Shown piece after piece: positions 1 through 53,758 of a DNA stretch of 53,758 bases. The notes under the pieces were generated by a model. It saw only the letters and a program-made list of their open reading frames with translations. It made no database searches and was not told the origin of the DNA. How positions within the stretch are numbered: position 1 is the first letter of the stretch; every line of letters begins with the position of its first letter. The DNA comes from a virus (taxonomy: Duplodnaviria; Caudoviricetes): the IMG/VR virus record IMGVR_UViG_3300035531_000094, positions 1-53,758 of that record; one strand, 5' to 3'. A program made the position numbers and the translations under genes.

Positions 1-202
1 TTTTCTAATTTTGCTTTTAATTCATCTAAATCCATCGCTCGTATTTTTAAGGTTATTTACTCGTATCAATCTTTGTGCGTGTTCGAGGGCGGCACATACC
101 CTTACATTTTACCGTTGTACGCAAGCGGGTGAAGTGCTTCGATTTTAGTTTTCTGCCAATTTGAAAGAAAAATAAAAAATGCCCCGCCCGCTTCTGTTTT
201 TT

Positions 203-1054
203 TCAAAACAGTTTGAGTTGGCGTTTGTACATATCAAATCTTTGTAGTCCATTATCAAAGTATTCGTTATCAATTTCACAAATATCTAATTCAAATCCTT
301 CCATATCACACGCTATTGCCAAACTCATGCTGCCTCCATTTGTATCTATTATTTTCATGCCTTTGGTTGCATACTTCTGTAAAATGTATCTATAGAGCAT
401 AACAGGTTTTTGCGTTGGGTGAATCCGTTCCTCGTTAAGTTGTTTATTCCCTTGTTGTATAATTGCTTTCATTACATCTTTTCCGCAATAAACACCTTGT
501 ATCATTCCAGCCCAGCGAAAAAACACATTTTCAACTCTTTCAAACATCGAACAATAAGCAATTTCACAATCAGAAAACGAAACGCCTTCTGGTACTAATT
601 TATTCCATATCAACCTGCCACCTTTTAACTGAAAATCCATATAATTTATGCCAAAAATTATTTGATGCTTACTTACTCTTTGGAGTTCGGTTAGCCATTC
701 AATTCCTGCAGGTTCTTTATCCCAATCACCATGTTTATATTTTTTCTTTTTAACATGAAGTGTGCTACCGTTTTTTTGTTTGCATGGTCTATTGTCTTCT
801 TGCGTATAAGCCATTTTTGCAACATTAATTCCATAAGGCGGGTCAACTATTGCAAGGTCGTAATACTTATCGGGTTTAGTTTTCATAAACTCAATATTAT
901 CACATAAATAAAAATTAATTTCCCCACGCTTCGCATTTTTTATTTTTTGTGCTTCGTTGGTAGGTTCGTGCGAACAATCCGCCAGCGTACAACATGCAGT
1001 ATATTCCATGCCTTGCTGTATCTGTTCTTGATGCTTATTTTCTCGTTCAATCAT
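203..1054 (-). CDS. DNA methyltransferase (N6-adenine/N4-cytosine, beta class)
   Basis: DLAIVDPPY catalytic motif, HPTQKP, and a C-terminal SAM-binding motif (IIDTNGGSMS...CEID). Confidence 0.9.
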   Translation of the reverse strand: MIERENKHQEQIQQGMEYTACCTLADCSHEPTNEAQKIKNAKRGEINFYLCDNIEFMKTKPDKYYDLAIVDPPYGINVAKMAYTQEDNRPCKQKNGSTLHVKKKKYKHGDWDKEPAGIEWLTELQRVSKHQIIFGINYMDFQLKGGRLIWNKLVPEGVSFSDCEIAYCSMFERVENVFFRWAGMIQGVYCGKDVMKAIIQQGNKQLNEERIHPTQKPVMLYRYILQKYATKGMKIIDTNGGSMSLAIACDMEGFELDICEIDNEYFDNGLQRFDMYKRQLKLF

Positions 1055-1119
1055 TATCGTAAATTTGAAAGTTAATCACTCGTATTTCGGCACGTAACAT
1101 ACTGCCGTTCGTTATGGGC
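985..1119 (+). repeat. attC-like hairpin 1
   Basis: GCGTACAAC..GCAGTAT..CATGCC / GGCACG..ATACTGC..GTTATGGGC. Confidence 0.75.
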
Positions 1120-1153
1120 AAGCGTAAGAAAACCTCACGCTTGCCCGACAACC

Positions 1154-1390
1154 TTACTCTTTTGTAATGTAGTATTCTTCTTGTATATAAGAATTGTCCA
1201 ACATTTCGATGAACACAAAGTCCATATCTCTTGGCTCTTCGTAATCTTCATCGTTTTCTTTGGCCGATGAAATTGATTTTACCTCAAATGTTGGGCAGCT
1301 TTCATCATCTTCAATAGCTACGTTCATTACTCGTACCTCTAATTCGCTTGGGTACTGTTTCAGTTTTTCAATTAATTCAGATACTAACAT
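1154..1390 (-). CDS. Small acidic hypothetical phage protein
   Basis: ORF 1154..1426; the likelier start is MLVSELIEKL at 1390. Confidence 0.65.
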   Translation of the reverse strand: MLVSELIEKLKQYPSELEVRVMNVAIEDDESCPTFEVKSISSAKENDEDYEEPRDMDFVFIEMLDNSYIQEEYYITKE

Positions 1391-1411
1391 AAAATTGATA
1401 TTAAAACGCCA

Positions 1412-1547
1412 GCCCATAACACACAATATAAAATATACGGGTGTCGGTGCTGTATTGTACGGTACTACCTTTAATTAATTGTCAAATGTATCGGGATAGG
1501 ATACCGCTTTTAATCCCGTACATTTCATATTGTCAAACGTTACCTGC
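1412..1547 (+). repeat. attC-like hairpin 2
   Basis: GCCCATAAC..ACAATAT..TACGGG / CCCGTA..ATATTGT..GTTACCTGC. Confidence 0.75.
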
Positions 1548-2106
1548 AATACCTCTCAACGGATGCGATAGTATCGTGTATAGCCCCGCCATGTGAGAAC
1601 AGTGCAATTCGCTCAACTTCAAAGCCTCTGTTTTTACCCATTGTATTACTGTGGTATCCGAAAGTTATTACAAGTCCATTAGGTTTTAGTATTCTCGGAA
1701 GTTCGTCTTTGAGTTGGCGAAATGGGGAAGCCTTAATCCCATTGTACATTTCCATACTTTTACGATAAGCATAAGGCGGGTCTAACAATATCGTGTTAAA
1801 CCTTTTACCGTCCCATTCTTTAACGAACTGCAATGCGTCCTTGTGATATTCTGCCACCCCATGTTCGCCTAAGTCGTTTCTAACTTCATCAATATCAAGT
1901 TTTGTAATCCCAGCAAATAAATTTAACGTACTACCCTCGCACGTTCTTTCAACCCATTCCCTGATAGGTTTAACACTAAATGTCCATTTATTCAAAGGGC
2001 ATTTAATATAATCAAACATCGGTACAGCAGGTAACACGTTATATAGTGTATTTGCCTCGGTATTTTTAGGTTTTCCTCTTTTATTTTTTGTCATATCGTA
2101 AATCAA
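1540..2106 (-). CDS. Putative adenine DNA methyltransferase (compact)
   Basis: LNLFAG motif I followed by ILLDPPY. Confidence 0.75.
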   Translation of the reverse strand: MIYDMTKNKRGKPKNTEANTLYNVLPAVPMFDYIKCPLNKWTFSVKPIREWVERTCEGSTLNLFAGITKLDIDEVRNDLGEHGVAEYHKDALQFVKEWDGKRFNTILLDPPYAYRKSMEMYNGIKASPFRQLKDELPRILKPNGLVITFGYHSNTMGKNRGFEVERIALFSHGGAIHDTIASVERYCR

Positions 2107-2160
2107 ATTTTGTGTTTCAAATCAGGGGGCAAACACCCCATATAACTATCCGTTACCTGC
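2027..2160 (+). repeat. attC-like hairpin 3 (arms near-identical to hairpin 4)
   Basis: GCAGGTAACACGTTATATAGTGTATTTGCC ... GGCAAACACCCCATATAAC..GTTACCTGC. Confidence 0.8.
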
Positions 2161-2175
2161 AATGCCAGTCCGTGG

Positions 2176-2865
2176 TCAAAACAGGCGTTTCTGCGATGCG
2201 AAAAGTTTAAAACGCTTTTCCTGTTCTTCGAAATAATTTTTATCAATCTCAAATCCTACAAAGTTGAACCCGCCTTTCGCACACGCAATTCTCAATGATC
2301 CACTCCCTACATGGGTATCTAAAATCAAATTGCCTTCGCTCGCATAGTTCATAAGCAGCCAATCATATAATTTAACTGGCTTTTGTGTGGGGTGTATTTT
2401 CATTTCATCGCCTGTTCTTGTGGCTGGCAGTTTATATATCTTTGAAACTGTTTGGAAGCTCATCCACGCAAATTCAGCAGCACTAAAATTTTCAAATGGC
2501 TGCTCTTTATCCCAAATTACAAACCCCCTACTTCCGGGTAAATCAAAGTAATTTCCTCCCCAAATAATTTGATTTTTAGATACCCTGAAAAGTTCGGTGA
2601 AGTAATCAGCACCCGGTTTTATATCCCACCGCTCAACACTGCCATTATTCAACATTCTGTTTTTTAACTTACCTCTGCCATGTGTAGAATCTTTAGGCAT
2701 TCCATAAGGCGGGTCAACTATGGCAAGGTCAAAGCATTTATCTGGAAAGCGTTTTAAACCGTGCATACAATCATCGTTGTACACTATTGAAGGCACAGCA
2801 GGTAACACGTTATATAGTGTATTTGCCGTGGCTTCTTGAACGTCAGTATCTTTGTTTAAGCTCAT
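2176..2865 (-). CDS. DNA methyltransferase (N6-adenine/N4-cytosine, beta class)
   Basis: DLAIVDPPY, HPTQKPV and ILDTHVGSGS motifs; paralogue of 203..1054. Confidence 0.92.
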   Translation of the reverse strand: MSLNKDTDVQEATANTLYNVLPAVPSIVYNDDCMHGLKRFPDKCFDLAIVDPPYGMPKDSTHGRGKLKNRMLNNGSVERWDIKPGADYFTELFRVSKNQIIWGGNYFDLPGSRGFVIWDKEQPFENFSAAEFAWMSFQTVSKIYKLPATRTGDEMKIHPTQKPVKLYDWLLMNYASEGNLILDTHVGSGSLRIACAKGGFNFVGFEIDKNYFEEQEKRFKLFASQKRLF

Positions 2866-2931
2866 ATCTAAATATCAAATTTTGTGTTTCAAATCAGGGG
2901 CAAACACCCCATATAACCATCCGTTAGAAAA
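2798..2931 (+). repeat. attC-like hairpin 4
   Basis: Same arms as 2027-2160; ends in GTTAGAAAA. Confidence 0.8.
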
Positions 2932-2934
2932 GCA

Positions 2935-3159
2935 TTAACCCCATAGCACTCCAGTACCACCGCACGATCTACATGTGTCAGGTGTGGCATCTGAACTTAA
3001 CCATGTTCCGCTTGTCTGATTATAGAAGCCATTTGGAACTATCCCATTTCCGCAGCAAACAGGGCATACATGTGGGGTTAACGACTTTCTAACATCATGT
3101 GATACGTCATCGCCTTGCGGCGGTGTTGTAGTTCTGTCTTTATTCGGTTGATGTAGCAT
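2935..3159 (-). CDS. Small zinc-finger protein (DnaJ-type CxxCxGxG repeats)
   Basis: CPVCCGNG and CRSCGGTG; the likelier start is MLHQ at 3159. Confidence 0.65.
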   Translation of the reverse strand: MLHQPNKDRTTTPPQGDDVSHDVRKSLTPHVCPVCCGNGIVPNGFYNQTSGTWLSSDATPDTCRSCGGTGVLWG

Positions 3160-3223
3160 AATATTTAATTTTTTAGGTTTATTAAAAGCGGCGACGACCG
3201 CATACATGTAATACGTTAGCGTT
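3085..3223 (+). repeat. attC-like hairpin 5
   Basis: CTTTCTAAC..CATGT..TCGCC / GGCGA..ACATG..GTTAGCGTT. Confidence 0.7.
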
Positions 3224-3533
3224 CATTGCTAACAAAATCTATACAAGGCGTAAGTGTGTCTTTATAAAATTTTTGGATAACAACCTTCCCGCCATTTATA
3301 GGAGTCATTTCAAAGTAATATCTATCCTTAAATGAATACACTGGCGTTCCAATTTCAATTTTATTAAATCCGTTATACCCAAAAATTTTATTTAAGTGTC
3401 CTATTAAAATTGGTTGTTCTACCATAGGCAACGAAACGCTAACACCAAATAAATCCAATACTTGCTGTTGTGCGAGTTCAACCGATAGTGTTCCAATTTT
3501 AACTTTGTCTAATATTTCAACTAATTTTTCCAT
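3216..3533 (-). CDS. Hypothetical protein
   Basis: 105-aa ORF; starts in the hairpin 6 loop and stops at the GTTA junction. Confidence 0.65.
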   Translation of the reverse strand: MEKLVEILDKVKIGTLSVELAQQQVLDLFGVSVSLPMVEQPILIGHLNKIFGYNGFNKIEIGTPVYSFKDRYYFEMTPINGGKVVIQKFYKDTLTPCIDFVSNER

Positions 3534-3568
3534 AAATCGTACTGTATTTATTTGTAACCGTTATAAAC
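3435..3568 (+). repeat. attC-like hairpin 6
   Basis: AACGCTAAC..CAAATAAAT / ATTTATTTG..GTTATAAAC. Confidence 0.7.
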
Positions 3569-3586
3569 AACACTACTGAACAGCAT

Positions 3587-3838
3587 TTAATCACCGTCGG
3601 AGGTATTCGGTAATTTATTTTTTCCCGCCCACTTATGCCCTGCGGGGCATTTTGAAAGTGGCATTTTATCAAAGAAATATCCTTTGTATTCAAATGGGAA
3701 TTTGAATGCTTTCAAATAATCATAACTGAAATTCTTATCAGCCAGTTCCGGGTCTTCGCACAAACCCGTTAAGGTGGTGTAAATTGCCACCTCAAACGGA
3801 TTTTCAATGTTTTGTAATTTAATTAGGTGCTTTCTCAT
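3587..3838 (-). CDS. Hypothetical protein
   Basis: 83-aa ORF, last gene of the mini-operon in unit 7. Confidence 0.6.
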   Translation of the reverse strand: MRKHLIKLQNIENPFEVAIYTTLTGLCEDPELADKNFSYDYLKAFKFPFEYKGYFFDKMPLSKCPAGHKWAGKNKLPNTSDGD

Positions 3839-4002
3839 TTTTTTAGATTGTTTTTTTTAATCAGGTTGTTATACTTTTTCTCTGAAATACTCTGAGACAC
3901 ACCTTCAACTTTCAACCAATAGTCAACCTTTCCATTAATTTCTTCGTTCCAGATTTCGCATTTTTGATTTTTGTCGTTCCAAAAAAATATTGAAGTTTTC
4001 AT
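3823..4002 (-). CDS. Small hypothetical protein (59 aa, below ORF-track cutoff)
   Basis: Manual translation MKTSIFFWNDKNQKCEIW...; fills the gap between neighbouring genes. Confidence 0.5.
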
Positions 4003-4018
4003 AATTGTAATTTTTAGA

Positions 4019-4348
4019 TTATAAGCATTTTACGTGATATTGTAATTCTTCTTCTGTTTCTGCTCCGTCAACATCATAAGCATCGAAAAACCATCCGTCA
4101 ATTAATAAGTAGCAGTGAGAAATACCTTCTGAATATTCAGATTCGATAGTTTCATAACCTTCTAATTCATTTTGCATTTCATCAGAAAGATTGTTAACTA
4201 TTTCAACTTCGATTCCCATTTCAGAAAGTGCGTTATATGCTTTTTTCGCAAAAACAGCGCAGTCACCGTTATTAATTTGGTCAGCGTCTCCACCCATTTC
4301 TTCAACTATGCTTTTCAGTGTTTCTTCTATTTGATTCCAGTTTGTCAT
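4019..4348 (-). CDS. Acidic hypothetical protein, possible Cys-His-Asp (papain/transglutaminase-like) fold
   Basis: INNGDCAVFA...SHCYL...FFDA motif spacing. Confidence 0.55.
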   Translation of the reverse strand: MTNWNQIEETLKSIVEEMGGDADQINNGDCAVFAKKAYNALSEMGIEVEIVNNLSDEMQNELEGYETIESEYSEGISHCYLLIDGWFFDAYDVDGAETEEELQYHVKCL

Positions 4349-4527
4349 GATGTTGTATCTTTTTGTTTTATTTCTATACTGTAAAGATACGACATATTTT
4401 TATACTGTGCAAGTTTTTATATAAAAAAATGATGTTTTTTTATACTTTTTTTTCTTTTTCCCTCCCTTCAAAAATAAATTACCAGGGGCGCAGCATTTAA
4501 TGAATGTTGTTTCGGGCTTCCCGTGCA

Positions 4528-4587
4528 GTTTATAACACGGTGTCAAACCGCATTAAAACGACGGTTTACACCTGTCCGTTATAGGGC
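4528..4587 (+). repeat. attC-like hairpin 7 (minimal, about 60 bp)
   Basis: GTTTATAAC AC GGTGT C AAACCG ... CGGTTT ACACC TGTCC GTTATAGGGC. Confidence 0.8.
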
Positions 4588-4851
4588 ATTTAATGGAACC
4601 TTGATTATTTGTTTTTTATTAATTGCAATTAAAGCACATTTCCCTTGTATTGTATTATCAATACTAGTATATGCATAATCAGTTTCTGCATTGTGAATAT
4701 TAAATTCAGTCCTAATCATATTTCTATAACCAACAAATATACCTGTTGTTTCTTTTATTTGAATTACATCCCAATATCGCTCATCATTATCAGTAGTTCT
4801 TACATATTTTACTTTTACTGTAACCTTATCACCTAAATTCAAAGTTTCCAT
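4579..4851 (-). CDS. Hypothetical protein
   Basis: 90-aa ORF stopping at the GTTA junction. Confidence 0.65.
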   Translation of the reverse strand: METLNLGDKVTVKVKYVRTTDNDERYWDVIQIKETTGIFVGYRNMIRTEFNIHNAETDYAYTSIDNTIQGKCALIAINKKQIIKVPLNAL

Positions 4852-4862
4852 AATTTTTACAT

Positions 4863-4961
4863 ATTTATAACAAGCAATATATTTAATTGCCTGTCAAGTT
4901 ACTACTAATTTTAAAAGTATCTGGTATGGCAACTAATCATATTGCCGTACCGTTATAGGGC
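4863..4961 (+). repeat. attC-like hairpin 8
   Basis: TATAAC AA GCAATAT..TTGCC / GGCAA..ATATTGC..GTTATAGGGC. Confidence 0.75.
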
Positions 4962-4963
4962 AT

Positions 4964-5149
4964 TTAAATCAGCCCTAAATCACGTGCTGAATCTTCTGGT
5001 GTCATTCCGTCTAAAGTATCGGAAAAATAAGTATCTAATTTATTTGCGTATTTTTCCGAACGAACTAATTGCTTCCGAAATTCTTTTGCTAATTTCTTGC
5101 CTTCTTCTGTTTTTATGTGTTTTCGTAGTTTGTCAAATTCTTCAATCAT
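4964..5149 (-). CDS. Hypothetical protein
   Basis: 61-aa ORF filling unit 9. Confidence 0.6.
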   Translation of the reverse strand: MIEEFDKLRKHIKTEEGKKLAKEFRKQLVRSEKYANKLDTYFSDTLDGMTPEDSARDLGLI

Positions 5150-5164
5150 AACTCAAGTAAAAAC

Positions 5165-5302
5165 GCCCTATAACCAGCGGTCATAAAACAGCAGGGCATA
5201 TGTGCTGTTCGTACCGTTGTGCATCTATTCATCATTTGTAGTAGGCTGATAGGGTTCTGCGCTTAATCCCTGCCGTTTCATACCGCCAAATCGTTAGCAA
5301 CC
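5165..5302 (+). repeat. attC-like hairpin 9
   Basis: GCCCTATAAC..GCGGT..AAAC.GCAGGG / CCCTGC.GTTT..ACCGC..GTTAGCAACC. Confidence 0.75.
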
Positions 5303-5638
5303 ATTTTGTGCTTTTTTATAGCCTTCCATAAACCCCTCAATCATCCAGTATTTTTCCATGGCTGTAAATCTATCTTCTACGCTTAACGCAATTTCATCCT
5401 CCAGCCATTTGTCAGCAAGTTCACCAATTTCTTTAAATGATAAACGGTCGCTAACATGCGGTATATTGCAGTTGCTTTCGCTTTGTTCAACTCCGTTCGC
5501 TAACTTCTGCTCTAAAAATTCAACATATTCATTACAATAAGACCCTTGTTCACTATGCATATCTCCAATACCAGTATCTTGTAAAAATCTGCATCGTTGG
5601 TGCTTTTCTTCAAATTCTTTTATAAGTTCCGTTTTCAT
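5294..5638 (-). CDS. Hypothetical protein
   Basis: 114-aa ORF; starts in the hairpin 10 loop and stops at the GTTA junction. Confidence 0.65.
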   Translation of the reverse strand: MKTELIKEFEEKHQRCRFLQDTGIGDMHSEQGSYCNEYVEFLEQKLANGVEQSESNCNIPHVSDRLSFKEIGELADKWLEDEIALSVEDRFTAMEKYWMIEGFMEGYKKAQNGC

Positions 5639-5736
5639 AATCGCTCTCTATTTAAGTTGTTTAACATTATTATTTTAATCAAAGTCGGTAGGTTATTCAG
5701 CGGCAACCGACAACATACCGCAGTAATGTTAGCAAC
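5446..5736 (+). repeat. attC-like hairpin 10 (long coding loop)
   Basis: GGTCGCTAAC A TGCGGTAT..GTTGC / GCAAC..ATACCGCA..GTTAGCAAC. Confidence 0.7.
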
Positions 5737-5745
5737 AATAAAAAA

Positions 5746-5925
5746 TTATTCCCTCTGTTGCTCTCTATCGTCCTCTTGTGCCCTATCGTCTATTTGCTCA
5801 GGAAATTGCCTTTCATAAAGCGATTCAGCATATCCCCACCCACGCAAATATTCAAGTCCCGGATCTCCTTTGGGTTCTTTACCTAAATAATAATCGTCCA
5901 TTCCTGTATCAAATTTATTTGACAT
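5746..5925 (-). CDS. Small acidic hypothetical protein (59 aa)
   Basis: Manual translation MSNKFDTGMDDYYLGKEPK...; fills unit 11. Confidence 0.55.
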   Translation of the reverse strand: MSNKFDTGMDDYYLGKEPKGDPGLEYLRGWGYAESLYERQFPEQIDDRAQEDDREQQRE

Positions 5926-5936
5926 AATTTTTAAAA

Positions 5937-6038
5937 GTTGCTAACAAAGGCTATAAACAAAAAGCCTCTGTTAAGGTTAATATTTCAATTTATCTTTTGT
6001 GGTATTGGCTTTCAGTTCATAGCCAAACCGTTGTAACG
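5937..6038 (+). repeat. attC-like hairpin 11
   Basis: GTTGCTAAC..GGCTAT.AAC..AAAGCC / GGCTTT..GTT.ATAGCC..GTTGTAACG. Confidence 0.75.
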
Positions 6039-6142
6039 CATTTTGCGCAGAAATTTTGCGCTAAAAAACAATTCACTTCTTAGCGCAAAACGTACGCTTC
6101 GCCGTTACAACTCTGTGTATAGTGCATAGCTTGTCGGTGCAT

Positions 6143-6346
6143 TTAGTCAACATCAGAGGAGTTATTCGTTTTAATATTTTTCCCTCCCTCTTTGCTTTTT
6201 ACAAAAGCATAAAAACTGCATAAACCTGCTTCGATGCGTTTTTTTGCGGAGCTATTTCTAAAGCTTAGATAATTGCTATATCCGAAGAACTCGGCTATCT
6301 GTTTGCCAGATAAGCCGAGTTCTTTTTTTAGTTGTTTAATGTTCAT
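6143..6346 (-). CDS. Small HTH DNA-binding protein
   Basis: IKQLKKELGLSGKQIAEFFGY is XRE/Cro-like. Confidence 0.65.
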   Translation of the reverse strand: MNIKQLKKELGLSGKQIAEFFGYSNYLSFRNSSAKKRIEAGLCSFYAFVKSKEGGKNIKTNNSSDVD

Positions 6347-6522
6347 TTTTGAAATTGTTTCAAATCAAATCCACTTGGCAATTCAGCAATTAAATCACTT
6401 CCTTTTATGATGCTTTTCATTAATGTATCTGCATCTTTTTTGTTGCCTTCTTTTTCGCCGTTTAAAATTTCAATTGCTGTTGCTACTTCTGAGTTGCTTA
6501 ATTCAATTCTTTGAGTTTCCAT
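6343..6522 (-). CDS. Small hypothetical protein (59 aa)
   Basis: Manual translation METQRIELSNSEVATAIEIL...; ATGA overlap with the HTH gene. Confidence 0.55.
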   Translation of the reverse strand: METQRIELSNSEVATAIEILNGEKEGNKKDADTLMKSIIKGSDLIAELPSGFDLKQFQK

Positions 6523-6574
6523 CTTGTTTTGTCTTAAATAGTTATTCGGGAAATATCCCCCATTGTTTCTAATA

Positions 6575-6628
6575 CAAATGTAAGCATTTAATTACAAACC
6601 ACCAAATAAAGTAAGCAAACAATTACAA
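6575..6628 (-). promoter_or_regulatory. Bacteroidota-type promoter with tandem operator-like repeats
   Basis: Minus-strand TACATTTG matches the -7 TAnnTTTG consensus, with an upstream TTTG. GTAAGCA-N4-ATTACA occurs twice. Confidence 0.6.
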
Positions 6629-6742
6629 TAAAATGTTATAGAACATATAATCCCGCCCTAAAAATATTAAAACTACTCTGGTGCAATTAATCAACAACAG
6701 TGAGGCTACACGCTACGACACCATACACGTGTAGCGTTGTGG

Positions 6743-6928
6743 TCATTGCTCCAAAAACCACGCTCTGATAGTTCTGTAATCGAATTTACCGTCTTTATAA
6801 TCATGTGGTATTTTGCTTTCATAAAACTTGTTAGATAAGTCGCTCCACCACCACGAAGGCAACGAACCGCTAACAAGCAATATAAAACATGCCTTAATTC
6901 TCTGTTTAATTGAAAGTTTGTTTTTCAT
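6743..6928 (-). CDS. Hypothetical protein
   Basis: 61-aa ORF starting in the hairpin 13 loop. Confidence 0.55.
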   Translation of the reverse strand: MKNKLSIKQRIKACFILLVSGSLPSWWWSDLSNKFYESKIPHDYKDGKFDYRTIRAWFLEQ

Positions 6929-7000
6929 ATCGAATTTATTTTTTAATTTATAGTTTCGTGTTTCAAATCAGCACGTTTCATATTGCCGACCGTTATAAGC
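6866..7000 (+). repeat. attC-like hairpin 13 (last in the array)
   Basis: GCTAAC AA GCAATAT.AAAC.TGC / GCA.GTTT.ATATTGC..GTTATAAGC. Confidence 0.75.
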
Positions 7001-7002
7001 CA

Positions 7003-7206
7003 TTAGCCAACCCACAAAGAAAGCTGCTTAGTCTCATTTGTGAATCTTTGGCAACCATCTTCAAAGTAATCTTTTTCAATTTCACATCCGTAAAAATCCA
7101 AACCCATTTCCCACGCTGCGAGTCTACTGCTTTGGCTGCCTAAGTGAGTGTCTAATATTTTGTTTATTGCATCGCTGCCTTCTACTGTGTTCTTTTTTTT
7201 ATTCAT
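7003..7206 (-). pseudogene. C-terminal fragment of a DNA methyltransferase
   Basis: ILDTHLGSQSSRLAA...GCEIEKDYF matches the C-termini of the two beta-class MTases, but DPPY is absent. Confidence 0.75.
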
Positions 7207-7245
7207 TTTTGTAAGTGTTTATTTAAATTTGTTATATTAATATCA

Positions 7246-7575
7246 TTACACCACAATCGGTTCTCCACAAAAAGGGCATTCGCCAATCTGTATTACTTTA
7301 GTTCTATGGAAACTCCACGCACTTGCCATATCAATTTCACTATCCGTCATTGGCGTGTACCAGTTTCCTGAAACTTGACCTGTTATGTCGTAGTATTTTC
7401 CGTTATATTTTGTTATTACATGATTTTTTTCATTTGTAATGTAAGGTTCGCATTCCGGAAAATAAGTCTTCAGGAGTAAAAAAAACTGATAACACGCGCC
7501 GTTCATGTATATCATTTCGATGTACTTGTCGGTTTTTCGAATTGCGTTTATGAACTGTAATATGTTAGTTGTCAT
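7246..7575 (-). CDS. Hypothetical protein with C-terminal CPFCG
   Basis: 109-aa ORF in the operon; GAC...HV...YYDITG motif. Confidence 0.7.
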   Translation of the reverse strand: MTTNILQFINAIRKTDKYIEMIYMNGACYQFFLLLKTYFPECEPYITNEKNHVITKYNGKYYDITGQVSGNWYTPMTDSEIDMASAWSFHRTKVIQIGECPFCGEPIVV

Positions 7576-7578
7576 TTT

Positions 7579-8100
7579 TCAATATCTAAAATTTGTGAAA
7601 TGAATAATTGCCATTGGTTTATTTTGTCGGACTTTAAACCAGTCGCAAAAATCATCAAATGAAAGCCCATCGTTTTTAGCGATTTCTTCCCAGTTAATCA
7701 TTTTCCCATTTATAGGAGCAAAAACAAAGTTTGTAGGGTCTTCGAGTTTTTGAATTCCAACCCCTGATTCATTGTCGAGCCTGGCGAACTCTACCTGCTT
7801 TGACCCGTCTTTTTTGTAGTTATACGGACTGCCGGACCAATAGCGCAAGGATAAATAAGCATTGCCAGCAATAACTTCATCAATCCTTTTTTTCCATAGC
7901 TCGTAGTTGCCCCGTATGGTGTGAATTTTCTCTATTGTGACTTCGGAATATAACTTCCTTTCTTTAATCAGTTCTTGGCTTCCTTCCTTCCACATGGGAG
8001 CTATTTTGTTATAGATTTTCTCGACGAAAAAGGTTGGCTGTCCTTTCTGATTGTGTGTTGCCGGAAATGTCCGGCTTACTGTTAATACGTAAGTTTTCAT
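7579..8100 (-). CDS. Phage protein, possibly ASCH/PUA-like
   Basis: KIHTIR and IAKNDGLSFDDFCDWF motifs. Confidence 0.55.
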   Translation of the reverse strand: MKTYVLTVSRTFPATHNQKGQPTFFVEKIYNKIAPMWKEGSQELIKERKLYSEVTIEKIHTIRGNYELWKKRIDEVIAGNAYLSLRYWSGSPYNYKKDGSKQVEFARLDNESGVGIQKLEDPTNFVFAPINGKMINWEEIAKNDGLSFDDFCDWFKVRQNKPMAIIHFTNFRY

Positions 8101-8110
8101 TGTTGTTGTT

Positions 8111-8782
8111 TTAAATTTTGATTATATCATTACTTCTTTTGCTCTTCGAGTCGCTTAAAACGATAACGTTAAAGCATTCTTTTGCTCTTTCTTCAAGTCG
8201 TGGGTTATTGAGGTTTTTTTCGAGTTTGTTTTGTAAAATTTTGGGAGTGAAGTTTGAGCTTACAAGTAATCCCCTTCGGTTATTATTAATCTCACGATAA
8301 TCCAAAAATTCAACAATAGGAAAAGATGTACGGTCAAGCTTTATCATCCCCATCTCATTTACATCGTTGATTTTAATTGGCATCTTAAAATATTCCGGGT
8401 TTAAATTGAACCATTTTTTATTGAATTCACTAAATGTAAATTCCCGTATTTTTTTTCCAAACTCAGCGTAAAAAGCAACAATGGTTTTTAATATTAAATC
8501 CTTACCAACCCCTTGTGGCGAGCAGAGCCATAAACCTTTTTGTAAATCTCCTTTAAAATCGGGTGAAAGTATGCTCCAATTAAAAACAGAAAGGAGCAAT
8601 GTTTTATCGTTGTTTGATAATTTATATTCCTTACTCCTCTCTAAAACAAGGGATTTATGGATAAACGCAAAGAGTTTCTTTAGATAATAGGCTTCTTCTT
8701 TATTAAAGTTTGAATGTATTTTCTCTCGGTTATCCAGTTTTAAGAGCAATTGCGATCGTATTTTAAGATAGTTATGGTTCAT
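8111..8782 (-). CDS. DnaC/IstB-like P-loop ATPase (helicase loader), degenerate motifs
   Basis: KGLWLCSPQGVGKD Walker A-like motif and SSNF; directly follows the initiator gene. Confidence 0.65.
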   Translation of the reverse strand: MNHNYLKIRSQLLLKLDNREKIHSNFNKEEAYYLKKLFAFIHKSLVLERSKEYKLSNNDKTLLLSVFNWSILSPDFKGDLQKGLWLCSPQGVGKDLILKTIVAFYAEFGKKIREFTFSEFNKKWFNLNPEYFKMPIKINDVNEMGMIKLDRTSFPIVEFLDYREINNNRRGLLVSSNFTPKILQNKLEKNLNNPRLEERAKECFNVIVLSDSKSKRSNDIIKI

Positions 8783-9513
8783 ATTTCAAGTAGATTTTTA
8801 GATTTATTGGACGGATGGCTTTTAATTTCATTATTTATCCATTCTGCTTTTAATCCCTGCCAGCTTTTTTCAGCGGCAATTTTTACACATTCATTAGCCG
8901 GGACACCCGAAATTTCAATTTGCTTTTTAATGCCATTGAAAGCCGTTTTTGTATTTGCGGCTTTTTTCTTTGCCCGTACTTTTATCCAATCTTCAGCGAT
9001 TTGTTTTTCTACACCTAAATCAATAATTGAATTCTTAAAATTAAATTGAGTATCATTTTTATCTAAAATATTTCTGAGTTCTAATATTTGTTTATTTGTT
9101 AATTGTTCTTTGTTTAATTGTTTAATTATACTATCAATGCTTTGTACAGTGCTTTCACCTTGCTTTGTACTGTGCTTTATTAGAGCTTTATCAAGTGCTT
9201 TATCAGGTGCTTTATCAAAATATGATAGGGCAATGATATTTGATGAATATTGATTTTTACTTTTTTGGATGAGTTTTATAAAACCAAAATCAATTAGTTC
9301 GTTGAGTGTTTTGATATAGGTATTATAAGAATGGATGCCAATTGCTTCTTTTGCCATTGAAGTAGGCAGGCCGAACTTTTCCTTCCACCCCAACCTGTTG
9401 CAATGCTCTATGCAAAAAAAATACAGCGCGGTATGGCTTGGATTTATTTTTTCTGGATTTTCAAAACAATAGTCAAACCACTTACGGCTCAATGTATAGC
9501 TATTTATGTTCAT
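8779..9513 (-). CDS. Phage replication initiator (N-terminal winged-HTH)
   Basis: N-terminal HTH-like region, low-complexity linker, and a C-terminal W..VRAKKKA...WQGLKAEW domain; paired with the ATPase. Confidence 0.65.
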   Translation of the reverse strand: MNINSYTLSRKWFDYCFENPEKINPSHTALYFFCIEHCNRLGWKEKFGLPTSMAKEAIGIHSYNTYIKTLNELIDFGFIKLIQKSKNQYSSNIIALSYFDKAPDKALDKALIKHSTKQGESTVQSIDSIIKQLNKEQLTNKQILELRNILDKNDTQFNFKNSIIDLGVEKQIAEDWIKVRAKKKAANTKTAFNGIKKQIEISGVPANECVKIAAEKSWQGLKAEWINNEIKSHPSNKSKNLLEI

Positions 9514-9514
9514 A

Positions 9515-10216
9515 TTACCTCTTCTTCCACGGGTTTTGAATTCCTTTTTCTTCTAATATATCTTTAAATTTTGCTTTATACTTACTGGAAATATCCTCTA
9601 ATAAGGCAGCATCAAGTTTCATAGGCTGTCTTTTAATCTCCATCAATTTCTCCATAGTATCTTTGCCATGCTTATTTTTAATATAGACAGCCATTTCATC
9701 CATACTCCCACCCCGGTAATGGTTACACTGGTCGCATTGTGGTCCTACATTTAGCTCTAAAAATGCTGTTGAATAGTTTGTGTTGTTGCCGTCAAAAACT
9801 TTGATGTAATGACCAACATGGCAATTTCTACTATTAACAAGCATTAGTTTTCCGCAAGTACAACACCTGGTGGTTGTTCCCTTTTTGTCGATTGTGTTTT
9901 TCAATAAAATACATCTTGAAAACCATCTCCATGCCGTCGATTTATAAAACCTTTCTTTAGGTGTTTTAAGCTTGTTTTTGACCTTCTTTTTATTTGGGGT
10001 GTACTTACCCGGCTTAAAGCCCGAACGTTTATTATACCCCATCAGGTTGCTTTGAGAAAGCAATTTTTTGTTCTCCTTCCTTCGTTTTTTCGATTCAAAG
10101 TCTTTTAAGGATTGGCACCGGTGGCATAGTTTTGGGTTAATTGTGCTGTTGTTATGCGGCTTTCTGAATGTTTCGCCGCATAGTTTACAGATTAGTTGTT
10201 CGCCTTCGTGTATCAT
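9515..10216 (-). CDS. NinG/Rap-like endonuclease
   Basis: CCTCG..CHVGHY..NVGPQCDQCN..GG motif pattern of the lambda NinG family. Confidence 0.75.
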   Translation of the reverse strand: MIHEGEQLICKLCGETFRKPHNNSTINPKLCHRCQSLKDFESKKRRKENKKLLSQSNLMGYNKRSGFKPGKYTPNKKKVKNKLKTPKERFYKSTAWRWFSRCILLKNTIDKKGTTTRCCTCGKLMLVNSRNCHVGHYIKVFDGNNTNYSTAFLELNVGPQCDQCNHYRGGSMDEMAVYIKNKHGKDTMEKLMEIKRQPMKLDAALLEDISSKYKAKFKDILEEKGIQNPWKKR

Positions 10217-10228
10217 AGTGATTTAGTT

Positions 10229-10675
10229 TTATGGTTTTATGAGCCAATCAATATGCAATACTTTGCTTACCATTTTTGGATTAATTGAGTAAGCGTACCA
10301 AAACACTTCCCGGTATTGCTCCCGGAAGTCTTTGTTCGTGTCAAGTTCATCATTAACCGCAACAACAGAGTGCATTGCAGTTGTATGGTCTTTTTCGTAG
10401 TACATCCTGCTTGCTTTTTCGTAGCTAAGATTAAAAGCAAGTTTCAGGCAGACCATATGAACTTGTCTTGCTTTCACATATTCTTGTTTCCTTAATTTTT
10501 TTTTGGCAACCAAATCTTCGAGTGAAATTCCGCTACATTTTGTTATTAACATTCCTAACTTGTTCATTTGGTTTATTATACGCTGATTCATAGTGATGAT
10601 GTTAATTTCATTGTTAATATGTTTTAAAAACAATTTTAAAATGAAATAACGTACTTTGTTTAATATTGCATTCAT
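10229..10675 (-). CDS. DnaA C-terminal-like HTH protein
   Basis: RKQEYVKARQV...KDHTTAMHSV resembles DnaA domain IV. Confidence 0.7.
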   Translation of the reverse strand: MNAILNKVRYFILKLFLKHINNEINIITMNQRIINQMNKLGMLITKCSGISLEDLVAKKKLRKQEYVKARQVHMVCLKLAFNLSYEKASRMYYEKDHTTAMHSVVAVNDELDTNKDFREQYREVFWYAYSINPKMVSKVLHIDWLIKP

Positions 10676-10750
10676 AGTGTTGTTGAGTGTTGTTGTTTAA
10701 GTTGGTGCGGACGGGTTGATATCTGGCCGCACCAATTTTGTTTAGTTTAT

Positions 10751-11500
10751 TTATACTTCGATAATTACAAGCTCTGGGGCGATCTTTTCAATTGCCTTTA
10801 CCTCATCATCAATAATCTTGTTTTTGATGCCTGACACAATGTCGTTTGCATCAGGCGAAACAAAGGTTACTGAGTAGTTACCGGGGTTCACATAAACTTC
10901 AACCTCGAATGTGGTTTTAGCCGTTCCTTTAAAAATAGGCACGTTCAGTTTGAATGTTTTTGGGATGTTGCTTTCAATGATGTTCTGTGCAATCATTGTC
11001 TTTACACTTCCTCTATTGTCATCAGCCTTTTCGTACTTATTATCGGCTTTGATTTTTATGTTTGAAAGTTCAGAAGAAAGCTTCATTGCATCTGATTTGT
11101 TGTCAAAACATGAACGGTTCATTTTAATGAACTCAGAAAGTTCTTTATGGTCCCAACTTTCACCGGTGTTGATTTTCCATTTTGAAAAGTCAGGGTGAAG
11201 GTTTAATTTTCCTTTTACCTTACCGCGATAAAAGGGGTCGGTTTCGTTAAAGCAAAGGGTTATTCCCATATTGTTACGGTCAATAAGGATGTGGCTTTTA
11301 TAGTCAATAACCTGTCCGGACATGTCGGTTAATATTAAGTCATCGTACTCGATGTGTCTTTTTTCAATCCATTTCCTTGGCGAATCGATATTGCCTAAAA
11401 TTGCGATCTCGTGTGGGGCTCTACTGTCAAGCCCTTTTTTGTGGGCTATTGTTACATTTTTCACCCCGTTTTCAATTTTATAAACTTCTTGGTTTTCCAT
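10751..11500 (-). CDS. Hypothetical phage protein
   Basis: 249-aa ORF in the operon. Confidence 0.75.
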   Translation of the reverse strand: MENQEVYKIENGVKNVTIAHKKGLDSRAPHEIAILGNIDSPRKWIEKRHIEYDDLILTDMSGQVIDYKSHILIDRNNMGITLCFNETDPFYRGKVKGKLNLHPDFSKWKINTGESWDHKELSEFIKMNRSCFDNKSDAMKLSSELSNIKIKADNKYEKADDNRGSVKTMIAQNIIESNIPKTFKLNVPIFKGTAKTTFEVEVYVNPGNYSVTFVSPDANDIVSGIKNKIIDDEVKAIEKIAPELVIIEV

Positions 11501-11511
11501 ACTGTTAATAA

Positions 11512-11946
11512 TTATTCGTTTGTACCATTTTTTCTTAACTCCATATGAATCGTGCGTTGCAATTCATCGGCAAGTGCCGGTCGTGTCATTGTTTCAATTA
11601 GCTCCCCTTTTTCATCGTAGAAGTAAGCCATGCGGGTTTCATCGTCCACTACCTTGTATAGTGTACCCTGCATCTGGCGGATGCCCGTGCGTACTTCTGA
11701 TGAAAGTTCTTGGCGGCGTAATTTTAAGGGCTTAAGGTTCTCTTTAAATTCGTCAACCATACTTTTCTTTTGCTCTTCGAGGTCGTCCATTGCAAGGCTA
11801 TTCTGCGTGAATTCAGATTTTGCCTGCAATATTTCTTCGCTTGTCAATCTTCGATAGTATTTCTCTTCTGAAACACCATCTGCCTGTGAGGAAAGTAGTT
11901 CTTTCCTTTTTTTAGGCTCTTCGTTTTGAAATAAAAATTTGTCCAT
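11512..11946 (-). CDS. Hypothetical coiled-coil phage protein
   Basis: 144-aa ORF in the operon. Confidence 0.75.
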   Translation of the reverse strand: MDKFLFQNEEPKKRKELLSSQADGVSEEKYYRRLTSEEILQAKSEFTQNSLAMDDLEEQKKSMVDEFKENLKPLKLRRQELSSEVRTGIRQMQGTLYKVVDDETRMAYFYDEKGELIETMTRPALADELQRTIHMELRKNGTNE

Positions 11947-11966
11947 AAATGTTAAATATTAAATGA

Positions 11967-12416
11967 TTACTGTCTTTTATTATAGCTCCCCGATACTCCT
12001 CGGGATGCGTTTAATTCTTCTTTATACTTCGATAGTAATGAACGGTACCAGTCGAGTTGATGTGTGGCAGTTGCGTTTAACCTGCCGATAAAATCAACCA
12101 ACCAGGTTTCATATGTACAGGCTGAGCGGATAAACTCTTTTTGTACGGACGCTGATAGATAAGTACCTTCCATTTCGGCAAGTAGCTGTTTAAGGATATC
12201 GGAGCGCAACCGTTCGTTCAGGTGCAATTTTGCATCGGCAAGCATTGCCCCTGTTCTGGCTAAATAAACCGATATTTGATTGCCCCTCATTTCAATTTCA
12301 TCACCGTGAACCTGCATGTGTTCAGAAGAGGTTTCCATGTCAGCCTCTAAAAAAGACTGAATATTTAAGGCCTCCTCTTCGAGCTTTTTTGTTGGTGTAA
12401 TAAAATCGTATATCAT
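11967..12416 (-). CDS. Hypothetical helical phage protein
   Basis: 149-aa ORF overlapping the upstream stop codon. Confidence 0.75.
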   Translation of the reverse strand: MIYDFITPTKKLEEEALNIQSFLEADMETSSEHMQVHGDEIEMRGNQISVYLARTGAMLADAKLHLNERLRSDILKQLLAEMEGTYLSASVQKEFIRSACTYETWLVDFIGRLNATATHQLDWYRSLLSKYKEELNASRGVSGSYNKRQ

Positions 12417-13153
12417 AAAACTGATTTGTTAAATGGTATTGTCATTCCTTTATTTGCTACGTGTACCATCCTCCCGGTCTGTTCGACTACTTCTCTTTTC
12501 ATTAGCTCTTCGTTGCTGTGCCCGTCTGATAAGTGTATCAATACAATGTTTACCACATTTGACAAGTCGTTGGCTCCTAATAATTTTTTACAGGTACGTA
12601 AACTCATGTGTGAATTGTGTATTCGTTTATACCTGAACAGTTCAAGTTTACCTGAATTTAAAAGGTCGTCCACTATTTCATCTACATAATTTGCTTCAAC
12701 AATAACATGGCTTAAGCCTTTGAATTTGTAAGTTGAATAGTGCGTGTCAGTGAGGAAAAGAACTTTCCCGGACTCCGGGTGGTCGATTATGTAGCCAAAT
12801 GGTTCTTCTGCATCGTGTATAACATCAAATGGCATTATCTTAAAGTTTCCGGCCTTGAAAACCTGTTTTGGCTTTACCGCCACAGGCTTTCTTTCGCCGT
12901 ATAAGTTCAATTTATTTATTGTGCCTTCTGATGTGAAAACATTGACACCCCTGTTGAGGTATTCTTTTACGTATTTAGCATGGTCGCCGTGTTCGTGTGA
13001 AAGAATACACCCTTTAACAATCGAAATGTTAAAGTCAAGGGCTTTCTGTACTTCCTTAAAGCGAACCCCTGCCTCTATAACTAACGCTTCGTTATCATTG
13101 TGTAGGATGTATCCGTTACCTGAGCTTGATGATGCCAATACTGTTAGTTCCAT
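12413..13153 (-). CDS. MBL-fold metallo-hydrolase (probable nuclease)
   Basis: ASSSSGN, SHEHGDH, HDA, TDT and HLS motifs. Confidence 0.9.
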   Translation of the reverse strand: MELTVLASSSSGNGYILHNDNEALVIEAGVRFKEVQKALDFNISIVKGCILSHEHGDHAKYVKEYLNRGVNVFTSEGTINKLNLYGERKPVAVKPKQVFKAGNFKIMPFDVIHDAEEPFGYIIDHPESGKVLFLTDTHYSTYKFKGLSHVIVEANYVDEIVDDLLNSGKLELFRYKRIHNSHMSLRTCKKLLGANDLSNVVNIVLIHLSDGHSNEELMKREVVEQTGRMVHVANKGMTIPFNKSVL

Positions 13154-13154
13154 A

Positions 13155-13454
13155 TCAATGTGTTGAAGGCCTTGTAACTTTATAACTGTACGTGTTGTCG
13201 CCAGTCTTTTTAAACTCGGTATAGTACGGCGCGAAGTTTAAACCAAAGTCATGCTCTTTTTTCATCAACTCCTTGATTTTGTCTTCGCTATACCTTGCTG
13301 GCTCTAAAAAGCCTGTACAAAACTGCCTTACTGCTTGTTCTTCTGAGTAATCGGGCTGTGAAACAACTTCTACGACATAGTGGTAATAACTATCTCCGTA
13401 CCTTCTTCTTTGCCCGGCCTCTTTTGTCTCTACCTTAAAGTGATAATCTTTCAT
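13155..13454 (-). CDS. Hypothetical protein
   Basis: The likelier start is MKDYHF at 13454; the longer track ORF overlaps recT. Confidence 0.65.
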   Translation of the reverse strand: MKDYHFKVETKEAGQRRRYGDSYYHYVVEVVSQPDYSEEQAVRQFCTGFLEPARYSEDKIKELMKKEHDFGLNFAPYYTEFKKTGDNTYSYKVTRPSTH

Positions 13455-13467
13455 TGTCGTTGCTTTT

Positions 13468-14382
13468 TTAGTTGTCAAATGGTAAATCGTCAGGGAACTG
13501 CGCTTGTTGTTGCGCCTGTGCCCTTGGTTTCTCTTCCTGTTTGGGTTGCGGTTGTTTTTCGGGCTGTTCGGGTTCGGATTCTTTATTCGTGGAAACTTCG
13601 TTGTATTCTTCGGCTTCAATGTCGAGTGTTTCCTCGTTCTCTCTTGATTTTATGTTTTTGCTGCCTTCAACTAAAACAGCATCATCAGAGGCGTTTATAT
13701 AAGGCTTGCAAATCCTATTTATTATAGTTTTTTTTGCCATTTGGTCGGTGAAATTTTTATGTGCCTTTGAACCGCCATTTGTAGCACCCATTTCCCATGC
13801 TCTTTGAATCTGTGATATTGTCATTGGTTCCATTTCCGATGTACCGTCATTGAAAATGATAGTTGCATAGGCACCACGTATTTTATTTATGTCTATGTTT
13901 TCAAGTTTCTGCACATGTTTAATTACTTTTCTCATGCCTGTTTCCGGGCTAATCTCAAATTGGAAATCATCATCTTGATAAATAATATTGGCTGTTATGC
14001 GTTGAATGTCCGGGTTGTACCTTTTTGCAAGGGCTATTGTGCCAAAATATTCACGCTGCATGGTCAGGCTGTTGCCGTATGCAATAAACGAACACTGGTT
14101 TTTTTGAACATTTAACCCTTCTGTCACCATCTTCATTAATGCGTTGGCAATTGATGTTTTTGAACAGGTTTCAATTACAGGCTTATTATTTTTGTCTTTT
14201 GTTTCAAGAAGTTTGAACCATGCTGCTTTGAGTGCATTGGCTGGTGAATAGTCCTTTGGTAAATTTAAAGCACCTTCTTTTTGATACTCATTTACCTGTG
14301 AAAGCACCTGGTTAATTGTTTCTTCTTGAAACTTTTTAAGATATTGGCCTGTGGCTGCCGGTGTTTGATTACTTTGTGTCAT
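13468..14382 (-). CDS. recT: RecT-family single-strand annealing recombinase
   Basis: SIANAL..MV..GL...KNQC.FIAYG, and F.DQMAKKT.INR.CK. Confidence 0.88.
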   Translation of the reverse strand: MTQSNQTPAATGQYLKKFQEETINQVLSQVNEYQKEGALNLPKDYSPANALKAAWFKLLETKDKNNKPVIETCSKTSIANALMKMVTEGLNVQKNQCSFIAYGNSLTMQREYFGTIALAKRYNPDIQRITANIIYQDDDFQFEISPETGMRKVIKHVQKLENIDINKIRGAYATIIFNDGTSEMEPMTISQIQRAWEMGATNGGSKAHKNFTDQMAKKTIINRICKPYINASDDAVLVEGSKNIKSRENEETLDIEAEEYNEVSTNKESEPEQPEKQPQPKQEEKPRAQAQQQAQFPDDLPFDN

Positions 14383-14384
14383 AA

Positions 14385-16358
14385 CTATTGGATTTTTAAT
14401 GGTTTAATTCCCTCTTTTACAATTAAATTGATTACCTGAGATTTCGTTTCAGGTATTTCTATTACACTCTCTCGCCCGTCAATAAAAAATGGCGTGTACA
14501 TGTTGTTGTAGTCGGCAAGACGGTTGATAATTTCAATACCGGTCTGCACTTTTGCTGCTGTGTTGGCAAGTGCCCACGGTACGCCGTTTACCATAGCCTC
14601 ACATGTCTCGCTGATGCCACCGTTCATCTGAACATCAAACAACTTAAACTTCACATTCTCGAATAGCTCATTAATAGGCTTCTCATATGTATCAACTTTG
14701 AGTTTTACGAACTCTTCAATCAAATACTCGTCTTTTTCGTAAGCTGAAATTTGGTCGTTCAGTTTTTGTTCTTCTTGTTCAAGTTCTTTTACCCGGGTGT
14801 TGGCTTTTTCAATATCATATTTAGTGTTAAGTTGAGCAATTAACTTGTCACGCTCTTCTTGTAGTTCGAGTTTTTTCTTTTTAAGTTCAGCATCACCTTC
14901 CATCACCCCGGACGTTACATTGCTTAACTTTTCCTCAACTTTTGAAAGTGCTTCTTTCATGTGCTGGTATTCGGCATTGTCTTTAAGTATGCCTTGTGTG
15001 GTCTGCACACCTGCCGGGCTTTGCTTAATGCTTTCAACCTCTGCACGTTTTGATGCTAATATGCCATGCCCCTGTTCAATGTCGGCTTCAAGGTTTTCGT
15101 TCTCGGCTTCCAGGTCCTTAATCTTTTTATTAAGGCTCTGTCCCTCTTCGGTCATGGTTTGCATTTTCTTCTGAAGACGGGTGTTGAATTCTTTGATAGT
15201 TTCCTCTTTTTTCTCTTCGAGGTACTCTTCATCAAAAGGACGGTGGCAAGTTGGGCAGGCAGCATCTTTGTCGTCAAACGATATGGTCTTTGGCTCATTT
15301 TTCCAACTGTCCTGAATTTCTTTCTTCCGGGCGTTGAACGACTTAATACGATTGTTGTTTGTTTCAACAGTATTCGACCAGTCTTTCATGTCGTCCTGTA
15401 TTTTTTTAATGTCGCGATCAACTTCTTTGATATTGTCCTCTTTTGCTTGCAGCTTCTCGGAGATTTGACGGGAGGCATCACGTTCAATTGATTGCATCTT
15501 GCCTTTTATCTCATACAATTCTTTTTCAATTGCCGACTTTTGTTCAAAGTGTTGTTGGTGTTCTGATGCAATGCCGGATATTTGCTCTTCAGTTGACTGT
15601 ATCTTGCCGTCAATCTCTTCAACTTGTTTTTCAATTTCAGGATAGTTCAATGCTTCGGGCATATTGTTGTTGACCTCATCAATGCGCACCGGGATTTTAT
15701 CTTTATCCTCTTTAAGTCTTTTAATGGTCTGCTTAACTTGTGTTTGATAATCCTTAAGAGATTTGTTTGATAACTTTTCAATTAGGGAGTGAAATTTGTC
15801 GTTGGATTTCATTAACTCTGAATCATCTGGCAAACCTCCGACCATGTCGATAAGTATTTCACGCTGTGTAAGCCATTTTAAATTGCAGAAATAATACGGG
15901 TCAGATAACATCTTGAACGTGTCCTCGTGTATAATGTCGGCAATTTTAGCTTCGTACTCGCCTTTTTTGAGTGGTACTTCATTGTAGTAAAATTCAGTTT
16001 CGTGCCCGGTGAGTTCTGATGTTTCGGAACCACGTTTCTTCACCCATTTTTCACGGAATATTCTTTTTAGGATTAACTCTTCACCGTCGATGTCAAATAT
16101 TCCCATAACGATTGAATCGACCTTGTGTATTGGCTCATTGTTGCTGTCAAGTGGTTTTACTTCAAACCGTCCTTTTCCTGTGTCTGTCCTACCATATTGG
16201 TCTTTTTCAAAGAGGAGCCATGTGTAACCGTCAAAAATTGAACTCTTGAAAGTGCCGTTATCTCCCAATATGTCGGTTGATAAAGGGTTGAAGTCAATTT
16301 CAAGACATTTAATTCCCTTGAAATTTTGTAACGTTAATTTTTTAAGTGTAAGGTTCAT
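14385..16358 (-). CDS. SMC/Rad50-like AAA ATPase
   Basis: N-terminal LQNFKG..GDNGTFKSS Walker A, long coiled coil, CPTC zinc hook, C-terminal FFIDGRES. Confidence 0.85.
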   Translation of the reverse strand: MNLTLKKLTLQNFKGIKCLEIDFNPLSTDILGDNGTFKSSIFDGYTWLLFEKDQYGRTDTGKGRFEVKPLDSNNEPIHKVDSIVMGIFDIDGEELILKRIFREKWVKKRGSETSELTGHETEFYYNEVPLKKGEYEAKIADIIHEDTFKMLSDPYYFCNLKWLTQREILIDMVGGLPDDSELMKSNDKFHSLIEKLSNKSLKDYQTQVKQTIKRLKEDKDKIPVRIDEVNNNMPEALNYPEIEKQVEEIDGKIQSTEEQISGIASEHQQHFEQKSAIEKELYEIKGKMQSIERDASRQISEKLQAKEDNIKEVDRDIKKIQDDMKDWSNTVETNNNRIKSFNARKKEIQDSWKNEPKTISFDDKDAACPTCHRPFDEEYLEEKKEETIKEFNTRLQKKMQTMTEEGQSLNKKIKDLEAENENLEADIEQGHGILASKRAEVESIKQSPAGVQTTQGILKDNAEYQHMKEALSKVEEKLSNVTSGVMEGDAELKKKKLELQEERDKLIAQLNTKYDIEKANTRVKELEQEEQKLNDQISAYEKDEYLIEEFVKLKVDTYEKPINELFENVKFKLFDVQMNGGISETCEAMVNGVPWALANTAAKVQTGIEIINRLADYNNMYTPFFIDGRESVIEIPETKSQVINLIVKEGIKPLKIQ

Positions 16359-16373
16359 AGTGTTGTTGTTTAA

Positions 16374-16550
16374 TTATTTAACAAATTTTCCTGTTTCCTT
16401 TTTATTACTTTCATAGTGTTTTTGTAGCTGCCTGTGATATTTTTCAAGGTTTTGGCCATCATAAACGGGTTTTTTTGTCTGTACCACCTTGCAGCTTGAA
16501 AAAAACAGAATAAAAAGCATTGTGATAATTATTAATGTTTTACGTTTCAT
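16374..16550 (-). CDS. Small putative lipoprotein (58 aa)
   Basis: Manual translation MKRKTLIIITMLFILFFSSC..., with a lipobox-like Cys. Confidence 0.5.
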   Translation of the reverse strand: MKRKTLIIITMLFILFFSSCKVVQTKKPVYDGQNLEKYHRQLQKHYESNKKETGKFVK

Positions 16551-16848
16551 AGTGCTGTTTGTTTTTAAATTGTTTGTTTATTGTTAAAATTGATACCCCA
16601 AGATTGGCCATTATGATTATGTAGTAGCCAAAATATAAAGTCATAGATTTCGTCTGTGGTTCACCTGTTAACAGTACAAGTGAAAGCATAAAATATATAG
16701 CTGCTAATAGTTTTTTCATGGCATAAAATTATTGAAATGGTGAAATATACCTACTGCCATCAGCAGTATTATTATACCTATAATGCCTGCTATAAACATT
16801 ATCATAGCGAACCGTTCGTCTTTATTGTCCTTGCCTTGCTGTGCCATA

Positions 16849-17019
16849 CTAATTATTTTTTATTTCAACCCTGATTTTACACCTCGGGGACGTGGGGTGT
16901 GGTACCCATTTAAATTTCTTACCGGCTTCGCGCTCTTTTATTTTTTTTAATGATTTGAGTGCAATCTGCTTGTTCTTGTCATTATACTCTGCTATTTGAC
17001 TAATTACTTGTGATGTCAT
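16849..17019 (-). CDS. Small basic hypothetical protein
   Basis: The likelier start is MTSQVISQ at 17019, overlapping the antirepressor stop. Confidence 0.5.
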   Translation of the reverse strand: MTSQVISQIAEYNDKNKQIALKSLKKIKEREAGKKFKWVPHPTSPRCKIRVEIKNN

Positions 17020-17783
17020 AGTGTTGTGATTTTTTGTTGAATTGTATTGTGAATGAACTCTACTCCTGCCTCTGTCCAGTATAGGTGCTTCGAGGTCTGT
17101 ACCTCCCCTTGTGAGTTGGTGAATGGAAAAGTTTTGGTTTTTGCCAACCCGCGCCCGGCATATTTTGAATTTAAAACCCATGTACCGTTTACCTTACGGA
17201 TAATCCCCCTGTGTTTTAATAATTTATTCAGGGCGATTGCGCTCATGCCTAAATCAAAAGCAATAACCGTAGTGGCTGTCAGTTTCCTACTGTCAAGTAC
17301 TTTTTCATAATATTCAACTTTGGGCGCGGAATGCTTGAGTTCTTGGGCTTGAAGTTTATTCTGCTCTTGTAGCTGTGCTTTAATTGCCCGTTCATGCTTT
17401 AACGCTTTCATTACTGAAATAACATAGTCCGGGTTGAGCAAGTCTTCTGGGTTTACTGCCGTGGCGCCATGCTTCATTAGCTCCTTGATGTGGTCGTTGC
17501 ACCAAATGTAGAATTCAGGTGACAACCATTGAGCGAATGCCAAGGCAACGTCTTCGTGCATCCAAGTTCCAAAAGCGGTTCCGCCATTCTTAACAACCAC
17601 TAAATCAGTCGGGTCGCATTTATGAGAAGCGGCTAAAGCTTTTATTAAGCGCACCGACTGTTCTGTTCTTAGCCAATTGCCAGGTTTTATATTAAAAACC
17701 CTTGCCATTTCGGTGGCATTGATCATCATCCCCTTTTTAAATGAAAAGGAAATTTTTACTCCGTTGTAGCTAAATTGTTTCAT
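17016..17783 (-). CDS. KilA-N / KilA-C (ANT) antirepressor-type protein
   Basis: MINATEMA..GTWMHEDVALAFAQWLSPEF (KilA-N); APKVEYYEKVL..YWTEAG (KilA-C). Confidence 0.9.
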   Translation of the reverse strand: MKQFSYNGVKISFSFKKGMMINATEMARVFNIKPGNWLRTEQSVRLIKALAASHKCDPTDLVVVKNGGTAFGTWMHEDVALAFAQWLSPEFYIWCNDHIKELMKHGATAVNPEDLLNPDYVISVMKALKHERAIKAQLQEQNKLQAQELKHSAPKVEYYEKVLDSRKLTATTVIAFDLGMSAIALNKLLKHRGIIRKVNGTWVLNSKYAGRGLAKTKTFPFTNSQGEVQTSKHLYWTEAGVEFIHNTIQQKITTL

Positions 17784-17803
17784 AGTGTTGTTTATTAGAT
17801 TAT

Positions 17804-18010
17804 TTACTTGACACGAACAACCAATATTTCATTAGTGTCCCTTTTTACTCGTGTCGAAAACTTCTTGCCCGTGGCCAGCGACATATTCGTCGCTGCAACT
17901 CTAACTGCATTCACCCGCCTTGCGGGAAATGCGATTTTGTCCCAAAGCTCCAATTTTCTTATACTTGGGGCTATGGGCGTGTTGACAGGTACTTTTTCTT
18001 TTGTGCTCAT
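17804..18010 (-). CDS. Small basic, probably DNA-binding protein
   Basis: The likelier start is MSTKEK at 18010; a TATATTTG promoter-like box lies just upstream. Confidence 0.55.
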   Translation of the reverse strand: MSTKEKVPVNTPIAPSIRKLELWDKIAFPARRVNAVRVAATNMSLATGKKFSTRVKRDTNEILVVRVK

Positions 18011-18071
18011 ATTATAATTAATTAATTTGTTTGTACAAATATAAGGATAATTAACTAACAACAAAATAAAA

Positions 18072-18506
18072 TCACAAAAATATTTTAATAAATTCATCAA
18101 GGACCCCGGGCTTATTGGTGCCGTACCAATACAGGTATGTTTCGCGCTGTAAGAAAAAGCATTGTGCGGCGGTTAACTTGTTTACTTTCGATAACAGTTG
18201 TTTCAAGTCAATATCCCACTTTTTAGCTGTTCCTTCGTAACGGTCGCTATCCTCAACGGCTGCAATAAGTGATAATTTTTGAGTCGCAAATACGGGGTCG
18301 AACATGGTTGCGTTTGCAATATCGGTTAAATACTTTAGCTCGTTTTCTGTAAATAGCCCGGCTATCTCTTTAATGGTTTGCCTCTTAAGTTCTATAAAAC
18401 TTGAAATGGCGAACACGGCATTTTGCGATGTTGATTTTTCGCCAATTGTCTCAAATAATTTAGCATAAGGTGCTGGCAAGTTTGTGTTAATTCTTGTTTC
18501 TTTCAT
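18072..18506 (-). CDS. Hypothetical protein (possible regulator)
   Basis: 144-aa ORF. Confidence 0.7.
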   Translation of the reverse strand: MKETRINTNLPAPYAKLFETIGEKSTSQNAVFAISSFIELKRQTIKEIAGLFTENELKYLTDIANATMFDPVFATQKLSLIAAVEDSDRYEGTAKKWDIDLKQLLSKVNKLTAAQCFFLQRETYLYWYGTNKPGVLDEFIKIFL

Positions 18507-18658
18507 TGTTGTAATCTTTTTTTTAAAATATGTGAATTCATTAATCTTTTTTACCTACTGGTATTTTTTCGTTTTTTTAACGAAAGAATTTATAAGTTTA
18601 AGTAGTTCTTTTTTTGATAATCTTCTGTTCATTATACTGCTATTGTTATGGCTTAGTA

Positions 18659-18940
18659 TTAAATATTATAGAGTGAAGCGAGTCTTTCGATTTCTTTTGT
18701 CATGTCTAAAAAAAGCTCTTCAGTGTTATCGTATTTATTCATAGGCGTTGTATTGCTTTCTGCATCTTTTAATACATCAGATTCTTTTGCATCGCCGAGA
18801 CAATAACTTTCCCATAAGTGAATTGGGTGATTATCTACGTTGTAGAGTTCCCTAATTTGCATATCAAGTTCTTCATATACAATTGAAGCAGCTTTATTGC
18901 TGTCTATACCTTTGTTTTCTAAAATTTGTTGAGCATTCAT
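18659..18940 (-). CDS. Hypothetical early protein
   Basis: 93-aa ORF with a CAACATCATG leader. Confidence 0.6.
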   Translation of the reverse strand: MNAQQILENKGIDSNKAASIVYEELDMQIRELYNVDNHPIHLWESYCLGDAKESDVLKDAESNTTPMNKYDNTEELFLDMTKEIERLASLYNI

Positions 18941-19143
18941 GATGTTGTTGTTTTAAATGATTAATATATCTATTGTTGTGAACAAACTATTTGTTCAATT
19001 TCTGTAATTGCTTTCATGATTTCTATTTCGGTAATTTCTGTTACTGTTTTTTCTGATAATAGATTCCAGGGGAGATGTCCCTGTTTTTTGTTACTTTGTA
19101 ACTTTTCATGATGTTGATTTTTAAAGGTTGATGGGGACTATTT

Positions 19144-19192
19144 CCCATTGTTTCTGATACAAACCTACAACAAAAAATAATACAATGCAAGG
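19144..19192 (-). promoter_or_regulatory. Putative main leftward (early) promoter
   Basis: Minus-strand TAGGTTTG (-7 TAnnTTTG) with upstream CTTGCA, at the head of the 19-kb leftward gene block. Confidence 0.55.
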
Positions 19193-19293
19193 AAAAGATA
19201 AGAAAAAAACAAAAAAAAATGCAATGAAGTGAAAATGAGATGATTATAAGGTAAAAAATGTAAGAAAAATAAAAAAGAAATAACAGGTCCAGG

Positions 19294-22020
19294 CTAATAA
19301 GACCTGAGCCTGTGTGAATATCTCTCTTCTACCTGCATGTTGAATGCCTCGATTACATTCGTCTTAGAGATGTCAAGATTGCCCCAGAAAGCTAAAACGA
19401 AGTACTTGTACGAAGCAGCCATATAAGTTAACTGAATGTCGTTAATATGACCTGATTTGCGGTCGTTGCCGGTTACCCTTGTGAAGTGAACACCGTCATT
19501 GCTTGCAAAGAGGGCTACCGCGGCAAACATCCCGCCATCTTCATATAACAAACACTGTAATAAAGACTCTTTTATCTTTTTCCTGTGATTGGTGGTTATG
19601 TTAAATGGAGAGGTGTGAAAATGGCATTGTGTGGTCGTGTTATAATTACGGACAGATATGTCCGTTAATATATCTGACCTTAAACCATATAATTTTGGAA
19701 AGTCGCTAATATATTTAAAATGATAATCAGAAAGCCTGAACCATACATTTTCCTCAATATCAAGACAATATGAGTAACCCTGCATGGGCAAAGAGGCTAT
19801 TAATCTCTTGTTTAAGTAATCATAAGCCAAAACAACATCATCATAAAGCCCCCTGAAATCAGATAAGTTCGTGAGGATGCCCCCTAATGTACAAACCTGT
19901 GTTTCACTTGAATACCTCGAAAACCTACCACCAATGTCAGAACCTGGCACCGGCGATATGTTGCCCTCGATGGGCGATGATATTTTTGCCGGTTTGTTGC
20001 CCTGAATGATCATTATGCCGTCCTGAGATGTGTAAAAAAGGACATTGTGCCCAGTGATGGGACATGAGGTTGCAATGTCAGTGCTTATAGGTATTACAGA
20101 AGTCACAATAACTTCTCCCCTGCCGATATTTGCGGCATAAATGCCCGTTGATGTGAAAATAAAGACCGGATATTGCCCAAATTGTCCCTCGCTGACCGGA
20201 AAACTGGACACGCCAAAGTATTTTATTACCCCTTCTCCGACATTATAAGTATGTAACGCAGGAAATATCAAAGGGTTATTCAATTCGGACAGCATGACCG
20301 TATTACCGGGCAGTATGTCCGTTGGATTGTCGTCTAAAACTTCATTTGACTCTACAATGTTTGATAACACACAAGATATTCTCATAAAAGATACATCAGT
20401 TGGTTCTGTCATCAATAAATCAGTATAAGAATATAAATGACGATCAGCATAAGAGTAGTTGTGTGATTCGCTGTTTTTTAAGGGTATTGTTTCAATTTTA
20501 TACCAATAATTTAATTTTACGAATATTGTGACAGAAACAGCACGCGCATCTGGATAACTTAAATGTGAAGGATAGAGGTTCAGTGTTGTGGCACCTAAAA
20601 ATTCACCCGTGTCAACTTTTATCCCTGTAAATAATTTTGAAGTAGTTATAGCACCGCTTGTTGTTTCAATCTTATATTTTAAACATACATCTACAGATGC
20701 ATCTGTTGAGCCGATATTCTGAAATTCAATAGACGGAGATGTAATCTCTCTTTGAATACCAGCTATCCATAGTCTTGAATTATAGGTGAAAAGTTTTTCT
20801 GCCTTAAGGTTGTGGTGTGTATTTTGGTCAACTTCCATGTTCTCCCGTGTTGCATAGTCTTGATAAAAGCCTTCAAGGTCAATATCATAAGTTTTAGGTG
20901 CTGAGAGCTCCATTATTTCTTCAAAGTCTATCTCGTGGACCTTGTACCAGTTTGTGGGGCATTTGAGGTATTCGTAATCGTCTGATTCGGCAATTAAGCT
21001 ATTATCGAATTCTTCAAAGTTTGTTATTACAGGGACAGTGGAACCAAGATAGTCATTGATGTATTCGTTTTCTTCATTTTTTACCATCTCTTCAAAATCA
21101 TATTTAATAAGGGGCTTAGAAAAGAAAAAGACAATAGAACTAATCAATTTAGACGAATCAACCATGTTCACATAGTCGGACGGGCTAATTTTTAATTTAT
21201 ATTTTGTTGTTTTGAACCCAAGGCTATCATGAGGATAATCTAATCCGTCATCTCGGAGCAGCTCTTGTTTTATAAACCATGAATTCATTGTATTATGACA
21301 CATAATAGGAGGCGTGGCCATAACATACGACCCATCAATTAATTTATAAGCAGCGCGTATTGATACCGCTCCATGTATCCGCCCTTCTTCGCTTTCTTCG
21401 TTGAGTATTTTATATGCTTTTGAAATTAACGATTCTCTCCAATCAAAATCATTATGAATAGCACGAACACCTTCTGTTTCTTTTTCTTCCATCTCACTTG
21501 TAGAGTCAACATCAAATTTAATCTTATTACTAATATTAATAAGAATGTACTTGTTGTCGTAATATAAGTACTTTCTAAGTGTTTTGGTCGTTGCCACAAT
21601 AAGATAATTGGCAATCTCGTTAATATCAAGGATTGTTTCATTGTCGCCCAATGACAATTCCTGAATGATCTCCCCGGTTGTAATATTTTTTATGATATTT
21701 AACCTATCAAAGTTAAATGCTATGGTTGGTGGCACATAGTTGGGCTCACCGAGCAAGCCGCTGCCGCTATCGATAACTTCTGATTCAATTCTTTCTATAC
21801 CTATGTAATTCACATACGTACTGCCCCGGTGAATGTGCATCCGTGTATATCCGTGAGCAGATGAAAAGTATTGTCCGTAATCTACCGGCACCAGTGCGCT
21901 TTTCTCCGGCTTCATGTTCACCATATCTTCTACTTTGAACGAATTGTTGTTTATCCGCTCTATCCCCTCATTGAGTGGGATTGATATGTTTTTCGATTTA
22001 TCGCTTTGCTTTGAGTTCAT
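19294..22020 (-). CDS. Large putative virion structural protein (tail/stabilisation-like)
   Basis: 908 aa with a beta-rich C-terminus (SELNNPLIFP..SEGQFGQYPVFIFTSTGIYA). Function is inferred from size and context. Confidence 0.5.
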   Translation of the reverse strand: MNSKQSDKSKNISIPLNEGIERINNNSFKVEDMVNMKPEKSALVPVDYGQYFSSAHGYTRMHIHRGSTYVNYIGIERIESEVIDSGSGLLGEPNYVPPTIAFNFDRLNIIKNITTGEIIQELSLGDNETILDINEIANYLIVATTKTLRKYLYYDNKYILINISNKIKFDVDSTSEMEEKETEGVRAIHNDFDWRESLISKAYKILNEESEEGRIHGAVSIRAAYKLIDGSYVMATPPIMCHNTMNSWFIKQELLRDDGLDYPHDSLGFKTTKYKLKISPSDYVNMVDSSKLISSIVFFFSKPLIKYDFEEMVKNEENEYINDYLGSTVPVITNFEEFDNSLIAESDDYEYLKCPTNWYKVHEIDFEEIMELSAPKTYDIDLEGFYQDYATRENMEVDQNTHHNLKAEKLFTYNSRLWIAGIQREITSPSIEFQNIGSTDASVDVCLKYKIETTSGAITTSKLFTGIKVDTGEFLGATTLNLYPSHLSYPDARAVSVTIFVKLNYWYKIETIPLKNSESHNYSYADRHLYSYTDLLMTEPTDVSFMRISCVLSNIVESNEVLDDNPTDILPGNTVMLSELNNPLIFPALHTYNVGEGVIKYFGVSSFPVSEGQFGQYPVFIFTSTGIYAANIGRGEVIVTSVIPISTDIATSCPITGHNVLFYTSQDGIMIIQGNKPAKISSPIEGNISPVPGSDIGGRFSRYSSETQVCTLGGILTNLSDFRGLYDDVVLAYDYLNKRLIASLPMQGYSYCLDIEENVWFRLSDYHFKYISDFPKLYGLRSDILTDISVRNYNTTTQCHFHTSPFNITTNHRKKIKESLLQCLLYEDGGMFAAVALFASNDGVHFTRVTGNDRKSGHINDIQLTYMAASYKYFVLAFWGNLDISKTNVIEAFNMQVEERYSHRLRSY

Positions 22021-22023
22021 ATC

Positions 22024-22557
22024 TTATGAGTTAATTGCTTTGTTCCTTCTTTCTTCAAGTTCCATACGTGATTGTGCCAGCTTGTTCCTTACAGATTCAA
22101 CTAAGCTTATGCCTTCGTCTTCAATGTCAGTAGCTGCCGGAATGGTGTATTGCGCTGCATCTCTTACTATTCTGTTAAGTTTGTCAACCTCGAATGGTTT
22201 TAGTTTCTCGATACCATATTTTTCAATGTACCATAGCTTGTGTTCTACCCATTTTTGAAGTAATATGAGGGATGTGGACGTAATACCGGATAATCTTGAA
22301 AGGTTGGCGTTTGCCTGGTCTTTTATCCCCTCAGGGAGTTTCTTTTCAACGGTTATTTTATTAGAGTTTTGCTGATATGAAAAATTGAATTCTGATTTCA
22401 TTTCTTCATAATTGTAATCCCGGCACCAGTTTGATACTGTTTTGCGGTTTAGTTTAAACTCAGCCGCACACTCTAACTGTGATTTCTTATTGTCGTGCTT
22501 CCATTTCAACACTTCAAAGATTTTCTCCTTCGGGTAAGGTTTTCTTGCCATAATCAA
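22024..22557 (-). CDS. HTH protein, candidate terminase small subunit or regulator
   Basis: SQLECAAEFKLNRKTVSNW HTH followed by a helical C-terminus. Confidence 0.5.
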   Translation of the reverse strand: MIMARKPYPKEKIFEVLKWKHDNKKSQLECAAEFKLNRKTVSNWCRDYNYEEMKSEFNFSYQQNSNKITVEKKLPEGIKDQANANLSRLSGITSTSLILLQKWVEHKLWYIEKYGIEKLKPFEVDKLNRIVRDAAQYTIPAATDIEDEGISLVESVRNKLAQSRMELEERRNKAINS

Positions 22558-22614
22558 TTTAAGATTTAATTCGACATGAATTTATATTATCAGTTGATTG
22601 ACAGGTGTATTTAT

Positions 22615-22630
22615 TGCCAATTTATTGGCA
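22615..22630. promoter_or_regulatory. Palindromic operator-like site TGCCAA-N4-TTGGCA
   Basis: Lies in a divergent intergenic region; a second copy is at 43839-43854. Confidence 0.6.
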
Positions 22631-22685
22631 GTGATACAATAGATATTCCGAATTGCTACTTATTTTGGTGAAAAAATATAATGTT

Positions 22686-23216
22686 ATGGCAATAGGGACA
22701 ACATTAGGTTTAATTGGAGCCGGGCTTTCGGCAGCTCAGAATGTTTATGGGGGTATTAAAAATGCACAAGCAGTAAAAGAAAAGGAACGAGAGGTAGAAA
22801 ACTATCAAACAGACCTTGATGCTTGGTACGACAAGAACTACAATCAGGACTTCCTTTCTACCAATGTTGGTAAAGCTGCATTGGAACGCACACGGGAACA
22901 GATGTTTGATAAAAACAAGCAAGCAGACAATGCTAAAGTTGTTACCGGTGCGACAAATGAAGCTGGGCTGGCTGCCAAAACTAAAAACAACGACATGTTT
23001 TCTGATACTGTGAATAAGCTTGCGGCTATGGGCACAGCACGGCAAGACCGGGTTGATTCAATAAACAGGCAGCAGAAACTTGGCTTGTTCAACACCAAAA
23101 TGGGGATGCACGATGATGATATAGCTTCTGCCCAACAATTTCAGGAAAATTCAGGTGAGCAATTATCTGGCATTATGGATGTAGTTTCAATGTTAAGTAC
23201 AGGAGGGGCAATATAA
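22686..23216 (+). CDS. Putative internal virion/ejection protein
   Basis: Gly/Ala-rich N-terminus (MAIGTTLGLIGAGLSAA) plus coiled coil; first of three genes leading to the giant protein. Confidence 0.55.
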   Translation: MAIGTTLGLIGAGLSAAQNVYGGIKNAQAVKEKEREVENYQTDLDAWYDKNYNQDFLSTNVGKAALERTREQMFDKNKQADNAKVVTGATNEAGLAAKTKNNDMFSDTVNKLAAMGTARQDRVDSINRQQKLGLFNTKMGMHDDDIASAQQFQENSGEQLSGIMDVVSMLSTGGAI

Positions 23217-24841
23217 TGGCAGCATTAGGACTTTACAAATCAAAAGAAAACGAACCTGACTATCTCGGACTTGAAGAGAAAAGGGACAGGGTAAAAGATG
23301 CAGGTATGTTTAAGGGTAAACCGGAGGATAACGGTGTTAAATCTCCTGAAATGAAATATAATCCGGATGATTACCTGCCGGAAAATCAAAACTACCTAAA
23401 GCAAAACAGCCAGCCTCAAACAAAACCACAAGAACAGTCAGCTACCGAACAACCGGTTGAGCAAGCAGCCAACAAACAGGATGAATATGCTATTGATAAG
23501 GATAATGCACTTGGCTCAATATTTGACATCGAAGTGTCTTCGGCTCCTGAATATGATGAGAAGCGTCAAAAGGTACGTAAGAATCAGGCGGTATTAGGAA
23601 CACTGGGTAATGCACTTACATCTATGGGGGATGGTTTAACCTTAGGAATGGGCGGACATGTTATTGACCGTAATTTTGACGACAACGAAAAATACATCAA
23701 TGACTTTGTTGGTTACCGGGACGACTACCAAAAGAGGCTGGAATCTTGGGACAATCAGAGGTTCTTGCAGGAACTGAAAAAAGCCGGAGAGATTTCAGAC
23801 GCAGAATATAAGGACGAAGCAAACAGGATAAGGGAGAAAGGCGTTGATAGCCTTGATAATTACAGACAGGGTCAACTAGAACTTGGAAAACAAAGAAATG
23901 AAACTGATGCCGAATACAAGAAAAGAATAGCCGATGCCCGTGATGCAAGCGTGGCCGGTCTGAACGAGAAAAGAAAAAATGACACTGCCATTGATTGGAA
24001 ACAGCTTGAAATGCAACAAAAGAAACTTGCAGAGGAAATGGGTGACAACCCAGTTGAATATACGGTAAATACCGGAGTCGGTACATCAGTTAAGAAACTC
24101 ACACCAAATCAAGCACAGGAAAACTTTGTCCGTGCCATGAGCAACCCTGAATTTATGAAGTGGGCTGCCAAAACAGGGCTTGTTGAGAAAGATACAAAAG
24201 GTGGTGGCACCGATGATGTTGGAAGACCAATTGAAGGTGAAACCAATTACTCTATCGAAAGGGGTATAAAACCTATTGATATTGCTATTGCCTACGACAA
24301 ATATAAAACATCAAAAGACACCGGTTCTGACATTGACTGGACGGGTGAAGATTACCAGACAGCAGGGAAACCATCACAAAAAGAAACAGGACAAACAGTT
24401 GGTGACGAAATAGTCAACAGTGCCATAAATGGAGGGGCAGACAATTATACCACAGATAGGCTTATGAACTCGAATAATTCCAGATTTAAGTCTAACAACC
24501 AACGACAGGCAGAGGAAAAGATGCGCAAGCAGTTAAAAGAAGAGGGGTTATCTGACGATGGTTCTGCTTCTTTTATTGAAGCAATGAAAAATGGAGACGT
24601 GTCAAGTATCGTGAACTTAGACGATAAAGACCGCGAACAGATGGGTCGGATGCTTCAACGTTTAGAGAATGGGGAAGACCCGGAACGGGTACAGGCAGGA
24701 ATAGAGACACTGTTAATGTCCAATAAAGGATTCACCCCGTCACAAGCAAAGGTTATCGCCATGGACTTTATCGAAAAAGGATTGCCTGAAACTACGCAGC
24801 AACTACCATCAGAGAAAGAAAGATTGAACGTATTACCATAA
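23216..24841 (+). CDS. Putative internal virion/ejection protein
   Basis: 541 aa, charged and helical, with LGTLGNALTSMGDGLTLGMGG; context. Confidence 0.55.
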   Translation: MAALGLYKSKENEPDYLGLEEKRDRVKDAGMFKGKPEDNGVKSPEMKYNPDDYLPENQNYLKQNSQPQTKPQEQSATEQPVEQAANKQDEYAIDKDNALGSIFDIEVSSAPEYDEKRQKVRKNQAVLGTLGNALTSMGDGLTLGMGGHVIDRNFDDNEKYINDFVGYRDDYQKRLESWDNQRFLQELKKAGEISDAEYKDEANRIREKGVDSLDNYRQGQLELGKQRNETDAEYKKRIADARDASVAGLNEKRKNDTAIDWKQLEMQQKKLAEEMGDNPVEYTVNTGVGTSVKKLTPNQAQENFVRAMSNPEFMKWAAKTGLVEKDTKGGGTDDVGRPIEGETNYSIERGIKPIDIAIAYDKYKTSKDTGSDIDWTGEDYQTAGKPSQKETGQTVGDEIVNSAINGGADNYTTDRLMNSNNSRFKSNNQRQAEEKMRKQLKEEGLSDDGSASFIEAMKNGDVSSIVNLDDKDREQMGRMLQRLENGEDPERVQAGIETLLMSNKGFTPSQAKVIAMDFIEKGLPETTQQLPSEKERLNVLP

Positions 24842-24850
24842 TCATAAGTC

Positions 24851-27800
24851 ATGCAAGACAACAATCAAAGCCAGTTTAGCACATTAGTTAAAGATTTGTA
24901 TTCTAAGTATAGTCCCGAAAAGGTTGATAAACTTGATGATGAAACGTTAAGCAACATCGAAAAAACCTATAACGGGGATTATAAGACCTTTGTGTCTGAT
25001 TATTACAAAAAGAACAGACCTGATAAGGTTGACCAATTGAATGATGAGACTTATGCTAATATTGCTAAGACTTACGGTTTTTCAGATGGTAATAAACAGT
25101 CCGGAACTTCCGGGCAACCACAAGGACAAAATGAGGGCACAAATGAAAAAAAGAAAAGTGGCTTTGGTCGAGAAATGTTGCTGCAATCAGCAAGTGGTTT
25201 GGGAGACCAGGTATACCGAGGTATCTTAAATATTCCCGATAATGCTTTAAGAATAGCTTCTGTTGCTACAAATCCAATTGCAAGGCTTATTGGGCTACCT
25301 GAATACAACCCCGGTGATATAAATAAGGTTACGGGAATTGAAAATATTGATGAGTATATAGCCAACGAAACAGAGAAATATCAAAAAGAGGTAAAAGAGA
25401 TAAACCCTCAGATTGAAGCTGGTGTTATGGACTCAATGAAAAAAGGAGATTGGAATACTGGGTTTAGAAACCTTGCCAGTGGTCTCGCACATTCTTCAAT
25501 GCCATCCCTTCTTATGATGGCTGCACCTATGGCTGGTGCTTCTGCCGGAGGACAGATTGCGGCTTCAACGGGTATGTTTGGCTCTGCCAGATTAAAAGAG
25601 CTTGACGAAACAATGCCAGAATTAAGCGAGGAGCAAAAACTTATTGCAGCTAATATCAACGGGGCATTAGAGGGTATATTTGAAACGTACTTTGGTTCTG
25701 GTGCTGTTGGTGAATCATTGGTCAAAAACATAATCAAGGAGCAGGGTGTAAAGGCAGGAAAGGAAACAGTTAAAAAAGGCATGCGCCAAATGTTTTCTGA
25801 TGCGCTTACCAAAAACCCTGCGTTAGCACCATTGGGAGAAATGTATGAGGAAATGGGTACGCAGGTGGCTCAGAACCTCACAGACAAACTTACAGGTGTT
25901 AATCCTGATATTGAAGTTACGGACGGTTTGTGGGATGCCGGGTTATTAGGTTTAGCTGGTGGTGCTACCCACGGAGGAGCAATTAAAGGGGCACAATATT
26001 TGTCACAGAAAGTAGGGAAAAAGAGGGCAGAAAGCCAAGCAAGACAGACCATCCAACAAAACCTTGCCCCCATCACCCACAAGGACGGAAACGTCCACCA
26101 AATTACCAACGAACAAGACGAAATGTTTTTTGTCGTTGATGAAACAGACGGTGGGATGCTCACTGTTAAAGATATTGCCGGTAATGAAAAGATTGTACCT
26201 GCTGATGAATTTCGTACACCTGAGGTTAAATCTGTTCAAGAGATAACAGAACAAGAACTCGCAGCATGGGAGCAGGAGTATACATTACAGGAACAAATGA
26301 AAGCCGAACAACAGGCTATTCAGGAGAAATATTCTAATGTGCCGGAGCAATGGGAAAAGGACGGTGTTACGTACCGTTTTGTCAATGACCCACAAAACAT
26401 AACACCTGATGGCAGTATAGTTGTAGAAGCTACCGACCAGATGGGGAATGTTACACCAAAAGAATTTACACAAGAGGAGATTAACAGCGTTATCCAAGAG
26501 CAAAAGGAAGCGGCACAGGCAGAGCAAGAAGAGGCTGCTAAATTACAAGAGGAACAGCAAGGCGAACAACCCGAGGAGCAGGAAGTAATAGAGAAACCAA
26601 AGCAGACTTTTAAGATTGACAATAAAGAGTTTGAAATGGAACAGGCAGAGGATGGTTCATTTATCCTCAATGCCGGGCAAAAAGACCTTAAGACCATTCA
26701 GGAAAACACCGATACGGACAATTTCGATGTTGAACTGATTACCGAGGACGTACCAGCTGACCCAAATGTACCTGCATTTGTAAAACAAAAGCCAAAGCAG
26801 AATGTTAAAGGGGTTAAAATAACACCAAAACAAAAGCAAAATGACACACCACCATCGAGCGAACAAAACACAATGCCACAATATCGCTATCTTGACAAAC
26901 AAATAAGCGACAAGAAAGCAAATGCTTTAATCGACATGGCAGAGAGTGTTGATGACCTGTATGGCTTTGAATTTGAGAATGACGAAAAACTGAGCAAAAA
27001 GATTGAAAAGAAATTTCCTGAGCTGAACCCGGCATATGAGGTAAACGGGCAAAAGGTTGACCGGGAATATGTCGAGAATGCCATTGAGTTTGCAAACACC
27101 CCCGAAAAGCTATCCAAAATAAACGTCAGGAATGACCAGGAGCTACAATCTTTGATAGAAGAGAAAGAAGCTGAGTTGCGTGTACCAAATGCAAAAGAAA
27201 CAAAAGAACGTGCCTTAAAAGCAGAGCCACGGACATTGCGCGAACTCTTGTTACAATACTTCGTGAATGGTGGACGGGTTAACACCAATGATGTCAAAAT
27301 GGACATTACAGGCAAATCTGTGAAAGAAAACCAAAGCAAGTTAGGCTTTGTCTCTAATAATGCACCTTCTATCGACCAATTACAGGAACGTTTGTTGCCG
27401 GGCACTGCTTTTGAGCAAGCGATGGACGACCCGACCAATTTCAGGAATGAAGTTATTGACGTATTGAGTTCTTATCAAGGCAGGGCAGGGATGCTTGAAG
27501 ATATCAGCGAACTTGGTATGACTGAAGATCAACGGTATGATGCGGATATGGCTAAATTCATGCCGGAGGTGAAAGTAGAACGTGTACAGGACGGTAATAA
27601 AGTGAAGTTTGTTTCAAACAACGACATGAACGGTGTTGAGGTTGATGCCAACGATTATAACGAAGTGGCACAGACAGAAACAACCCCGGAAGAGGAACAA
27701 TTTGCCGCTTTACTTCCTGACGAATATTACTTACCTTTACTTGAAAGTGAGGATAATGCCCCATCGATGCAAGATATCGAGGCATATGAACTTTTATATA

Positions 27801-30800
27801 ATCAACTTGAAAATGAAAGACAACAATCAGAAAACATTAACGCCAGAGAAGAAGGTGCAACTGTACCGGAAAATCAAGAAAATGGCGAAACTGGGACAAG
27901 TGCTCAGGAAGAACAGCCAGAAGAAGTAACCCCCCTCCTGCAACCACAGGAAACCACCGGTGAAAGTGAAGTAGCCGGTGGTACTTCTGAACAAGACAAG
28001 TATGAAAATTCCATTTTATACAAGGCGCGGAATGGTGACAAAGAGGCTCAACAGAGGATGCAGGATTATGGTTTAGAATGGGATGAAAATCCAGTTAAAC
28101 ATAGGCAGATAGGAGAAAAAGAAGCGGAAAAACTACTTAATGGAGAACAAATAAAGCCTGAGAGGAACGGTTCTTACGTAGATATAAGTGATTTTCCCGC
28201 ATACTGGGGACAGGACGCAAAATTTCCATATAAGGTAACATTCAAACAAAAGCCGGAATTCGACTCACAGAGAACTTCATCAATGGAGGGTGGAAGAGTT
28301 GAAGAAAAGAATAAACAAGCAGGAGAATATGGTCTGGTCGATGGATATACATTAGATGATGTTGCTGCCGTTGAAAAAATGAACGAGAATGGCGAATGGG
28401 AAGTGATATATGATTCAAAAAATACAACTTCTGAAAAACAAAACACTCAAGAGTTAACCGAATCCCAAACACAACAACCTAAAACAGAGCAAAAAAGCGA
28501 AAATCGCAAACGGGAGAGTTTACCAAATAATGAAACTTCATACAATGAAAATGAAGATTTGTTTACCAATATAGGGCGGGTTGTAAGTGAAAAAGAAAAA
28601 AAACAAGGTTCCAATAAAGGAATAAAAGAGACTATTAGGCATATGACCATTAATGGCGGTAAAGATGTTGGGATTGATAAAACATTAAAACATAAAGGTT
28701 ATATGTTTGCACAAACTAATCTACCACTCGGTGGTAGCAAAGATTATCAGACTCATGTATGGGATGGTAATAATTGGAAACGTATTGGCAATATAAAGTT
28801 ATTAAAAAAAGATATAGATAAAATTTATAAAAGGGCAATTGAAAGGGAATTAATTAAACCCTTTAATGAAAAAAACCGTAACTTAGCCCAAGATAATGAT
28901 GTACGCTATAAGAAAATATCAACCGAAACAGCCAGTGAAGATAATTCACCCGGACGGGAGCAGTCTGGAGTACAGGAACGGGACGTTCGTCCTGACCGAG
29001 CAACAAGCAATGTACCAAAACCCGGCACAATCAAAAGACAAGCATACGACCACGTTAAAAGACTTGTCGATAATCACCGAATCAAAGAATTTGATGCTGA
29101 ATACTTTGATAACCGTTTCGATGAATTAAACCGTAAATTTCCAAACAGAAATATCACAGGTATTGCAGACCTCATATATGAAGGCTTGCCTGATGTTGAT
29201 ATGTCTGATAATGGCGTGAGGTTCCGTAAAAACTCACCACAGGGTTTCTACTCAACCGTTGAAAATGCACTCGACAAAATAAACCAAGAAAAAGGGACAG
29301 TTGCACAGTTTGAGAAAATGCTCCTTAAGAATGGGGCAAAACAAACTGAACTCGACTGGATGAACTTTAAAGACCATTTTGCTGACACCGGGGAAAAGGT
29401 GACAAAACAGGATATTCAGGAATGGATTGACAATAATAGGATTGAGGTAGAGGAAGTAAAAAGAGAAAAGTATGAGCCACTCTCTGAAGAAGAAATTACT
29501 AATATAAAACAAAATATTGAAATTGAATCAGATATCGAAACCAGGGACCAATTTGGTATTGATGAACCAATTGAGCTTTGGGATAGATATTATCAAGGAC
29601 CCGTTGATGAAGAAACATTAAATAAAATTGCAGAAAAACAAGGGTACGAAGATTATGATGACTTATTTAATGCAATGGATTCATATTACGAAAATCTTGT
29701 ACAAGAAAAAATTAATAACTTAGAAAAAGGAGACGATACCAGATTTTCCCAATATCAGCTCCCTGGTGGAGAAAATTACAAAGAGTTTGTTTTGACAATG
29801 CCAGGACAGATTGAACCATACAAACCGGATAATCTTCATTTTACTGAAGAAGGAGGAGGAACAGCAGTAGCATGGGTAAGAGCTAAAGACTATAATTCAG
29901 ATAATGAAAAAGTGCTGTTTTTAGAAGAAGTCCAAAGTAAAAGGGCACAGGAAGGTAAGAAGAATGGGTTTAATAGCCTCGATGGTTATTCGCAAGAGCA
30001 AAAAGAACTCATAAAACTTGGTTTAAAATGGAATAATCAAAGAACGACAGAAGAAGAAAATAGGTTTAGAGAATTAGATGATAAATATCCAGACACATTC
30101 GATGAGTGGTTGGATAGAACCGGGGATATTCCCGACATGCCCTTCAAACAAACTCCACAATGGGTAAACCTTGCATTAAGACGCATGATGCGATATGCTG
30201 CAGAAAACGGTTATGACAGGATTGCATGGACACCCGGTGAAGTACAGGCTGATAGATATGATTTGAGCAAGCAAATTGAAAGTATCAGATATAGTAATGA
30301 TAAATACTTATCTGCATTTGATAAAAACGGCAATAAAGTTATTGATCAATTTGCAGAAGAACACCAATTGCCTGACATTATAGGGAAAGAAGCCACCGAC
30401 AAACTTTTATCACAAGATTCAGATAGTTTTGGAAGAGGATTGCAAAATGAAGACCTCAAAGTAGGCGGAGAAGGCATGAAAACCTTTTACGACAAAATCA
30501 TCCCCAATCAGTTCAAAAAGATAACCAAAAAATTTGACACAAAGGTTGAGCCCACTACCGTTGACCTGAATGGGGAGATAAACCTCGACCTTGCCACCGA
30601 TGCTATTTCTAATTTGCCATCAGACGGTCAACTTGAAGTGCTATCTATCCCTGTTACCGATAAAATGAGAGAATCGGTAATGGAAGGAATACCATTGTAT
30701 AAAAGGACGCAAAAGCCAAAAGAAATAAAGCCTGAAAACAGGGAAATAGCCGATGAATTGACAAAGACACAAATGCGGGCACCAAATGCCTTGCCGCTTG

Positions 30801-33800
30801 TCGTTGGTAACGATAAGGCTGAACTTGTACAAGCCATGGCTGAAAATGGTTCAAGCGTACAAGCTGTTAAGGCTGTTATGCAAGCAAGCCCGTTTAAAGC
30901 ATTTGTTGATATAAAGACAGGACATGTATATATTGACCTTTCGATGCTTAGAAGTAAAGATGATGCGCTTGCATCGTGGATACACGAAAACCAACACCGT
31001 GGAATCAGAAACCTTATCCCGGACAGTAATGAGCTAAACCAGTTTTTTGATACACTTTATGAATCAGTCAGGGAGCTTGCAAAAACCGACCCTATGTACA
31101 CCCGTGTGTTGAGTGAAGTTGAAAGGCTTTATGCCGGTGAATCAAAAAGGGTAAAAGCAGATGAGTTTTTTGCTCATTTAAGCGAGAAAGTTTTAAACAA
31201 AGAAGATTTAACACCACAAGAACGGACTATCTGGCAAAAATTAGTTGACGGTATACGTGATATATTATCTAAAATCTTTAACTTTGATGCTAAATTACTT
31301 AGCCATCAAGATATTGCAAGTATCATAAGGGCTTCAATGCAAACTAATTTTCAAGGCAATGATAGAGTATCATACAGTATGCAAAACGGTGGGAGAACTG
31401 AGGTTTCAAATGTTGCCGAAAATACCCAAAGACCATACAGAAGAGGTGGAAGTGCCTGGAATGTACCTGGACGGGAGCGCACCGGCGACATACTACATGA
31501 CAAAACCGGAGAAGAAGATGTATTTGAAGTTGCTGAACGAACAAAATATGAACCCACAAGACGCGATATTCGAAACAGACAAGAACTTGAACGGGCGTTC
31601 AATAGAGCAGATAATAAAAAATCTTTAAGAGAAATAAATCAAAAACCTCGAAAAGAGGACTACGACAATATCTTTGACTTTGCCGAGGCATTGGGTGAGT
31701 ATGAAAATAGCCAACGCTTTCGTTTTGTTGGCGAATGGGGCGCACACAACACCAAACAGGAAGCCAATGCAAACTATATGCTCAATCATCTTTCTCGTGC
31801 CAAAGAAATGGAAGAGGCGAAGAAAACCGCAAAAGAAATAAAAGAACTTACCGGTTGGGAGCGTGGTGCAGATGGTAAATGGAGATTTGAGCAAAAGGAT
31901 ATTGACTTTAATCCTGATATTCGCGACTTTATAGAAAAACAAAAAAGGTTATTCGACATTGAAAAATGGCACCCAAAGGAGAAGAAACTTGGCGACATTA
32001 TAGATGACAGTGACTTGTTTGCTGCTTATCCAGATTTAAAAGATGTTGATGTGCAGATAAGTGTTGATAGCCGAAATAAAGAAGGCGGTTCTTATCGTAC
32101 TATGGTTATTGGTGACCCACTTATAAAAGTTAGCTCTAAAACTTTTGATGGGGCAAAAAGCATACTGGCACACGAAATCCAACATTATATTCAAGGCATA
32201 GAGGGATTTGCTAAAGGTGGAAGCGAAAACATGGTAAAACAGGAATATACCGAGTTGCTATCTTCAATTGATATGTATAACGAATATCTGCAAAAGGCAA
32301 ACAAGGAAAGCAATAAAGAGTTGTATGATAAGTTGCTTCAAAAGAGACAGGAAAGGGTAAATCAACTGCAAAATATAAGAAAACACGGAGAACGACCTAT
32401 TGACTCTTACAGCCGTCTTGCAGGTGAAGTAGAATCCCGTAACGTACAGTCCCGGATGAACCTCACACCAGAAGAAAGGGCTAATAAACTTTACTCCGAA
32501 ACACAAGATGTTGCCAATGAAGACCAGATATTCATGTTTGATGGCATGGGTGTATCTGAATATTCGCCCACTCAAACCGACACCCCTGAATTTAAAAGAT
32601 GGTTTGGAAATAGCAAGGTGGTGGATGAAAACGGGGAGCCGCTTGTGGTTTATCACGGGACAAATAATAATTTTAATGAGTTTAATCCAACAAAGCAAAC
32701 TACGACAGCACATGGATATGGGTTTTATTTTGCAACAGATAAAAATGTAGCACAGGGCTATAAGCGAGGAGACACAGGTCAACTGATAGAGGCTTATCTA
32801 TCGATTAAAAAGCCCTTAGAAGCAAGTGCTCCAAGTTTTACAATTAATGAATTTAAACAAGTATTGTCCGAAGTGTTAAGACTAGAACTTGAGCAGTACG
32901 CTGATGAAATAGAATCTTACAAGGATTCTTTCTTATCGAATATTGTTGATACTTATTCTATGTCAGAAGAAGATGCAATACAAGAAGCTGTTGATACAAT
33001 ATACGATAAAGATGATCCAGCGATTGACCAAATAGCGGAAATGTCTAATATCGTAGGTGATAGGCAAACAACACAACAAGCCGTAAAAAACACTTTAGGA
33101 TATGACGGAATATTTGTTAAGGATTTCCAAGAAACAGATGGAGATGTTTTTATAGCGTGGTTCCCTACCCAAATAAAATCAGCTACCGGCAATTCAGGAG
33201 GCTTTGACCCTAACAACCCGGATATAAGGTTTAGGAAATACGCAAAAGCCCCTCAAACCGACACTCCCGAATTTAAAAGATGGTTTGGTGATAGTAAGAT
33301 TGTTGACGAAAATGGTAATCCAAGAGTAATGTACCATGCCACCAATCGCAATTTTGATTCATTCCGCAATGATGGCATTCTTTATTTCACCGATAATCCC
33401 GACTATGCCAATATGTATATCGTAGGTGGGGCAGCCAAAGGTGCACACTATGTTTCTGCAAAAGAAAAAGAGTTGGAAGAGCAAACAAGAGCAGGTGAAA
33501 GCATAATGCCTGTATTCCTTAAATCTGAAAAACCTTTTGATACCCGGATTCCTCAACACAAAGAAATATTCGACAATGAATATTTTATGAAATGGGGCAA
33601 TGGAACCCCTCTTGATAAGGAAAGAGGCTTGCCTGACTGGACAGAAGCCGATGACTTAAAGGAGTTTTTTGATGAAAATGGTTATAAATTTGATGGTGTG
33701 ATACTGGCAGATAGCCATGACAATATAACAACGGCAGTTTTCAGTCCTTCACAGGTAAAATCAGCCACAGGCAACCAAGGAACATTTGACCCTGGCAACC

Positions 33801-36800
33801 CGGATATAAGGTTTAGGAAAGATGATGATCAAATAAAAAACGAACTTGAAAGCGCCATTGATGAAATACATAAAGGAAAATCAAAGAAACATCTCAAAGA
33901 GGCTATTTATAATATCCGCCAAATGATACAGGATAAAGATATCCCTGTCCGTAATTTCTTGAAAGAAATAGCCGGGGGTGATAAAAATATAAAATCACAC
34001 CAGAACGCATACCGTGATATGACATTGGCTTATGGTCGTTCAGAGTATTTATTGAACGATCTTGAAGATAAACACATGAATCAGGTGGTAGAATCTGCCT
34101 CAAAGCTAAAAAAACACAAGGGTATAGATAACGAATCGGTAATGATTTACATGATAGCCAAACATGCCCCGGAAAGAAACCGAAAAATAAGGGAAGACAA
34201 AATAAAAGAATACATTAAGAATAACTCCGATGCTTCTGATGAGCAAATAGAAGCATTCCGTAACGGTGTTGAAAGCCGAGATTATTCAGGTATCCTTTCT
34301 GTTGATAAGTCTGGGGAGTATGAAGGGAGACCAGATGAATTTGCGGAAGTATTGTCAGCACAGTTCGAAGAGAAAATTGGCAATAAGAAGGAAATAAGCG
34401 ACTTTTGGAAAGCGATAAAAGGTGTAAGTAACTACACCCTTGAGAGATGGAAAGATGGCAATCAGATAACAAATGAGGGCTATGAATTAATGAAAAACGG
34501 TTATGATTATTATGTGCCATTAAAAGGCTGGTGGGATGATGCCTCTAAAGTGTATGATTACCATGGATCCGGAAGCGGCGCAGGCAAATCACTTAAAAAG
34601 GCAGGGGGGCGATTAACCCTTCCAGATAACCCTTTGGCTTATCTCGAACAACAAGCATTTAAATCAATAACTGAGCAGGTAGACAACGAGGTTTACCGCA
34701 CGATGTTAAACTTTGTTATTGGCAATATGAAAGGTAACGAAGACAGGGTTCAGGTTAAAAAGGTTTACTATGTACAAAAAGGTGATGGTAAATGGGATTA
34801 CACGCTTGAACGACCAGACAAAAAAATGTTTGAAAATGGCATGGCAGAGGAGAGACGATATACCGACCATTTCAGAATGAGAAAACCTGCACATGCAAAA
34901 CAGCATGAAGTTTGGGTAGATACAAAATATGGCACTTATGCAATGGTGTTTCCAAAAGATATTGAAGTAGCACACGCATTAAATCATAATAATACACTTA
35001 TTCGTGGACTGTTCGGTAAGAAAGAAGGAACCCCCATTGATCTTGAAAATATAAACCGTGGTTTTTCTGAAACTATTGGTAGAATAACAAACCTTCAAAA
35101 AGCACTTTATACATCTTGGAATATTGTTTTTCCGGTAAAAAATGTGATGCGTGATGCGCCAGAGGCAGCCTCGCATATTACTATTAAATATGGGCCCAAA
35201 ATGGCAGCTAATTTTATGGCCGAATATGGTAAGCCGGGAGCGGTGTTGCGATATTTATATAACAAGGATAAGTTCAACCCTAAATGGGATGAAAATGGAA
35301 ATCCTGTAAATGAAGATGGTTTTTATAATGATTTTATGTCCAACGGTGGTCAAACAGGTTTTACGCACCTGAAAGAGCCTGACCAACTAATGAAAGATAT
35401 TCATAATAGGATTAAAAAAGCAGGTACCAAATATCACAAAAAATCACTTACTGACAACCTCGAACGTTTTGCACAGATATTTGAGGATATGACCCGTTTT
35501 TCTGCTTACAAAGCCGGTGTTAAAAGTGGGATGACCAAAAAGGATGCTGCGGCTTTGGCAAAGGAGGTATCTGTAAACTTTAACCGTAAAGGTAAAATAA
35601 CTAAAACGTTTGATGCCATATATGCCTTTTTTAATGCAGCATTGCAAGCCGGTCAAAAGAATCTAAAACTTGCAAAAGACAATCCAAAGGCTTTTACAGC
35701 AGTATCGGCCGGATGGACATTGCTTGGTATAATGGTTACAGAAATGAACCGGGCAATGGATGACGATGACGATGAAGAATATGAAAGATTAAGCCCTTAT
35801 GTACGAATGAATTATTTGGTGTTCCCCATTGAAGGTGATAAATACTTTAGGTTGCCACTGCCACAGTTCTTCCGTGGTTTTTACGCCATGGGTTCAAATG
35901 TTAGCGACTTGGCTCATGGTAAAACAACTACCGGGGCTGCTATAGGTGATGGGTTGCTGAACTTTTTAAATGCGCTTTCACCGATTGACGTGAGCGGTTT
36001 TGTTGACAGCAACAGGGATTTTAGTTTAAGTCCATTAGTCCCAACAGCCGCCAGCCCAATTGTTGAGGCTTATGTTACAAATGAGAACTTTATGGGATAT
36101 CCGATATCAAAAGAGCCATTCACCCAACAGCTTGAAGATGTATTGGCGGATTCAAAACTGCATAAAAAAAATGTGAACCCAGCTATAAAATTCATTACTG
36201 ATAGTTTATTTGAACTCGGAGGGGGTGAAACCGACAGGAAGACATATCGCGACCCAAAAACAGGAGAACAGAAAAGGGTTCCCTATTTGATGGATATAAA
36301 CCCATCTAAAATAGAACACTTGATAAAATCATACACAGGTGGAACTGGTGCATTCGTGGCAGACCTCGGCACCACGCTAATAAATGCGACTAAAAATGAG
36401 TATGATATTGATGACATGCCATATGTAAACTCTTTCATCCGCAATTACCCTGCTAAGCATTGGGATATTATCGGGGATTATTACGATGAAAAGGAAAAAG
36501 ATTCTAAATGGACAGACCTTGCTAACTCTTACAAAAAGAAAGGTGACATGGAAGTTTATCTTGATATGACAAAAGATATAGACAAACTTGACAGGCATTA
36601 TACCTTAAAAATCATTGATAACAAAATATCCCTTCTTGACAACAGGAAAAAAGATGGATTGGTAGTGCCAGAGAAAGAGGTCGAAGCTAAAAAAGAAGAA
36701 TTGAGGTCGGCTAAAAGCCCGTGGGTAGACCTTGTAATGAGCGAGGAAGAATATTACAAAGCAAAAGCTGACACTATTATCAAGTACATGAAAACATTAA

Positions 36801-36805
36801 AATAA
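24851..36805 (+). CDS. Giant polyvalent protein (3984 aa): HExxH peptidase-like motifs, LPD23-like, two ADP-ribosyltransferase-like modules, LPD38-like C-terminus
   Basis: HENQH and HEIQH; TGWERGADGKWRFE; FKRWFGxSK.VDENG.P...YH.T twice; C-terminal SVNFNRKG...FRLPLP. Confidence 0.8.
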   Translation: MQDNNQSQFSTLVKDLYSKYSPEKVDKLDDETLSNIEKTYNGDYKTFVSDYYKKNRPDKVDQLNDETYANIAKTYGFSDGNKQSGTSGQPQGQNEGTNEKKKSGFGREMLLQSASGLGDQVYRGILNIPDNALRIASVATNPIARLIGLPEYNPGDINKVTGIENIDEYIANETEKYQKEVKEINPQIEAGVMDSMKKGDWNTGFRNLASGLAHSSMPSLLMMAAPMAGASAGGQIAASTGMFGSARLKELDETMPELSEEQKLIAANINGALEGIFETYFGSGAVGESLVKNIIKEQGVKAGKETVKKGMRQMFSDALTKNPALAPLGEMYEEMGTQVAQNLTDKLTGVNPDIEVTDGLWDAGLLGLAGGATHGGAIKGAQYLSQKVGKKRAESQARQTIQQNLAPITHKDGNVHQITNEQDEMFFVVDETDGGMLTVKDIAGNEKIVPADEFRTPEVKSVQEITEQELAAWEQEYTLQEQMKAEQQAIQEKYSNVPEQWEKDGVTYRFVNDPQNITPDGSIVVEATDQMGNVTPKEFTQEEINSVIQEQKEAAQAEQEEAAKLQEEQQGEQPEEQEVIEKPKQTFKIDNKEFEMEQAEDGSFILNAGQKDLKTIQENTDTDNFDVELITEDVPADPNVPAFVKQKPKQNVKGVKITPKQKQNDTPPSSEQNTMPQYRYLDKQISDKKANALIDMAESVDDLYGFEFENDEKLSKKIEKKFPELNPAYEVNGQKVDREYVENAIEFANTPEKLSKINVRNDQELQSLIEEKEAELRVPNAKETKERALKAEPRTLRELLLQYFVNGGRVNTNDVKMDITGKSVKENQSKLGFVSNNAPSIDQLQERLLPGTAFEQAMDDPTNFRNEVIDVLSSYQGRAGMLEDISELGMTEDQRYDADMAKFMPEVKVERVQDGNKVKFVSNNDMNGVEVDANDYNEVAQTETTPEEEQFAALLPDEYYLPLLESEDNAPSMQDIEAYELLYNQLENERQQSENINAREEGATVPENQENGETGTSAQEEQPEEVTPLLQPQETTGESEVAGGTSEQDKYENSILYKARNGDKEAQQRMQDYGLEWDENPVKHRQIGEKEAEKLLNGEQIKPERNGSYVDISDFPAYWGQDAKFPYKVTFKQKPEFDSQRTSSMEGGRVEEKNKQAGEYGLVDGYTLDDVAAVEKMNENGEWEVIYDSKNTTSEKQNTQELTESQTQQPKTEQKSENRKRESLPNNETSYNENEDLFTNIGRVVSEKEKKQGSNKGIKETIRHMTINGGKDVGIDKTLKHKGYMFAQTNLPLGGSKDYQTHVWDGNNWKRIGNIKLLKKDIDKIYKRAIERELIKPFNEKNRNLAQDNDVRYKKISTETASEDNSPGREQSGVQERDVRPDRATSNVPKPGTIKRQAYDHVKRLVDNHRIKEFDAEYFDNRFDELNRKFPNRNITGIADLIYEGLPDVDMSDNGVRFRKNSPQGFYSTVENALDKINQEKGTVAQFEKMLLKNGAKQTELDWMNFKDHFADTGEKVTKQDIQEWIDNNRIEVEEVKREKYEPLSEEEITNIKQNIEIESDIETRDQFGIDEPIELWDRYYQGPVDEETLNKIAEKQGYEDYDDLFNAMDSYYENLVQEKINNLEKGDDTRFSQYQLPGGENYKEFVLTMPGQIEPYKPDNLHFTEEGGGTAVAWVRAKDYNSDNEKVLFLEEVQSKRAQEGKKNGFNSLDGYSQEQKELIKLGLKWNNQRTTEEENRFRELDDKYPDTFDEWLDRTGDIPDMPFKQTPQWVNLALRRMMRYAAENGYDRIAWTPGEVQADRYDLSKQIESIRYSNDKYLSAFDKNGNKVIDQFAEEHQLPDIIGKEATDKLLSQDSDSFGRGLQNEDLKVGGEGMKTFYDKIIPNQFKKITKKFDTKVEPTTVDLNGEINLDLATDAISNLPSDGQLEVLSIPVTDKMRESVMEGIPLYKRTQKPKEIKPENREIADELTKTQMRAPNALPLVVGNDKAELVQAMAENGSSVQAVKAVMQASPFKAFVDIKTGHVYIDLSMLRSKDDALASWIHENQHRGIRNLIPDSNELNQFFDTLYESVRELAKTDPMYTRVLSEVERLYAGESKRVKADEFFAHLSEKVLNKEDLTPQERTIWQKLVDGIRDILSKIFNFDAKLLSHQDIASIIRASMQTNFQGNDRVSYSMQNGGRTEVSNVAENTQRPYRRGGSAWNVPGRERTGDILHDKTGEEDVFEVAERTKYEPTRRDIRNRQELERAFNRADNKKSLREINQKPRKEDYDNIFDFAEALGEYENSQRFRFVGEWGAHNTKQEANANYMLNHLSRAKEMEEAKKTAKEIKELTGWERGADGKWRFEQKDIDFNPDIRDFIEKQKRLFDIEKWHPKEKKLGDIIDDSDLFAAYPDLKDVDVQISVDSRNKEGGSYRTMVIGDPLIKVSSKTFDGAKSILAHEIQHYIQGIEGFAKGGSENMVKQEYTELLSSIDMYNEYLQKANKESNKELYDKLLQKRQERVNQLQNIRKHGERPIDSYSRLAGEVESRNVQSRMNLTPEERANKLYSETQDVANEDQIFMFDGMGVSEYSPTQTDTPEFKRWFGNSKVVDENGEPLVVYHGTNNNFNEFNPTKQTTTAHGYGFYFATDKNVAQGYKRGDTGQLIEAYLSIKKPLEASAPSFTINEFKQVLSEVLRLELEQYADEIESYKDSFLSNIVDTYSMSEEDAIQEAVDTIYDKDDPAIDQIAEMSNIVGDRQTTQQAVKNTLGYDGIFVKDFQETDGDVFIAWFPTQIKSATGNSGGFDPNNPDIRFRKYAKAPQTDTPEFKRWFGDSKIVDENGNPRVMYHATNRNFDSFRNDGILYFTDNPDYANMYIVGGAAKGAHYVSAKEKELEEQTRAGESIMPVFLKSEKPFDTRIPQHKEIFDNEYFMKWGNGTPLDKERGLPDWTEADDLKEFFDENGYKFDGVILADSHDNITTAVFSPSQVKSATGNQGTFDPGNPDIRFRKDDDQIKNELESAIDEIHKGKSKKHLKEAIYNIRQMIQDKDIPVRNFLKEIAGGDKNIKSHQNAYRDMTLAYGRSEYLLNDLEDKHMNQVVESASKLKKHKGIDNESVMIYMIAKHAPERNRKIREDKIKEYIKNNSDASDEQIEAFRNGVESRDYSGILSVDKSGEYEGRPDEFAEVLSAQFEEKIGNKKEISDFWKAIKGVSNYTLERWKDGNQITNEGYELMKNGYDYYVPLKGWWDDASKVYDYHGSGSGAGKSLKKAGGRLTLPDNPLAYLEQQAFKSITEQVDNEVYRTMLNFVIGNMKGNEDRVQVKKVYYVQKGDGKWDYTLERPDKKMFENGMAEERRYTDHFRMRKPAHAKQHEVWVDTKYGTYAMVFPKDIEVAHALNHNNTLIRGLFGKKEGTPIDLENINRGFSETIGRITNLQKALYTSWNIVFPVKNVMRDAPEAASHITIKYGPKMAANFMAEYGKPGAVLRYLYNKDKFNPKWDENGNPVNEDGFYNDFMSNGGQTGFTHLKEPDQLMKDIHNRIKKAGTKYHKKSLTDNLERFAQIFEDMTRFSAYKAGVKSGMTKKDAAALAKEVSVNFNRKGKITKTFDAIYAFFNAALQAGQKNLKLAKDNPKAFTAVSAGWTLLGIMVTEMNRAMDDDDDEEYERLSPYVRMNYLVFPIEGDKYFRLPLPQFFRGFYAMGSNVSDLAHGKTTTGAAIGDGLLNFLNALSPIDVSGFVDSNRDFSLSPLVPTAASPIVEAYVTNENFMGYPISKEPFTQQLEDVLADSKLHKKNVNPAIKFITDSLFELGGGETDRKTYRDPKTGEQKRVPYLMDINPSKIEHLIKSYTGGTGAFVADLGTTLINATKNEYDIDDMPYVNSFIRNYPAKHWDIIGDYYDEKEKDSKWTDLANSYKKKGDMEVYLDMTKDIDKLDRHYTLKIIDNKISLLDNRKKDGLVVPEKEVEAKKEELRSAKSPWVDLVMSEEEYYKAKADTIIKYMKTLK

Positions 36806-36814
36806 AATACAGCC

Positions 36815-38842
36815 ATGAAAGACACAGCAGTACTTAGAATGAGCGTTGTAGGTGGGCGCAAGAGCAAAAAAACAAATGTACGCAGCAACAATTTTCTTTA
36901 TGAGGATGACACAAGGGAAAATGCAGACCTGCTTGACATGGCTGCAAAGCAATGGATGAACCTCGATGCATGGCGTGCAGAGATTGAAAGGAACTGGCGT
37001 TACCTTAATGGCAGGCAGTGGGAAGACCTTGTTTATGACTGGGATTCCAATTCTTATATCAAAGAGTCAGAAGCCATTAAAAGCCAAGGGCAAATACCTT
37101 TTGTGGTAAACCTTATATCACCTATTGTTGAAAATATTATTGGTCAATTCCGGGCTTCAAAAGCAAGACCAACGGTTATAGCCCGAACACGCGACGAAGC
37201 ACCAATGAGCGACATGCTTACCAACACCCTGTGGAGTATTGAAGACTTGAACAATATGTGGGAAAAAGATTCTGCTTTGTTAGAGATGGATTTATGTTCT
37301 GCCGTGCGCATACAGCGTGTAGATTGGGGCAGGGTAAAAACAAAAAAGAATGATAACGTAAGGTACAAAAATGTTGACCTTAGTACTGTTTTCTTTAACC
37401 AGGTACAGGATATTGATTTGGACGACCTTGATATGATAGGTGCTTTTTATGACTGGCCGGTTGATAAAATTGTGTCCCGGTTTGCCAAAACACCTGACGA
37501 TGAAGCAAGGATAAGGAGAATGTATTCTCATGTTGACAGGGAAGTGCCAGACAGTTATGACCATTTTTCAGGGGAAAAGGCAAAGTACCGTGATTTTATG
37601 TACCCGGCTTCTAACAACCTTGGGCGTGTTTTTGAGATATGGCAAAAAAGGTTAGAGTGGAGGTATAAATACTATGATTGGGGGCGTGGTAAGTATGGGT
37701 ACAAAAAATTAACACCCGAAAGTCAGGCATGGTTTGAGAATGAGAACGCCCAAAGGATTGCAATGGCAGCAGAGCAGGGTATTGATGAGGATGATGTTGC
37801 CTTAATCGAATATAAAGAAATGCCGGTACATTTTTGGTATGTAAAATACCTTTCATCTGATTACCATACATTGTTTGAAGCAGAGAGCCCGTTTGACCAT
37901 GGAGAACACCCGTTTGTTGTCAGCTTCCACCGCTTGAACCGTGGAGAAGTAAGACCCTTTATTTCTACCTTGATTGACATACAGAGGGCGTATAACCGTG
38001 ATAAGATACTTCTCGACTTTATTGTTGGTGCCAGTGCAAAAGGTACTTTCTACATTGACGAAAAACATCTTTCTGACGATATGAATGTGGACCAGGCAAA
38101 GGCTGAATACACAAAGCGAAATGGAGTTATTAAGTTAGACTTAAAACCTGGGGTAAAAGTTCAGGATGTTCTCGGGCAGTTGACTTCAAAAGCTGTTCCG
38201 GCAGGTTTGAATGAAAGTTTGGCTATGGGTCAAAGATTAATGCAGGAGATGGGAGGCATTTCTGATGCCTTGCAGGGTAAAACACCGGGTTCGGGTATGC
38301 CAGCTTCATTGTATGCACAAAGTGCCCAAAACAGTACGTTAAACATCAAAGACAGGCTTGAATCCTTTAATGCTTTCCGGGCAGACCGTGGGCGAAAGAT
38401 AATCGATACCGCTTTGCAGTTTTATAAGGAGAAGCGTTATCTTACGGTAAACTCGAATAAAGAGGCACGGGAGTTTGACCCTGAAAAGATTAAAGACGAT
38501 TTGGATTTTGAATTGACCGTTGGTAGTGGTTCAGATAGTCAGGTTTATAAGTCGATTATGGACGAATGGTTGAACAACTATATAGCCAATGGCTTAATAC
38601 CATTGGAAGTAGGGTTAAAGAACCTTTCATTGCCAAACTCTGACCAGTTGCTTACCGACTTAGAGGAGTGGAAAAAATCACAACAGGAAGCCATGAACGG
38701 GGGCGGTAGCCCTGATGGTATTCAAGCACCACCAAATATAGCTCCGGGGTTAATGGAAGCTATTAAAGAAAAAGGTGCTGATGCTAATAATGCCAACCAG
38801 AAGGCAGTTGAAATGATGCAAAGGTATGCAGAGGGGGCGTAA
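36815..38842 (+). CDS. Portal protein (P22-like)
   Basis: 675 aa; YLNGRQW, NLISPIV..IIGQ, LIDIQRAYN, GISDALQG motifs. Confidence 0.8.
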   Translation: MKDTAVLRMSVVGGRKSKKTNVRSNNFLYEDDTRENADLLDMAAKQWMNLDAWRAEIERNWRYLNGRQWEDLVYDWDSNSYIKESEAIKSQGQIPFVVNLISPIVENIIGQFRASKARPTVIARTRDEAPMSDMLTNTLWSIEDLNNMWEKDSALLEMDLCSAVRIQRVDWGRVKTKKNDNVRYKNVDLSTVFFNQVQDIDLDDLDMIGAFYDWPVDKIVSRFAKTPDDEARIRRMYSHVDREVPDSYDHFSGEKAKYRDFMYPASNNLGRVFEIWQKRLEWRYKYYDWGRGKYGYKKLTPESQAWFENENAQRIAMAAEQGIDEDDVALIEYKEMPVHFWYVKYLSSDYHTLFEAESPFDHGEHPFVVSFHRLNRGEVRPFISTLIDIQRAYNRDKILLDFIVGASAKGTFYIDEKHLSDDMNVDQAKAEYTKRNGVIKLDLKPGVKVQDVLGQLTSKAVPAGLNESLAMGQRLMQEMGGISDALQGKTPGSGMPASLYAQSAQNSTLNIKDRLESFNAFRADRGRKIIDTALQFYKEKRYLTVNSNKEAREFDPEKIKDDLDFELTVGSGSDSQVYKSIMDEWLNNYIANGLIPLEVGLKNLSLPNSDQLLTDLEEWKKSQQEAMNGGGSPDGIQAPPNIAPGLMEAIKEKGADANNANQKAVEMMQRYAEGA

Positions 38843-38845
38843 AAG

Positions 38846-38874
38846 AAAAGGGAGTTTTTGAAGCTCCCTTTTTT
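38846..38874. terminator. Bidirectional intrinsic terminator
   Basis: AAAAGGGAGTTT-TTG-AAGCTCCCTTTTTT between convergent genes. Confidence 0.8.
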
Positions 38875-38875
38875 G

Positions 38876-39292
38876 TTACTTTAAATATTGTTTTCTCCAT
38901 TTTAAAAATTCACGTATAGACCTTTTTAATAGTTCATCCAGTGTATTTTTATTAGAATTGTATTTTCCCCACAAATGATTAAACTCCCTTTCAAATTTAT
39001 CGCCCCTGTCATTTGCATGACGCAGCTTATGCTTTAGGTCAGATATTTCATTGTCATAGTGTTGTTTTGATTTTATGATCTTATCCCTGCATTCTTGCTT
39101 GTAATCAGAGTACAACTGTTCAATGGACTTGCGCTTTTCAATTTCGGACTTTAGTTCTTCATCTCTATGCATAGAAGTATATTTCTCATCAAATGATTCC
39201 TCTTTGATGATAACACTTCCGTTGTCGTAGGCTTCTTTTTTTGCTACAAGTTCTAAATATTCATTGTAGCTTATTGTTATTGTTTTTTCCAT
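38876..39292 (-). CDS. Hypothetical coiled-coil protein
   Basis: 138-aa ORF. Confidence 0.65.
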   Translation of the reverse strand: MEKTITISYNEYLELVAKKEAYDNGSVIIKEESFDEKYTSMHRDEELKSEIEKRKSIEQLYSDYKQECRDKIIKSKQHYDNEISDLKHKLRHANDRGDKFEREFNHLWGKYNSNKNTLDELLKRSIREFLKWRKQYLK

Positions 39293-39337
39293 AATCGTTT
39301 AACAAATTTAGTTATCTTTTTAATCTTAATTGTAATT

Positions 39338-39652
39338 CTAATCTTCATTTTCGGCAGCATTGGCAGTACCGAATTTCCTTTCATTATGTTTTCGTGAGTA
39401 CTTTCCATTTCTCTTGTGCCTTTTAGGGTTTCTTTTATTGCTTTTGTAGGTTGTTGTTATCCTACCTTCTTTTATTACCATTACACAGTCTTTTACCGGA
39501 AACTTGCCATCCCCAAAATTATCATACACATCAACCACACCCGAGTTTAGAATATCTTTTCTTATAGGGTCAAGTGAAACGTCAAGTATTCTTTCAATGT
39601 ACCTTATAAGGGCGTGGTCTGTTATTTTTATTTTGGGTTGGTTCTTTTTCAT
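39338..39652 (-). CDS. Hypothetical protein with ITDHALIRYIER motif
   Basis: 104-aa ORF in the leftward operon. Confidence 0.65.
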   Translation of the reverse strand: MKKNQPKIKITDHALIRYIERILDVSLDPIRKDILNSGVVDVYDNFGDGKFPVKDCVMVIKEGRITTTYKSNKRNPKRHKRNGKYSRKHNERKFGTANAAENED

Positions 39653-39831
39653 TGTTTTTCAATTATAAGTTCTATCAAGTCCCCGTGCATCCCTTCTCTT
39701 TTTCTTATCTTGCCTTCTTGCGCCAGGTTATTGGCTTCGTTTCTATCCCAAACACCTATATATTTTAGCCTTGGGACTAAAAAGAAATTCCACTTTGTTT
39801 TTTCGTATTGTGATAGGAGGTAGGTTAACAT
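39649..39831 (-). CDS. Hypothetical protein
   Basis: 60-aa ORF coupled to both neighbours. Confidence 0.55.
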   Translation of the reverse strand: MLTYLLSQYEKTKWNFFLVPRLKYIGVWDRNEANNLAQEGKIRKREGMHGDLIELIIEKQ

Positions 39832-40097
39832 TAGTCTTTCTTTTCTTCTATTGCGTCCAAAATGCCATTGCCAGAATTATTCCTGTTTCCTGACAATATT
39901 TGTTCTGTTCCTTCTTTGACAAACGCCCTCCTTACCTTGATGGCATTTATTTCATTAAAACTTTTATTTTCAAGGAGTGTGTCAACATCACTATTAGCCT
40001 GTAATAATTGTCTTTTAAGACTTCCAATACTATATTCAAGTGATTGGATTTTCTTTTGCTCTCTTTTTAAGCGTTTTTTTAATTTCTTTTTTCTCAT
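39831..40097 (-). CDS. Hypothetical protein
   Basis: 88-aa ORF. Confidence 0.6.
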   Translation of the reverse strand: MRKKKLKKRLKREQKKIQSLEYSIGSLKRQLLQANSDVDTLLENKSFNEINAIKVRRAFVKEGTEQILSGNRNNSGNGILDAIEEKKD

Positions 40098-40373
40098 TGT
40101 GTTTAATTTTAGTTTGCACTTAGTGTTAATTATACTATCCTTAAAAATTTTCCTTTATCGTCAAATTCAAAATCAATACTCTTAGTCTCTGTTTGTATTG
40201 TTACAGTAGTTCCAATAAGAGTGTTACATGATAAGAAGTTGCATCCTATTGATACAAACATTCTTTTTAATGCTTCGAGGTCTGTCATATTGCTTTATTT
40301 GTCTGGTTTATGTTTTAACAGATTATGTACTTGTGCGATAGGCTATTGGTCTGTTGGTGTATATACACGCCAC

Positions 40374-40694
40374 GTTAGCATTAATTTACCAACCGCACAG
40401 TATCGCCAACATAAAATTCCCTGTTTGTATAAAAGTTGTAGCTGTCAGTAACAACCCAATATTTCATGTCCGCATTATTGTTGCTTTTGCTAATTCTCTC
40501 AACTATGCTGCATTCTTTAATTGTTTTTGGGGTACTTGTATTACACCCCACGCATAAAACTAATGCTAACAATATGTAAAGTGCATAGCCTAGTTTATTC
40601 TTGTAATTTTTCATCTTATTTTAATTTTGCATGTTAATATTAAGTTTCTACATTTTATCAGCAAGGCTACGTTCCTGCATTCAACGTTATAACG
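40374..40694 (+). mobile_element. Isolated attC-like cassette
   Basis: GTTAGCATTA (40374) and TAATGCTAAC (40561) are perfect 10-bp reverse complements. The hairpin TAGCCT/AGGCTA closes at GTTATAACG (40686). Confidence 0.7.
40381..40614 (-). CDS. Small putative lipoprotein
   Basis: Hydrophobic N-terminus ending LVLCVGC. Confidence 0.6.
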   Translation of the reverse strand: MKNYKNKLGYALYILLALVLCVGCNTSTPKTIKECSIVERISKSNNNADMKYWVVTDSYNFYTNREFYVGDTVRLVN

Positions 40695-40875
40695 CATTTT
40701 GCGCAGAAATTTTGCGTAAAAATCTGGAGGTGTTGCCCAATTATCACTATGTTTTATATTTCTGTTTTTCATATACCTTCGTTCTTTTAATCCGTATTTT
40801 AACTACTTACAATATCGTGTCATAGGTCATTTTTTTATTTTTATTTTTTCGTATTCATAATTTATATCATTTGTT

Positions 40876-41316
40876 TCATTTTTTAAAGTTTTTAGGTCTT
40901 ATCACTGCATCTGCTGTTTCATGTAGTTTTACTACGTCAACATCATTTTTAAACAACCGGAGTTTTTTATTAAATTTTACATCTTTTGATGAAAAATATT
41001 TGTACCCGGTCTCACTTGCCCTCACAATATAGTATTTGCGGTGGTCTTCATTTGATATGCGTTGTACCATCTTCTTTACCCTGCGTAGCCTTTTGGCCCT
41101 TATGAAGAAAATGAGCTCTTCCCATGTTTGTTTACCAAAAAAACCCCATAGCATGGCAATAAGCCTTCTTTTCTCTGTCCTTTTATCGGCTATGGACATG
41201 GTGTTGTGGTATTCTTCCATTGCCAAATGAACATACTGCTTTGCTTCTGCCGGGATATTTAACGTGTCCGGCGCTTGTGCAAACATCCTGTTTAAAATTT
41301 TGTCTTTTACGTTCAT
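40876..41316 (-). CDS. Hypothetical protein
   Basis: 146-aa ORF downstream of terminase. Confidence 0.65.
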   Translation of the reverse strand: MNVKDKILNRMFAQAPDTLNIPAEAKQYVHLAMEEYHNTMSIADKRTEKRRLIAMLWGFFGKQTWEELIFFIRAKRLRRVKKMVQRISNEDHRKYYIVRASETGYKYFSSKDVKFNKKLRLFKNDVDVVKLHETADAVIRPKNFKK

Positions 41317-41546
41317 ATAAATAGGTTTAAAATGTCATTGTCGCTAATTCCTTGTTTGCTGTTTATTATCTTAACTGCATCTTGTTTTTTCTTTGTGAAC
41401 AGAAAAAAATCAAATACCCAAAATGTAACCACATATCCGTATGAGCCATCTGTAAACCTTACTTTTAACAAGCCGCCATCTTCTATCCAAAGATTTGAAT
41501 ATTCCTTTTTAGAAGGTGATTTCTGAAATATTTTGCGTATTCCCAT
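41313..41546 (-). CDS. Hypothetical protein
   Basis: 77-aa ORF overlapping the end of terminase. Confidence 0.45.
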   Translation of the reverse strand: MGIRKIFQKSPSKKEYSNLWIEDGGLLKVRFTDGSYGYVVTFWVFDFFLFTKKKQDAVKIINSKQGISDNDILNLFI

Positions 41547-43524
41547 ATTTTGCCCTTGCTTCTTGTTCGGTTAATATTGGTACAAGTTTAGGTGGGGGCA
41601 TAAACTTTGTTGCCAGCCATAAAGCACCTGCCCTTGTTATTACCTTGTCATCATGCTCCCCGTCCACCGCTCCGAGTGAACCGTTTTCTTTTACTTCATA
41701 GTAGTCCATCTGGTCACATGCTTGTGCTTCCCTTTCGATATACCCGGATTCCCTTAATAAACCGTTAAGGTTGTCCATTATCATCCCCTTGCTTTGTACG
41801 TTTGTCTGAAAACCCCACTTCATTACAAAAGCATTAGCAATATTTTCTTTAATTTCCCGTGAGTATAAATTTGGATAGTGTGGCGCAATTTCGTCAAGCA
41901 CGGTATAAAAGTGGTCACCCTCTGTTTCTTTTGTTTTAAGGCTGTTTGTTTCAATTGCCAATAGCATTTTTTCATACCACATGCCTATCATGGCGCACTT
42001 CCACGCAAATAAATCTTGGTCAAGGTGTCCTGACCATTGGGCTGCTACTTCTGGGAGTCCGCCTTCCATCATAAATATCCGGTCAATAATGGTAAGTTCT
42101 GAATAGTCTGCTTTTCTTGTCCTTCCACCTATATCAGCAAATCCACAATAACGGTTTGCCACACGGTATTTTTTACCCTTTATTTCAATATATGGCTGGG
42201 GTTTTATCCATATCGATAAGTTACCGTCTTTTTGCTCGTTAAATACAATGTTGCTTAATGCCTCTTTACCCCTGTGGCTTGCACCGAACACATCACCAAT
42301 AAACTCGGGTGATTGGCAGTTTTTACGGATATTGATAACATACTGAGGGGCAAATACCCTTTGACCGGAACTCTGGAATGCTTCATCTGCCGTTGAAGGA
42401 AATTCTGACTTCATCCTCCATTCGTCATTGTTCATTTCTTTGAGTTTATTCCGGTAGAAACTTATGCCTTCAATTGTCGCACCCAACTTCCATAGATATT
42501 TTTCGTATTCGCTCCATGATTTTACAAATTCAATCTTGTCGCTATCTGAATTAAAACTCTCCTGGTTGTTTTTGTCCTCCATCCACGAAACAAATACAGG
42601 GGTCAATCCATTATTGTCTTTTCCTTTTGCATTTGCACCCTGCCATGTACGGTGAAAGAAATTACCAACACCTTTTGCGGTAGATTCAAGCGCATACAGT
42701 GTATAGGGCTTCCGTGGAATGGTACCAAGTATTGACTGGCATAAATCTTCGGGTGATTTTCCCTCTGTTTTTCTCCATAGCCCTGCTTCTGACAAGTGGG
42801 CCATGGCGACATCATCTGAGCGGATACTGTCAGGCGATTCTATCGACCCAATTGTTATTTTATTGTTCCTCTCTGGGATGTACTTAACATTTGATTGCTG
42901 TTCAAAACCTTGCAGGGTAAATTGATCTAATGATGCTGGGTATTTTTTCTGGATAGTAGAAAACATTGACCGGATGTTACTTGCTGCTTGTTTAAGGTGT
43001 GCTGCAATTAGGCTGTTCCAGTTTGTCTTGTGGAAAAGCTGGATGTGTGCCATTTCGTTCTGTATAGTGGTTGAGCCTCCCCACTGCCTTGATTTTACAA
43101 GTATAATCCTGATAGGTTCATTTGCAAGTATTTTATCATTGATTATTTTGTGAAGTTTGCGTTGTGGTGCATTTAAAATGAAAGGGATATAGTCGCCACC
43201 GGCTTTTGGTTTAATCTTAACAGCGTATGCAGCCCAAAATTCAAAATCGTACTTGCACCTTGTTTCTAAATATAACCTTGTAACAGCATTTATCCCACCA
43301 ATATAAGGTTCTTTTTCTGCAAACTTTTGTAAGCTTCCATAATATTCCAACAAGCATCCAAAGTCAGTATCAAAAAAAGGCAAGGGTAGATAAAACTCAC
43401 CAAGCTCGTCAATTACCAGTTTCTTTCGCTCAATTGGTGAGCCAATACCGGTAAAAGGGTCATAAGGCTGGTTTAGCTCCTGAATACGCCTTTTATTTTC
43501 TTTTATGATATTCTCAACCTTCAT
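41509..43524 (-). CDS. terL: Terminase large subunit
   Basis: ILVKSRQWGGST Walker A, HLSEAGLW Walker B, ESTAKG, and nuclease motifs ADIGG..DYS and HDDKV. Confidence 0.92.
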   Translation of the reverse strand: MKVENIIKENKRRIQELNQPYDPFTGIGSPIERKKLVIDELGEFYLPLPFFDTDFGCLLEYYGSLQKFAEKEPYIGGINAVTRLYLETRCKYDFEFWAAYAVKIKPKAGGDYIPFILNAPQRKLHKIINDKILANEPIRIILVKSRQWGGSTTIQNEMAHIQLFHKTNWNSLIAAHLKQAASNIRSMFSTIQKKYPASLDQFTLQGFEQQSNVKYIPERNNKITIGSIESPDSIRSDDVAMAHLSEAGLWRKTEGKSPEDLCQSILGTIPRKPYTLYALESTAKGVGNFFHRTWQGANAKGKDNNGLTPVFVSWMEDKNNQESFNSDSDKIEFVKSWSEYEKYLWKLGATIEGISFYRNKLKEMNNDEWRMKSEFPSTADEAFQSSGQRVFAPQYVINIRKNCQSPEFIGDVFGASHRGKEALSNIVFNEQKDGNLSIWIKPQPYIEIKGKKYRVANRYCGFADIGGRTRKADYSELTIIDRIFMMEGGLPEVAAQWSGHLDQDLFAWKCAMIGMWYEKMLLAIETNSLKTKETEGDHFYTVLDEIAPHYPNLYSREIKENIANAFVMKWGFQTNVQSKGMIMDNLNGLLRESGYIEREAQACDQMDYYEVKENGSLGAVDGEHDDKVITRAGALWLATKFMPPPKLVPILTEQEARAKYGNTQNISEITF

Positions 43525-43801
43525 TTGTGATGTTTGAATTGACCATTGTTCTTATCAGTTGCTTTCTAATATTGGTGTAAACATTTGGTATAGTGCTTAA
43601 AAACTTCTCAAAACAGTTGTAGTCCTTTGTCTCTTCGTACCGGTCGATAATTGACCTTACCGTCCTCATTGAATATCCTGTTTGTTGTGAAATGTGGTAG
43701 TGAAAATAGGAGTCCATCACGTACTGTCTTAACCCGAGTGCTTCAAGCTCAATAGAAATGTTACGGTACTTATCTATTACCTGTCTGTGGTTTCTTGCCA
43801 T
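43514..43801 (-). CDS. Small HTH-like protein upstream of terminase
   Basis: ISQQTGYSMRTVRSII. Confidence 0.55.
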   Translation of the reverse strand: MARNHRQVIDKYRNISIELEALGLRQYVMDSYFHYHISQQTGYSMRTVRSIIDRYEETKDYNCFEKFLSTIPNVYTNIRKQLIRTMVNSNITNEG

Positions 43802-43838
43802 AAGGTTTTAATGGTAGGTTTAAGCAAATGTAAGTAAA

Positions 43839-43854
43839 TGCCAATATTTTGGCA
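43839..43854. promoter_or_regulatory. Palindromic operator-like site TGCCAA-N4-TTGGCA
   Basis: Lies in the divergent region between the terminase and head operons; matches 22615-22630. Confidence 0.6.
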
Positions 43855-43939
43855 AGGCTAAACCCTTTAAAGTTATCAACTAATGTACATTTATGTCCAA
43901 AGATTACCATAAATGAACGTTTTTTAAAGGATCATTACC

Positions 43940-44815
43940 ATGGACGAAGAAGAAAAATTGAAAAATAAAACAGAAGAAACGCCTATTGTGGACGAAGGCG
44001 CGGCTGTCACAGAAACCCCACCTGCACCAGCAGAAGGAGGTGCTGATACCGCACCTGTTGACGTAGGCGAACAGGCACCAGCAGAGACTGCACCAACAGA
44101 ACCTGCACCGGTTGATGAAGCATCCGCCTTGATAGCAAAGCATTTCCCTAACATTGAGATTACAGAAGAAAACAAAGGGGATTTGCTTGCAGCCGCAAAA
44201 AAAATTGAAAGGCACGATAAAATCAACAGGGAGCTGGCAGAAATAGCCGAATCAGACCCCACGTTTGGGCGTATCCTTATTGATTTAAGAAAAGGCGCAG
44301 ACTTCCAAACAGCACTTGCAAGGCATGTAGATGTTGAGAACTTGGCACCCATGGAAGGCGACCCCAACTATGAAGAGTGGAACCAGAACATCAGCAAGCG
44401 TAAGGAAACAATGGCTGAACGGGAGAAAAGAAAAGCCGAAGAGCAGGAGAATATCGAATCTTCTATACAAGCCCTTAAAGAGTTCAAAGAATCTAAAGGG
44501 CTTAAAGATGAAGATGCAGAGGGTTTCCTGAAATATATGATGGAAATACTGGATTCTGCCTTTAACGGTAAGTTGACACCTGAGTTTATCAACCGGATGT
44601 ATTTGGCTATGAACTATGATGCCGACACTGACAGTAATTATCAAAAAGGTGTACAGGAAGGTTCGGTAAAAGCACGTAATGAAAAACTGTCCGACTTAAA
44701 AGAGAAGGAAGACAAAGACGGAACAGGCTTGCCCGACATGTCGGGAGGCGGTGGTAAAATGAAAGGTAAAAAAGCGCAAAGTTTTGGAGCAAAATATTTA
44801 GAAGATGTATTATAA
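43940..44815 (+). CDS. Putative capsid scaffolding protein
   Basis: Acidic, Pro/Ala-rich N-terminus and coiled coil; immediately upstream of the capsid gene. Confidence 0.65.
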   Translation: MDEEEKLKNKTEETPIVDEGAAVTETPPAPAEGGADTAPVDVGEQAPAETAPTEPAPVDEASALIAKHFPNIEITEENKGDLLAAAKKIERHDKINRELAEIAESDPTFGRILIDLRKGADFQTALARHVDVENLAPMEGDPNYEEWNQNISKRKETMAEREKRKAEEQENIESSIQALKEFKESKGLKDEDAEGFLKYMMEILDSAFNGKLTPEFINRMYLAMNYDADTDSNYQKGVQEGSVKARNEKLSDLKEKEDKDGTGLPDMSGGGGKMKGKKAQSFGAKYLEDVL

Positions 44816-44825
44816 AACGAAAGTC

Positions 44826-46163
44826 ATGAAAACACAGAGATCAATCAAATTATTCAGTAAGATAGCATTGTTATTCCTGGGCGCATTTGCCCTTTTATCA
44901 ATGTTTGGAGTTGTGGCCGTGCCGGGTATCGCCCTTGCAATGGCTGCCGGAACGACCGTTGATGGTGGTACCATCACACAGCAAGAAGCTGTTGCCAAAG
45001 AGGTACTTGATATGCCTGATGTTCAACGTAGGGTTGAATTATACAAGCAATATCAAACACCTTTATTGGCATTAATATCAGAGAACAAAGCACCTGCGGT
45101 GGAAAGTTGGAAATATGAGTATTATGCAATTGAAAACCGTGGTTTATATACTACTGTTTCTTCTGCTTCTACTATCAGTTCAACAGATATGACTACCCTT
45201 AATGTTGCCAGCAACGAAATGTTTACCCGTTTTAATGTAATTGCATTTACAGGCATTACTGGAGAAACAAAAATCAGTGGTGGTAAATTCTTGGTTGGCT
45301 TAATTACCGGTGTAGGCGACAATGACACTATTACCGTTAAGTTGCAAAACCCCGGGGATGCCTTAGTCGCTGGCGACCTTGCAAGTCAAAAAATATACCG
45401 TGCAGGTTCGGCAATGAACGAAAAAGCCGCATCTACCACAGCATGGGGTAAGTTGCCAGAAAAGGACTACAATTATATTCAAATCTTCATGGAGCAAGTT
45501 GAAGAAAGCGAATACCAACAGTTGATGAAAAAAGAAGCTGATTGGGGATTGAAAGACCTGAAAAAAATGGCTATTGAAGACTTTAAAATGCAGCGTGAAC
45601 GTGCATTCCTTGTTGGATATAGGGATAAAATGTCGGTAACTATCGATGGTTCAAACCGTGATATTTATACCTGTGGTGGTATTTTAAACGACCCCGAAAT
45701 TCCGGTAATGGAGAATGAAGACCTTTCGGCACTTGCCTCTACGTCTTTTGTAACTTGGCTTAAAACAATGTTTACAGGTAATAATGGTTCTCGTAAACGC
45801 TATCTGCTTGGTGGTTGTGATATGATTGAAGCCATTGAAAAAGTGCATGTTGATAATAAGTACATTTTAGCAAAAGAAACCGAAGTAGTAAACGGTATCG
45901 ACTTTGTAAAACTTGTTTCTGCATTTGGTACTTTAGATGTTGCTTATTATGAGCAATTAGACCTTTTGGGCATGGTAAAAGATGCGCTTGTTATTGATAA
46001 GCCTAATATTTGGACTGGTGATTTAAAAGGCAAGGGTTTTAATATTAAACCTATTGACTACAAATCATCTGGTATCGCTGCTGTTGATGCTGCTGTAATT
46101 TCACAAGCTTCAACAATGTTGATAAAGAATAAGAACTCACACCGTATCATTAAAGGAGTCTAA
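44826..46163 (+). CDS. Major capsid protein (putative)
   Basis: About 445 aa after the scaffold gene; TPLLALI, YNYIQIF, ERAFLVG..TCGGI pattern; followed by a terminator. Confidence 0.75.
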   Translation: MKTQRSIKLFSKIALLFLGAFALLSMFGVVAVPGIALAMAAGTTVDGGTITQQEAVAKEVLDMPDVQRRVELYKQYQTPLLALISENKAPAVESWKYEYYAIENRGLYTTVSSASTISSTDMTTLNVASNEMFTRFNVIAFTGITGETKISGGKFLVGLITGVGDNDTITVKLQNPGDALVAGDLASQKIYRAGSAMNEKAASTTAWGKLPEKDYNYIQIFMEQVEESEYQQLMKKEADWGLKDLKKMAIEDFKMQRERAFLVGYRDKMSVTIDGSNRDIYTCGGILNDPEIPVMENEDLSALASTSFVTWLKTMFTGNNGSRKRYLLGGCDMIEAIEKVHVDNKYILAKETEVVNGIDFVKLVSAFGTLDVAYYEQLDLLGMVKDALVIDKPNIWTGDLKGKGFNIKPIDYKSSGIAAVDAAVISQASTMLIKNKNSHRIIKGV

Positions 46164-46169
46164 AGATAT

Positions 46170-46201
46170 AACCGGGAGGTGAAAATCCTCCTGGTTCTTT
46201 T
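46170..46201 (+). terminator. Intrinsic terminator after the capsid gene
   Basis: AACCGGGAGG-tgaaaat-CCTCCTGGTT followed by CTTTT. Confidence 0.6.
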
Positions 46202-46205
46202 AATT

Positions 46206-46613
46206 ATGAAGAAAAAATATTCTACACGATCACTTTCATATACGGTAGCTGTAAAGGTTGACGGCAAACTCCGCCATATAACTTTTGAGAAACTTAGCTC
46301 AAACTTTAAAGGCTTGGCGTATATCACAGGTGATGAAAAAATACAAAAGGCACTGGAATCCACTAAAGCTTTTGGGCACTCTTTTACCCTTGACAAAAAG
46401 TTTAGACCAGAAGAAGAACCTTCTGAGCCTAAAGAAGAGGGGCAAACAGCAGCAGGAAAAGAGTTGACTGAAAAATCATTTGCCACAGTAAACGAAGCAA
46501 AAGACTTTTTCAATAAAGAACATGGCATTCCGGTGAGCAAGTTAATGACCCGTTCTGCAATCAGCATGGAAGCTGAAAAATTAGGATTTGAAGTACAATT
46601 TGACAACCAATAA
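46206..46613 (+). CDS. Hypothetical head-associated protein
   Basis: The likelier start is MKKKYS at 46206. Confidence 0.65.
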   Translation: MKKKYSTRSLSYTVAVKVDGKLRHITFEKLSSNFKGLAYITGDEKIQKALESTKAFGHSFTLDKKFRPEEEPSEPKEEGQTAAGKELTEKSFATVNEAKDFFNKEHGIPVSKLMTRSAISMEAEKLGFEVQFDNQ

Positions 46614-46623
46614 ATAAAATAAG

Positions 46624-46938
46624 ATGGCTACAAGAGCAGAATTTATAGCAACAACGGTAAGCGAGATTACAGGGACGTATTCTCACGCATTACCAGTAAA
46701 ATCACCATTGCAAGAACTTGCAGGTTTGTGTTACGATGCAACCAAGTTTAAAGGTGAAGCCACAGCGGCAGAAGTTGCCGCATTGGAAGACCCTAAAAAT
46801 GGCGACACTTATCGTATTATTACCACGGGGGGAGACCTTAATGCAACCAGCACGATAACAACAGCAGTAGGCGACACTGTTACCTATGATGAAGAAAACG
46901 GGCTATGGTTATTCTTCAACCAAAAATATACGGCTTAA
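46624..46938 (+). CDS. Hypothetical structural protein
   Basis: 104-aa Thr/Ala-rich ORF. Confidence 0.65.
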   Translation: MATRAEFIATTVSEITGTYSHALPVKSPLQELAGLCYDATKFKGEATAAEVAALEDPKNGDTYRIITTGGDLNATSTITTAVGDTVTYDEENGLWLFFNQKYTA

Positions 46939-46966
46939 TCAGGTTAGTTTAGTTAGGTTTTAATCG

Positions 46967-46998
46967 AAGCCCTGTCCGGTAATGGGCGGGGCTTTTTT
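46967..46998 (+). terminator. Intrinsic terminator
   Basis: AAGCCCTGTCC-ggtaat-GGGCGGGGCTT followed by a T run. Confidence 0.75.
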
Positions 46999-47009
46999 AA
47001 TCATATGAC

Positions 47010-47750
47010 ATGGCAGATTTAAGCACACAAAGGGCGGAATTTAGGCAAGCGTTTCTAAACCTGTTGAACACAATCGAAACTGTAGATGGAGGTGGAGACG
47101 TTACGGGTATTAGATTTGATCTTATAGGAATGGTGAAAGTTCGTATTGATGAAATGATGCCGGAAGGTGAAGGCGTTCAGTTTGAGGTTCAGGACTTGGA
47201 TAATACTACCGATACTTTAGACCTTGTAATAAATGCACTACTTGACCCGGCAGCAAAAGAACTTTTTCAGATTTTTCCAAACAAGTCATACATCGAGGGA
47301 AAAGCATCAACCGGTTCGGCAGTAGATAATACTGATGGTACTGGATATGTGGTTTTGCCTGATGACTACATAAGGCTTAAGTCATTTAAAATGGACGGAT
47401 GGGAAAGGGAAGTTACAGAGCCTATAAATATGGAGCACCCCTTGTATATAAGGCAAAGGAACATATACACAAGAGGGGGGAAGGCAAAGCCTGTATGTGT
47501 CATAAAAGACAAGGTGATTACAGGTATAGTAACAAAAGTATTGGAATACTACTCTTTAGAGGAAGGCGACACGCACACGGTTGACCAATTTATTTATATC
47601 CCTGAACTGGCGGCTGAAAATGTACAAACAGGGCTGCAAAACTCATTGGCGTGGCTATGTGCGGTACATGTACTTGAAATTGGCGGACGTTCAGATGCCG
47701 CTAAACTTGCAATGGAGCAATATAACATCACAACTCAAAACTTATTGTAA
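47010..47750 (+). CDS. Putative head-tail adaptor/tail tubular protein
   Basis: GYVVLPDDYIRL...RGGKAKPV; position after the head genes. Confidence 0.55.
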   Translation: MADLSTQRAEFRQAFLNLLNTIETVDGGGDVTGIRFDLIGMVKVRIDEMMPEGEGVQFEVQDLDNTTDTLDLVINALLDPAAKELFQIFPNKSYIEGKASTGSAVDNTDGTGYVVLPDDYIRLKSFKMDGWEREVTEPINMEHPLYIRQRNIYTRGGKAKPVCVIKDKVITGIVTKVLEYYSLEEGDTHTVDQFIYIPELAAENVQTGLQNSLAWLCAVHVLEIGGRSDAAKLAMEQYNITTQNLL

Positions 47751-48067
47751 TGGGATTTAGCAGTTCAGATTTAGACCCTTTTATGACAGAGATTGAAGAT
47801 TACATTCAGGCTGTTATTGAAAGGAAACTTGGGATAAACGAAGGTGAGGCTGAGTTAACGGCCGGTACCAATACAATAACGTTTAATACCCCTTATGATT
47901 CAGGTGAGGATTGGGAATTTATAAAAATGAAGGCAGTTGATGCTGATGGTTTTAATATTGGTGTAACCATTGGCACTATGTCAAACACGGGGTTTGAAGT
48001 GGTAGTATCTTCTCCTTGTACCTTTAAATACAGGACATCATATATTAGAAACTGGATAAGCGATTAA
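47750..48067 (+). CDS. Hypothetical structural protein (tail-fibre/H-lectin-like beta module)
   Basis: TITFNTPY...SNTGFEV pattern. Confidence 0.5.
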   Translation: MGFSSSDLDPFMTEIEDYIQAVIERKLGINEGEAELTAGTNTITFNTPYDSGEDWEFIKMKAVDADGFNIGVTIGTMSNTGFEVVVSSPCTFKYRTSYIRNWISD

Positions 48068-48069
48068 CT

Positions 48070-48957
48070 ATGAAAAAAGGAATTATTTCAATACTCATAT
48101 TATTTTCAATCGTGGGATATTCTCAGGAGAATATTTCACGCGAAAAACTAAAAGCAACAAACACTTTATTTGCCGACTTGCATTTTGTGTGGCGTGGCGA
48201 CACGATAGATTTTAACTCATTTGTGAACCAGACATCAATAAGTCAGATAAACATTACCGCTACAAGTGAACTTGTAACAGACAGTGTTTTAAAAGTAAAC
48301 GGATATGCTATTTACCCGGACAATGCAACAGAAGGGCAGATACTCCAATTTGTGGGCGGTAAGTTTATAAATGTAGATATGCCCGGAGGATATGATTCAT
48401 TGGTGTTCAATATCAATGACGGGTATCTTTACGATTATCGAGGGGGTGTTGTGTTTGATTCGTACTCTTTTGATGGCAGGTATGCGATCTTAAGTGAGAT
48501 GGAGGAAAAAATAACTTCTGACACTTTAATTGTCGGGAGTGATACCATTGTAGGCTTTCCGGGTGGCAACCTTTCGGTGGCAGATTCTTCTAAATATGTG
48601 ACACCCCCTTATTTGAAATCTTATTTATCGACAAGCGGTGTTAAAAAAGACGTGTTTACCGTTAAGCTACCGTATAACAGTACGGTGCAAGGCAGGGCAG
48701 ACAATGTACTATACCTCCCCGATGGTTGGTCGGTCAGTGCCGGGTCAAACGCTGCTGATTTGCTTATTACGCACAACACGGGCAGGGAGGTTTCAACGGT
48801 TATGTTGTGGAGTGTAAGCGGTACTTCAAAAACACTCGTTACCGGGAATACTGGATATTCAGGATTAAAGACAGGAAATGACAACAGCCTGCTTATTGAA
48901 GGCTTTGTGCCTACACTTCCAACGCAAATAAACGTTCATATAACTTTTGCTGAGTAA
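48070..48957 (+). CDS. Beta-rich fibre-like protein with signal peptide
   Basis: N-terminus MKKGIISILILFSIVGYS|Q. Confidence 0.6.
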   Translation: MKKGIISILILFSIVGYSQENISREKLKATNTLFADLHFVWRGDTIDFNSFVNQTSISQINITATSELVTDSVLKVNGYAIYPDNATEGQILQFVGGKFINVDMPGGYDSLVFNINDGYLYDYRGGVVFDSYSFDGRYAILSEMEEKITSDTLIVGSDTIVGFPGGNLSVADSSKYVTPPYLKSYLSTSGVKKDVFTVKLPYNSTVQGRADNVLYLPDGWSVSAGSNAADLLITHNTGREVSTVMLWSVSGTSKTLVTGNTGYSGLKTGNDNSLLIEGFVPTLPTQINVHITFAE

Positions 48958-48958
48958 T

Positions 48959-51424
48959 ATGGGACACAAAAAAAACATATTAAAGTGCATGGCTCCGGCA
49001 TATCTAATTGGTGCCATAATCCTTTCTTTGCTGTTGCTTTCAAAACTGCTCAATGCACAGGAAGAGCTGTTGCCAAAAGTGGCATGGCGCACAGACGTTG
49101 AAAATGTGACCATGTTAACCGATAGTACGTATAGAGTAAGTGTCAGTCCTATAAATATCAACGAACCCGGGGCTTACATTAAAGGCGATTATTTAAAAGA
49201 TTACGTTGGCCATACCTATGAAATAATCGATTCAACGTTTAACACGGTAGATATATGGGATTGTTTTAATGTCGGTGTTGGGCCACAACAAGGACTACAA
49301 GGCGTACTCTATAAAAGCGTTGATGGTTCACCTTACCTGGCACCTATTTACTATACACACCTTAACAAAACGGCACTTGACTACTCCCGCGCCATAGAGC
49401 TTGCTGTTTTATGGAAAGAAGCTAGTTTATATGCAAAAGATTCAGCGAATCTCGTTTGGTGGAAAGATACTATTACTGATATTAGTACAAGATACGACAT
49501 TGACACATTACACCAAAAAACAATTGACAGTATATTAATCCATCGAACCGAAATTAACGATCTGAAAAACCAATCAGACAGCCTTTCATCAATAGAACCT
49601 GCCACAACATTAGAAGCTCAGACAGGCACAAACGATGTTGATTACATTACCCCTCAAACATCAAAAGAGCAAACAGATTTGAACAGCGTTCGTTATTACG
49701 GCAACAAAGAGGACGTATATCTAAACGGGTTCAAACTTGTAGCCGATTCAGTTATAGTTAAGGCAGTTAGAACGTGGTTAGATAGCCTTGTGTTGCACGG
49801 TAATGTTCATGTAACCGACACCTTAACGGCTAATAAATTACAGCTTATGGGTGGTTATGCGGACGGATATTACCTTAAAGTAAACTCACACGGTAATATT
49901 ATTGCAGAGGCTATTTCAGGGGCACTGGTTTATCAGGGCGTTTGGGATGCAACTACCAACACTCCCACGCTAACAGACGGAACAGGCACAAACGGGCATT
50001 TTTACAGGGTTGACACGCAATGGGATTCAATATATGTTAATTTAGGCAGTGGTGAAATACCGTTTTTCAGCGGTGATGACATTATTTATAATGGTGAGAC
50101 TTGGGAGAAAATGCCAAACCTTGGTTTTGTTCTTCAAGTTGCAACAGCAACTGTTTTAGGGGGTGTGAAAAAAGGCGATAATGTAAACATAGCAGCGGAC
50201 GGCACAATTAGCATAACAAAACAGACTTTAACAGCAGGTAGCAATTCAGGACAATTAAGCATAAGCGAGGGTAATTCGGTAACAATAAACGTAGATGATG
50301 CAGACCATTCAAGCACGAATGAATTACAGAATTTGACTTGGAATGAAACAACAGGCGATTTGGCTATAAGTTCAGGCACGGGTGATAATCTGGATGGGCG
50401 ATACACATTAATAACAGACTGGCAGGATTCGGTGATTTACTTTACAAATAGGTTGAGCGAACATTCAGATAGTTTAATTCAGTTGTTTGCTGAAAACGAT
50501 GTACAAAGCGATAGCATACAATTGCTATCTGATTCACTTTTCTATTATGTGTTAACAGCAACCTTTGAAGACAGCTTATTGCAGTTAAGAGGTGATATGA
50601 ACAGCGACTTTAGCACCGTTTCGGATTCACTTTCTTACTATGTTTTGACAACTGTTTTTAATGATAGTTTGGCGATATTCAGACAGGATGTAAGCGATTT
50701 ACAAGACACGGTTTCAGTACATTTAGATACATTGCAGAGCCACAATCTAAGGATATTGGCATTGTCGAATAATATAAACCAGTTGGATTTATCTGTTTAT
50801 GATTCTTTAAACGTTCACCATGGACGTATAAGTGTAAATGAAGTCGATATAGCAGCTATTTATGACAGCTTGACTAATATTTATACCGATGCACAAGTGA
50901 ATGCCTTATTGAGTGAAATAAACGCACGTAACGACTTACAAGGCGATTCAATTAGCGATTTGTGGGCGTGGAATGAAGGGCAAGATGACACTATACAAAT
51001 CAATTCAGACAGCATAGACGTACTTGCAGATTTAATAGCAAACATCGAAACAATAACAGAACTTGCAACTATCTTAGAAGCTCAATCGGGCGTGAGCGAT
51101 AAACTAATGACGGCTTTACGAACAGCCGAACAGTTAACGCTTAATGCCGTGCCTTATTATAATGTTAAAGAGGACATTTATTCAAATTTCGATGCAACTT
51201 TTGATTCAATATTCGCCTCAAATTTGTATCAGGAAACGATAAGCACAAGTATAACAGGAATGGGTGGGGTTTACGACAAAGAAGTTTCAACTAATAATAT
51301 CGAGGTGTATTTAAACGGTGTTTTGCAGCGTGAGAATGTTAATTACACACAAACAGAAACGCAAATTACATTTATAAAAACACCTTTAGCAAGCGATTAC
51401 ATAACAATAAAATATAAGCAATGA
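48959..51424 (+). CDS. Tail-fibre-like protein with signal peptide and coiled coil
   Basis: ...LLLLSKLLNA|Q; YQGVWDATTNTPTL; ATATVLGGVK; DS-rich heptads; C-terminal VYLNGVLQ. Confidence 0.65.
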   Translation: MGHKKNILKCMAPAYLIGAIILSLLLLSKLLNAQEELLPKVAWRTDVENVTMLTDSTYRVSVSPININEPGAYIKGDYLKDYVGHTYEIIDSTFNTVDIWDCFNVGVGPQQGLQGVLYKSVDGSPYLAPIYYTHLNKTALDYSRAIELAVLWKEASLYAKDSANLVWWKDTITDISTRYDIDTLHQKTIDSILIHRTEINDLKNQSDSLSSIEPATTLEAQTGTNDVDYITPQTSKEQTDLNSVRYYGNKEDVYLNGFKLVADSVIVKAVRTWLDSLVLHGNVHVTDTLTANKLQLMGGYADGYYLKVNSHGNIIAEAISGALVYQGVWDATTNTPTLTDGTGTNGHFYRVDTQWDSIYVNLGSGEIPFFSGDDIIYNGETWEKMPNLGFVLQVATATVLGGVKKGDNVNIAADGTISITKQTLTAGSNSGQLSISEGNSVTINVDDADHSSTNELQNLTWNETTGDLAISSGTGDNLDGRYTLITDWQDSVIYFTNRLSEHSDSLIQLFAENDVQSDSIQLLSDSLFYYVLTATFEDSLLQLRGDMNSDFSTVSDSLSYYVLTTVFNDSLAIFRQDVSDLQDTVSVHLDTLQSHNLRILALSNNINQLDLSVYDSLNVHHGRISVNEVDIAAIYDSLTNIYTDAQVNALLSEINARNDLQGDSISDLWAWNEGQDDTIQINSDSIDVLADLIANIETITELATILEAQSGVSDKLMTALRTAEQLTLNAVPYYNVKEDIYSNFDATFDSIFASNLYQETISTSITGMGGVYDKEVSTNNIEVYLNGVLQRENVNYTQTETQITFIKTPLASDYITIKYKQ

Positions 51425-53475
51425 ATAGATTAATCACATTAGTATTATTATTAGCTACATTTGCAGGCTTCGGTCAAATAACAGACGAACAAACAGATAG
51501 CATATTTTCGTATTCTCGAAATTACAAAAATAAGTTTGTCCGTGATGGTGGAACGATGCACTCAGACCGAACTTTGAAAAACAACCTTGCTTTCTTAGAA
51601 TTAAACGATTTATACGAAGACACCCGTTTAATTTTCGTACCTGAAACTGCTATTAAATATCGTGAAGAAGGCAGCGATAAATTACTGACATACGGTTATG
51701 ATTTTAGTCGAAATAAAACGGATGTAAGCCAAACAACAGCCCTTTTGCAGCCATTAATCGCAGGAACATCGGATGATTATACGTGGGGGGTTTCTTCAAC
51801 TTACGGGGCTTATGTAGAACATCCTGATATTGTAATTAGTTCAGACCATACCATTGTTTCAGCGACATATGCATTAGATGAATTAGCAGTAATAATTGAT
51901 TTTGACACAATAAGTTCAGGCACACTTAATTCAGTTGAATGGAATGGGGATTTGTTTTATTATCGAATCCATGACGGGCTAATGTCGCAAGCGCAAATTG
52001 ATGAAGAACGTGAGTTTCTTCTAAGCTGGATTGACCCTGCGGTAAGTGAAAATTATCAAGGAGTTGAATGGGTGCAGAGATCAGCGACCGAATATACAAG
52101 ATTAGGTACGATTAGACGTATTCCGACAGGGCAGAGTGCAGGCGATGCTAATTTACCTATTCAATCACAAATGAAACGATGCTTGCTACTTGATAATGGA
52201 ACGGTTAACTATTTTATTGATGCAGACGACCCTATTCAGAAAGATGGCGATGCAACTTACACGGCAACTGGAACAGCGACAAGCATTGCAACTGATACAT
52301 TAACAGATAATACAGCCGACTTTATTACAGACGGGGTACAAGCTGGTATGGCAGTTAGAAACACCACAACAGGTAAAATATGCGTTGTGTATGATGTTGT
52401 TTCAGCTACCCAATTAAGTATATCACGGGATTATTTTACAAACACTTCGGAAGGCTATGAAATAGGCACGGCAAACTATGGCGGGGCTGATGGTCAAGTG
52501 ATGGTGCAAATACCTAAATTCTACATGCGGCACGAATACACAGATACAAAGATTCGTTGGGCTATTTCATTGGATCAATTGCCGGGATTTCAACTTCACC
52601 CTGCTTTTTTTAAGGATGGTGTTGAAGTAGATTATAGATACTATTCAGCATTTGAAGGCAGCATGTATGATGCTTCGGCTGGTGCAATGACGGCAAAAGC
52701 GAGTATTACAAGTAATATGTATAGCACAGGCGACTTATTCTGCTCTGTTGCTGGGCAATGGGCTAAGGTAAATGAAAGATGGGATGAATACGATGCAGGA
52801 ACAGAAGCACGTGGTACAGGGTGGCGAAATATTGACTTTGCCTTAAATTCAGCTGTTCAATTATTGTATCTTATCGAGTATGCTGACTTTAATAGTCAGT
52901 TTATGATAGGCACGGGTAGAACTACATTGTCAGGAGGTGCATGGGAAGCTGATAGCTATATCGGACAAACAGGGTATTCTATTATTGACGGCAACACAAG
53001 CAACTCAGTATCAAATGGCGAAACAGCAGGGCAATTAACTGATTATATGACATACAGAGGCATTGAAAATTGGTATGGAAATGTTTATAAAGATTTAAGT
53101 TTAATCGCATGGGATGGTACTTGGACTGGCGAACCTGCGGCACAACCTGTTTATTGGACTAACGACATAAGCAAGCGTAGTTATGATAGTCAGGGAGAAA
53201 TGACGTTATTGACAAATGCAAGCTATATAGGAACCAATGCAGGGTATGTTGATAATGTTGAAAATACCTATGCGTTCATCCCTAATTCGGTAGGTGCAAG
53301 CAATGTAGTCAGAGACTACTACTATCAATATTCAGAATCAGGTAGAGATTACTGGCGTCTGGTTCTTTTTGGCGGTAATGCGGATGTCGGTGGCCCGGCG
53401 GGCGGTTTTACGCTGTCTGTGTATCGCGGTTGGACGCTTGCGGGTGCGCTCTTCGGCGGGCGCGTTGCTTATTAA
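51421..53475 (+). CDS. Receptor-binding/tail protein with C-terminal CLec-like DGR target domain and signal peptide
   Basis: MNRLITLVLLLATFAGFG|Q; GQVMVQIPKFY, YRGIENWYGNV; C-terminal GGNA..G..AG.F.......GGRVAY. Confidence 0.75.
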   Translation: MNRLITLVLLLATFAGFGQITDEQTDSIFSYSRNYKNKFVRDGGTMHSDRTLKNNLAFLELNDLYEDTRLIFVPETAIKYREEGSDKLLTYGYDFSRNKTDVSQTTALLQPLIAGTSDDYTWGVSSTYGAYVEHPDIVISSDHTIVSATYALDELAVIIDFDTISSGTLNSVEWNGDLFYYRIHDGLMSQAQIDEEREFLLSWIDPAVSENYQGVEWVQRSATEYTRLGTIRRIPTGQSAGDANLPIQSQMKRCLLLDNGTVNYFIDADDPIQKDGDATYTATGTATSIATDTLTDNTADFITDGVQAGMAVRNTTTGKICVVYDVVSATQLSISRDYFTNTSEGYEIGTANYGGADGQVMVQIPKFYMRHEYTDTKIRWAISLDQLPGFQLHPAFFKDGVEVDYRYYSAFEGSMYDASAGAMTAKASITSNMYSTGDLFCSVAGQWAKVNERWDEYDAGTEARGTGWRNIDFALNSAVQLLYLIEYADFNSQFMIGTGRTTLSGGAWEADSYIGQTGYSIIDGNTSNSVSNGETAGQLTDYMTYRGIENWYGNVYKDLSLIAWDGTWTGEPAAQPVYWTNDISKRSYDSQGEMTLLTNASYIGTNAGYVDNVENTYAFIPNSVGASNVVRDYYYQYSESGRDYWRLVLFGGNADVGGPAGGFTLSVYRGWTLAGALFGGRVAY
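53352..53472 (+). repeat. Putative DGR variable region (VR)
   Basis: Only 6 A in 119 nt (53352-53470), at the 3' end of a CLec-like gene, ending in GC-rich CGGCGGGCGCG. No template repeat was seen in the window. Confidence 0.65.
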
Positions 53476-53497
53476 TATATTGTTAAATAAAAATATT

Positions 53498-53716
53498 ATG
53501 AGAAAAAATGCAATTATACAAACAGAAAAAGAGTACAAGAAGCTAAACAAAGAGATTAGCAAGCGGCTGAAATTTGACGATAATTTGGAGACTAAAAGGT
53601 ATGCACCGAAAGAGCCTTATTTATTTAACAACAAAGGCGAAATATTACTGCCAATAACCGACTATATTTTCGAGAAATGTAATGACATTGTAAAAGATTT
53701 GAAATATGAAGAATAA
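53498..53716 (+). CDS. Hypothetical protein
   Basis: The likelier start is MRKNAII at 53498. Confidence 0.55.
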   Translation: MRKNAIIQTEKEYKKLNKEISKRLKFDDNLETKRYAPKEPYLFNNKGEILLPITDYIFEKCNDIVKDLKYEE

Positions 53717-53758
53717 GGTATTTTTAACGTTCATTTTTGCCCTGCTTTTATTTGCAAG
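53706..53758 (+). CDS. Partial CDS starting with a signal-peptide-like sequence
   Basis: MKNKVFLTFIFALLLFA..., running off the window end. Confidence 0.4.
   Translation, partial: MKNKVFLTFIFALLLFA

What the first reader, a model, noticed from the sequence alone, without database searches (positions are those of the whole stretch)
114..7000. Phage-borne integron-like cassette array: 13 units whose two ends are reverse complements
Seen: start/end boxes per unit are GTTGTACGC 114 / GCGTACAAC 985; GTTATGGGC 1111 / GCCCATAAC 1412; GTTACCTGC 1539 / GCAGGTAAC 2027; GTTACCTGC 2152 / GCAGGTAAC 2798; GTTAGAAA 2923 / TTTCTAAC 3086; GTTAGCGTT 3215 / AACGCTAAC 3435; GTTATAAAC 3560 / GTTTATAAC 4528; GTTATAGGGC 4952 / GCCCTATAAC 5165; GTTAGCAACC 5293 / GGTCGCTAAC 5446; GTTAGCAAC 5728 / GTTGCTAAC 5937; GTTGTAACG 6030 / CGTTACAAC 6103. 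Each AAC opens an imperfect hairpin that closes just before the next GTT. Hairpin sequences differ but the architecture is conserved. Established: in integrons the R'' box of a cassette is complementary to the R' bases at the start of the same cassette, because they pair in the excised circle. Inference: this is a recombinase-shuffled accessory-gene array at the distal end of a phage early operon, with no integrase in the window.
Basis: partly seen in the sequence, partly recalled or inferred. Interest (0 to 1): 0.95.

Follow-up and report, generated by a model that had tools for sequence, protein, structure and literature searches.

The report
Integron-type gene cassette array in phage
The left 7 kb of this phage genome is a row of small swappable gene units, several of them DNA methyltransferases, separated by folded-DNA recombination sites of the same kind that form huge gene-cassette arrays beside a recombinase gene in Flavobacteria chromosomes, so the phage seems to borrow its host's gene-shuffling system.

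Summary
All 22 boxes stand at the stated coordinates. The ends of each unit match far better than shuffled pairings (0 of 200,000 permutations).

The junctions are about 125-nt hairpins with a conserved design: TAAC/GTTA foot, asymmetric 5/2-nt spacer, 12-bp covarying stem.

A covariance model of them finds 12 sites in the window, all on the gene strand. It also finds strand-specific sites in 19 of 80 related viral contigs, in cultured Flavobacterium phages and in Polaribacter phage P12002S.

Gene-content breakpoints fall at the G|TT foot, both between seven near-identical Flavobacterium phages and in population variants of this phage.

None of 11 array-bearing phage records (five complete cultured genomes, four contigs estimated complete, one at 88% and this window at 85%) encodes a tyrosine recombinase.

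The same hairpins form 10 to over 50 kb arrays in 131 of 151 Flavobacteriaceae genomes. These arrays usually lie beside a XerA/IntI-like integrase that lacks the IntI insert.

Host cassette genes lie opposite to the folding strand; phage ones lie on it. Best reading: a non-canonical integron-type system whose phage arrays are shuffled in trans. A two-site CALIN in Polaribacter phage P12002L is a partial precedent (Qi et al. 2023).

The parts
1..117 (-). Junction hairpin J0, cut by the contig end; GTT foot at 114-116; holds the ATG (45-43) of a gene that runs off the contig
   Evidence: Sequence. Variant contigs in runs X3 and X5 diverge exactly after 116.
115..1111 (-). Cassette 1: N6/N4 DNA methyltransferase (ORF 203-1054), cognate boxes at 114 and 985
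   Evidence: Pfam PF01555, 6.8e-10; boxes 10 of 12.
990..1114 (-). Hairpin J1 (125 nt); the ATG of cassette 1 lies inside it
   Evidence: R1 match 68.1 bits, E 5.2e-13 (used in training).
1112..1539 (-). Cassette 2: ORF 1154-1426 (90 aa, unknown function), with hairpin J2 at 1417-1542
   Evidence: Boxes 10 of 12; R1 82.4 bits; no Pfam family.
1540..2152 (-). Cassette 3: DNA methyltransferase (ORF 1540-2106), with hairpin J3 at 2032-2155
   Evidence: phrog_11619, 6.7e-41; R1 80.9 bits; boxes 10 of 12, with a compensatory TACC/TACC where cassette 4 has TGCC/TGCC.
2153..2923 (-). Cassette 4: N6/N4 DNA methyltransferase (ORF 2176-2865), with hairpin J4 at 2803-2926
   Evidence: PF01555, 3.1e-16; R1 82.2 bits. 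Homologues in other phages carry different, covarying boxes.
2924..3215 (-). Cassette 5: ORF 2935-3207 (90 aa), with hairpin J5 at 3090-3218
   Evidence: R1 50.5 bits; boxes 9 of 12. The joint 3214->5728 in run X2 starts here.
3216..3560 (-). Cassette 6: ORF 3216-3533 (105 aa), with hairpin J6 at 3440-3563
   Evidence: R1 75.5 bits. Contigs of X3, X4 and X5 begin or end at 3559.
3561..4578 (-). Cassette 7: three ORFs (3587-3838, 3835-4002, 4019-4348) and the short hairpin J7 at 4533-4581
   Evidence: Boxes 9 of 12; R1 33.7 bits, E 1.8e-5, not in training.
4579..4952 (-). Cassette 8: ORF 4579-4851 (90 aa), with hairpin J8 at 4868-4955; its ends are not cognate
   Evidence: Boxes 5 of 12; R1 39.2 bits, not in training. 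A variant in run X4 joins the right arm of J7 directly to cassette 9.
4953..5293 (-). Cassette 9: ORF 4964-5149 (61 aa), with hairpin J9 at 5171-5296
   Evidence: Boxes 10 of 12; R1 65.8 bits.
5294..5728 (-). Cassette 10: ORF 5294-5638 (114 aa); long hairpin J10 at 5452-5731 with 60 codons in its loop
   Evidence: Arms pair. R1 gives only E 0.36 at 5703-5739. Joints of X2 and X5 land at 5728.
5729..6030 (-). Cassette 11: ORF 5746-5925 (59 aa), with hairpin J11 at 5942-6033
   Evidence: Boxes 9 of 12; R1 31.1 bits, not in training. A joint in X5 leaves at 6032.
6031..6111 (-). ORF-less unit with cognate ends (GTTGTAACG / CGTTACAAC); the AAC is not followed by a closing arm
6112..6995 (-). Upstream part of the array: ORFs 6143-6346, 6343-6522 and 6743-6928, and hairpin J13 at 6871-6995
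   Evidence: R1 100.6 bits. No Pfam or PHROG family. A GTTA at 6541 is the right edge of a 507-nt skip in X5.
7003..7206 (-). Truncated methyltransferase (C-terminal 67 aa only), preceded in gene sense by a bare TATAAC; probable upstream edge of the array
   Evidence: PF01555, profile positions 185-217 only, E 8e-4, below cut-off; sequence.
40374..40697 (-). Solitary cassette elsewhere in the genome: hairpin 40559-40697, ORF 40381-40614 (77 aa, signal-peptide-like N-terminus), with an exact cognate box ending in TAAC at 40374-40386
   Evidence: R1 39.3 bits, E 1e-6, not in training. The predicted box is found with 0 mismatches. Sequence.
9515..10216 (-). NinG/Rap-like junction endonuclease; considered as the enzyme and rejected as a requirement
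   Evidence: PF05766, 4.2e-10. Present in 5 of 5 cultured array phages but in only 2 of 11 array-bearing IMG/VR contigs.
12413..14382 (-). Phage recombination genes: metallo-beta-lactamase-fold nuclease (12413-13153) and RecT (13468-14382); relevant to the homologous-recombination rival
   Evidence: PF12706 2.9e-8; PF03837 2.3e-33.

Best explanation
Window 1 to about 7234 is an array of at least 13 mobile gene cassettes of the integron type.

Structure (shown). Each cassette runs, on the + strand, from G|TT through a minus-strand gene to a box that is the reverse complement of its own start, followed by AAC and a hairpin that ends at the next G. In an excised circle, the two boxes and the hairpin would form one long imperfect stem-loop.

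Which strand folds (inferred). I take the gene-sense (minus) strand as the folding strand. Nearly all mismatches are G:T on that strand, and the crossover foot is its 5' TAA|C, as in the bottom strand of attC.

Who recombines it (inferred, about 55%). The phage has no recombinase for this. I infer that a host tyrosine recombinase acts in trans, as on integron CALINs. The candidate is the XerA/IntI-like integrase found at the head of chromosomal arrays of the same hairpins in Flavobacteriaceae.

Host versus phage cassettes. In host arrays the genes lie on the opposite strand, followed by the site (the canonical integron layout). In phage arrays the genes lie on the folding strand, and about half start inside the hairpin, so each cassette still carries a whole gene.

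Cargo. Three methyltransferases and one fragment suggest a swappable anti-restriction toolkit; that function is inferred.
For: Cognate ends.
- In the window: 104 of 144 positions, 0 of 200,000 permutations as high.
- In phage-type loci: 68 of 102 adjacent site pairs are at least 9 of 12 identical. The controls are 80 of 4710 random pairs and 3 of 132 pairs across one hairpin. These 68 reduce to 56 distinct pairs.

Covariation.
- Homologous methyltransferase cassettes carry different boxes that change together: ACCTGC, AGGTGC, ATGGGC, ACCAGC, AGGCGA.
- Hairpin stem: 91.7% of cells paired against 64.3% when shuffled (0 of 500), and 29-51% when slid. All 12 stem pairs show compensatory changes.

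Strand specificity.
- All 12 window sites with E<1e-4 are on the minus strand.
- 66 of 66 sites in the viral loci and 108 of 108 are on the gene strand.
- Of 100 box mismatches, 57 are G (5' box) against A; none is the reverse.

Breakpoints.
- Phages hemulen and stinky are 99.98% identical except for a 1181-bp block bounded by TAAC|G.
- Across seven Flavobacterium phages, 21 of 47 distinct array breakpoints lie within 6 nt of a GTT foot, against 2.1% expected.
- In other metagenome runs, a variant of this phage lacks exactly 3215-5727, with six shared letters (GTTAGC) at the joint. Other joints or loose ends lie at 116, 3555-3559, 4949-4950, 5728 and 6032.

No phage recombinase.
- PF00589 is absent from the window and from 10 other array-bearing phage records, nine of them complete or estimated 100% complete.
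- The window, hemulen and P12002S share only methyltransferases, a weak NinG match (hemulen only) and one replication protein (P12002S only).

Host system.
- R1 matches 131 of 151 Flavobacteriaceae genomes.
- There are 139 sites in 188 kb of ten fetched regions, on one strand per region.
- 100 of 127 adjacent pairs are cognate, and 113 of 115 genes lie opposite to the site strand.
- A 378-aa tyrosine recombinase sits at the head of the L204 array. Homologues head the arrays in 4 of 5 other genomes.
- Across the 151 genomes the integrase co-occurs with sites: 102/29/3/17, Fisher p 8e-8.
- R1 has no match in four non-Bacteroidota genomes.

Precedent. Qi et al. 2023 (PMC9892861; abstract, section 3.4 and passages read) called two attC sites beside methyltransferases in Polaribacter phage P12002L. 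IntI1 recombined one of them.
Against: - No circle, excision junction in raw reads, or recombinase activity was seen. The laid runs are contigs only.
- The link between the host integrase and the sites rests on adjacency and co-occurrence. Related genomes are not independent, and small or incomplete genomes lack both.
- The host of this phage is unknown (oil-field metagenome label).
- 22 of 47 phage breakpoints are not at a modelled foot and 4 lie at the other foot.
- Some population joints lie inside loops or genes: 751, 2400, 3510, 4491, 5990, 6894.
- The hemulen/stinky event shares 16 nt, so homology could have driven it.
- The phage has RecT and a partner nuclease.
- Unit 8 is not cognate.
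- The first 8 stem pairs were selected by my own scan, so part of the pairing figure is by construction. The last 4 pairs were not selected.
- The integron-integrase search (0 of 401 genomes over cut-off) had no positive control genome.
- No Bacteroidetes-type -7 promoter motif is in the loops (1 of 123), so how the cassettes are transcribed is open.
Confidence: 0.78

Rival explanations
1. The hairpins are regulatory elements (terminator or leader structures). Gene shuffling happens by relaxed homologous recombination between their conserved parts, driven by the phage's RecT system. This is what was proposed for promoter-stem-loop (PeSL) cassettes of T4-type phages (recalled from Arbiol et al. 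2010, not read here).
For: The window encodes RecT and a nuclease. The hemulen/stinky deletion has 16 shared nt at the joint. Some breakpoints lie inside hairpin loops.
Against: - Hairpins share only a 4-7-nt motif. Mean column identity of the 28 aligned hairpins is 53%.
- Several joints share only 4-6 nt: hemulen/filifjonk 2037-2040, and window 3214/5728.
- Homology cannot explain why each unit's two ends are complementary to each other and covary.
- It also cannot explain why the same sites form arrays headed by a tyrosine recombinase in hosts.
Confidence: 0.08
2. The structures act only in RNA, for example as mRNA processing or stability signals or as translational control, with 5'-3' pairing of each message. 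The complementarity of the ends is kept by selection on the transcript, not by DNA recombination.
For: In phages the folding strand is the mRNA strand. The mismatches are G:U-compatible. 70 of 126 hairpins hold the start codon.
Against: - In host arrays the same strand bias holds (G against A in 99 of the box mismatches), yet 113 of 115 genes are on the other strand. The bias therefore follows the DNA strand, not the transcript.
- Gene-content breakpoints sit at the feet.
- IntI1 recombined a site of this kind from P12002L in the assay of Qi et al..
Confidence: 0.04
3. This is an ordinary integron fragment (CALIN) picked up from a bacterial integron and carried passively. Its sites are canonical attC sites served by a canonical IntI, as Qi et al. 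2023 read the P12002L sites.
For: HattCI/Infernal called two such sites attC, and IntI1 recombined one. The AAC/GTT feet, R and L boxes and cognate ends are all integron features.
Against: - Phage cassettes are inverted relative to host cassettes: 90 of 96 against 2 of 115 on the site strand.
- They form up to about 8 kb of the early operon of virulent phages.
- The spacer is 5 against 2 nt, with the extra bases on the AAC arm. Canonical sites have 5-6 nt on each arm and extrahelical bases on the opposite arm (Nivina et al. 2016, passages).
- No integron integrase over the family cut-off was found in 401 Flavobacteriaceae genomes.
- The array-head integrase lacks model positions 180-239 of TIGR02249.
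Confidence: 0.08

Closest known systems
Integrons (IntI, attC, cassette arrays; sedentary chromosomal integrons)
   Same: - Imperfect hairpin sites with AAC/GTT feet.
- An inner (L) and an outer (R) stem separated by an unpaired spacer.
- Each cassette's end complementary to its own start.
- Crossover at G|TT.
- One recombinogenic strand.
- Long one-directional arrays headed by a tyrosine recombinase (in the hosts).
- Integrase-less arrays elsewhere (CALINs).
   Different: - The spacer is asymmetric (5 against 2 nt), with the extra bases on the AAC arm.
- I saw no extrahelical bases on the opposite arm.
- There are conserved G:T pairs in both stems.
- The outer stem extends to about 15 bp.
- The associated integrase is XerA-like, has a roughly 100-aa N-terminal extension and lacks the IntI insert.
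- It lies in the same direction as the cassettes.
- In phages the genes are on the folding strand and often start inside the site.
CALIN of virulent Polaribacter phage P12002L (Qi et al. 2023, PMC9892861)
   Same: Same phage group as P12002S, which carries R1 sites. P12002L has short-form sites of the same design beside its methyltransferases. The authors also read them as integron sites without an integrase.
   Different: They report two sites, in divergent directions, in one phage. They do not report, in the parts I read:
- the full arrays;
- the cognate boxes;
- the inverted gene orientation;
- the distinct geometry;
- breakpoints between related phages;
- the host chromosomal arrays and their integrase.
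PeSL regulatory cassettes of T4-type phages (recalled, not read)
   Same: Repeated stem-loop elements that flank small accessory genes in plastic regions of virulent phage genomes and mark gene gain and loss.
   Different: PeSLs are conserved in sequence and are thought to recombine by homology. Here the sequences differ, the ends of each unit are complementary, and the crossover is at one fixed foot.
Xer-dependent single-strand integration of CTX phage, and dif modules (recalled, not read)
   Same: A mobile element without its own recombinase uses a host Xer-family enzyme. In CTX the substrate is a folded single strand with an unpaired centre.
   Different: Those integrate whole elements at dif. 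Here many small cassettes stand in tandem, and the candidate enzyme is a dedicated array-linked paralogue. It is distinct from the roughly 300-aa Xer-like genes elsewhere in the same genomes.

Membership tests
Integron cassette array (attC sites) | Imperfect inverted repeat with conserved 5'-AAC / GTT-3' triplets closing the site | tested here: met
   AAC and GTT are invariant in 28 of 28 aligned hairpins. 132 of 137 phage-locus matches and 137 of 139 host matches have them in register.
Integron cassette array (attC sites) | The R'' box of a cassette is complementary to the bases at the start of the same cassette | tested here: met
   Window: 0 of 200,000 permutations as high. Phage loci: 68 of 102 pairs. 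Host arrays: 100 of 127 pairs.
Integron cassette array (attC sites) | Gain and loss of cassettes at G|TT of R' | tested here: met
   21 of 47 breakpoints lie at the GTT foot against 2.1% expected. Joint 3214->5728 shares GTTAGC. Resolution is limited to the shared 4-8 nt.
Integron cassette array (attC sites) | Extrahelical bases on the arm opposite the AAC triplet of the bottom strand; unpaired central spacer of 5-6 nt on each arm (Nivina et al. 2016) | tested here: not met
   The spacer is 5 nt on the AAC arm and 2 nt on the other. The consensus 12-bp stem has no bulge.
Integron cassette array (attC sites) | Recognised by the attC covariance model of IntegronFinder or HattCI | not testable with these tools
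   Neither program nor model is on hand, and no Rfam family matched. Qi et al. report two such calls in P12002L.
Integron (platform) | IntI: a tyrosine recombinase with the integron-specific insert in the catalytic domain, next to the array | tested here: not met
   - Phages: no PF00589 in 11 records.
- Hosts: the array-head recombinase scores 199 bits on TIGR02249 (cut-off 265) in two stretches that skip positions 180-239. It passes NF040815 XerA/integron integrase (232 bits against 220).
- 0 of 401 genomes are over the TIGR02249 cut-off; there was no positive control.
Integron (platform) | An attI site and a Pc promoter at the head of the array | not tested
   The heads of the host arrays were located but not analysed.
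CALIN (cluster of attC sites lacking an integrase) | Two or more sites close together with no integrase nearby | tested here: met
   12 modelled sites lie in 7 kb, and the 53.8-kb record holds no tyrosine recombinase. This holds only if the sites are accepted as attC-like.
PeSL-type regulatory cassettes | Conserved promoter plus terminator stem-loop repeated between genes | tested here: not met
   Hairpin sequences are only 53% identical per column. The Bacteroidetes -7 motif is in 1 of 123 loops. The sigma-70 scan was not run.

The most novel reading that the evidence does not exclude
Most Flavobacteriaceae, and at least some other Bacteroidota, carry a so far undescribed branch of the integron world. 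It has three marks: a XerA-like integrase without the IntI insert, a non-canonical folded site (asymmetric spacer, conserved G:T pairs), and chromosomal arrays of tens of kilobases.

Unrelated virulent phages of these hosts have turned the system against them. They keep integrase-less arrays of inverted cassettes, many of which carry their own start codon, inside their early operons. They use the host enzyme to swap anti-restriction methyltransferases and other accessory genes. Host and phage would then draw on one recombination machinery but on two cassette pools of opposite polarity.
Probability: 0.5. Interest if true: 0.92.

Novelty: new variant of a known kind. Interest (0 to 1): 0.86.

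Why it matters
If right, gene shuffling of the integron kind is not confined to bacteria with canonical IntI. It would be a routine part of the genome of virulent phages of a major marine and freshwater bacterial group, making up about a fifth of a 39-kb genome in the Lillamyvirus phages.

It would also explain how near-identical phages differ in methyltransferase content. Nilsson et al. 2020 (passages read) linked that difference to plating efficiency on an alternative host.

It points to very large, unannotated cassette reservoirs in Flavobacteriaceae chromosomes, and to a recombinase that handles folded sites without the IntI insert. That bears on how attC recognition evolved.

It gives cultured phage-host pairs in which cassette exchange could be measured directly.

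Tried and rejected
Searches that found nothing useful
- Megablast of 1-9000 against the phage collection found only a 38-nt methylase match.
- Rfam at E up to 10 gave only chance miRNA-like hits.
- The search for related loci with the neighbouring protein 8111-8782 found no relatives.
- An exact 19-nt hairpin pattern was not found in viral contigs.

Scans superseded by the covariance model
- My simple arm-pairing scans were too noisy on large sets: 180 against 129 hits, and 213 against 222.

NinG/Rap as the enzyme: rejected as a requirement
- It is in the window and in 5 of 5 cultured array phages.
- It is in only 2 of 11 array-bearing IMG/VR contigs, and in 2 of the 4 estimated complete. It is in 0 of 17 array-free contigs.

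Canonical integron integrase in hosts
- 0 of 5 and 0 of 401 genomes were over the cut-off. No positive control genome was available.

A promoter inside the hairpin: not supported
- TAnnTTTG occurs in 1 of 123 loops in sense and 18 in antisense.

Model R1 on P12002L
- It found only one site there, at 14494-14633. That phage's sites beside the methyltransferases are short forms (about 55-65 nt), seen by eye.

Laid runs
- Parts of the window without contig cover in runs X3-X5 are not counted as evidence.
- The back-joint 3173->938 with 33 other letters, in X2-X4, is unexplained.

Literature
- Eight literature searches found no description of Flavobacteriaceae arrays, and nothing on phage arrays beyond Qi et al. 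2023.
- The library holds open papers only. The supplements of Qi et al. and Nilsson et al. were closed.
- A ninth search was only to find the attC structure paper.

Tools not used
- Structure prediction, complex prediction, the atlas and the protein-wide searches.

Full report
**What the window is.** It is a whole IMG/VR virus record of 53,758 bases, linear, estimated 85% complete. All genes in 1-22,500 lie on the minus strand.

**The observation.**
- I took the 12 nt after each + strand GTT and the reverse complement of the 12 nt before the next AAC. The 12 units share 104 of 144 positions. Permuted pairings give 47.9 (sd 7.9), and 0 of 200,000 reach 104. The five variable bases next to the foot match at 55 of 60.
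- In the full matrix the cognate partner is the best match in nearly every row.
- Exceptions: unit 4579-4952 has the start box of the next unit; unit 3216-3560 needs a 1-nt indel; the ORF-less unit 6031-6111 matches over 6 nt.
- Cassettes 3 and 4 have the same six-base box but differ further out, by TACC/TACC against TGCC/TGCC. That is a compensatory change.

**Anatomy of the junctions.** On the + strand each junction reads AAC, 2-3 unpaired nt, a stem, a loop, the stem's partner, 5-6 unpaired nt, GTT. Eight junctions are 122-127 nt long. The others are 47, 86, 90 and 278 nt.

I aligned 28 hairpins of the long class in gene sense: eight from the window and twenty from five other loci.
- RNAalifold gave a 12-pair stem in which every pair shows compensatory change.
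- With the TAAC/GTTA foot added, 91.7% of cells pair, against 64.3% in shuffles (0 of 500) and 29-51% when the partner is slid.
- Caveat: my scan chose sites by pairing in the first eight stem positions, so that part is partly by construction. The last four pairs were not selected, and they also pair with many double changes.

**The covariance model.** Model R1 gives 12 matches in the window with E<1e-4, all on the minus strand.
- Three of these lie in the array and were not used in training (4525-4589, 4860-4963, 5934-6041).
- One lies far outside the array (40559-40697).

**Relatives.** The methyltransferase of cassette 4 has relatives in 80 viral loci.
- Around many of them the same layout appears. 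The boxes differ between homologues but change together at both ends: ACCTGC, AGGTGC, ATGGGC, ACCAGC, AGGCGA.
- R1 finds 66 sites (E<=0.01) in 19 of the 80 loci, all 66 on the gene strand.
- It finds 108 more in cultured phages and some bacterial contigs, again all on the gene strand.
- The eight bacterial-contig loci with hits are labelled Bacteroidota, except one 2.9-kb MAG contig labelled Methanolobus.
- Of 137 phage-locus matches, 5 were dropped because AAC/GTT were not in register.
- Among the remaining 132 sites, 68 of 102 adjacent pairs have boxes at least 9 of 12 identical. The controls are 80 of 4710 random pairs and 3 of 132 pairs across one hairpin. Near-duplicate arrays inflate this count; there are 56 distinct cognate pairs.
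- The mismatches are one-sided. 57 of 100 are G in the 5' box against A in the partner's complement, mostly at the eighth base after GTT, and none is the reverse. On the gene-sense strand this is a G:T pair. On the other strand it is an A:C mismatch.

**Do gene-content breakpoints fall at G|TT?** The cultured Baltic Flavobacterium phages give a clean test.
- The leftward operon of hemulen6-1 (about 1.8-9.8 kb of 39 kb) is one such array.
- Phages hemulen and stinky are 99.98% identical except for a 1181-bp block (a methyltransferase and two small genes). Its ends are TAAC|G in gene sense, with 16 shared nt.
- Phages hemulen and filifjonk switch partners at a 4-nt GTTA overlap.
- Over all pairs of seven phages, 47 distinct breakpoints lie in the arrays. 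Of these, 21 are within 6 nt of a modelled GTT foot (2.1% expected, p 4e-23), 4 are at the other foot and 22 are elsewhere. None of 26 breakpoints outside the arrays is at such a foot.

Population variants of this very phage give a second test. Contigs from four other runs labelled oil-field metagenome were laid on the window.
- One variant lacks exactly 3215-5727, with GTTAGC shared at the joint.
- Others diverge right after 116, or at 3555-3559, 4949-4950, 5728 and 6032. These are the GTT feet of J0, J6, J8, J10 and J11.
- One variant joins the right arm of J7 directly to cassette 9. That removes the non-cognate cassette 8.
- Other joints lie inside genes or loops (751, 2400, 3510, 4491, 5990, 6894). 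These are contigs, not reads, so they show variants and not intermediates.

**Which enzyme?**
- No tyrosine recombinase is encoded in the window, in five complete cultured array phages, or in five array-bearing IMG/VR contigs, four of which are estimated complete.
- The window, hemulen and P12002S share only methyltransferases, a weak NinG match (hemulen only) and one replication protein (P12002S only). The arrays therefore sit in unrelated backbones.
- NinG is not universal: 2 of 11 array-bearing contigs have it.

**The host side.** R1 matches 131 of 151 Flavobacteriaceae genomes at E<=1e-4.
- Ten fetched regions (188 kb) hold 139 sites, on one strand per region, with a median of 740 nt from one site to the next.
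- 100 of 127 adjacent pairs are cognate, with the same G-against-A position.
- There, 113 of 115 genes lie on the strand opposite to the model's orientation, and their stop codons abut the next site. This is the canonical integron layout. In phage-type loci, 90 of 96 genes lie on the model's strand.
- At the gene-upstream end of the L204 array lies a 378-aa tyrosine recombinase. It passes NF040815 (XerA/integron integrase, 232 bits against 220). It reaches only 199 bits on the integron-integrase model, in two stretches that skip positions 180-239, and it resembles XerA and IntI4 in the PDB.
- Homologues (37-43% identity) head the arrays in 4 of 5 other genomes, in the same direction as the cassettes.
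- Such homologues occur in 105 of 151 genomes and co-occur with sites (102/29/3/17, p 8e-8; kinship not corrected). In at least 24 listed cases, counted by eye, they share a contig with nearby sites.
- No canonical integron integrase passed its cut-off in 401 genomes (no positive control).
- R1 has no match in four non-Bacteroidota genomes and four matches in a Pontibacter genome.

**Comparison with the known.** Nivina et al. 2016 (passages read) state three things about canonical attC:
- the bottom strand carries 5'-AAC in R';
- the extrahelical bases lie on the opposite arm;
- the spacer is 5-6 nt on each arm.

Here three lines agree that the gene-sense strand of the phage is the bottom-strand equivalent: the crossover foot, the G:T bias, and the gene direction in host arrays. 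But the extra unpaired bases lie on the AAC arm, and the stem has no bulge.

The IntegronFinder 2.0 paper (passages) reports only In0 elements and one complete integron in Bacteroidetes.

Qi et al. 2023 (abstract, section 3.4 and passages) report a CALIN with two methyltransferases in Polaribacter phage P12002L. It has two predicted attC sites in divergent directions, and IntI1 recombined one of them. P12002S carries long-form R1 sites, and P12002L carries short-form sites of the same design.

Nilsson et al. 2020 (passages) link methyltransferase content to plating efficiency. The word 'hairpin' does not occur in the main text.

**Cargo.**
- Cassettes 1, 3 and 4 are DNA methyltransferases, and 7003-7206 is a methyltransferase fragment.
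- Of the other cassette ORFs, two have only weak matches (E about 5e-4 to 8e-4) to PHROG families of unknown function. The rest match no Pfam or PHROG family.
- Host cassettes in L204 include Fic, PLD-like and RDD proteins, and unknowns.

**Verdict.** The system works like an integron, but it fails two defining tests of canonical membership: site geometry and the IntI insert. The action of the host integrase on phage arrays is inferred, not shown.

Noticed in passing
window 40374-40697 (-): A solitary cassette far from the array. It has a hairpin not used in training (E 1e-6), a 77-aa ORF with a signal-peptide-like start, and an exact cognate box ending in TAAC. It looks like a cassette inserted at a secondary place among minus-strand genes.
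   Followed up: partly
Flavobacteriaceae genomes, e.g. G094:C1:531455-601477, G145:C1:1972597-1983950 (L204): Chromosomal arrays of the same hairpins, from about 10 kb to over 50 kb, headed by a 376-410-aa XerA/IntI-like tyrosine recombinase. 131 of 151 genomes have sites. I found no description of these arrays in the open literature searched.
   Followed up: partly
window 2032-2155 and 2803-2926; ORFs 1540-2106 and 2176-2865: Two different methyltransferases share a nearly identical hairpin, and hence the same N-terminal peptide stretch (ANTLYNVLPAV), which is encoded by the 3' arm. In runs X2-X4 a variant keeps 3510-3560 (leader and 8 codons of cassette 6) joined to a different sequence. Leaders may be exchanged separately from gene bodies.
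   Followed up: no
window 3173 -> 938 (runs X2, X3, X4): Contigs in three runs join 3173 back to 938, with 33 other letters between. This is a different cassette order or a chimeric variant; unexplained.
   Followed up: no
window 24851-36805 (+): A single open frame of 3984 aa in the structural half of the phage genome; not examined.
   Followed up: no
L185 (Polaribacter phage P12002S) 14478-14617 (+) and L206 (P12002L) 14494-14633 (+): An R1 match (E 2e-6) among the tail genes, next to the only minus-strand gene there (gp24). It may be another solitary cassette.
   Followed up: no
hairpin loops of phage-type sites (123 distinct): The Bacteroidetes -7 promoter motif TAnnTTTG is almost absent in sense (1 of 123) but occurs 18 times in antisense. 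A TTTGAAA motif follows the second stem in 19 loops.
   Followed up: no
L145 (Winogradskyella marina contig, 14.5 kb): This contig was brought in by the methyltransferase search, and four of its hairpins went into model training. Its cassettes are of the host type: 4 of 5 genes lie opposite to the site strand.
   Followed up: partly

Follow-up and report, generated by a model that had tools for sequence, protein, structure and literature searches.

Structure-defined cargo slots as a possible reading of nested, pairing gene brackets shared by unrelated phages

Other elements are known to nest in the attC sites of integron cassettes. Palindrome-targeting insertion sequences, such as IS1397 in REP units, are flanked by the two halves of their target palindrome, with a short direct duplication just inside. 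The PeSL cassettes of T4-type phages have been described as short conserved regulatory motifs that border non-essential genes of the hyperplastic early regions, and as mediators of modular shuffling between these phages (PMC2839356). The DNA analysed here (the window) was a stretch of 53,758 nucleotides from a virus of the Caudoviricetes. An earlier note had described three units in it (1, 7 and 12), each a payload between CCC(G/T)CCC-like cores and inverted repeats (arms), placed between direct repeats inside a cassette. On the evidence below, we tentatively read the three units as members of a family of structure-defined cargo slots that lie in the early accessory region of phages and would function at the level of DNA.

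By direct reading of the window, the coordinates given for units 1, 7 and 12 all matched the sequence, and the three inverted repeats and the unit-1 direct repeat were also recovered by a repeat search. The features were as follows; the coding strand of all three units, on which arms, cores, hairpins and cargo ORFs are read, is the minus strand.

Unit 1, 134-141 and 949-956: outer direct repeat GTGCTTCG (repeat search)
Unit 1, 114-128 / 979-993: outer inverted repeat, 13/15, including the cassette-border motif (repeat search)
Unit 1, 168-182: 3' arm, 15 nt, T-rich on the coding strand, perfect complement of 933-947
Unit 1, 183-193: 3' G-rich core, CCCGCCCGCTTC at 183, coding strand AAGCGGGCGGG
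Unit 1, 194-211: subterminal hairpin, 7-bp stem and 4-nt loop, methyltransferase stop codon inside
Unit 1, 203-1054: cargo-bearing ORF of 283 aa, its body an N6/N4 DNA methyltransferase
Unit 1, 922-932: 5' core, CCCCACGCTTC at 922, coding strand GAAGCGTGGGG
Unit 1, 933-947: 5' arm, A-rich on the coding strand, inside ORF 203-1054
Unit 7, 3581-3591 and 4491-4501: outer direct repeat CAGCATTTAAT (direct reading)
Unit 7, 3561-3569 / 4528-4536: outer inverted repeat, 9/9
Unit 7, 3609-3622: 3' arm, 14 nt, perfect complement of 4470-4483
Unit 7, 3623-3650: 3' core (coding strand AAGTGGGCGGGA, CCCGCCC at 3624) and 6-bp hairpin (3635-3650)
Unit 7, 3587-4348: cargo of three small ORFs, 3587-3838, 3835-4002 and 4019-4348
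Unit 7, 4349-4459: AT-rich leader with promoter-like TTGC-N19-TATCTTTAC
Unit 7, 4460-4483: 5' core (4460-4469, coding strand GAAGGGAGGG, CCCTCCC at 4460) and 5' arm (4470-4483)
Unit 12, 6136-6156 and 6680-6700: outer direct repeat, 21 nt, 17/21 identical
Unit 12, 6168-6181: 3' arm, 14 nt, perfect complement of 6660-6673
Unit 12, 6182-6209: 3' core (6182-6192, CCCTCCC at 6182, coding strand AAGAGGGAGGG) and 7-bp hairpin (6193-6209)
Unit 12, 6143-6522: cargo, a 59-aa ORF (6343-6522) and a 67-aa ORF (6143-6346)
Unit 12, 6523-6673: leader with promoter-like TTTG-N20-TACATTTG, 5' core (6652-6659, coding strand AGGGCGGG, CCCGCCC at 6652) and 5' arm (6660-6673)

The small hairpin that borders the left core on its inner side in each unit (194-211, 3635-3650 and 6193-6209) had been overlooked in the earlier note, as had the outer inverted repeats of units 1 and 7, the position of the unit-1 right arm and right core within the methyltransferase ORF, and the non-identity of the two cores within each unit. 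ORF 203-1054 comprised a 35-aa leader and the arm/core-encoded KIKNAKRG, fused in frame to the methyltransferase body; the matches of most homologues began at residue 36-52. The 3' core and hairpin of unit 7 sat in the C-terminal tail of ORF 3587-3838, which was missing from distant homologues, and none of the three cargo ORFs had a Pfam or PHROG match. By the general promoter consensus, the TTGC-N19 box of this unit is a putative promoter. In unit 12, the tail of ORF 6143-6346 was encoded by core, arm and flank; by eye its sequence looks like that of a helix-turn-helix protein, and it had no family match.

The three-unit pattern in the window is not due to chance. Four perfect inverted repeats with arms of 14 nt or longer and a spacing of 100-2000 nt were present in the window, against an average of 0.33 and at most 2 in 100 block shuffles (500-nt blocks). 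Those of units 1, 7 and 12 were among the four; the fourth (2205-2218 / 2746-2759) had no G/C-rich core. CCCKCCC occurred at seven sites (4.06 expected), five of which lay within 0-3 nt of the inner arm ends of the three inverted repeats.

The pattern recurred outside the window genome, in 18 copies with nine arm sequences on about 12 other viral, metagenome and MAG contigs; the nine arm types are a small sample, partly collected by searching with the pattern itself. On the coding strand, the order was 5' arm, purine/G-rich core, cargo, hairpin of 6-7 bp, AAG..GGG core of 11-13 nt, and 3' arm. The arms were 10-17 bp long and 400-2400 nt apart, and they were perfectly complementary in all 18 copies, with Watson-Crick pairs only. 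Their sequences had only AT richness in common, and the family had two polarities, beginning with either the A-run or the T-run. In 15 of 18 copies, a perfect hairpin with a stem of 6 bp or more ended 11-13 nt before the 3' arm; such a hairpin was found anywhere in only 3.1% of 5000 random 34-nt windows. The hairpin stems varied between copies yet remained paired, and the unit-1 stem covaried in L112, L041 and L051. The two cores of one unit were never identical, and the core difference of unit 7 was preserved in three copies. Four kinds of DNA methyltransferase, modules of promoter, small gene and HTH gene, and small ORFs made up the cargos.

The same bracket enclosed different genes in different phages. 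The unit-1 bracket had identical 15/15 arms in six contigs (the window, G002, G003, L014, L112 and L113; the 3' arm was also present in L114), and the CGAAG(C/A)AC motif of its direct repeat was retained on both sides in L113 and L014. The 609-2418 nt between the arms held 4-5 different cargos: methyltransferase A, methyltransferase B, a 2.4-kb multi-gene cargo, or two small ORFs. The conserved 5' sequence stopped just past the G run of the 5' core in the window, G003 and L112, and within the 5' core, which is altered, in L113; conservation restarted at the hairpin in all four, with a degenerate stem in L113. DNA homology between the window and G003, which carries a different methyltransferase, ended exactly at 922 and restarted at 219. 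Cargo borders in the unit-1 bracket thus lay at the cores or a few bases from them. In unit 7, the promoter-proximal ORFs 4019-4348 and 3835-4002 were swapped for two other ORFs in G001 and for one other gene in L009; the 3' arm was unchanged in both, and the leader was ~97% identical in L009. At the unit-12 site, G002 had a 10-nt arm pair instead of the 14-nt pair, plus other genes, and a homologous direct repeat flanked this element. In related methyltransferase cassettes the arms were different (10, 11 and 13 nt), yet their pairing was perfect as well. Different genes in the same brackets of unrelated phages make the brackets look like swappable cargo slots. The earlier note had staked its reading on recurrence outside this genome and on the same flanks holding other payloads; both were found, the latter at all three units, which favoured that reading.

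In this reading, a slot has two conserved, mutually complementary ends, between which genes can be exchanged. Once the arms had paired in single-stranded or extruded DNA, the two like-oriented cores would lie side by side, and cargo would be inserted, removed or swapped by an exchange of strands at the cores, the putative crossover points, or next to them. A slot emptied in this way would leave arm-core-arm. The enzyme may be a host factor or the short tyrosine recombinase carried by some of these phages. The arms marked the variable DNA regardless of the expression signals: the 5' arm was located upstream of the promoter-like leader (units 7 and 12), in the leader ORF (unit 1), at codons 5-8 (L041 and L051), or directly before the start codon (L103 and unit C of G003).

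Another explanation, possible though somewhat unlikely, places the pairing in RNA. The arms would pair in one transcript (the cargo mRNA or a read-through early transcript), and the panhandle so formed would control RNA processing, stability or translation. On this view the conserved ends are expression modules, a start region plus arm at one end, and stop, hairpin, core and arm at the other. As they are common to many phages, they would also provide homology for ordinary recombination, for which PeSL cassettes, as described, are a precedent (PMC2839356). The hairpin and the G-rich cores were on the coding strand of the cargo in 18 of 18 copies, and the stop codon lay within the hairpin in many units. 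The 5' core was at the position of a ribosome-binding site in L103 and in unit C of G003, and it encoded KRG(G) in the methyltransferases, both arms of which fall within the expected mRNA (near-start codons and a 3' untranslated stretch). The differing but pairing arms of the related methyltransferase cassettes require selection on pairing, and the A-runs and T-runs on either side of 46 terminator-like palindromes of bacteria have the very sequences of the unit-1 arms. On each side of unit 1 the conserved frame is longer than 100 nt, sufficient for homologous exchange; a RecT-like annealing protein is also encoded by the phage. However, in units 7 and 12 the promoter-like boxes lay about 95-130 nt downstream of the 5' arm, which the cargo's own transcript would therefore lack, and across units the 5' arm was placed anywhere from about -190 to +110 with respect to the start codon. 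There were no G-U pairs in about 118 distinct arm base pairs. The seven 3' modules folded locally were no more stable than shuffles (z -1.9 to +0.3), which indicated that they are not classical terminators, and no Rfam family gave a match. Homologous exchange alone would leave unexplained why 4-5 unrelated cargos have 5' borders near the same core.

The earlier note had inferred site-specific insertion into a palindrome with duplication of the core, and this part was not established. The two cores always differed, and thus there was no fresh duplication; the conserved ends passed beyond the cores, to the hairpin on one side and by about 20 nt on the other; and three of the four genomes had no recombinase. 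An unsplit A-run / G-core / T-run form was found beside the unit-1 leader ORF in contigs of three other samples (three runs). Its runs matched imperfectly, and exact empty sites were absent from the viral contigs searched. It is improbable that the arms are functionless relics, left when cargo entered the middle of an AT-rich palindrome such as a bidirectional terminator and a short core was duplicated. Such an origin would account for the like-oriented cores inside and the arms outside, and for the unsplit form beside the unit-1 leader. Unsplit palindromes with the exact unit-1 arms are common in bacterial genomes (the 46 places above), one with unit-7 arms was present in a Polaribacter MAG, and re-insertion into different palindromes could give the differing arms of related methyltransferase cassettes. 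However, the bacterial palindromes carry an ordinary complementary stem between the arms instead of a G-rich core, the two cores of a unit always differ, and a hairpin kept at a constant 11-13 nt from the arm would not be predicted. The arms were perfect in 18 of 18 copies while the adjoining outside sequence diverged: between the window and L009, 81-83% identical overall, 3 of the 7 nt next to the 5' arm matched. No decayed arms were seen in otherwise intact units among these copies. Arms that are identical within a bracket type, and that differ yet pair across related brackets, look functional on present evidence.

Perfect, sharply bounded inverted repeats of 10-17 bp around genes, methyltransferases included, could also serve as crossover sites for an invertase, by which the cargo would be flipped on and off. 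A short tyrosine recombinase lay downstream of the array in G002 and directly after a unit in L033, and it was also present in L102, G004 and G006. This possibility is very remote, since none of the 18 copies was flipped, no strand-changing joints were present in contigs of four runs, the arms had no consensus other than AT richness, and like-oriented cores and a one-sided hairpin would have no role. Searches with PF00589 and PF00239 found no tyrosine or serine recombinase in the window (85% complete), G001 (87% complete) or G003 (100% complete, with three units), and none was found among the ORFs scanned with Pfam and PHROGs. The co-occurring recombinases envisaged in the earlier note were absent from three of the four genomes and represented in some of these phages by the short tyrosine recombinase.

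Several observations were counted against the slot reading: the missing recombinase, the differing cores, the lack of an exact empty site and of a circle or junction, the two arm polarities, and the occurrence of the unit-1 arms as flanks of 46 ordinary bacterial terminator-like palindromes. Expression-like features (strict co-orientation, the stop in the hairpin, and the RBS-like or KRG(G)-coding 5' core) were counted in the same way.

The units are nested in larger cassettes bounded by CCGTT / AACGG, and unrelated phages exchange these cassettes as whole blocks. Full comparison of four phage genomes showed that they have almost no proteins in common. With tblastn, 131 window ORFs gave one match in G001, five in G002 (three were overlapping frames of one shared methyltransferase locus and two were weak) and one in G003. 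The cassette ends were 93-100% identical to the window in G001 and G002; those in G003 had 75-83% identity and an identical stretch of 43 nt across the 5' arm and core. The blocks common to the phages stopped at the outer CCGTT motifs, in agreement with the nesting inside a cassette described earlier. The first bases of the outer CCGTT-bounded cassettes were complementary to the cassette's own far end. As to the excision or inversion junctions expected at the cores, no circles or junctions were seen in assembled contigs, which drop rare forms; one contig from another sample had a joint exactly at 4491, in the outer direct repeat at the outer edge of unit 7. The earlier interpretation is partly supported, in recurrence, alternative filling and nesting but not in insertion by core duplication.

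Compared with known systems, the arm-core-cargo-core-arm layout is that of IS1397-type elements. However, the cargo here had no transposase in the Pfam/PHROG scan, the insert had no terminal inverted repeats, the cores were never identical, and the arms differ between units and are conserved. The likeness to bidirectional intrinsic terminators lies in the unit-1 arms, the A-run+TGC / GCA+T-run 15-mers of the bacterial palindromes; the window's own terminators consist of GGGCGGGGC or GGGAG followed by a T run. The inner cores here have the same polarity and are unable to pair, a distance of 400-2400 nt separates the arms, and local folding of the 3' modules is no better than that of shuffles. 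Integron attC cassettes also carry promoter-less or self-contained cargo in arrays, with strict orientation relative to the cargo and a boundary that is set by pairing instead of sequence and varies per cassette; in the outer CCGTT cassettes, likewise, the first bases are complementary to the cassette's own far end. In contrast, attC is one contiguous hairpin at one cassette end, whereas the stem halves here flank the cargo; the arms have no RYYYAAC / GTTRRRY boxes, there is no IntI, three of the four genomes lack any tyrosine recombinase, and the slots sit in phage genomes. From what is described of them, PeSL cassettes are the best analogue for the outer CCGTT layer and for the expression-module reading of the brackets (PMC2839356). 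As described there, PeSL is a promoter plus a local stem-loop, in direct-orientation repeats; the two ends here are distinct modules, paired with one another across the cargo and carrying G-rich cores and a subterminal hairpin, and the exchange joins phages with almost no common genes.

The brackets in the early genes of this phage are real, recurrent and structured. Re-reading of the sequence upheld all the coordinates that the earlier note had assigned to three elements:

134–956, minus strand: unit 1, arms at 168–182 and 933–947, cargo methyltransferase A (ORF 203–1054)
3581–4501, minus strand: unit 7
6136–6700, minus strand: unit 12

The window contained four inverted repeats that were perfect over 14 nt or more and had arms 100–2000 nt apart; 100 block shuffles averaged 0.33 and never exceeded 2. 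These shuffles, together with A/T-run interruptions that matched exactly between paired arms, ruled out chance or low complexity. The motif CCCKCCC occurred seven times (4.06 expected), and five of the seven abutted the inner ends of the three inverted repeats. The sixth was the 3′ half of an ordinary terminator (46960–47000), and the seventh lay inside a giant ORF. The phage's ordinary terminators (38846–38872 and 46960–47000) had A and T runs and stems of GGGAG/CTCCC or GCCCTGTCC/GGGCGGGGC, and their G-rich halves resembled the bracket cores.

On the coding (minus) strand, the three units shared one order. An outer direct repeat, 1–7 nt, the 5′ arm and a purine- or G-rich core preceded the cargo, which was followed by a small hairpin, AAGN plus GGGMGGG, the 3′ arm, 11–26 nt, the outer direct repeat and a border motif. 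Units 1 and 7 additionally possessed an outer inverted repeat containing the border motif. Units 7 and 12 were homologous at both ends past the arms, and their last ORFs, otherwise unrelated, shared a tail of the type ..GKN...N.S.D.D*, encoded by core, arm and flank. Distant homologues of the unit 7 protein ended about 20 residues earlier and had neither arm nor core. Both units had their own AT-rich leader, whose boxes resembled what we take to be the Bacteroides promoter consensus; by this likeness the leaders would contain promoters. The 5′ arm and core of unit 1 were within the ORF, and the KIKNAKRG that they encode linked a 35-aa leader to the methyltransferase body. This leader (948–1054), with the Cys-rich motif ..YTACCTLADC.., was conserved in the homologues of the virus genome G003 and contigs L112, L113 and L014. 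It was found fused to two different methyltransferases and a non-methyltransferase protein, and alone in a contig variant.

The earlier note had proposed that the core was duplicated on insertion. This was not supported, as the two cores differed within every window unit and in most other units, the exception being unit B of G003, where both cores read AAGCAAGGG. A G-quadruplex from four G triplets was possible in units 7 and 12 of the window; it was not possible in unit 1, G002 (another virus genome) or G003 unit B, and was rejected as a general core feature.

The tally reached 18 copies with nine arm sequences; the window's own cassettes supplied the queries behind most of the additional copies, and the tally is no measure of natural frequency. 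Pairing was perfect in 18/18, and the cargo separated the two arms by 409–2418 nt. In 15 of the 18 copies, a hairpin of 6 bp or more ended 11–13 nt before the 3′ arm, against 3.1% of 5000 random windows with such a hairpin anywhere. The copies lacking it were the unit 12-like element of G002 (4 bp), G003 unit B and the copy in L113. Stems were taken from a script-computed table because a MAFFT alignment of 14 3′ modules was out of register for pair counting. A G–U asymmetry once read as a hint of RNA was withdrawn because the script had allowed wobble on one strand only.

The units occurred in phages sharing few genes with the window. Unit 7 was present in G001 (a 36.6-kb virus record), where tblastn matched 1 of 131 window ORFs. 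DNA identity (93%) was confined to 3555–3838 and 4345–4583, ending at CCGTT on both sides, and two promoter-proximal genes (4019–4348 and 3835–4002) were replaced. The metagenome contig L009 shared the arms, cores, leader and hairpin of unit 7; one upstream gene was different, the last gene was 76% identical in protein, and the sequence just outside the arms had diverged. A separate hairpin at 4537–4580, after the AACGG border of the unit 7 cassette, showed a double compensatory change in comparison with L009 (AAACCG/CGGTTT to AAATTG/CAATTT).

Unit 1 was 99.8–100% identical in G002 (41.7 kb, 95% complete), in which 5 of 131 window ORFs matched: three overlapping frames of one methyltransferase locus and two weak matches. 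G002 also held a unit 12-like element with a homologous outer repeat, G-rich cores and a downstream flank 74% identical to the window. There, a 10-nt arm pair replaced the 14-nt pair, and two other genes ended in the tail shared with unit 12. Its leader was promoter-like with two palindromic operator-like boxes, and the cargo layout resembled anti-defence operons with an autorepressor. Two CCACAAATGTGG palindromes surrounded the promoter-like boxes (L013, about 430–530); next came a small gene and then a helix-turn-helix-like one. G003 (54.9 kb, 100% complete) shared 1 of 131 window ORFs and contained three tandem units, whose arms measured 15, 13 and 17 nt; a cytosine-5 methyltransferase was the cargo of one. 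Arms of 10, 11 and 13 nt were found at other methyltransferase loci (L041/L042, L051/L033 and L045/L049), and three related virus contigs (L101–L103) had a 12-nt pair around a Dam-like gene. Homologues of the window's methyltransferase were located at 64 distinct loci, 7 of which showed perfect 5′/3′ complementarity over 10 nt or more. A search of viral contigs for the first protein of unit 12 gave 34 candidate stretches and none was confirmed; the unit 12 flank pattern had four matches, three of them chance matches inside an unrelated G+C-rich gene.

The unit 1 bracket also occurred with other cargos, and in each complete case the 15/15 arms were identical:

G003: another methyltransferase, joined in frame to the unit 1 leader
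L112: cargo of 2418 nt with ORFs of 349 and 74 aa
L113: two small ORFs
L014: a diverged copy of methyltransferase A
L114: 3′ half of the bracket only

DNA homology between the window and G003 was lost at 922, where the 5′ core has its inner edge, and was regained at 219, just before the hairpin. The cargo proteins were methyltransferases or had no match. Four kinds of DNA methyltransferase were represented within the brackets, a variety that points to host restriction as a selective force.

The arms mark varying DNA whatever the expression signals, always as exact Watson–Crick pairs with sharp ends. For this reason, and because one bracket held several unrelated cargos with 5′ borders at the core or no more than a few bases from it, and the units occurred in phages sharing almost nothing else, we lean, at somewhat less than even confidence, toward DNA-level cassette slots. 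Pairing of the bracket ends would place the two like-oriented cores side by side, and cargo exchange could follow. The main rival is a clasp acting at the RNA level and doubling as recombination homology, like the promoter-stem-loop (PeSL) cassettes of T4-type phages. The bracket was strictly tied to the coding strand and its ends were placed in start and stop regions, which speak for such a clasp; we consider it possible and less probable than DNA-level slots.

Most intergenic stretches read TAAATGC..TAACGG..TATG on the coding strand, followed by a hairpin; this is the layer of larger cassettes in which the earlier note had nested the units. That nesting was borne out, since blocks shared at 93–100% between phages with almost no common genes (the window, G001, G002 and G003) ended at CCGTT/AACGG. 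Many outer cassettes had their own 8–14 bp pairing around the gene (GTTAxxxxx ... xxxxxTAACGG, divided between TAAC and GG), a topology that recalls integron cassettes:

116 with 985–993
2154 with 2798–2806
3562 with 4528–4536
4954 with 5161–5174
5727–5749 with 5924–5946

A general test for pairing of neighbouring intergenic regions, which left out arms inside called ORFs, was not significant (Mann–Whitney p 0.33). Anchored at AACGG sites, the test gave 8–14 bp partners at eight intergenic sites, each marginal (control fraction 0.01–0.07). An ORF-less structured element at 6027–6111 was also present in contigs L100–L104 and G002. Its outer stem (GTTGTAACG/CGTTACAAC in the window) covaried in five other virus contigs, and it contained an inner stem (TTTTGCGC/GCGCAAAA) and a conserved CGAAG(G/C)GTACG. 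The element is a candidate small RNA or recombination site.

Evidence from other samples came from assembled contigs of four sequencing runs, counting in X3–X5 the stretches with contig cover. Joints were found at the CCGTT sites 116, 2816/3559 and 6032, and at 4491, exactly the outer repeat of unit 7, where a different cassette was the new neighbour. Within the sequence coding for their N-terminal parts, two methyltransferase genes shared a near-identical stretch of 36 nt (2021–2056 and 2792–2827) with a CGTTAT site, at which a run X5 contig was joined. No strand-changing joint was seen in these contigs, none of the 18 copies was flipped, and no invertase was nearby in three of four genomes. 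The inversion considered in the earlier note was thus not observed, and invertons, which would have flipped the cargo between the arms, are a very improbable explanation.

In each of three runs, a contig carried the unit 1 leader and A-run, one G-rich core, a T run and then the upstream region of another gene, without the methyltransferase. This is an unsplit form, although its A-run and T-run match imperfectly. The empty-site pattern of units 7 and 12 had no match in viral contigs. In bacterial genomes, unit 1 arms were joined by 1–30 nt at 46 places, mostly with an ordinary complementary stem-loop between them, and most of these places appear from their sequence to be a form of bidirectional terminator. 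Unit 7 arms were joined once, in a Polaribacter MAG, by an AT loop of 12 nt. These arms therefore do occur as AT-rich palindromes, holding a stem-loop or AT loop and no G-rich core. That the arms are inert relics of insertion into such palindromes fits the data worse and seems improbable.

No co-occurring recombinase accompanied the units in three of the four genomes: neither tyrosine nor serine recombinases were found in the window, G001 or the complete G003, and PF00589 was absent from these three while 14/14 control genomes were positive. In G002, the cassette array had at its downstream end a gene for a 267-aa tyrosine recombinase (PF00589 and PF13495; L093, 12476–13279, minus strand), preceded by a GTTATATA...TATATAAC palindromic element. 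Relatives of the enzyme were found in L033, directly after a unit (57% identity), and in L102 and the virus genomes G004 and G006 (about 30%).

The window, an entire IMG/VR virus record of 53,758 bp, is linear and an estimated 85% complete, with genes on the minus strand from 1 to about 22,000. A run of small genes at 1–7500 included three for N6/N4 DNA methyltransferases and was also present in oil-field metagenome runs of several studies. Elsewhere, SbcC-like, RecT-like, NinG-like, metallo-beta-lactamase-fold, portal and tail proteins were encoded. A 3984-aa ORF (24851–36805) adjoined the portal gene and a gene for a T7 gp14-like internal virion protein. Megablast of 1–9000 against named phages returned nothing but 38-nt methyltransferase matches. 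Across the whole window, no Rfam-type RNA family reached gathering score, and the one miRNA-model match, in 1–8000, was weak (E 0.71). Two MAG contigs among the relatives, labelled Bacteroidales and Lutibacter, lend weak support to a Bacteroidota host.

A wider and more doubtful proposal is that phages of Bacteroidota-like hosts use a two-layer, integron-like cassette system without an element-encoded recombinase. The outer cassettes would be bounded by CCGTT sites with cassette-specific pairing, and the split stem, twin G-rich cores and subterminal hairpin of the inner slots would form a folded recombination site. An as yet undescribed activity, supplied by the host or specific for structure, might then move anti-defence genes (methyltransferases, and small gene plus helix-turn-helix modules) with precision from one phage to another, unrelated one. 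Phages keep their counter-defence genes in early accessory regions, and how such genes pass between unrelated phages is poorly understood. The structure-defined bracket would offer a search handle for new accessory or anti-defence cargo in metagenomes. It may represent a new recombination or long-range regulatory mechanism and, if exchange is precise, would be a natural landing pad for engineering such phages.

In the titles and abstracts returned by a full-text literature search, which were of PeSL and general hotspot papers, the bracket was not described. Several known systems differed from it. Intrinsic terminators (a G+C-rich local hairpin plus a T run) were ruled out for the 3′ modules by a scan of 1–9000, which flagged no site at unit ends, and by local fold z of −1.9 to +0.3. 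No duplication abuts the arms, and a transposon bounded by terminal inverted repeats, with its target duplication directly at the arms, was rejected for this reason. Unlike palindrome-targeting insertion sequences, the cargo had no transposase, no inverted repeat at its inner edges and, in the window units, no identical short target duplication. PeSL cassettes were similar in that exchange breakpoints fall at the motif: shared blocks and contig joints lay at CCGTT, and cargo borders at the cores or no more than a few bases away. In a PeSL cassette, one promoter plus stem-loop motif recurs in direct orientation where genes meet. The outer layer has a repeated AACGG...TATG motif plus hairpin; the brackets themselves have two unlike ends. 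The attC site of integrons is one contiguous imperfect hairpin at the cassette end, with boxes RYYYAAC ... GTTRRRY. In contrast, the bracket arms are split by the cargo and are AT runs without these boxes, and no IntI-type tyrosine recombinase lay beside the array in the window, G001 or G003. The brackets nevertheless resemble a structure-recognised site such as attC in that pairing is kept while sequence varies, with nine arm sequences all perfectly paired.

Follow-up and report, generated by a model that had tools for sequence, protein, structure and literature searches.

Between positions 100 and 7000, in the left 7 kb of the phage record IMGVR_UViG_3300035531_000094 (linear, about 85% complete, from oil-field metagenomes), lies a row of about 14 gene cassettes. 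We refer to the whole stretch of DNA analysed, 53,758 nt, as the window. Every plausible ORF in 1-7300 is on the minus strand, as a first-pass annotation had stated for the cargo ORFs. The cargo comprises three full DNA methyltransferases, which represent an anti-restriction cargo, and small genes of unknown function.

Each cassette begins with G|TTR; at its far end the first bases recur as their reverse complement (...YAAC), and an imperfect hairpin comes next. The cassette spans from G|TTR... up to the next ...CG. The complement is exact over 8 nt in nine cassettes, and the chain of complementary boxes has 15 links in the window, the first 7 of which are real sites, compared to 3 to 9 links in 30 shuffles. 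The sites have ...YAAC and GTTR... as outer boxes, an inner stem of about 19 bp and spacers of 2 nt and 5 nt. In the long form (about 133 nt), the loop holds an A-rich leader, an ATG and about 15 to 25 codons. Phage sites and host chromosomal sites share a conserved A/T-rich motif between outer arm and ATG, which may represent a promoter or belong to the site itself. Loops of 75 to 250 unpaired nt, as found here, are unusual in a hairpin substrate.

A covariance model trained on 42 sites from other phages only (R1) yielded 11 matches in window positions 1-9000 (E <= 0.01), all on the minus strand and all within 986-6999; at E <= 1, no match fell outside 986-6999 over the whole 53.7 kb. Among the 42 sites, 93.4% of the cells are paired (68.5% when shuffled, 38-48% with the partners slid), and 18 of the 19 inner-stem pairs show compensatory change. 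A G.U pair is present at TAACG/TGTTA in all 42 sites and at stem pair 13 in 40, while no extrahelical base is conserved. The better-folding ("bottom") strand, which is the minus strand in the window, carries these invariant wobbles as G.T, at positions that are A.C mismatches in the other strand. Because the better-folding strand also carries the cargo genes in sense orientation, the cassettes are reversed in comparison to classical ones. The locus is an array of reversed cassettes in which the site lies at its gene's 5' end, opposite to classical attC cassettes.

All features of the array lie on the minus strand. The left edge (1-116) was recognized from sequence as the start of an ORF running off the contig (ATG at 35) and the 3' half of a site; this half-site ends in the box GTTGTACG (G at 114), complementary to 986-993. 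Metagenome contigs part from the record right after 116, and the array probably extends past the left end of the record. Cassette 1 encodes an N6/N4 DNA methyltransferase (203-1054, 283 aa; PF01555 6.8e-10, phrog_23224 1.7e-44) with its putative start at 1054 in the loop of site 1, a site of the long type (986-1118; R1 37.6 bits, E 1.3e-7; also by its fold). Cassette 2 (1112-1539) holds a small ORF (1154-1426), whose first ATG (1417) is within the AAC box and not in the loop of site 2 (1413-1546; 72.5 bits, E 3.4e-16). Two further methyltransferases with putative loop starts follow in cassettes 3 (1540-2094, 184 aa; phrog_11619 6.7e-41), whose ORF ends on the TAA within the box at 1539-1542, and 4 (N6/N4 type, 2176-2865, 229 aa; PF01555 3.1e-16). 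Their sites are near-twins by alignment (site 3, 2028-2159, 49.7 bits; site 4, 2799-2930, 50.9 bits). The two units share the left box and, as noticed previously, the entire right-hand site, with DNA identity from TAAC to about 7 nt beyond the inner box and none thereafter; the proteins resemble each other in the leader and in a weak DPPY motif but nowhere else.

The product of cassette 5 is small and rich in Cys and has two CxxCxGxG-like motifs (2935-3159; site 5, 3086-3222, 39.5 bits, E 4.4e-8); protein family searches gave no match for it. Its probable start is the loop codon at 3159, which the first-pass annotation had preferred over 3207 for ORF 2935-3207; we agree, because 3207 falls within an arm. 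The 105-aa ORF of cassette 6 (3216-3533) starts at the loop edge and stops on the box TAA (site 6, 3436-3567, 47 bits). Cassette 7 has complementary end boxes at 3560 and 4529 and holds three ORFs in 3587-4348 (3587-3838, 3835-4002 and 4019-4348), for which Atlas yielded leads only; its site is of a short type, a hairpin alone with the gene start outside (4529-4585; 18.1 bits, E 0.008; fold -11 kcal). Cassette 8 encodes 90 aa and stops on the box TAA (4579-4851), next to a site of intermediate length (4864-4959; 39.5 bits). Cassette 9 (61 aa, 4964-5149) has complementary boxes at 4952 and 5167 and belongs with site 9 (5167-5300; 55.7 bits, E 4.5e-12). The 114-aa ORF of cassette 10 (5294-5638), again stopping on the box TAA, has its first 60 or so codons, by translation and fold, within the expanded loop of site 10. 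This site (5450-5735) is atypical, with about 250 nt between the arms, and was identified by eye and folding only, without an R1 match; it folds at -31 kcal on the minus strand versus -19.7 kcal on the plus strand.

Cassette 11 (59 aa, 5746-5925) is bounded by the inverted repeat 5727-5749/5924-5946 and has site 11 (5938-6037; 44.4 bits). Site 12 (6030-6111) is a stand-alone hairpin with two mutually complementary boxes (6030 linked to 6104; fold -19.7 kcal; no R1 match) and looks like an empty cassette. Cassette 13 holds two small ORFs (6143-6346 and 6343-6522, together 6143-6522) with no match in protein family searches. Its short site (6692-6743), found by eye and folding and without an R1 match, has boxes that are complementary in part only. 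Cassette 14 (61 aa, 6743-6928) has a putative loop start in the highest-scoring site of the array (site 14, 6867-6999; 80.5 bits, E 3.8e-18). The cargo of cassettes 2, 6-11 and 14 consists of ORFs of unknown function. The right edge is a C-terminal methyltransferase fragment (7003-7206; PF01555 8.3e-4, profile positions 185-217 only; phrog_67), to the right of which no site was found.

The seven starts named in the first-pass annotation (1054, 2106 or the ATG at 2094, 2865, 3159, 3533, 5638 and 6928) all lie between the two arms of a site. Sequence, folds and R1 sites agree that the ORFs continue across the inner arm and AAC box, and the listed peptides are found in the translations (NTLYNVLPAVP in both 1540-2106 and 2176-2865; HDVRKSL, FGVSVSL, PHVSDRL and LLVSGSL). 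At 1540, 3216, 4579 and 5294, the stop coincides with the TTA of a GTTA box whose G is at 1539, 3215, 4578 and 5293, respectively. This confirms the observation of antisense ORFs with loop starts, with the restriction that "antisense" holds relative to classical attC polarity only, since the genes sit on the better-folding strand.

The interpretation attached to this observation, that the site supplies the translation start and an N-terminal leader, is partly supported. In 50 related sites, a loop ATG is open through the box in 37 of 46 gene frames versus 2 of 92 other frames. The two different methyltransferases of cassettes 3 and 4 carry one common leader, and the leader of about 25 residues is absent from homologous methyltransferases outside arrays (L003, L004, L005 and L011). 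The loop starts remain putative, because 9 of the 46 sites have no loop ATG and about one third also have an in-frame GTG or ATG at the box. The TAA of the box is the stop codon at 16 of 49 junctions.

Comparison of five cultured Flavobacterium phages (at least 97%, mostly more than 99%, identical) gave 64 alignment ends. Sixty of these are at the GTTA box (51 no more than 15 nt from a CGTTA box and 9 at the first AGTTA site), in comparison to 10.6% of random positions scored likewise. Hairpins differ where the gene on their left (in plus-strand coordinates) differs, for instance hemulen 3652 versus snork 2813, so that each hairpin goes with the gene whose start it contains, as had been proposed; gene and site move as units with exact ends. 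Metagenome contigs of the same lineage show joints or divergence at 116, 1114, 3214 to 5728 (6 shared letters), 3559, 5728 and 6032, several of these joints having fewer than 30 letters on one side. Together with the complementary cassette ends, these data bear out the previously suggested crossover at the box, in that the sites show the behavior of recombination sites crossing over at G|TT.

Searches for recombinases of all kinds came back empty for the window, the complete hemulen genome and a viral record with a completeness rating of 100%. Because none is encoded in these phages, the recombining enzyme can only be inferred. The site family matches in 117 of 151 Flavobacteriaceae genomes, spread over many contigs, and this dispersal means that some copies may be MITE-like. 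The genome of Winogradskyella marina contains 33 copies, with one array directly downstream of a gene for a 405-aa tyrosine recombinase, and the same layout occurs in at least 16 genomes among the matches listed. This host recombinase is Xer/IntI-like and does not have the IntI-specific insertion, which is described as essential for IntI (PMC8138268). In the host arrays, R1 matches lie on the strand opposite to the genes and have the same invariant G.U pairs as the phage sites. Most host genes are in the classical sense orientation and end before the site, and the site loops contain a small extra hairpin instead of a coding leader. Thus, phage and host arrays share the covariance-model family, the G.T pairs and the box logic, but differ in gene orientation, loop content and the presence of a recombinase gene.

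Classical attC cassettes, such as the approximately 125-bp repeats of sedentary chromosomal integrons, likewise have imperfect palindromes with outer AAC/GTT and inner boxes, uniform array polarity, one strand folding better, sites of about 60-135 nt and crossover at G|TT; therefore, the first bases of a cassette are complementary to its end box. The phage arrays differ in having ORFs on the folding (bottom) strand, the site 5' of the gene with start and leader in the loop, fixed G.T wobbles in place of extrahelical bases, and spacers of 2 and 5 nt, and IntI is absent from the phage and from the sampled host family. Chromosomal integrons contain a minority of reverse-oriented, self-promoted toxin-antitoxin cassettes that are independent of Pc. 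These share genes running against the usual array direction, whereas reversal is the rule in phage arrays (64 of 64 R1 matches on the methyltransferase strand in viral loci, with matches in 19 of 80 loci, and 11 of 11 in the window) and the ORF appears to begin within the site.

The promoter-stem-loop (PeSL) cassettes of T4-type phages are thought to shuffle via homology between repeats. They share with our array small accessory genes, a location in the phage early region and repeated hairpin elements with expression signals. It is unlikely that the hairpins here are such terminator or promoter units, with genes shuffled by repeat homology and not by a site-specific enzyme. The missing recombinase, the RecT and SbcC-like recombination genes present in the phage, the conserved A/T-rich motif and start codon in the loop, and the near-identical sites flanking units 3 and 4 would fit such regulatory repeats. 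However, exchange takes place at a box of 4-5 nt even between unrelated hairpins, repeat homology leaves the complement between first bases and far-end box unexplained, and host arrays lie behind a tyrosine recombinase, with the sites after and not before the genes. We consider it very unlikely that the element of about 134 nt is a non-autonomous palindromic MITE- or REP-like element of Flavobacteriaceae, with the "cassettes" being intervening genes. Its occurrence in 117 of 151 of the family's genomes, and on numerous contigs within one genome, suits such an element, but gene and site travel jointly with exact ends, the end boxes pair across the gene and not across the element, an in-frame ORF runs through the element in the 37 of 46 cases above, and array polarity is strictly uniform. 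A function of the hairpins in RNA, e.g., RNase III or other processing or regulation of a polycistronic early transcript, appears highly improbable: the invariant G.U pairs are on the gene-sense strand of the phage sites and the minus strand folds better, as such a role would have it, yet in host arrays the strand bearing the G.T pairs is antisense to the genes and the pairs are still invariant. The G|TT breakpoints and complementary cassette ends would also be left without explanation.

It is also unlikely that the array is an ordinary CALIN, whose attC sites would have been captured from a classical integron and would be acted on by a host IntI of the classical type. Published phage CALINs with methyltransferases point in this direction, among them that of Polaribacter phage P12002L, of which one attC was recombined by IntI1, on the bottom strand only (PMC9892861). 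P12002L, a phage of Flavobacteriia, resembles our phage in the missing integrase and the methyltransferase cargo, and its attC is usable by an integron integrase; the parts of that report considered here give no account of long arrays, reversed ORFs, starts within sites or a host counterpart. Qi et al. 2023 (PMC9892861) describe its two sites as "with divergent directions"; we found short sites with the polarity of the window array, and R1 gave them no score. Against a classical IntI, none of 301 Flavobacteriaceae genomes gave a match above the TIGR02249 cut-off (two of three proteobacterial control genomes matched), the recombinase beside the host arrays has no IntI insertion, extrahelical bases are not conserved, and the ORFs are reversed.

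We therefore favor, with fair though not full confidence, an integrase-less, reversed integron-type cassette array, carried by a phage that infects Flavobacteriia-like hosts and recombined in trans through an enzyme of the host. Cassettes would be gained, lost and swapped through single-strand tyrosine-recombinase exchange at G|TT. The host would supply the recombinase, the candidate being the Xer/IntI-like enzyme that heads arrays of this site family in Flavobacteriaceae chromosomes. Judging from the reading frames, translation would proceed from the loop ATG through the inner arm and box into the gene, and the putative stop codon would often be the TAA in the following box. Reversed, site-bearing cassettes may thereby give such phages a quick exchange of anti-restriction genes.

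The window is an entire IMG/VR virus record, linear and about 85% complete. A rightward structural module includes a portal gene and a single 3984-aa ORF (24851-36805), and a leftward early operon carries anti-repressor, SbcC-like, RecT, NinG/Rap and O-like genes. The cassette array (1-7200) occupies the far end of this operon. The first-pass annotation had placed all cargo ORFs on the minus strand, and indeed every plausible ORF in 1-7200 lies there. Among named phages, those of Flavobacterium, Polaribacter and Cellulophaga carry the closest relatives of the cargo genes. A NinG/Rap-like junction endonuclease (9515-10216) is the sole early-region protein besides the methyltransferases that links the window to the cultured Flavobacterium phage hemulen (gp044) and to G001 (2758-3381), a viral record rated 100% complete; the match between the window and G001 runs via hemulen and is not direct. 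A scan of viral contigs for relatives of the protein encoded at 8111-8782 returned none.

PHROGs and Pfam provided no name for 12 of the small cargo ORFs, and a protein atlas gave only unnamed clusters and a weak YunG-like lead for 4019-4348. Two CxxCxGxG-like motifs, of the kind known from DnaJ-type zinc fingers, occur in the 74-aa cargo protein of cassette 5 (2935-3159). The inner edge of the array, 7003-7206, encodes just the final ~50 residues of a methyltransferase behind a new N-terminus, with no site to its right; this fragment may be left over from the founding of the array. At 3036, 5408 and 5755-5791, about 30 nt of the phage match short metagenome contigs, with the same ~25-nt sequence on both sides of the match. 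These look like repeat-flanked CRISPR spacers against the cassette region and could identify the host.

On the plus strand, each unit starts with a GTTR box, and the bases at its far end (YAAC) are the reverse complement of those with which it starts; an imperfect hairpin and the next GTTR follow. The ends are exact 8-nt complements in nine cassettes (114/986, 1111/1413, 1539/2028, 2152/2799, 2923/3086, 3215/3436, 3560/4529, 4952/5167 and 5728/5938). A simple detector for AAC...GTT plus a stem was too noisy (52 and 36 matches on the two strands, compared to 20-37 in shuffles) and was replaced by a box-chain test and then by a covariance model. The chain of complementary-box links reached 15 in the window, the first seven being true sites, versus 3-9 in 30 shuffled sequences. 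The covariance model (R1) was built from 42 long sites of other phages (alignment A1), none of them from the window. It detected 11 sites in 1-9000 at E <= 0.01, all 11 on the minus strand, with scores of 37-80 bits for ten sites and 18 bits for one short site. Over the whole window, R1 at E <= 1 found no site beyond 986-6999. Three candidate sites missed by R1 are proposed from boxes and fold only: one with a 250-nt loop (5450-5735) and two further ones (6030-6111 and 6692-6743). No Rfam family matched the window at gathering thresholds, and an exact DNA pattern derived from sites 3, 4 and 14 had no match in viral contigs.

The sites belong to one family, and its fold is conserved. Among 95 box-chain-supported candidates from the window and 81 other loci, 45 have an AAC-to-GTT distance of 115-121 nt. 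The A1 sites are imperfect inverted repeats of the attC type, with outer and inner boxes and AAC...GTT ends, and TAACG and TGTT are invariant among them. In the named structure of A1, 93.4% of cells are paired, compared to 68.5% in shuffles and 38-48% when partners are slid, and compensatory changes were observed in 18 of the 19 pairs of the inner stem. On the gene-sense strand, TAACG pairs with TGTTA including a G.U pair in all 42 sites, a further G.U occupies stem pair 13 in 40 of 42, and the spacers of about 5 and 2 nt hardly vary. One strand therefore folds better, because the wobbles become A.C mismatches on the other. In attC sites, extrahelical bases in the inner stem set the strand choice. 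Conserved bases of this kind were not found in A1: most sites have arms of the same length, an extra inner-stem base occurs in a minority of rows, and the G.T wobbles are fixed instead.

The similarity of hemulen to Flavobacterium phage 2A and to an oyster-associated phage is confined to one site in each case (129 and 77 nt), which indicates that such sites are common to otherwise unrelated phages. A phage-type cassette with its own long site and leader was also found on a 2.9-kb contig filed under a Methanolobus MAG (L089). Its methyltransferase is 77% identical to that encoded at 2176-2865 of the window, and the contig is probably a mis-binned phage contig.

The usual integron cassette carries a promoterless ORF in sense orientation that ends before attC. 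No such arrangement was seen here. When 80 viral loci were oriented by their methyltransferase, all 64 R1 matches, from 19 loci, fell on the gene strand (28 of the 64 lay outside the training set). At the 11 window sites, as at these 64, the gene lies on the folding strand and starts in or next to the site.

The ORF ends described in the first-pass annotation held up. The seven ORF starts named there (1054, 2106, 2865, 3159, 3533, 5638 and 6928) all lie between the hairpin arms, the leader peptides quoted with them are all present in the translations, and the four stops (1540, 3216, 4579 and 5294) coincide with the TTA of GTTA boxes. Units 3 (1540-2094) and 4 (2176-2865) had been singled out as ending in the same hairpin. 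At the DNA level, the two agree over a stretch that runs exactly from TAAC to a few bases beyond the inner box. At the protein level, the resemblance is limited to the leader and a weak DPPY motif.

Across loci, an ORF of at least 150 nt lies downstream of 46 of 50 sites. At 37 of these 46, an ATG of the gene frame is located 40-95 nt from the TAAC end and the frame stays open to the box, compared to 2 of 92 for the other two frames. A loop ATG is lacking at nine of the 46 sites, and cassette 2 of the window starts at the box. The frequency of an in-frame GTG or ATG at the box, about 13 of 37 sites and no more than chance predicts, lends no support to such a codon as the true start. An A-rich stretch precedes the loop ATG, and an A occupies +4, in 27 of 37 sites; translation probably begins at this ATG. 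The reading frame relative to the arms varies between sites, which argues that the arms are conserved as DNA and that the leader peptides are by-products. Methyltransferase homologues in four loci without sites (L003, L004, L005 and L011) begin about 8 residues before the conserved domain. The array methyltransferases carry differing leaders of ~25 residues, and their similarity starts directly after the box. At 16 of 49 junctions, the TAA of the box terminates an ORF of 40 or more codons.

The point of exchange could be located by comparing the five cultured Flavobacterium phages (hemulen, stinky, snork, lillamy and morran), which share at least 97% (mostly more than 99%) identity outside their differing cassette content. 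Their long alignments have 64 internal ends, of which 51 are no more than 15 nt away from a CGTTA box (10.6% for random positions), with right ends mostly exactly on its A. A further nine lie at a conserved first AGTTA site beside gp004, and four lie beyond the array. Thus, 60 of 64 breakpoints are at a GTTA box, in keeping with exchange at G|TT. Joints in metagenomes also fit: contigs of the same phage lineage from four oil-field runs join or diverge from the window at 116, 1114, 3559, 5728 and 6032, and the joint 3214->5728 shares six letters. Six of 16 joint ends fall within 2 nt of predicted crossovers; several of the joints have short sides and carry little weight alone. The first-pass annotation had further assigned each hairpin to the gene on its left. 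This assignment held at hemulen 3652 versus snork 2813, where the left gene and the hairpin differ and the right gene is common; the hairpin therefore moves together with the gene whose start lies in or next to it. In all five phages, a first site without a hairpin (...GTAGTTA) is present beside gp004 (L001:1984-2040 and the same place in L082-L085). Cassette content differs directly after it in all five, and this site may play the part of attI.

T4-type PeSL cassettes are shuffled via homology between similar promoter-stem-loop repeats. Shuffling by repeat homology fits the present arrays poorly, as breakpoints occur between unrelated hairpins that have only the box in common. Hairpin elements of the IS200/IS605 type are marked by a Y1 (HUH) transposase or its guide hairpins; the window has no PF01797 match. 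Searches of the window for a tyrosine recombinase (PF00589) were also negative, and no recombinase was found in the complete hemulen genome or in G001; an integrase with the IntI insertion is absent from the window and the related complete phages. The array is a real feature, and the best reading of it is a row of reversed integron-type cassettes without an integrase. A CALIN is defined by two or more attC sites called by the IntegronFinder/HattCI models with no intI nearby; in the window, no integrase was found and Rfam gave no match. Integron attC sites are recombined in vivo as a folded single strand, preferentially the bottom one. The enzyme that recombines the sites described here would act in trans, presumably on a folded single strand.

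When bacterial genomes were searched with the methyltransferase, three strong sites came to light on a contig of Winogradskyella marina; the genome has 33 site copies. One array lies directly behind a gene for a 405-aa tyrosine recombinase (L177:2757-3974, where L177 is G005:C1:122001-140114). This array comprises at least 11 sites and sense-oriented cassettes, including a ParE pair, LysR and a flavodoxin-like gene. The recombinase scores 219 bits with NF040815 (cut-off 220) and 199 bits with TIGR02249 (cut-off 265). Aligned with two true IntI proteins, it misses ~40 residues of the IntI-specific insertion and has an extra N-terminus of ~105 residues. We regard this chromosomal locus as an integron-like platform with a Xer/IntI-like recombinase. 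No viral locus yielded a tblastn match to the recombinase. R1 matches in the host array (29-77 bits) lie, with one exception, on the strand opposite to long ORFs, and gene-strand matches in phages thus mean that phage cassettes point the opposite way to most of those in the host. The G.U pairs of the phage sites are likewise invariant in the host sites, here on the antisense strand, which shows that the strand asymmetry belongs to the DNA site and not to an mRNA.

In Flavobacteriaceae, R1 matches at E <= 1e-5 were present in 117 of 151 genomes (G005-G155) and a recombinase homologue at E <= 1e-50 in 96. Among the matches listed (the best 150 of ~720), 16 genomes have the recombinase followed by sites of the expected polarity within ~1-13 kb. 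Classical IntI (TIGR02249 over cut-off) was found in none of 301 Flavobacteriaceae genomes; the control was positive in two of three proteobacterial genomes. Standard integron surveys would miss this system. The IntegronFinder 2 paper reports almost no integrons in Bacteroidetes (PMC9024848), a gap probably due to the atypical nature of the sites and of the recombinase. The insertion is described, in an excerpt of Smyshlyaev et al. 2021, as not fully conserved in the integron-like subgroup (PMC8138268).

CALINs have been described in phages. Qi et al. 2023 describe them in 17 phages, among them Polaribacter phage P12002L, which has two methyltransferases and a pair of sites lying "with divergent directions"; one of the sites, P12002L_attC2, is recombined by IntI1 as the bottom strand (section 3.4; PMC9892861). 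By eye and box pairs, many genes of P12002L are separated by short sites that agree with the present ones in box logic and polarity, and R1 gave no match there at E <= 0.01. Variable methyltransferases in Flavobacterium phages were reported by Nilsson et al. 2020, and the words hairpin, palindrome and integrase are absent from the text (PMC7077304). Our full-text search of one literature collection returned nothing on cassettes of reversed orientation, on gene starts within attC or on arrays in Flavobacteriaceae. To our knowledge, a recombination site that doubles as a translation start has no described counterpart in integrons.

With a little less than even confidence, we propose a second integron system, non-classical and common to Flavobacteriia and their phages, with an insertion-less Xer-like enzyme, G.T-marked sites, reversed cassettes in phages and plug-in counter-defence. 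A Xer-like recombinase without the IntI insertion would act on attC-like sites, the reactive strand being marked by fixed G.T wobbles rather than flipped-out bases, and phages would use the host enzyme in trans. In the reversed cassettes, the site would have a second role and provide the cargo gene with its 5' leader, its start codon and its N-terminal peptide. Counter-defence genes, anti-restriction methyltransferases among them, would thereby become plug-in units, expressed wherever they are inserted in the early operon, with transcription that may come from that operon.

Cultures exist of hemulen, stinky, snork, lillamy and morran as well as of their hosts, which makes the system directly testable. 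With the translation start built into the recombination site, the design would be compact, and it predicts unrelated proteins with common site-encoded leaders. If the proposal is true, phages would gain a gene-capture device of the integron kind. It would account for closely related Flavobacterium phages that differ mainly in the methyltransferases they carry, differences that have been linked to plating efficiency in the part of Nilsson et al. 2020 consulted (PMC7077304), and integron-like biology would be extended to Bacteroidota.
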